Positions 1-19,530 of a DNA stretch of 19,530 nt are shown piece by piece. The notes beneath the pieces are model-generated. The model made no database searches. It was not told the DNA's origin and saw nothing but the letters and a program-made list of their open reading frames with translations. Source of the DNA: Oligoflexia bacterium (GTDB taxonomy: Bacteria; Bdellovibrionota; UBA1018); the NCBI GenBank assembly GCA_043732485.1, contig JAYTHP010000021.1, positions 1 to 19,530 on the forward strand. Reading direction: 5' to 3'. How positions within the stretch are numbered: position 1 is the first letter of the stretch; every line of letters begins with the position of its first letter. The position numbers and the translations under genes were made by a program.

Positions 1-15
1 CTGCGCCACACCCCG
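1..15 (-). tRNA. Probable tRNA-Pro, 5' end only (truncated by the window edge)
   Basis: Reverse complement of 1-15 is CGGGGTGTGGCGCAG, matching the typical acceptor strand, U8 and D-arm start of bacterial tRNA-Pro. Only 15 nt are visible and the anticodon is outside the window. Confidence 0.5.
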
Positions 16-407
16 AAAAAAACTCAAACGCGTCGTCTTGTTAGATCATGCGGCTGACCCGTGTCAGGCTCGCGAGCCTTCCTTGAAGCGCAAAGGTGCT
101 CCAGGGATTGAGTGTACTGGATTTGCGGAGAAAAGTGAAAGGAAGAAAAGAGTGTGAGCTAAGCGAATCCCTCTTTTCTGGCCCCGCCCACCCAAAAGTC
201 ACTCAAACCCGCCGAGCGTCCCTCCCCCTACCTCTCCATCATCCTAGTGGCCACCGACACACCATCCCAGCCAGAGAGAGCTAAGCTCCGGAGCTTCGTT
301 GGAGATTTGCATCAGGGCACTTGCCTTTCTTGCGCCTGGCGATCAAACTTAAAAGAAGGGGCTGCGATGGTTGGCAAACCCCACACCAGCATCAGGGGGG
401 ATGATTT

Positions 408-1310
408 ATGGGGATTCGATTAGAAGGAAGCGGGCGGGAGGAGCGACCTCAACGAAGTGTGGTCGTCGGTGGTGGTGGTAATGGTGGTCAAGAAGCCTCA
501 CGTTGGTTAGATTTTCAGCCGGTGAGTGAGGGGCTGGGGTTTCATCCGTTTGCCGATGGCTTGCCGTATGCGCCACTCGTTAAAACCCCTTATCCTGGCA
601 CCGGCTTCAAGTCTGCTGGTGCCGGTGCGGTGGCTGAGCGCGACGCTGAGCGAGTGCGGTTTACTTTGGCCCGCGAAAAATTACGGCAGGTGCCTGCCTC
701 GCAGCCGCGGGCGCATCAGCCCCGCCCCAGCCCTGCTCAAGGCAGTAGCCTCACCCACGTTCCCCAGTTGTCCCCGCTGCAAGAGCGCCTTTACCTACAG
801 CAACGGGAGGGGGCGTCGATTGCCCCCTTGGGTTGGCGGTATCTCTTGTGCCGATCGCTCGCCCACACCGCGGATCTGGGGGTGAACGTGCTTTTAGGGT
901 GTCTTTTCCTGATTGGAGGGGGAGGAGGTGGCGGGTTGCTTACCTTGCCTCAGCGGGCGCGCGAAGATGAGTTGCTTGCGGTGCTTTTGCTGGTGAGTGC
1001 GGTGAGTTGGCATTGGCTGAGTCTTTTTTTGCAAGATCTGAGCTTTCGCACGAGTGTGGGAAAGGCTTTATGGGGTTTATCCTTGCAAGGCAGTCGCTTT
1101 GCCATTTTGGTGCGCTCACTTTTCTTGATTCCCAGCGCAGGGCTGTGTGGTATCGGATTGTTCTCAGGGCTGCTCGATCCGGAAGGCAAATGCTGGCATG
1201 ACCGCATGGCAGATTTGCAGCCGTTGCCTGGGTGGGGCACAACGGGTGCACGCCTGAGCGAGCGCAAAAGAGAGACAAAGGGATCCACGGACACCAGAGG
1301 AGGCTCGTGA
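408..1310 (+). CDS. RDD-family membrane protein with a long disordered N-terminus
   Basis: 300 aa ORF with a G-rich SD-like run upstream. C-terminal half has RDD-like features: R..A..D (RSLAHTAD), hydrophobic helices, [10 protein letters not shown] and a terminal WHDRMA. Confidence 0.65.
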
Positions 1311-1807
1311 TGACACTGGAGATGAAACGTGCGACGAGACTTGCGGCATCAAAAATTTTTGCGCCTGACGCTTTAGTGCCCATCAGAGGGAGTCTGTCGG
1401 GGGTGGTTTTTACCAACGGGTGTTTTGATTTGCTGCACTCGGGGCACGTCGCTTACCTTGAGCAAGCCCGCGCCTTGGGGGGAGCTTTGATCGTGGCTTT
1501 AAATACCGATCGCTCGGTGGCGGAGCTGAAAGGCCCGACTCGTCCTTTGAATCCCCTGCAGGCGCGTATGATTGTGCTGGCCGCGTTAGAGTCGGTCGAT
1601 TACGTCACCTGGTTTGATGAGCCCACCCCCCTTGCCTTGATTCAGCGGTTGCAGCCGGAGTGGATCACCAAGGGCGGCGATTGGGCACCTGAGAGTATCG
1701 TCGGTGCGCAAGAAGCTCGCGCCTGGGGCGGGAGCGTCAAAAGTTTGCCGTTTTTAGCGGGCCATAGCACCACGGCGACGATTGCCAAAGCGCGCACTTT
1801 TCCGTGA
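1310..1807 (+). CDS. rfaE2: D-glycero-beta-D-manno-heptose 1-phosphate adenylyltransferase (stand-alone HldE/RfaE domain II)
   Basis: Motifs [14 protein letters not shown] (HxGH), [21 protein letters not shown] and GHSTT. Start moved from 1232 to ATG 1310, which has GGAGG at 1299-1303 and a TGATG overlap with the upstream stop. Confidence 0.92.
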
Positions 1808-1878
1808 GGGGGGGAGCCGGCGGCGGAGGTCGCAACGACCCCAGGCAAAGATTGCCTCTTTTGCTTTCCAGGCAGGCT

Positions 1879-1887
1879 TGGTAAACT
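1879..1887 (+). promoter_or_regulatory. Extended -10 promoter element (TGgTAAACT) 6 nt upstream of ATG 1894
   Basis: TGn plus TAnnnT consensus with no SD between it and the start codon. Confidence 0.45.
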
Positions 1888-1893
1888 GAAAAA

Positions 1894-2295
1894 ATGATGG
1901 CAATCAGTTCCCTGGAAGACAGTTCAGCAGGCAGCTATGCCGCTTTAAGGCGACAAGAGGCGCAGGCGCTTGCTGCCACTGAGAAAAAGATTCACCAAGA
2001 GGTGGCGCAAGTCAGTCAAAACGGGGAAACCCAGGTGAAAGCGCTGGAAAAAGATTACGAAGTGAAGATCTCCCAGATTGCAGCTGATCAGGCCAAGGAG
2101 CTGGCCTTGATGCGGCAAGCCCATGAGCAGCGAGTTCAGTCAGAAAAACAGACCTATGAAAAAGAGTTTGAAGGCATGCGCACCCGAGAGCGCTTGCGAA
2201 TGGACGAGTACCGTAAGAATCAAGAAGAAGCCCTCGGGCGGGCGCGGCAAGAGTACCAGGCGGCTTTAGACGAGACCAAAAAAGCACAGCGTTAG
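1894..2295 (+). CDS. Hypothetical coiled-coil protein
   Basis: 133 aa, strongly E/Q/K/A/R-rich and without proline. Fills the gap between neighbouring genes. Confidence 0.75.
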   Translation: MMAISSLEDSSAGSYAALRRQEAQALAATEKKIHQEVAQVSQNGETQVKALEKDYEVKISQIAADQAKELALMRQAHEQRVQSEKQTYEKEFEGMRTRERLRMDEYRKNQEEALGRARQEYQAALDETKKAQR

Positions 2296-2312
2296 CGAAA
2301 AACGGCCGCCGC

Positions 2313-2813
2313 TTACTTGGGACCGCGTAAAAAACGTAAGCCGCGATCGAAAAAAGCCACACTCGGCAAAGCCAGGCCATAGCAGAGAAACACGACTAAG
2401 GCGCCTGCGCTGGGAAGATGCGCCACACTGATTTCTGGAAACGATTGTAAGAAAAGGTTCCAGGAAAAAATCCAGCTTAAAATCCCCCAAACCCAACCCA
2501 CCGGGATCAAGACCTTCATACTGTTGACGGAGGTGAAATGGGCATAAATCACGCCCCAAAAAAGTGCTAAGCTTTCAAACACCAGAATACCCGCGCGAAT
2601 GCCTTCGGATTGACCAAATTCGGTGGCTTTGGAGCCGAGCAGAACGGTTCCCATCAGCTTGACGGGCAACCAGCAATCGGGATCGCCTAACGCTTGTGCT
2701 AAAAAAACCGCCACGCTAATGGCCACTCCTCCTGCGGTGAGGCCTGAAAAACAACCAGCGAGCCAGCGAACGGGGTCTCGTTTGAGCCACAGTGCAACGA
2801 TATTGACGTCCAT
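2313..2813 (-). CDS. Hypothetical integral membrane protein (about 4 TM helices)
   Basis: Four hydrophobic segments. Likely start is ATG 2813 (MDVNIVALW) after a purine-rich stretch, rather than GTG 2861. Confidence 0.75.
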   Translation of the reverse strand: MDVNIVALWLKRDPVRWLAGCFSGLTAGGVAISVAVFLAQALGDPDCWLPVKLMGTVLLGSKATEFGQSEGIRAGILVFESLALFWGVIYAHFTSVNSMKVLIPVGWVWGILSWIFSWNLFLQSFPEISVAHLPSAGALVVFLCYGLALPSVAFFDRGLRFLRGPK

Positions 2814-2947
2814 GAACGAATTCTCTTCTTTCTCAATAAAAATTGAAGCCAAACTTCTCACCCGCAGGAAAAACCCTGGGACTAGAAAGAAAGGCTCTTT
2901 TGCAAAATTGATCCCACTTTTTTCATTTTACCTCGTTCCGAGATGAA

Positions 2948-2977
2948 TTGACAGGGTATTTCTTCGTCAGTTACTCT
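2948..2977 (+). promoter_or_regulatory. Sigma70-type promoter
   Basis: Perfect TTGACA (2948-2953), 18 nt spacer, TACTCT (2972-2977), upstream of the amidohydrolase gene. Confidence 0.55.
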
Positions 2978-2980
2978 CAA

Positions 2981-3104
2981 GGAAGGGAGCAGGCTTGAAA
3001 AAAAGCTTTTTCTGGTTTTTCGCAGGCCTTCCGAACCCAGATGGCGGTAAGGGCTGCGATGACCGGAGTGTTCCCTGGCCCAGCAACCTGATCAGCCCCC
3101 CTCC
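2981..3104 (+). ncRNA. Candidate structured RNA or 5' leader (long interrupted hairpin)
   Basis: Nested complementary segments found by eye: 2990-2997/3084-3090, 3010-3017/3061-3068, 3020-3025/3054-3059, 3027-3033/3045-3052, plus imperfect closing pairs 2981-2989/3096-3104. Confidence 0.3.
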
Positions 3105-3134
3105 TCACGAAAAAGACGAAAAGAGATCGCGCGT

Positions 3135-4160
3135 ATGAATCTTCCCTCTCCGTTATCCCCCGTTACTCCAGCTGTCCAGCCAATTATTGACTGCCACATT
3201 CAGGTATTTCCCGATTATTTCCAGCACATGGTGAGTCCGGTTGCGGATCCCTTTCTCTCAAGCGAGCAGGTGCAGTTTTTAAAGCGACAAGCGCGGCAAT
3301 GGATGAAGCCCGTCACGAGCTCGGTGCATCGGTTACAAACCGTCATGCGTTATTTTCCAGAAAGCATGAGACGCAGCCTTGATCAATTGGGAGGACTCAC
3401 CCCGCTGCCAGGCTTGATCATTGAATCGACACTGCAGGATTTACAAGAAGCGATGGCTGAGGCTAGGGTGCAAGCAGCCTGGGTGGTGGCGCAGCCACCG
3501 CTCATTAGTAATGAATTTGTTTTAGAGCTCTGCCGGGCTAATGCCAACTTGTTCCCGGTGGTTAACGTCACGAAGGAGTTTAGCGGGCCAGGAATGGTGT
3601 TACGCCAGTACATCGCGGCGGGAGCAAAGGCGCTCAAGTTGCATCCGGCAATGGACGGGGAGGGTCCAGAAACCCCGCGCTTTCGTGCCCTCTTGCGGGT
3701 GGCAGAAGAGTACGGCCTGCCGGTGATCTTGCACACCGGTTGCTTACAGTGTCAATGGTGGTTTGCCGATCCTGAGTTAGGCCACGCCGAGCGCTTTAGC
3801 GCGTGGTTTGCCAATTATAGCCAGGTCCATTTTATTTTAGCACACATGAATTTTCATAAGCCCAATATTGCCATCGACTTATGCGAGGAGTTTAGCAATA
3901 TTTCGCTGGAAACTTCCTGGCAACCCATTGAGGTGATCAGCGAAGCGGCTAGAAGAATTGGGGCTGAGCGGTTGCTGTTTGGTTCCGACTGGCCCTTTGT
4001 GGGGGCCAACATGTCCGTGGGTGTGAAGCGCATCGGGGAAGGGTTACTCTCGGGCTTACTCTCGCAAACGCAAGCGGAACTGATTTTAGGCAAAAACGCG
4101 CTGAAGATTTTCCCCCTCACCACCACTCACACGAACACTGCCGGTCTGCCCACCGACTAA
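3135..4160 (+). CDS. Amidohydrolase family protein (Amidohydro_2-like TIM barrel)
   Basis: Motifs IIDCH, ALKLHP, LPVILHTG, FILAH, LETS, RLLFGSDWP and ILGKNA. Confidence 0.88.
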   Translation: MNLPSPLSPVTPAVQPIIDCHIQVFPDYFQHMVSPVADPFLSSEQVQFLKRQARQWMKPVTSSVHRLQTVMRYFPESMRRSLDQLGGLTPLPGLIIESTLQDLQEAMAEARVQAAWVVAQPPLISNEFVLELCRANANLFPVVNVTKEFSGPGMVLRQYIAAGAKALKLHPAMDGEGPETPRFRALLRVAEEYGLPVILHTGCLQCQWWFADPELGHAERFSAWFANYSQVHFILAHMNFHKPNIAIDLCEEFSNISLETSWQPIEVISEAARRIGAERLLFGSDWPFVGANMSVGVKRIGEGLLSGLLSQTQAELILGKNALKIFPLTTTHTNTAGLPTD

Positions 4161-4393
4161 AAACGAGCTTTTCAAATAAAGCCAGCGCGGACGGAGCCAT
4201 GCCTCAAGTGAGGTTACCGTTTGCGTTGGATCTGAGACTCTTGGGTTGGCCTTGCCGTCAGCACTGCTACCCCCCACCCCCCCTCGACCCACCCTCTCTC
4301 TTTCTCTTCTTTCCGGTCGCCGCCACCTCATCAGGTCTCAGCTCTCTCTCAGTCAGCTGAGTCAAAGCGGGCCTGAGGAGGGGTCACAGCCTC

Positions 4394-4422
4394 TGGACGG
4401 GAGTGCCGGGGTGTGGTAGCTT
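4394..4422 (+). promoter_or_regulatory. Candidate sigma70 promoter for the HicA-domain gene pair
   Basis: TGGACG (4394-4399), 17 nt spacer, TAGCTT (4417-4422) with an extended -10 TG at 4414-4415. Confidence 0.4.
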
Positions 4423-4609
4423 CTGGCCCTTTGTGCCTTAAGTCGGGGGGGCTCACTTCAAGGAGTCAACCTTCCCTTACCAGGATCGGTTGTCATGCCT
4501 CGTTGATGTGGCTAAACCACTGAGTTCTTTGATAGTTTGAGCGCAAGCCGCAAGGGGTCATCGTTATTTTGAGCCGCAAGCTGGCTCACAAGCAAGAAAG
4601 GCGTGGAGT

Positions 4610-6625
4610 ATGAGTTTTAAGCATCGACTGCAAACGCGTCAGAAAGCGGCGGTCTCAAGAGGTTGCCAGCGAATCTGCGGTCTCACAAAGGGACTGACGC
4701 TGATTGCAGCACTTTTTTTCAGTGCCCAGGCTTTTGCGGTTGAGGCCCATCATCCCCGCCTACAAGCGGCTTACCAAGAAGCCATTGATATTCTTGAAGG
4801 TCGCTCTGATTACTATTCCGACCTTTACCTCTACTTGATCGATCCTCAGGTTCCCGCGCAACAAAAAATGCAGTTTTACCTTGAGATTACCGGTCAAGCT
4901 GGGCTCCCGATTAGGCAACTCCGTGGACCAGAGCTCACCGAATACTTAGCCGATATTCAGTCGCGCGCGCTCCAGGGCACGATGAGTAAGCGGGCCTTAA
5001 TTGAGCTTTTACAGCCTCGCTCACCCGCACAGGCCCAAACCTCAGGGCATGATGTTTGGGCCCATCAGTATTGGGACATGCGGAGCCGGCTCAAGTTTAT
5101 GGAACACTTGGCCTCGCACCGAGTGAGCGAGGAGGGTTTCACGCTTTTGCAAAAAGCCCATAAAGCTTGTGAGCAGGCGTCTCAGCAAAACGCCTCTCAA
5201 GACGCGTTTTCGCAACACGCAGGCCTGCAACAGCAAGCGGCGTTCGGGCGGAGGCTCGAGATCGTCCAGTTTAAGGCCAATTTTCTCTTCATGTGCTTGA
5301 ATCATATTCTTAAAAATATTCAATGGCATGAAAAGAATGCGGAAAAAACTCTCTTTAAGCCTTTGAAGTCTTTGAGTCCCAAGTGCTTAAAGGCTGTCAA
5401 AGAGGCCTCGCGCAGTGCGCGTGAACTCAGCGGTTTTGGGGAAGTGGATGCCATCAGTGAAGCATTAGGCAAGCTTGAACCGGTGGTTGCTCCTGAATGG
5501 CGTGAGGGTGCAGGCAACTGGAGTTTTGTTGATCTTGGCGCGCTGGGTCCAACGGTTTACCCGGAGCTCAATAGAATTCAAGCGAAGTTTTTGCGATTTG
5601 CCAAGACGCTGGGTTGCTTAAAGTTTCGCACCGCTGCGCTGGGGGATCCGGCGCCACGTGAGCTTGAGGCCACCGTCGCGGTGATCGCTTCGCTTTTGAT
5701 CCTAGAGAAGGTTCAGCCCCTCTGGCAAGAGCTGACGATTGCGATTCTCGAAAGTTTGCCGCAAGCTCCTTCGCCGCCGACAACAGTGACAGCGACAACG
5801 ACGACTCCCGCCGCAAGCGGCGGCTTATCTTCTAAGCTATTTGCGGCGCGGCAGGCCAATCAGACAATGGCGCTTCGCTCCTTAATCATTTATAGCTCTC
5901 CGGTTTGGGATCAACTGAATGCCAGATTAAAACGCCTCAAAGGCGAGCTGGTCGCGCTTGAGAACGCGGCTGCTGCTCAAAACTCAGCCCGAGTGCTTCA
6001 CTCGCAGCAAGAATCGCCTCCCGCCAACACCCCCACCCTCACCCCCACGACCTCTTCTTCCCTCCAGTCCCCTTCCCCGTCGGTAGCCTCTTCGTTTACT
6101 CAGCCGGGTCATGCGGAGGCTGGTCAGGCGCAAGGGGGGGTGATGCAAGAGCAAGGCTACGGTTGGCAAAAGTCGCATCTGGATGCCTTGCGCTTGAGTG
6201 AGGCGGTGAGTGAGAAATACAAACTGGAGTTGCAGCGTTTCGCGCTCGAAGCTAAGCAGCAAGCCCTGCAAACAGGGTGTATGCCTCCGACGGAACAGGA
6301 GCTTAAGGTGCAAGTGCGGCTCACAGAGTTCTTTAAAGGATCGCAACACCGCAAGATGCTTGAGAAAATCTTCGATCGCGCGGAAAACGGTGCTTCCTTG
6401 CGCTTTGACGAGCTGGTGGCGTTTGTCAAAGGTCTGGGCGGTGAGGTGACGCAAAGGGGCGGCTCACACTGCACCTTGTCGTTTGATGGGCAAACCACCT
6501 TGCGCTCGGCCAAGGGCTATACTTTTCGGCCGCATGAGGGCGGTGAGATGACCGCCACGGTCAAGGGTTTTCGAAAGTTTTTAGAGCGGGCAGGGATTAG
6601 TCTGGCAAGCGCGGGTCGGGAGTAA
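4610..6625 (+). CDS. Putative exported protein with a C-terminal HicA-like RNase domain (paralog 1)
   Basis: 671 aa. Basic N-region then hydrophobic LTLIAALFFSAQAFA. The last ~90 aa (from 6347) read HRKMLEKIF...LRFDELVAFVKGLGGEV..RGGSH...FRPH...FRKFLERAGI, a HicA-family pattern recognised by eye. Confidence 0.8.
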   Translation: MSFKHRLQTRQKAAVSRGCQRICGLTKGLTLIAALFFSAQAFAVEAHHPRLQAAYQEAIDILEGRSDYYSDLYLYLIDPQVPAQQKMQFYLEITGQAGLPIRQLRGPELTEYLADIQSRALQGTMSKRALIELLQPRSPAQAQTSGHDVWAHQYWDMRSRLKFMEHLASHRVSEEGFTLLQKAHKACEQASQQNASQDAFSQHAGLQQQAAFGRRLEIVQFKANFLFMCLNHILKNIQWHEKNAEKTLFKPLKSLSPKCLKAVKEASRSARELSGFGEVDAISEALGKLEPVVAPEWREGAGNWSFVDLGALGPTVYPELNRIQAKFLRFAKTLGCLKFRTAALGDPAPRELEATVAVIASLLILEKVQPLWQELTIAILESLPQAPSPPTTVTATTTTPAASGGLSSKLFAARQANQTMALRSLIIYSSPVWDQLNARLKRLKGELVALENAAAAQNSARVLHSQQESPPANTPTLTPTTSSSLQSPSPSVASSFTQPGHAEAGQAQGGVMQEQGYGWQKSHLDALRLSEAVSEKYKLELQRFALEAKQQALQTGCMPPTEQELKVQVRLTEFFKGSQHRKMLEKIFDRAENGASLRFDELVAFVKGLGGEVTQRGGSHCTLSFDGQTTLRSAKGYTFRPHEGGEMTATVKGFRKFLERAGISLASAGRE

Positions 6626-6754
6626 GGCGGGGTGGTGTGGGCTCCCTGCAAACGGAGCAAACCTCACCTGAGGCTTGCAGGGAATCCTCAGGGGCTGGCG
6701 CTGAGGACGTTGACAACAACGAGATGAGGGTGAAGATGGACATGAAAGTGGGAC

Positions 6755-8929
6755 ATGGAGATGGATATGAAAACGGACAAGAAAATCAGCACGCAAAAGA
6801 ACAACTCAGGCCTCGCTAGTAGCGTCGTCGCCGTCGGCGGTCACACCACGAGAAAGAGTTGGAGACGCAACAAGGTCGCTTGTTGCAGCGACTTGCTGAC
6901 CCTCACCCTCCTGTGCTTAGGGGTCGGCCAAGGCGGGGTAGGCGGTCAGAGGGCTTTTGCGGGGCATCACGACGCGCCTGAGTTTCATCCCGACTTGGAA
7001 GGTGCCTACCAAGCGGCCTTTGACATTCTGGAAGGGCGGATGAACTACTACTCTGATTTGTATCTCTATTTCATCGATCCTCGGGAACCCATCAGTAAAA
7101 AGCTGCAGTTTTTTGTTGAAATCACCGGCCAAGAGGGTTTGTGGGGCAAGCCACTCAGTGAGCGAGAAAACGCTGCAAACCTTGCGGCCATTCAAACGCT
7201 GCAACTGAAAAAGGCCTCCAATCGGCGAGCGCTGATTGAGCTTTTGAATCCGCAATCGGAGGCTCAAGCCCAAGCCTCAGGCCACGACGTTTGGATGGAG
7301 CAGTACCGGGAGGTGCGCCAGAAGCTCAGGCTGATGGAAGAGTTGGCCGCCACGCGTCTTTTGAGTGCTGAGTTGAGTGCTGAGTTGAGTGCTGAATCCG
7401 ATTCTTCCGACTCTCATGCTGAGCGAACAGGGTCTGGCGGCTTGGCGGTCAGCAATTCGCTTGAAGCCGCACCGCAAGCTTCTGGCCTAACAGAGAGGCC
7501 AAAGGGTTGCAATGCGCGGCTTGAGAAGGTGCAAGCGAAGGCCAATTTTCTGCTCATGAGCCTGCATCGCTTTTTAAGGATTGGTCTGTGGAATGAGAAA
7601 ACGTCAGAAAAGCGGATCTTTGGTGCCGTTCGCCATTTAACTTCCCGCGAACTCAAGGCGGTAAAAGAGCAATCCCGAGAACAGCGCGAGCTGAGCGGTT
7701 TTGGGGAAGCAGAGACGCTGCTGGAAGCCATCCAGTTGCTTGAGCCGGTGGTGGCGCCTGCGTGGAGTGAAAAGTCAGGAAATTGGTGGTTTAGTGAGTT
7801 AGCCTTGGACGGCAGGGGGGTGGGTAGGGATGGGCAAGAGATACCGTCTTTCTACCCGGAGCACCGAGCTCTTCATGAAAAGGCGAAAAAGTTTTTCAAG
7901 ATTTTTGACAAATTAAAACTGCGCTACCTGGCGCTTGCGCATCTCGCTGATGGGTCACAATTAAAGCTGTTACACGCGTTGGAGTGTTTTGCCGAGATTG
8001 AGGCCGTCTGGGGGGAAATCTTTAAGCTGATTTTTCCGGAACTGTTTAGTCAATCCCCGGAGGGTCAGACTTTAGGCGCATCTGCTGAGGCGACTTCAGG
8101 TCCTGAGCAAGCGTCGTCTCGTCAGGCGTCGTCTAAAATGGCCGGCCTGCGCTGGTTCAATCTCATGATGGCGCGTCGCTCCTTGATCATTGACGCGGCC
8201 CCGACCTGGGACCTGCTCCTTGACAAGCTCAAGGCTGTGAACTGCGAAGCGGCAGCACTGGAAAGCGCTTTGAGTTTGCGACCACAAAAAAGTCCGGCTG
8301 CGATGTCTCAGTCGGGTCCAGACAAGCCTCCCGCTAGTGGTGTGATGCCAGTTGCTAGCGCGCTTCCTGTAAGTCCACCGGCTTGGCCCAAGGCGGGTCA
8401 TAGCGGGGTGGGTCACAACGACAACGTACGTCAGTCCTCAGGCCTCTTTGTGGAAGTCGAAGCCTCAGGCTGGCTCAAGTCCCCTCTTGACGGCTTGCGG
8501 GTGGGCGAGCAGGGGAGTGAGAAGTATCGAGCCGAGCTCAAGCGCCAGGCGGCGCTTGAAGCCAAATCGCAAGCCCCAGCAACTGAGCCACCTCCTCCCA
8601 CGGCAAAAGAACTGCACGTGCAAGCCCACTTGACGTCCTTTTTTAAAGGGGCCCAGCACCGTAAAATGCTTGAGAAGATTTTTGCTCGCGAGGAAAAGAG
8701 CTCCTCTTTGCGGTTCGATGAGCTGGTGTCGTTTGTCAGGAGTCTGGGCGGTGTTGTGACCCAAAAAGGGGGCTCTCACTGTATGATTCATTTTGACGGG
8801 CAAACCACCCCGCGCTCGGCCAGAGGGTATACCTTTCGTCCACATGAGGGCAGCGAGATGACCAGCGCCGTGCGGGGGTTTCGTGCGGTGCTGGAGCGCG
8901 CGGGGCTGAAGGCTAAGATGGGCTGGTGA
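6755..8929 (+). CDS. Putative exported protein with a C-terminal HicA-like RNase domain (paralog 2)
   Basis: 724 aa and colinear with paralog 1 (AY..A.DILEGR..YYSDLYLY, EITGQ, RELSGFGE, LEPVVAP.W, GNW, GGSH, RPHEG). Signal-like segment ends QRAFA. True start may be ATG 6767 (GGAG at 6757-6760). Confidence 0.8.
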   Translation: MEMDMKTDKKISTQKNNSGLASSVVAVGGHTTRKSWRRNKVACCSDLLTLTLLCLGVGQGGVGGQRAFAGHHDAPEFHPDLEGAYQAAFDILEGRMNYYSDLYLYFIDPREPISKKLQFFVEITGQEGLWGKPLSERENAANLAAIQTLQLKKASNRRALIELLNPQSEAQAQASGHDVWMEQYREVRQKLRLMEELAATRLLSAELSAELSAESDSSDSHAERTGSGGLAVSNSLEAAPQASGLTERPKGCNARLEKVQAKANFLLMSLHRFLRIGLWNEKTSEKRIFGAVRHLTSRELKAVKEQSREQRELSGFGEAETLLEAIQLLEPVVAPAWSEKSGNWWFSELALDGRGVGRDGQEIPSFYPEHRALHEKAKKFFKIFDKLKLRYLALAHLADGSQLKLLHALECFAEIEAVWGEIFKLIFPELFSQSPEGQTLGASAEATSGPEQASSRQASSKMAGLRWFNLMMARRSLIIDAAPTWDLLLDKLKAVNCEAAALESALSLRPQKSPAAMSQSGPDKPPASGVMPVASALPVSPPAWPKAGHSGVGHNDNVRQSSGLFVEVEASGWLKSPLDGLRVGEQGSEKYRAELKRQAALEAKSQAPATEPPPPTAKELHVQAHLTSFFKGAQHRKMLEKIFAREEKSSSLRFDELVSFVRSLGGVVTQKGGSHCMIHFDGQTTPRSARGYTFRPHEGSEMTSAVRGFRAVLERAGLKAKMGW
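7361..7396 (+). repeat. In-frame 12-bp tandem repeat, 3 copies (LSAE)
   Basis: TTGAGTGCTGAG TTGAGTGCTGAG TTGAGTGCTGAA, absent from paralog 1. Confidence 0.9.
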
Positions 8930-9308
8930 GGGTGTAGCGAGCGTGGAAAGAGGGGGAGGCGAAGGGTTAAAAGACGACTCTCAGGGATCCTCAGACGGGG
9001 AAAGTTTTTTTTCCCGGTGGCTCTTTTGAGTCTCGCAGCCAGCAACCCGTTGGTTTTTAATGCCGCTGCCAATGCCAAAGACGACGGGAGAAGCTTCTTC
9101 TGCCAGGTGAGGACCGTTTCTCTTTGCGGGGCGCAAGTGCTATAAAAAAAAACTGATCACTGAACTTTAAGCCCGCAGCTAACCGTTTGGCCATTGCCTT
9201 GCCAATCCGGCGCCTTCCCCGTTCCATGTTGAAAATGTGGTGCTAAAGCACCCCCCTGAGAGGGTGTGGGAGTCGAGTGGTAGACGCAACCTGAGGGATT
9301 TTTTTAGC

Positions 9309-12248
9309 TTATTTTCGTACTTTCCCGCGCTTCGCTGTGGGCTTGGCCTTGCTCTGGTTTTTCGCTCTGGTTTTCTTAGCTAGCGGCTTTTTTGCTTTGC
9401 GAGGTTCCGGCTGTGGCTGTGTGGCGCGAGAGCGCTTGGTAGCAAGGGTGGAGGCTTTGGCTTTGGTGGCAGCGGTTGATGCTACCTTTGCCTCAGGACC
9501 AGTAGGATAGCGCAGGTGGGCTTGCGCCGCCGCTAACCTGGCAATGGCCACGCGGTAGGGCGAGCAACTGACGTAATTCAGTCCTAGCTGATGGCAGAGC
9601 ACAATGGAGGAGGGATCGCCGCCTTGTTCGCCGCAAATCCCGATTTTAAGATCAGGCTTGGCAAGCCTACCCTCTTGAATCGAAAGTTTCATCAAGCGAC
9701 CTACGCCCTCAGGATCAATGGAGGCAAACGGATCGGCATCGTAGACCTTGGTGCGCAGGTAATCCTTGAGGAAGGCTCCGGCATCGTCGCGCGATAAGCC
9801 TAAGGTGGTTTGCGTTAGGTCATTGGTGCCAAAGCTAAAAAAGTCGGCAAACCCAGCGATCTTTTCGGACGTCAGCGCCGCACGGGGCAACTCAATCATC
9901 GTGCCAATTAAGACCGGTGTGGGCTTGAGGTGGTACTTAGCAAAAGCGGCTTGCACTTCCAGCTCGCATTTTTCTCGCAAAAAGCGCAGTTCCTGCCAAT
10001 GACCAATCAGCGGGATCATGATCTCAGGCACGATCCGCGCCTTTTGCTCCAGCATCACTTCACAAGCAGCTTCCATGATCGCGCGCACCTGGGTTTGGTA
10101 AATCTCAGGATAACTAATGCCCAAGCGACAGCCACGATGGCCTAACATCGGGTTCATCTCATGGAGCGAGTCGCGCCTGCTTTTGAGTTGGTCAAAAGAG
10201 ATTTGTAATTTCTCAGCTAGTACGCGGATCTCCCGGTCCTCGTGCGGCACGAATTCGTGCAGCGGTGGGTCGAGTAAGCGAATAATCACAGGCTTCCCGG
10301 GCATCGCTTGAAAGAGCGCCTTGAAGTCCGATTTTTGCATCGGCAACATCTTCTCAAGCGCTAAGGCACGATCAGACGACGTCATCGCAAAAATCATCTC
10401 GCGCACGGCGTCGATACGATCGGCATCAAAAAACATGTGCTCCGTGCGACACAGACCAATCCCTTCAGCACCAAAACTGCGGGCGGTTTGGGCATCGAGC
10501 GGCGTGTCGGCGTTAGCAAAAACCTGCAGCCGACGATATTGATCAGCCCAACCGAGCAAGGTCTCAAGGTCGGCGTTTAAATTGGCGCTCAGGGTCGGAA
10601 CGAGTCCTAAAAACACCTCGCCCGTGGAACCGTCAATCGTCAGTAAATCGCCTTCCCGAAACACGTAATGATCGACCGTGCATTCCTTGCGCCATTCACT
10701 AATTTTTAAGGACACACAGCCAGAAACACAGGGTTTTCCCATGCCGCGCGCTACCACGGCCGCATGCGAGGTCATCCCGCCGCGCGCCGTGAGAATGCCT
10801 TGAGCCGCAGCCATGCCCTTAATGTCCTCAGGCGAGGTCTCAGCCCGCACGAGTAACACTTTCTTACCCTGCTCCGCCCAGAGTGCCGCTGTCTCGGGAT
10901 CAAAGACAATCTGCCCTGAGGCGGCACCCGGCGAGGCCGGCAAGCCTTGTGTCACAAATTGCTTGTGCGCTTGAGGATCCAAGCGCGGATGGAGGAGTTG
11001 GTCCAACTGCTCAGGCTGAATGCGTAAAATGGCTTCTGCTTGGGTGATTTGATGCTCGTTCACCAAATCTATGGCGATGCGCAAGGCTGCAGCCGCACTA
11101 CGCTTGCCCGAGCGTGTTTGCAGCAAGTACAGTTTTCCTTGCTCAATGGTAAACTCAATGTCTTGCATGTCCCGGTAGTGCTGCTCCAAAGTCTGATAAA
11201 CCTTGACCAACTGCTGATAGACCTCAGGCATCAATTCTTCCAAGGTCTTTTGTGAGTCAGACGCCTGCTTCGAGGCCAGATTGATCGCTTGCGGGGTGCG
11301 AATCCCGGCCACCACGTCTTCGCCTTGGGCGTTGAGCAAAAATTCGCCAAAAAACTTCTTTTCTCCGGTGGAAGGATCGCGGGTAAACGCCACGCCGGTG
11401 GCACAATCCTCGCCGCGGTTGCCAAAAACCATGGCTTGAATGGTGACTGCCGTCCCCCCACTTTCAGGGATTCCCTGCAAGGCACGGTAGGTGATCGCCC
11501 GGCTGTTCATCCAGGAGTGCAAGACCGCACGAATGGCTCCCCACAGCTGCTCGTGGGGGTCTTCCGGGAAGACCTGGCCTTCTGCGGCAATGATTTGTTT
11601 GAACTTTTTCACCAACTGGGCCAGTTGTTCGGCGCTCAGCTGATGGTCTTCCAGGCAATGATGCTGATGCTTCAAGTCCTCAAGCGCACTTTCAAACAGC
11701 GGAGCTGCCACCCCTAAGACCACCTCACCGTACATCGCCACAAACCTGCGGTAACTGTCATAGCTGAAGCGCGCATTGTCTTGCGACTCCTCAGTCCAGC
11801 CCTGCACGCTGTCATCGTTGATGCCTAAGTTCAAGATCGTATCCATCATGCCAGGCATCGAGGCTGCGGCCCCGGAGCGCACAGAAACCAGCAGCGGCCG
11901 GGTTCTGGCACCTAAACGACGGCCGGTGACCTTTTCAATTTTTTGCAACGCCGTAGTGACCTCTTGCTCAAAGCCTTGCGGAAAGCGTTCCTGGTTTTGG
12001 TAAAAGTAAGTGCAGACCTCCGTTGAGATCGTAAAGCCTGCAGGGACTCTCAGGCCCAAGCGGGTCATTTCGTGCAAGTTGGCGCCTTTACCGCCTAAGA
12101 GTTGCTTTTGCGATCCCTCGCCTTCCGCTTTGCCGTTACCAAAGAAGAACACCCGCTTGCGGGAGGTCTTGCCTACTGTTTGGATTTTTTTTGGGCTCTT
12201 TTGCGGTATTTTTTTAGCTTTCAGGCTGCCAGTTTTTAATTTTTTCAT
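9309..12248 (-). CDS. ppdK: Pyruvate, phosphate dikinase
   Basis: Motifs [29 protein letters not shown] (phospho-His), [22 protein letters not shown] and GICGE. ATG 12248 is the likely start and overlaps the glyQS 3' end by 35 nt. Confidence 0.97.
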
Positions 12249-13563
12249 CGAGATACGCGCTGAGGTGACTAACAGCAATCCTTTCTTGAGCCATCGTGTC
12301 GCGGTGGCGAACGGTCACCGATTGTTGGCTGGGCGTTTCATAATCAATCGTGATCCCAAAGGGAGTCCCAATTTCATCTTGTCTGCGGTAGCGCTTGCCA
12401 ATGGACCCTGCCTCTTCTTGCGTCAAGCGAAAGCGCGGCTTGAGGTCGGCTGCAATTCGGGCGGCAATTTCCATCAGCTCGGGCTTCTTCATCAAAGGGA
12501 AAATAGCCACTTTGTAAGGTGCCAGGCGTGGATGCAATTGCAGCCAGACCCGCTCTTGGTGCAAGCGGTAAGCATCCACCAGCAGGGTTAAAAGCGTTCG
12601 GTCACAACCGGCTGAGGTTTCAATAATGTAAGGCAAGTAGCGTTGCTTGCTTTCCTCATCAAAGTATTCAAGCTTTTTGCCGCTTTGCGCCTGGTGCCTG
12701 GATAAATCAAAATCGCCGCGGTGGTGGATCCCCTCAAGCTCCTGCCAGCCAAAGGGAAACTGATACTCCACATCGACTGCCGCATGGGCATAGTGGGCCA
12801 GCTCGTGCGCCTGATGCGGGTGCAGCCGCAGCCGACTGGCCCGCACACCGTTGTTGATGTGCCAGGCCATTCGTTGTTCTTTCCAAGACTCAAACCAGGT
12901 CATGGCTGAGCTTGGCTCAACGAAAAATTGCATCTCCATCTGCTCAAATTCCCGGGTCCGAAAGATAAAATTGCCGGGAGTGATTTCGTTGCGGAAGGCT
13001 TTGCCAATTTGCGCAATCCCGAAGGGAATTTTCTGGCGTGTGGCCTGCTGCACGTTGGTAAAGTTGACGAAAATCCCCTGTGCCGTCTCAGGTCTGAGGT
13101 AGATCTGCGAGGCTGAATCTTCAAGCGCCCCCATGGAGGTCTTAAACATCAGGTTAAACTGCCGCGCCTCAGTTAAGTCCCCTTGGCACTCAGGACAAAT
13201 CTTGCTTGCAAGCACCGTTGCCTCTAACTGATCGGCTCGAAACCGTGATTTGCACTTACGGCAATCCACCAGCGGGTCGACAAAGCCTGAGACGTGGCCT
13301 GATGCCTCCCAAACCTTTGGGTGCATTAAAATGGCTGCGTCCAGACCCTCGATGTTCTCTTGATCGGTCATCGATTGCCACCAGTGGTCTTTGATATTTT
13401 TTTTCAGGGCCACACCTAAGGGGCCATAGTCCCAGCAGGCATTAATTCCTCCGTAAATTTCACTGGAGGGAAAAATGAAACCGCGCTGTTTGCACAAGGA
13501 AACCAGCGTGGCTAAATCCTTTAGATCTGAGGCGGCATCAGTCGGAGTGGTGACAAGTGACAT
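12214..13563 (-). CDS. glyQS: Glycine--tRNA ligase, homodimeric alpha2 type
   Basis: Motifs [52 protein letters not shown] and [15 protein letters not shown]. Confidence 0.97.
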
Positions 13564-13570
13564 ACTAGTG

Positions 13571-13599
13571 GGGATAGCAAAGCGCAGCGCTCAGCGCAA
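13571..13599 (-). promoter_or_regulatory. Candidate promoter immediately upstream of glyQS
   Basis: Minus strand reads TTGCGC, 17 nt spacer ending TTTGC, TATCCC, 7 nt, ATG. The -10 element is imperfect and there is no SD. Confidence 0.35.
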
Positions 13600-13602
13600 G
13601 GG

Positions 13603-15348
13603 CTAGGCTCGGATATTTTGAAAGCGGGCATAAGCTTGATTCAACTGCATCAACTCGGCGTGCCGCCCTTGCTCGATGATTTCCCCGTCTTTAAGCACTA
13701 AAATGAGATCGGCATGCTCAATGGTCGACAAACGGTGGGCAATAATCAGTGTGGTGCGGTGTTTCATCAGCTGGCTTAAGGCCTTTTGCACGGCAAGCTC
13801 AGAGGCAGAGTCGAGGCTTGAGGTGGCTTCATCGAGAATCAGCAAGGGCGCCTCGCGCAAGAAGGCGCGGGCAATGGAAATCCGCTGGCGCTCGCCGCCT
13901 GACAGTTTTTGCCCGCGATCGCCAATCCGACTCTCCAAGCCCTCAGGTAGCTGGTCGATAAACGACAACGCGTCAGCCCGCTGGGCTGCCCGGCGGATGT
14001 CTTGTGGTGTGGCTGAAAGCTTACCGTAACGGATGTTTTCTGCAAGCGTATCGTTAAATAAAAAAACGTCCTGGCTGACCACCGAGATCATGCTGCGCAG
14101 TTTTTCCAGCGAAAACTGCCGAATATCGCAGCCGCCAATGCAAATCCGGCCCTGGGAGACATCAAAAAGCCGCGGAATCAGTTGCGCAAGCGAGCTTTTC
14201 CCCGCGCCACTTTCGCCCACCATGGCCACCACTTGCCCTTGCGCGATTTGAAAATCAATGTCTTTTAAAACGGCGCGTTGTGGGGCGTCAGGATAGGCAA
14301 ACGAAACGTGCTCCAGCGACAGGTCAAAGCGCACCGGGTCTGAAGCGGCAGCCGGGGCGTGAGGCGGTTGGCTACCGCCCTTGGCAGGGTCGGTGAGGCT
14401 TGATTCCCAAAGAAACGTCTGAAAAATTCGCTGGGAGGCTGCAGCTGTTTGGTGCAACTTCATGTTGATGTCATTGAGCGAGCGAATCGGGTTCATCATC
14501 ATGGCAAATGTGGTGAAGAAGGCAAAAAGGTCTCCTGCCGTCATGCTCCCTTGGATCACTTGCAAGCCGCCGTAATAAATCAAGGGAGCAAGCGCCAGGG
14601 CGGTCAGCAGTTCCACGAGCGGGTGGGCAATCTCCTCGACCAGCGAGGTTTTCAGTAAAAAGCGGGCATAGAGCTCATTTTGCTGAGCGAACTTGCGAAA
14701 CACCTCTTTTTCAAGTCGAAAGAGGTGGATCGTGCGAATGCCCGCCAGGCTTTCTTGTAAAGTGGAGTAAAGTGCTCCGTTAATTTCCGAGAGGCGATTG
14801 AGGTAGCGTTTGAGGATTTTGCCGCTGCGGGAAAACACCAGCGCTAAAAAGGGCGCAAGCACCAGCGTGATGATCGTGAGGCGCCAATTTAAGTACAAGG
14901 CATAGCTGAAGAGGAAAATCAGGGTAATCGGCTCGCGAATCAGCAGGTTAATGCAACCTAACCCGGCATCAATCAGTTGCGGGTCGGCGTTGACGCGTGA
15001 CATCCAGGTGCCGGTGCTTTCGCGCGTAAAGTGATCCACCGAGAGTCCTAAGATATGACTCAGCAAGTCATTTTTGAGGTGCTGGTGGGTTCTGATGATG
15101 ACTTTGCGCAGCAAGTAATAGTGGGCAAAGCGCACGAAGAAATTGAGCACATAAAGGCCGATTAAGGCTAAGGGGAAGAGATAAAGCTGGGTGAGATTGC
15201 CTTTGCTCAGGATTTCATCCAACATATACTTGACCACGGGAGCAGGCCCTAGCCGAATGGCAGACAAAGGGATGGCAAGCGTTGCGCTGCAGGCAATTAA
15301 GATCCAGTGTGGCCGCAAATAAGGCCAAAGTTTTTGAAAAGATGACAT
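13603..15348 (-). CDS. msbA: MsbA-like ABC exporter (fused TMD-NBD), probable lipid A flippase
   Basis: N-terminal multi-TM domain, Walker A GESGAGKS, Q-loop VSQD, signature LSGGERQR, Walker B LILDEATSSLD and IAHRLST. Adjacent to gmhB. Substrate is inferred. Confidence 0.82.
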   Translation of the reverse strand: MSSFQKLWPYLRPHWILIACSATLAIPLSAIRLGPAPVVKYMLDEILSKGNLTQLYLFPLALIGLYVLNFFVRFAHYYLLRKVIIRTHQHLKNDLLSHILGLSVDHFTRESTGTWMSRVNADPQLIDAGLGCINLLIREPITLIFLFSYALYLNWRLTIITLVLAPFLALVFSRSGKILKRYLNRLSEINGALYSTLQESLAGIRTIHLFRLEKEVFRKFAQQNELYARFLLKTSLVEEIAHPLVELLTALALAPLIYYGGLQVIQGSMTAGDLFAFFTTFAMMMNPIRSLNDINMKLHQTAAASQRIFQTFLWESSLTDPAKGGSQPPHAPAAASDPVRFDLSLEHVSFAYPDAPQRAVLKDIDFQIAQGQVVAMVGESGAGKSSLAQLIPRLFDVSQGRICIGGCDIRQFSLEKLRSMISVVSQDVFLFNDTLAENIRYGKLSATPQDIRRAAQRADALSFIDQLPEGLESRIGDRGQKLSGGERQRISIARAFLREAPLLILDEATSSLDSASELAVQKALSQLMKHRTTLIIAHRLSTIEHADLILVLKDGEIIEQGRHAELMQLNQAYARFQNIRA

Positions 15349-15546
15349 GATGGAGGAAAACCTTTGCTAGACTTTTGATCTTGGCATATTTTTTTTAACG
15401 AGCATAGTCCCAAAAGTAAGCTCAAAACCCTACCCGTAAACGGACCAATCCCGTAGATCTCCCCTTCTTCAGGCGCTCTTTGAGTTCTTGCTGGCTGAGG
15501 GGGGTCGTCTGCGAAAGCCTTTGAAAGAGCAAAACGCACCTTCAAT

Positions 15547-16176
15547 ATGATTATTTTTGAAAAAACTCTCACTCAGCTTGGCCAAAGACCGGCCATTTTT
15601 CTCGATCGCGACGGCACCTTGAATGAAGACCCCGGGTATTTGAGTGACCCGCGCCAACTCAAACTGCTACCCGACGTGGGAGTGAGTTTGAAGCGCTTAG
15701 AGCAGGCGGGCTTCCTTTTGGTGGTGGTTTCCAATCAATCAGGGGTGGCGCGTGGGCTGATCACCCGTAAGAACCTGATTTTGATCCATCAAAAAATGGA
15801 CGAGTTGCTCAAGCCTGCAGGCGTGCGCATCTTTGATTACCGCTTGTGCTTGCATCATCCGGATGAGCAGTGCCTGTGTCGCAAGCCCCATCCCCAGATG
15901 CTGCTTGATGCGGCGGCGGAATATAACCTGACATTGCGCCAATCGGTGATGATCGGGGATCGCTTAACCGATGTGCAAGCAGGCCAACGCGCCGGCTGCG
16001 GGAAAACCGTGCTGCTTCGCTGGGTGCATCTGGGAAGCGCCTCGCCTGAGCAAAATTTTGATGCCATTCCCCAAGACACCTATGTGGCAAGCTCGCTTGC
16101 CCAGGCGGTGGATTGGATTTTGTCATCGCACGCCAACCCCTCCTCCCCTCCCCCGGCTGCAACTGCAACTTCCTAG
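15547..16176 (+). CDS. gmhB: D-glycero-D-manno-heptose 1,7-bisphosphate phosphatase (HAD IIIA)
   Basis: Motifs AIFLDRDGTLN, VVSNQSGVARG, Zn site CLHHP..CLCRKP and MIGDRLTD. Its stop overlaps the convergent recO stop (CTAG). Confidence 0.9.
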   Translation: MIIFEKTLTQLGQRPAIFLDRDGTLNEDPGYLSDPRQLKLLPDVGVSLKRLEQAGFLLVVVSNQSGVARGLITRKNLILIHQKMDELLKPAGVRIFDYRLCLHHPDEQCLCRKPHPQMLLDAAAEYNLTLRQSVMIGDRLTDVQAGQRAGCGKTVLLRWVHLGSASPEQNFDAIPQDTYVASSLAQAVDWILSSHANPSSPPPAATATS

Positions 16177-17057
16177 TGGCCTAACTCTTGACCGCCGCGC
16201 AAAGCTTGCGGTCCCAGGTGAAGCGGCGGCAATGCTAAGGCCGCTAAAAAAGCATCTAAACTGCGCACCGGGGTGACCGTCAACTCGGGCACGTGAAACG
16301 CATAGAGTCGCATCAAAAACTCAAACAGCGCCAGCTGCTCACTTACCGCTCCCCTTAAGGCTGCTTGCTGCGCCAGCGCAAGCGAGCGGATCGAGACGGT
16401 CAGCTGGTGGTGCAAAAGGCGGAGGCTTGCTCCTGGGACGGTGACGCCCGGCTGCAAGCGGGATTGAGCGTGGGTGTGGTAGCAAGCCAGGCAGATCCAG
16501 GCTGCTTCTGCCGGAAGACCAAAAACCGCCTGCTCCAGCGGGAGCTCGCTCAGCAAGCACTGGCAGCGGTGGCAATGCTGCAAAGCGGGCTGCAAGCCGA
16601 GGGTTTGCAGCAGTTTTCCAAGGTAAACGATGAGTAAGCTCAATTTTTCTTGCTGGCTAGGCCAGGCTGCCAGTTGCCACAGGCTGTTGGCCAGCAGGCG
16701 GAAAATGCTCGGAACCGGCTCGTCTTCTTTGAGGATTTTTAACAGTAATTCGCAAAAGGCAGAAGCAAGGGTGTATTTCTCGTAATCTCCGAGTAAATCA
16801 CTCAAGGAGTGATCGGGTCCGAGTGAGTGCACGAAATGGGCTTCTTTGAGCTGAGCCATCCCGGACGACAACTGAAAGTGCCATAGGCTGGCTGTGAAAG
16901 GTTCCAGGCAACCGCCAAAGCGCCGCGATTGCACCGAGTTGCGAGCAATGGCAGACACTAACCCGAAATTTTCCGTCAGTGCGGTGACAATCTGGTGGCG
17001 CTCTTGATAGCGAAGCAGTCTGAGTACAATGGCGTGATCTTTTTGCAATTCCCTCAT
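16173..17057 (-). CDS. recO: DNA repair protein RecO
   Basis: OB-fold start AIVLR..YQE...IV..LT..FGLVSAIAR...S.RRFGG.LEPF and Zn motif CHRC...CLAC. Start moved from 17228 to ATG 17057. Confidence 0.9.
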   Translation of the reverse strand: MRELQKDHAIVLRLLRYQERHQIVTALTENFGLVSAIARNSVQSRRFGGCLEPFTASLWHFQLSSGMAQLKEAHFVHSLGPDHSLSDLLGDYEKYTLASAFCELLLKILKEDEPVPSIFRLLANSLWQLAAWPSQQEKLSLLIVYLGKLLQTLGLQPALQHCHRCQCLLSELPLEQAVFGLPAEAAWICLACYHTHAQSRLQPGVTVPGASLRLLHHQLTVSIRSLALAQQAALRGAVSEQLALFEFLMRLYAFHVPELTVTPVRSLDAFLAALALPPLHLGPQALRGGQELGH

Positions 17058-17374
17058 GGTGCTTGAGACCTTTTTGGTGGGGCCGCGTGGGTGGGGGTGA
17101 TGGCAGGAGCCCCCGAGACGCGAAGCGTACCGAGGAGAGCAGCCAAGGGATCTGTGAGGAAATCCATAAAAACATTCGTGAGAGTTTTCATGGAGCCAAC
17201 GCCAGCCTCTTACGGACATACCCGCCACCGACTGACCAGCTTTATTTGGGATTTTCTTCTCGAGCTCATTTTATCACACTTTTTTTCAAAACATCAGTGC
17301 TTATTTCAGTAAGTAAAAGATAACAATCTTTGCTAGGCCTGCAAACTAGCTCCAAAATTTGCCACTGAAGGACT

Positions 17375-17403
17375 TTGCGAATCGACCGCAAGTTTGCTAA
17401 GCT
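17375..17403 (+). promoter_or_regulatory. Sigma70 promoter for riboflavin synthase (likely leaderless transcript)
   Basis: TTGCGA (17375-17380), 17 nt spacer, TAAGCT (17398-17403) with extended TG. ATG lies 7 nt downstream with no SD. Confidence 0.55.
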
Positions 17404-17410
17404 CGAATCT

Positions 17411-18073
17411 ATGTTTACGGGTATTGTCCAGCATTATTTACCGATTGTCGGGTTAGAGCGTTTTCCTAATTTTTTGCGCTACCAGGTGGGCTGGCCACAG
17501 GCTGCGCGCCAGGGGTTGCAGTTAGGCGCCAGTGTGGCTATTGACGGTGTGTGCCAGACTGTGGCGACGCTGGGTGAGCATCAGGTGACGTTTGAAGCGA
17601 TTGCGGAGACGTTGCGCCTCACCACCTTAAAAGGGTTGCAGCTTGGGCAAGCGGTGAACGTGGAGCGCTCGCTGCAAGTAGGGGCAGAGTTAGGGGGCCA
17701 CTGGGTGGCAGGTCATGTGCAAGCCACGGCCAGGATCGTGCAGTGGCAAGAGCAAGACGAAGGCCGCTCCTTGCGGGTGGCTTGTCAGTTCGTAGAGCCA
17801 AGCCAGCAAGGATTATGTAAGTATCTATTTTACAAGGGTTATGTGGCGATCGACGGCATCAGCTTGACCTTGGTGGAAGTGGTAGCTGAGGAGGGTCGTT
17901 TTACGGTGGCGTTGATCCCAGAGACCCGCAGTCGCACCAGCTTAGGGCACAAAGTGCACGGTGATCTTGTTAACATTGAGCCTGATGCCCAAAACATCGT
18001 CATCGTCGATACGGTGGAGCGACTCTGGGCACAAAAAAATGCGGCAGTCCAGGCGGCAGGGCAACAGCGTTAA
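17411..18073 (+). CDS. ribE: Riboflavin synthase (alpha chain, ribC in E. coli nomenclature)
   Basis: Hallmark N-terminus MFTGIV, plus GASVAIDGVCQTV, VNVERSL, GGHWVAGHV, KGYVAIDGISLT and VNIEPD. Confidence 0.95.
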   Translation: MFTGIVQHYLPIVGLERFPNFLRYQVGWPQAARQGLQLGASVAIDGVCQTVATLGEHQVTFEAIAETLRLTTLKGLQLGQAVNVERSLQVGAELGGHWVAGHVQATARIVQWQEQDEGRSLRVACQFVEPSQQGLCKYLFYKGYVAIDGISLTLVEVVAEEGRFTVALIPETRSRTSLGHKVHGDLVNIEPDAQNIVIVDTVERLWAQKNAAVQAAGQQR

Positions 18074-18241
18074 GGGAAGCTTTTGACGGGGCTGTGCGGT
18101 GACGGAGGAGTTGTTGTTCGTTCACTTCTTCACTCCTTTTTACCCCGCACCCGAGGGTGAGGCATCGTCTCGCTCAAGCGAGGACTAAAAAGTACAAAAA
18201 GTGGGCGCCCACAAAAAAGGCGCCGTGGTTTTACTAAAACG

Positions 18242-18297
18242 CAAAAGGCTCGGGAGAGGGGATTTGAAAGCAAGATCTTCCTGTCGCGAGCCTTTTG
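18242..18297. terminator. Long hairpin between convergent genes, possible bidirectional terminator
   Basis: CAAAAGGCTCG (18242-18252) is the perfect reverse complement of CGAGCCTTTTG (18287-18297), with further imperfect inner pairing. Confidence 0.45.
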
Positions 18298-18419
18298 TGC
18301 GTGAGAGAGCAAGAGAGGTTCAGGTCATTCCGTGCTGCACTTGTCGCCGACTTTTTGCTCTCAGGGTCCGCTTTTGAGCTCAACTCTCTTATGAGGTTCA
18401 GACGCTCCCCAGATTTTTT

Positions 18420-19051
18420 TTACATGTTAAAGCGCAAAACTGGTTGAGCCTAAAAATCGCCGATATAAGCCTTTTTGGTGAATCCTTCGGTGCCGACAAG
18501 ATAGCTTAAGCGCGCTCCAATTGAGCATCCGCTTGCAATTGGGAAGTCATAGCCGGTCACGGCTCCAAGCGCACGTGAGGTGTGTGATGTTGCGGCTTTA
18601 AGGATTTCGATGCCGTAGGCGCTGGCGGTGCTCAAGATGCTTGAAACTCCAAAACCTATTTTTGCGCCGATATAAAGCGGGGGGCTGCAAGGCGTCTGAA
18701 AAAAGACAGTTAAAGTCAGGCGTCAAAAAACTTTGGTAATAATCTATTGCTGAGCTTGCGTAGTTTGTTTATTTCGATATGGCGTTAAGCTTTCTGATCG
18801 TCAGGCTCCTTCCCTCTTCGAAGTGAGGGTCAACTTGGTAGCCAACCCGCGCGCCAAAGCTGGGTGTAGTTTTTGAAGCGCTTGCGCCAATGGAATAGCT
18901 TGTTCCTGGGTAGACTTCGGTAGTCAGGTCTGCTCCCAAGAGGGCGCTAAAAATTATAGCCATGGTCTTGGGCATGGCATGCGGAACGAGCAAGCGAACC
19001 GATGAGGATGATAGTGGCTCCGTATTTTTTTAAAAAATTGAACTGAATCAT
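18420..19051 (-). pseudogene. Disrupted outer-membrane beta-barrel protein gene (~210 codons)
   Basis: Reconstruction: signal peptide MIQFNFLKKYGATIILIGSLARSACHA-QD, frameshift at A5 18949-18953, FSALLGADL...FGARVGYQV, in-frame TAA 18769-18771, ...PDFNCLF, frameshift at G6 18679-18684, LYIGAKIGFG...ALGAVTGYDFPI...SIGARLSYL, in-frame TAG 18450-18452, then AQPVLRFNM-stop. Confidence 0.7.
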
Positions 19052-19530
19052 CTGCTTATTTTTCCTGTGGTTGTGTGATTTTACTAGGGTAACGATTTTA
19101 CTAACACTTGCTCTCTTTTTTCAATACATCCAAGTTCGGCTCTGCTTTGAGAGCAGAGTGGCTGAGAGCAGAGTAGCGCTGTCAAAGAAGGCCTGCGCTT
19201 TGCATCGTAAAAAAGTATTTTTACAATATAAAAATAGAATAAAAAATAATTATTTAAAAAAATTCTTAGGAAAAAGGAGTCAAGAGGTGAAAAAATCCCT
19301 AAAATGCCGTATTTTGTAAAAAAATCATCGAAAGATCAGCGTTAAAACGTAAGCCTATTTTTGCAGTCCGAGTGGGTGGAGTGGTCGTAGTCGTGTCGAA
19401 TGACTGGGAGGGGATTGGCAAGAGCAGCAATCAAAAATGAGTCCTGCTCTTAGGGGCTATGACCTGAGAGGCAATCTCCAAGTTCATGGCAAACCAAAGT
19501 TTTTCAATTTTTTTAGATTTCCTGAGCGAC

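Follow-up and report, generated by a model that had tools for sequence, protein, structure and literature searches.

HicA is an RNA-cutting toxin that bacteria normally keep inside the cell together with its antidote. Gerdes 2024 (10.1101/2023.12.08.570793, PMC10865869) describes classes 13 and 14, in which a large N-terminal region precedes a C-terminal HicA, and proposes that the fused classes 11-14 are self-inhibited in cis. Li et al. 2022 (PMC9424270) report antibacterial polymorphic toxins, of the S8-PTS (BetaH) and RHS types, that end in a HicA tip; the S8-PTS of Gram-positives combine an S8 peptidase, a BetaH toxin and an immunity gene, with interchangeable tips. Host-directed effectors, Dot/Icm and others, reuse toxin-antitoxin (TA) and polymorphic-toxin domains without immunity genes, according to the accessible text of PMC3482391; HicA is unmentioned in that text and in the main text of the L. 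pneumophila effector atlas (PMC11696984).

The window analysed here is a stretch of 19,530 nt, positions 1-19,530 of the forward strand of contig JAYTHP010000021.1 (GCA_043732485.1), from an Oligoflexia bacterium (Bdellovibrionota; UBA1018), an uncultured relative of predatory bacteria, whose genome (G000) is 89% complete. An earlier note on this DNA described two colinear paralogs of common layout, and both ORFs are indeed present (P0001 and P0002, Table 1), and their 646-aa alignment shows 45% identity, rising to 74% across the C-terminal ~92 aa; the assembly contains no further copy. Translation of P0002 may begin at the ATG at 6767, because a GGAG lies 6 nt 5' of it. Promoter and terminator counts in the region show no excess over chance. 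Assembly depth is even, with zero differences from the two sequencing runs that are possibly its source, and short exact stretches of both ORFs also occur in one run of a second study. The runs listed as containing the sequence include no RNA runs; the DNA runs are labelled sediment and glacier, and we left these labels out of the lifestyle evidence.

Table 1. Features of the two paralogs and their surroundings in the window
Feature	Position	Strand	Basis or remark
Paralog 1 (P0001, 671 aa): signal-like N-terminus, helical body, linker, HicA-type domain	4610..6625	+	ORF and AlphaFold model
Predicted Sec signal peptide, paralog 1 (aa 1-43, ending AFA)	4610..4738	+	heuristic; conserved family motif begins directly after
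Conserved mature N-terminal helical motif, paralog 1 (aa 44-100), common to signal-less homologs	4739..4909	+	profile-profile E 1.5e-5
Helical body, paralog 1 (aa 101-467), without specific fold match	4910..6010	+	AlphaFold model, fold searches
S/P/T-rich disordered linker, paralog 1 (aa 468-534)	6011..6211	+	pLDDT under 50
HicA-type domain, paralog 1 (aa 562-660)	6293..6589	+	GGSH 6458-6469, RPH 6527-6535; Pfam, profiles, model
Paralog 2 (P0002, 724 aa), layout as in paralog 1	6755..8929	+	ORF; alternative start 6767
Predicted long signal peptide, paralog 2 (aa 1-69, ending AFA), atypical	6755..6961	+	heuristic
HicA-type domain, paralog 2 (about aa 617-718)	8603..8908	+	GGSH 8768-8779, RPH 8837-8845
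Terminator-like hairpin and T run, 3' of paralog 2	8988..9001	+	sequence; count of such sites in region equals chance

Both N-termini have the signal-like character claimed earlier, with a basic region, a hydrophobic stretch (best 11-residue hydropathy 2.31 in P0001 and 2.52 in P0002) and AFA at residues 41-43 and 67-69, respectively, as scored by a hydropathy plus AxA heuristic rather than by a trained predictor; the P0002 signal is atypical in its long n-region and glycine-rich c-region. By the same heuristic, hydropathy ahead of a conserved Arg is 1.98-3.23 in 15 of 16 signal-bearing family members, against at most 1.65 in all 23 signal-less ones. The motif that opens the predicted mature protein (I..R..Y/F...L..F...S..EK..F) is 61% identical between the paralogs, and the bodies of the signal-bearing and signal-less groups match even without the HicA part (profile-profile E 1.5e-5; reversed control E 0.85). 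Both of these large proteins are probably exported.

AlphaFold models the body entirely as helices and the linker as disordered, which bears out the helical body and S/P/T-rich linker of the earlier note. The bodies of the paralogs are 40% identical (dN/dS about 0.3). No Pfam matches were found in the bodies and no Foldseek match at E<=0.001 with the full-length model, while a VIA structure search returned common helical bundles only (best Z 9.6, residues 304-459). A likeness of the body to alpha-pore-forming toxins or Not5 in the VIA list was not adopted, helical-bundle matches being uninformative on body function. PDB sequence matches to EF-hand and coiled-coil proteins were judged noise, a single-sequence fold prediction (pLDDT 38) was discarded, and an SMC model matched weakly in one of 26 members (E 0.027).

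The C-terminal domains of both paralogs carry GGSH and RPH, as the earlier note had it. Pfam HicA_toxin (PF07927) matches them, with E-values of 0.008 and 0.044 that lie under the curated cut-off, and AlphaFold predicts a domain of about 100 aa (pLDDT 80-96) with two extra helices and a helix-strand-strand-strand-helix arrangement (H599-608, E612-615, E620-625, E634-639 and H648-660 in P0001) that agrees with the HicA topology and with the fold anticipated earlier. The profile match to small HicAs (99.6%, E 9e-24) is partly circular, these having been retrieved with the same profile. Against the PDB the small-HicA profile reached 9svk, 6g26 and 4c26 at E 0.07-0.34 only, and in structure searches with the full-length model the lists were filled by matches to the helical body. 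Sequence profile, predicted topology and a conserved His nevertheless place the domain in the HicA toxin family in spite of the sub-threshold Pfam scores, because the domain profile retrieves 25 HicAs above the cut-off; by these comparisons it originates from the ~85-aa HicA subclass, with which it shares profile, predicted topology, Ser and second His (the subclass has an extra N-terminal helix, GS[R/H] and HxPH). Signal-bearing sequences keep the Ser in 19/19, the first His (GSH) in 18/19 and the second (RPH) in 19/19. The signal-less ones have the first His in 15/29 and the second in 26/29, and the small subclass mostly has Arg at the GSH position (His in 4/38), with the later HxPH His in 38/38. 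In these alignments it is the RPH histidine that is invariant, rather than that of GSH; the GSH motif is present in both paralogs as claimed, but the RPH His is a candidate for the catalytic role as well. The estimated dN/dS of the domain is about 0.16 between the paralogs and 0.19 between the G042 and G043 homologs (0.18 for the body of the latter pair), and the domain is under purifying selection by this measure.

No credible antitoxin ORF lies upstream of, between or downstream of the paralogs in the window, in agreement with the earlier note, and searches with two Pfam models gave no above-cut-off HicB in the genome, which is 89% complete. The survey of homologs and neighbourhoods points the same way: homologs keep the signal peptide without a neighbouring HicB, and no immunity gene was found at the window or at nine mapped homolog loci. 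G042 and G043 each have one unlinked HicB, and the small HicAs of the ~85-aa subclass adjoin HicB-like ORFs (by eye). Instead of a small monodomain toxin with a linked or fused HicB, the locus encodes proteins of 671 and 724 aa with no linked ORF of this kind; they differ from HicAB toxins also in the fusion behind 400-600 aa, in the signal peptide or C-terminal tail and in scoring below the Pfam cut-off. The homologs' neighbours are housekeeping or effector-like rather than defence genes, and include signal-peptide MYND-SET, RING, ankyrin and kinase proteins and one F-box-LRR protein.

Searching 1.84 billion proteins with a four-sequence C-terminal profile gave 94 matches, from which four EF-hand proteins were removed. 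Forty-eight of the 94 are at most 150 aa long (41 match Pfam HicA at E<=0.01, 25 pass its cut-off) and another 37 reach 350 aa or more: three of these are EF-hand false matches and 34 end in a HicA-like domain. Word-based searches with P0001, whole or C-terminal, retrieved P0001 alone, and a scan of named genomes with P0006 gave no match. Alignments and trees exclude P0059, P0077, P0083 and P0071, which have other N-termini, and likewise P0023, P0065, P0072 and P0090. Carriers of the signal-peptide form make up 6 of 75 genomes (5 of 48 genera) of the home Bdellovibrionota family; in a sample of the phylum 13 of 401 matched, no match outside the family being a long fusion, and the G388 match is false, falling by eye in a GlmU-like gene. 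Signal-less long forms, which share the N-terminal motif and HicA domain and bear a C-terminal tail, were identified in 13 of the 41 genomes from the gammaproteobacterial order containing G418. The Dot/Icm marker DotI is found in 12 of these 13 carriers; it does not discriminate them, because 20 of the 28 non-carriers of that order also have it. A tree of 98 columns, with little support, does not reject one origin of all long fusions (p-AU 0.80), and the best explanation is that they form one family, built once.

Within the home family, F-box-like matches occur in 6/6 carriers versus 5/69 non-carriers (controls 0/14), although only G000 and G020 among the carriers pass the F-box cut-off, the other matches being weak; the Fisher p of 2e-6 overstates the association, because the carriers are related. 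All eight F-box loci inspected, from five carriers, show a signal-like N-terminus ahead of the F-box. Co-occurrence with such proteins makes a eukaryotic host likelier than bacterial prey or competitors as target, which narrows the earlier proposal of any of the three. Five F-box- or RING-rich relatives are without the HicA-tipped family. Ankyrins, present in 53 of 75 genomes of the home family and missing in carrier G021, RING, whose model has no match in G000, and ATP/ADP translocase gave no clean separation as carrier markers. Obligate intracellular life is not supported by ATP/ADP translocase content, because the gene is absent from all six carriers. Carrier genomes are smaller (median 2.6 vs 3.6 Mb, completeness-corrected). 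G000 encodes type II, type IV pilus and Tad genes; DotI, VipB and the VirB4 family had no match in the five carriers checked, and the step from periplasm to host cytosol is therefore without a demonstrated machine.

From the observed layout, homology, conservation, gene context and co-occurrence, we infer with a probability of about 0.6 that these proteins are RNase effectors without an immunity partner, whose toxin domain stems from the ~85-aa HicA subclass and which are delivered into the cells of eukaryotes, probably protists. The family would have arisen once, by fusion of a ~85-aa-type HicA toxin behind the helical body. A Sec signal would take the Bdellovibrionota forms to the periplasm, from which they could plausibly leave the cell by a type II system or while living in a host, whereas the gammaproteobacterial forms, with a C-terminal tail and no signal peptide, would probably be delivered by Dot/Icm. 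Once in the cytosol of the eukaryotic cell, the HicA domain would cut or bind host RNA and lower host translation or defence, with delivery, localisation or self-inhibition as candidate roles for the body. No HicB would be retained because the target is not kin. The retained signal peptide, the lack of a neighbouring HicB and the signal-less homologs in Dot/Icm-bearing genomes favour the earlier idea that a TA toxin fold was reworked into a delivered effector. Export by itself, which that note invoked, cannot account for protection of the producer's RNA, because the signal-less forms would stay cytoplasmic until translocation.

The family resembles the effectors of PMC3482391 in its toxin domain, missing immunity gene and host-associated bacteria, and may likewise be read as eukaryote-directed. 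It is like the S8-PTS and RHS toxins of PMC9424270 in signal peptide, N-terminal module and a C-terminal HicA drawn from TA systems, but differs in its helical body, eukaryote-pointing context and lack of an adjoining peptidase or immunity gene; no BetaH, RHS or S8 peptidase module and no swappable tips were found, the tip being always HicA among the matches found (tip variation checked in G000 and nine loci). With the Gerdes classes 13 and 14 it shares a monocistronic arrangement, a long, largely helical N-terminus and a C-terminal HicA, class 14 also being without clear HicB. In the available rows, however, class 13 (339-442 aa; Actinobacteria, Planctomycetes, archaea and others) and class 14 (cyanobacterial coiled-coil proteins) are not from Bdellovibrionota, and the family motif is absent from them, compared by eye only. 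The earlier note could not confirm that such a repurposing is undescribed. HicA on secreted toxins has precedent in PMC9424270; a published description of the P0001/P0002 family itself was not found in our literature search.

A host-directed protein might instead use the HicA domain non-catalytically, as a dsRBD-like RNA- or ribosome-binding module, with the activity residing in the helical body. This would account for the missing antitoxin in cytoplasmic forms and agrees with the replaced GSH His (14/29 signal-less sequences), the insertions inside the HicA domain of many long forms and a G042/G043 body as constrained as the domain; we consider it unlikely, since small subclass HicAs beside HicB-like ORFs (by eye) vary at the same position and the second His is kept by small and long forms alike. 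That the proteins are antibacterial RNases secreted against prey or competitors is suggested by a phylum of bacterial predators, the type II, type IV pilus and Tad genes, the HicA-tipped S8-PTS and RHS toxins of PMC9424270 and the bacterial RNAs that are the HicA substrates known so far (PMC11594946). It appears quite improbable given the lack of an immunity gene beside any homolog examined, the association with F-box proteins and Dot/Icm-bearing genomes, the absence of long fusions outside the home family in the phylum sample and a tip without polymorphism, the profiles of N-terminus and body retrieving solely HicA-family genes in G000 and at the nine homolog loci.

There is only a small chance that the proteins act in the producer as fused, self-inhibited TA or anti-phage systems, with the body as cis-antitoxin and sensor, as Gerdes 2024 (10.1101/2023.12.08.570793) proposes for classes 11-14. 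The cytoplasmic, HicB-less signal-less forms would fit, but signal peptides across one whole group would take the RNase out of the cytoplasm, the neighbours are not defence genes, and neither PADLOC (6/6 queries) nor 50,697 phage records gave a match. The slimmest chance belongs to a scavenging RNase that works in the periplasm or outside the cell and serves nucleotide uptake. The signal peptide, the nuclease domain and a possible dependence of smaller genomes on salvage might suggest it, but it leaves unexplained why a 400-aa body is conserved and why signal-less homologs exist, as well as the fast divergence, the duplication and the F-box link.

Returning to the eukaryote-directed effector, a wider picture is tentative, and we put it somewhat short of even odds: HicA would have become an RNase effector aimed at eukaryotes and equipped with a conserved helical carrier, the whole protein moving between unrelated host-associated bacteria with its export signal swapped (Sec in Bdellovibrionota, none in Dot/Icm-bearing Gammaproteobacteria), and it would mark a Bdellovibrionota sub-lineage that gave up feeding on bacteria and now attacks or inhabits the cells of eukaryotes, using a set of effectors with Sec signals (F-box, RING, SET, HicA). 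Fungal HicA-tailed proteins might be related: an ascomycete 'Ipa protein' and HicA-bearing fungal clusters in the ESM Atlas, one with Pfam HicA in 26% of members, have alignment-free feature scores of 0.82-0.89 to P0001 and P0086, below the reliable range. If true, this would be a further setting for HicA beyond the 14 already catalogued and, within the literature searched, the first directed at eukaryotes, as well as a case of one effector family with two export modes. The small domain would offer a testable case of how a TA RNase stays harmless without an antitoxin and which eukaryotic RNA gets cut. It would also provide evidence from genomes for an interaction of some Bdellovibrionota with eukaryotic cells, a point relevant to how predators turn into protist symbionts or pathogens.

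Two colinear paralogs, as claimed in the earlier note, lie on the window's plus strand between amidohydrolase and pyruvate phosphate dikinase genes, and are 45% identical across 646 aa and 74% across the last ~92 aa. No further copy was found by tblastn and profile searches of the 2.58-Mb, 89%-complete assembly. The region occurs at even depth with zero differences in contigs of two runs, possibly the source, and exact short pieces of both ORFs are present in another study's run. Purine-rich repeats and several ATGs upstream of P0002 give three candidate starts, and the short ORF overlapping these repeats is probably not a gene.

Coordinates of the two paralogs and of related features (G000, genome holding the window; G042, G043 and G055, other carriers of the fusion)
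Feature	Location	Strand	Description
P0001	window:4610-6625	+	ORF, 671 aa
P0002	window:6755-8929	+	ORF, 724 aa
Repeats before P0002	window:6720-6770		purine-rich short repeats, several ATGs
Short ORF	window:6637-6819		60 aa, low complexity
Divergent member	L024:4715-8502 (G055)		HicA-tailed, without the GSH histidine
Downstream neighbours	L026:2046-5695 and L025:2561-3328 (G042, G043)		RING and MYND-SET genes with signal peptides, immediately following the HicA fusion
F-box protein	G000:C141:36894-38375		signal peptide
F-box protein	G000:C96:31534-34023		signal peptide
F-box protein	G000:C233:5311-7518		signal peptide

The claim of a HicA-like C-terminal domain is borne out by a weak Pfam HicA_toxin match (E 0.008 and 0.044 for the two paralogs), by profile retrieval of small HicAs and by the modelled topology. 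Searching 1.84 billion representatives with a profile of four C-terminal domains (E<=0.001) returned 94 matches, namely, 48 of <=150 aa, 9 of middle length and 37 of >=350 aa; Pfam HicA was matched by 41 of the 48 small proteins at E<=0.01 and by 25 above its cut-off. Four of the 94 were EF-hand proteins and were discarded as false. The profile scored 99.6% against 25 of the small HicAs, a partly circular comparison since these came from the same profile. AlphaFold, using a 26-row alignment, modelled residues 561-670 at pLDDT 80-96 as two extra helices followed by helix-strand-strand-strand-helix, and a helical body at lower certainty (mean 61.9, pTM 0.43). A structure search with the full-length model as query did not match a solved HicA. 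The donor of the domain is the ~85-aa HicA subclass.

In the portions of the review PMC11594946 covered, each characterised HicA has one essential His, which by alignment would be, in our reading, that of the GSH motif. Of 38 small HicA rows, 4 have His and 25 have Arg at the GSH position, while the later His (RPH/HxPH) is kept in 38/38; the first and second His are present in 18/19 and 19/19 signal-bearing long rows, and in 15/29 and 26/29 signal-less ones. dN/dS of the domain is ~0.16 between P0001 and P0002 (dS near saturation) and 0.19 between G042 and G043, compared with 0.64 for the linker and 0.04 for a housekeeping neighbour.

That no antitoxin is linked to the pair also held, as there is no credible ORF beside or between P0001 and P0002 in the window and no HicB-like neighbour in the gene maps of 9 homolog loci; in contrast, a HicB-like ORF, judged by eye, adjoins 9 small HicAs. 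Genome-wide, the absence of HicB stood for G000 (nothing above cut-off, assembly 89% complete) and failed in part among the five carriers searched per HicB model, G042 (PF05534) and G043 (PF15919) each having one HicB on another contig.

The 34 long non-EF-hand matches comprise 16 with a signal-like N-terminus, 3 that seem to belong with these but have a cut N-terminus, 9 signal-less ones with the same N-terminal motif, 2 partial ones and 4 with other N-termini. Within G000's own family the fusion occurs in 6/75 genomes (5/48 genera), at 1 to 3 copies per carrier, and the 13/401 genomes matched in a phylum sample are those 6 carriers, six with small HicAs and one false match. Homolog P0003, from a genome of G000's family, is labelled Bdellovibrio sp.; the other signal-bearing members that carry a label are from an Oligoflexia MAG and from one labelled Ca. 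Puniceispirillum sp. One signal-less member lies amid housekeeping genes in a Francisellaceae-labelled MAG. Its order, which includes eight 0.3-0.4 Mb genomes, had matches in 15/41 genomes; in 13 of these the frames are long (343-772 aa), and G442 has five copies. A sample of 401 genomes from the class of this signal-less member, with three candidates scored per genome, gave 49 matched genomes, and long frames only in two query genomes plus one 279-aa frame.

Several copies are broken into two frames, shortened or missing the N-terminus (L005/L030 and L020/L028 in G021; L018/L023 and L016 in G055; L071 in G442; L054 in G441), which suggests family turnover or assembly errors. The divergent G055 member is flanked by a pair of paralogous signal-peptide genes that belong to no known family. 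Proteins of 715-748 aa and fragments (P0059, P0077, P0083, P0023, P0065), with a different N-terminus and a long acidic insertion in the HicA-like domain, are perhaps a further fusion type. In the ESM Atlas, P0001 and P0086 both match one unnamed cluster (539 aa, 85 members; 0.90), as well as clusters from ascomycetes, in one of which 26% of members have HicA.

Hydropathy before the conserved Arg is 1.98-3.23 in 15/16 signal-group rows (1.53 in the other) and <=1.65 in 23/23 signal-less rows, many signal-less members having a C-terminal tail beyond the HicA domain. The bodies of both groups also match without HicA, across 79 columns (79.5%, E 1.5e-5; reversed control 0.85). The domain tree (90 rows, 98 columns; low support) separates long from small forms with 2-3 changes; a single clade was rejected neither for all long fusions (p-AU 0.80) nor for signal-bearing rows (p-AU 0.74), and we claim no direction of transfer. 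Each of the five carriers tested has four secretins and no match to DotI, VipB or the VirB4 family, and in G000 the gene order points to a type II secretion operon, type IV pilus and Tad genes. DotI is found in 32/41 genomes of the signal-less order, including 12/13 carriers.

F-boxes work through eukaryotic SCF ligases. F-box-like matches occur in 11/75 family genomes, 6/6 carriers and 5/69 others (0/14 controls), although kin are not independent and only two carriers exceed the cut-off; at each of the 8 loci read in 5 carriers, the F-box is preceded by a signal-like N-terminus. Homologs neighbour signal-peptide MYND-SET, RING, ankyrin and kinase proteins and one F-box-LRR protein, and carrier genomes are smaller. 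The number of RING/MYND-SET genes downstream of the fusion differs between the close genomes G042 and G043, and the G000 F-box proteins have long basic or low-complexity n-regions resembling those of P0001 and P0002. Against a simple eukaryote-target story, RING is found in 3/6 carriers and unmatched in G000, ankyrins are widespread among family genomes (G000 has 28 matches, G021 has 0), ATP/ADP translocase occurs in 0/6 carriers, and the fusion is missing from five relatives rich in F-box or RING genes. The fusion-free family genomes G005, G084, G087, G053 and G054, which have many ankyrin, RING or F-box genes, are possibly further eukaryote-associated Bdellovibrionota.

We favor, at a probability of about 0.6, that the paralogs act as exported effectors, with the HicA domain cutting RNA inside a eukaryotic cell. 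The earlier note had proposed delivery against prey, host or competitor RNA; the homologs and F-box context agree with a delivered effector and favor a eukaryotic target. An antibacterial toxin appears improbable, slightly more so than a HicA domain that binds RNA non-catalytically, itself an unlikely reading. A fused TA or anti-phage protein, for which PADLOC and phage records gave no match, is more doubtful still, and a scavenging RNase is very improbable. For the favored intracellular RNA-cutting effector, export would separate signal-bearing forms from the RNA of the producer; signal-less forms would need a different safeguard, which might be inhibition of the domain by its own body, activation in the host or a substrate specific to eukaryotes.

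Literature searches, in which subscription papers were sparsely covered, found no published description of this fusion family. Gerdes lists 14 HicA contexts (10.1101/2023.12.08.570793; Table S1 of PMC10865869), and an exported form is absent from the portions of the text and of Table S1 covered, which take in class 13 after its first rows. HicA is unmentioned in the article text, supplements aside, of PMC3482391, PMC11696984 and PMC9803151, and is merely a table row in that of PMC8067016. The closest precedent in the sources as covered is that of Li et al., who report polymorphic toxins of the BetaH and RHS kinds that carry a C-terminal HicA (PMC9424270). The fusions form a real and conserved family of putative effectors, tipped with HicA and free of immunity genes, that exists in two predicted export versions and probably has eukaryotes as its target.
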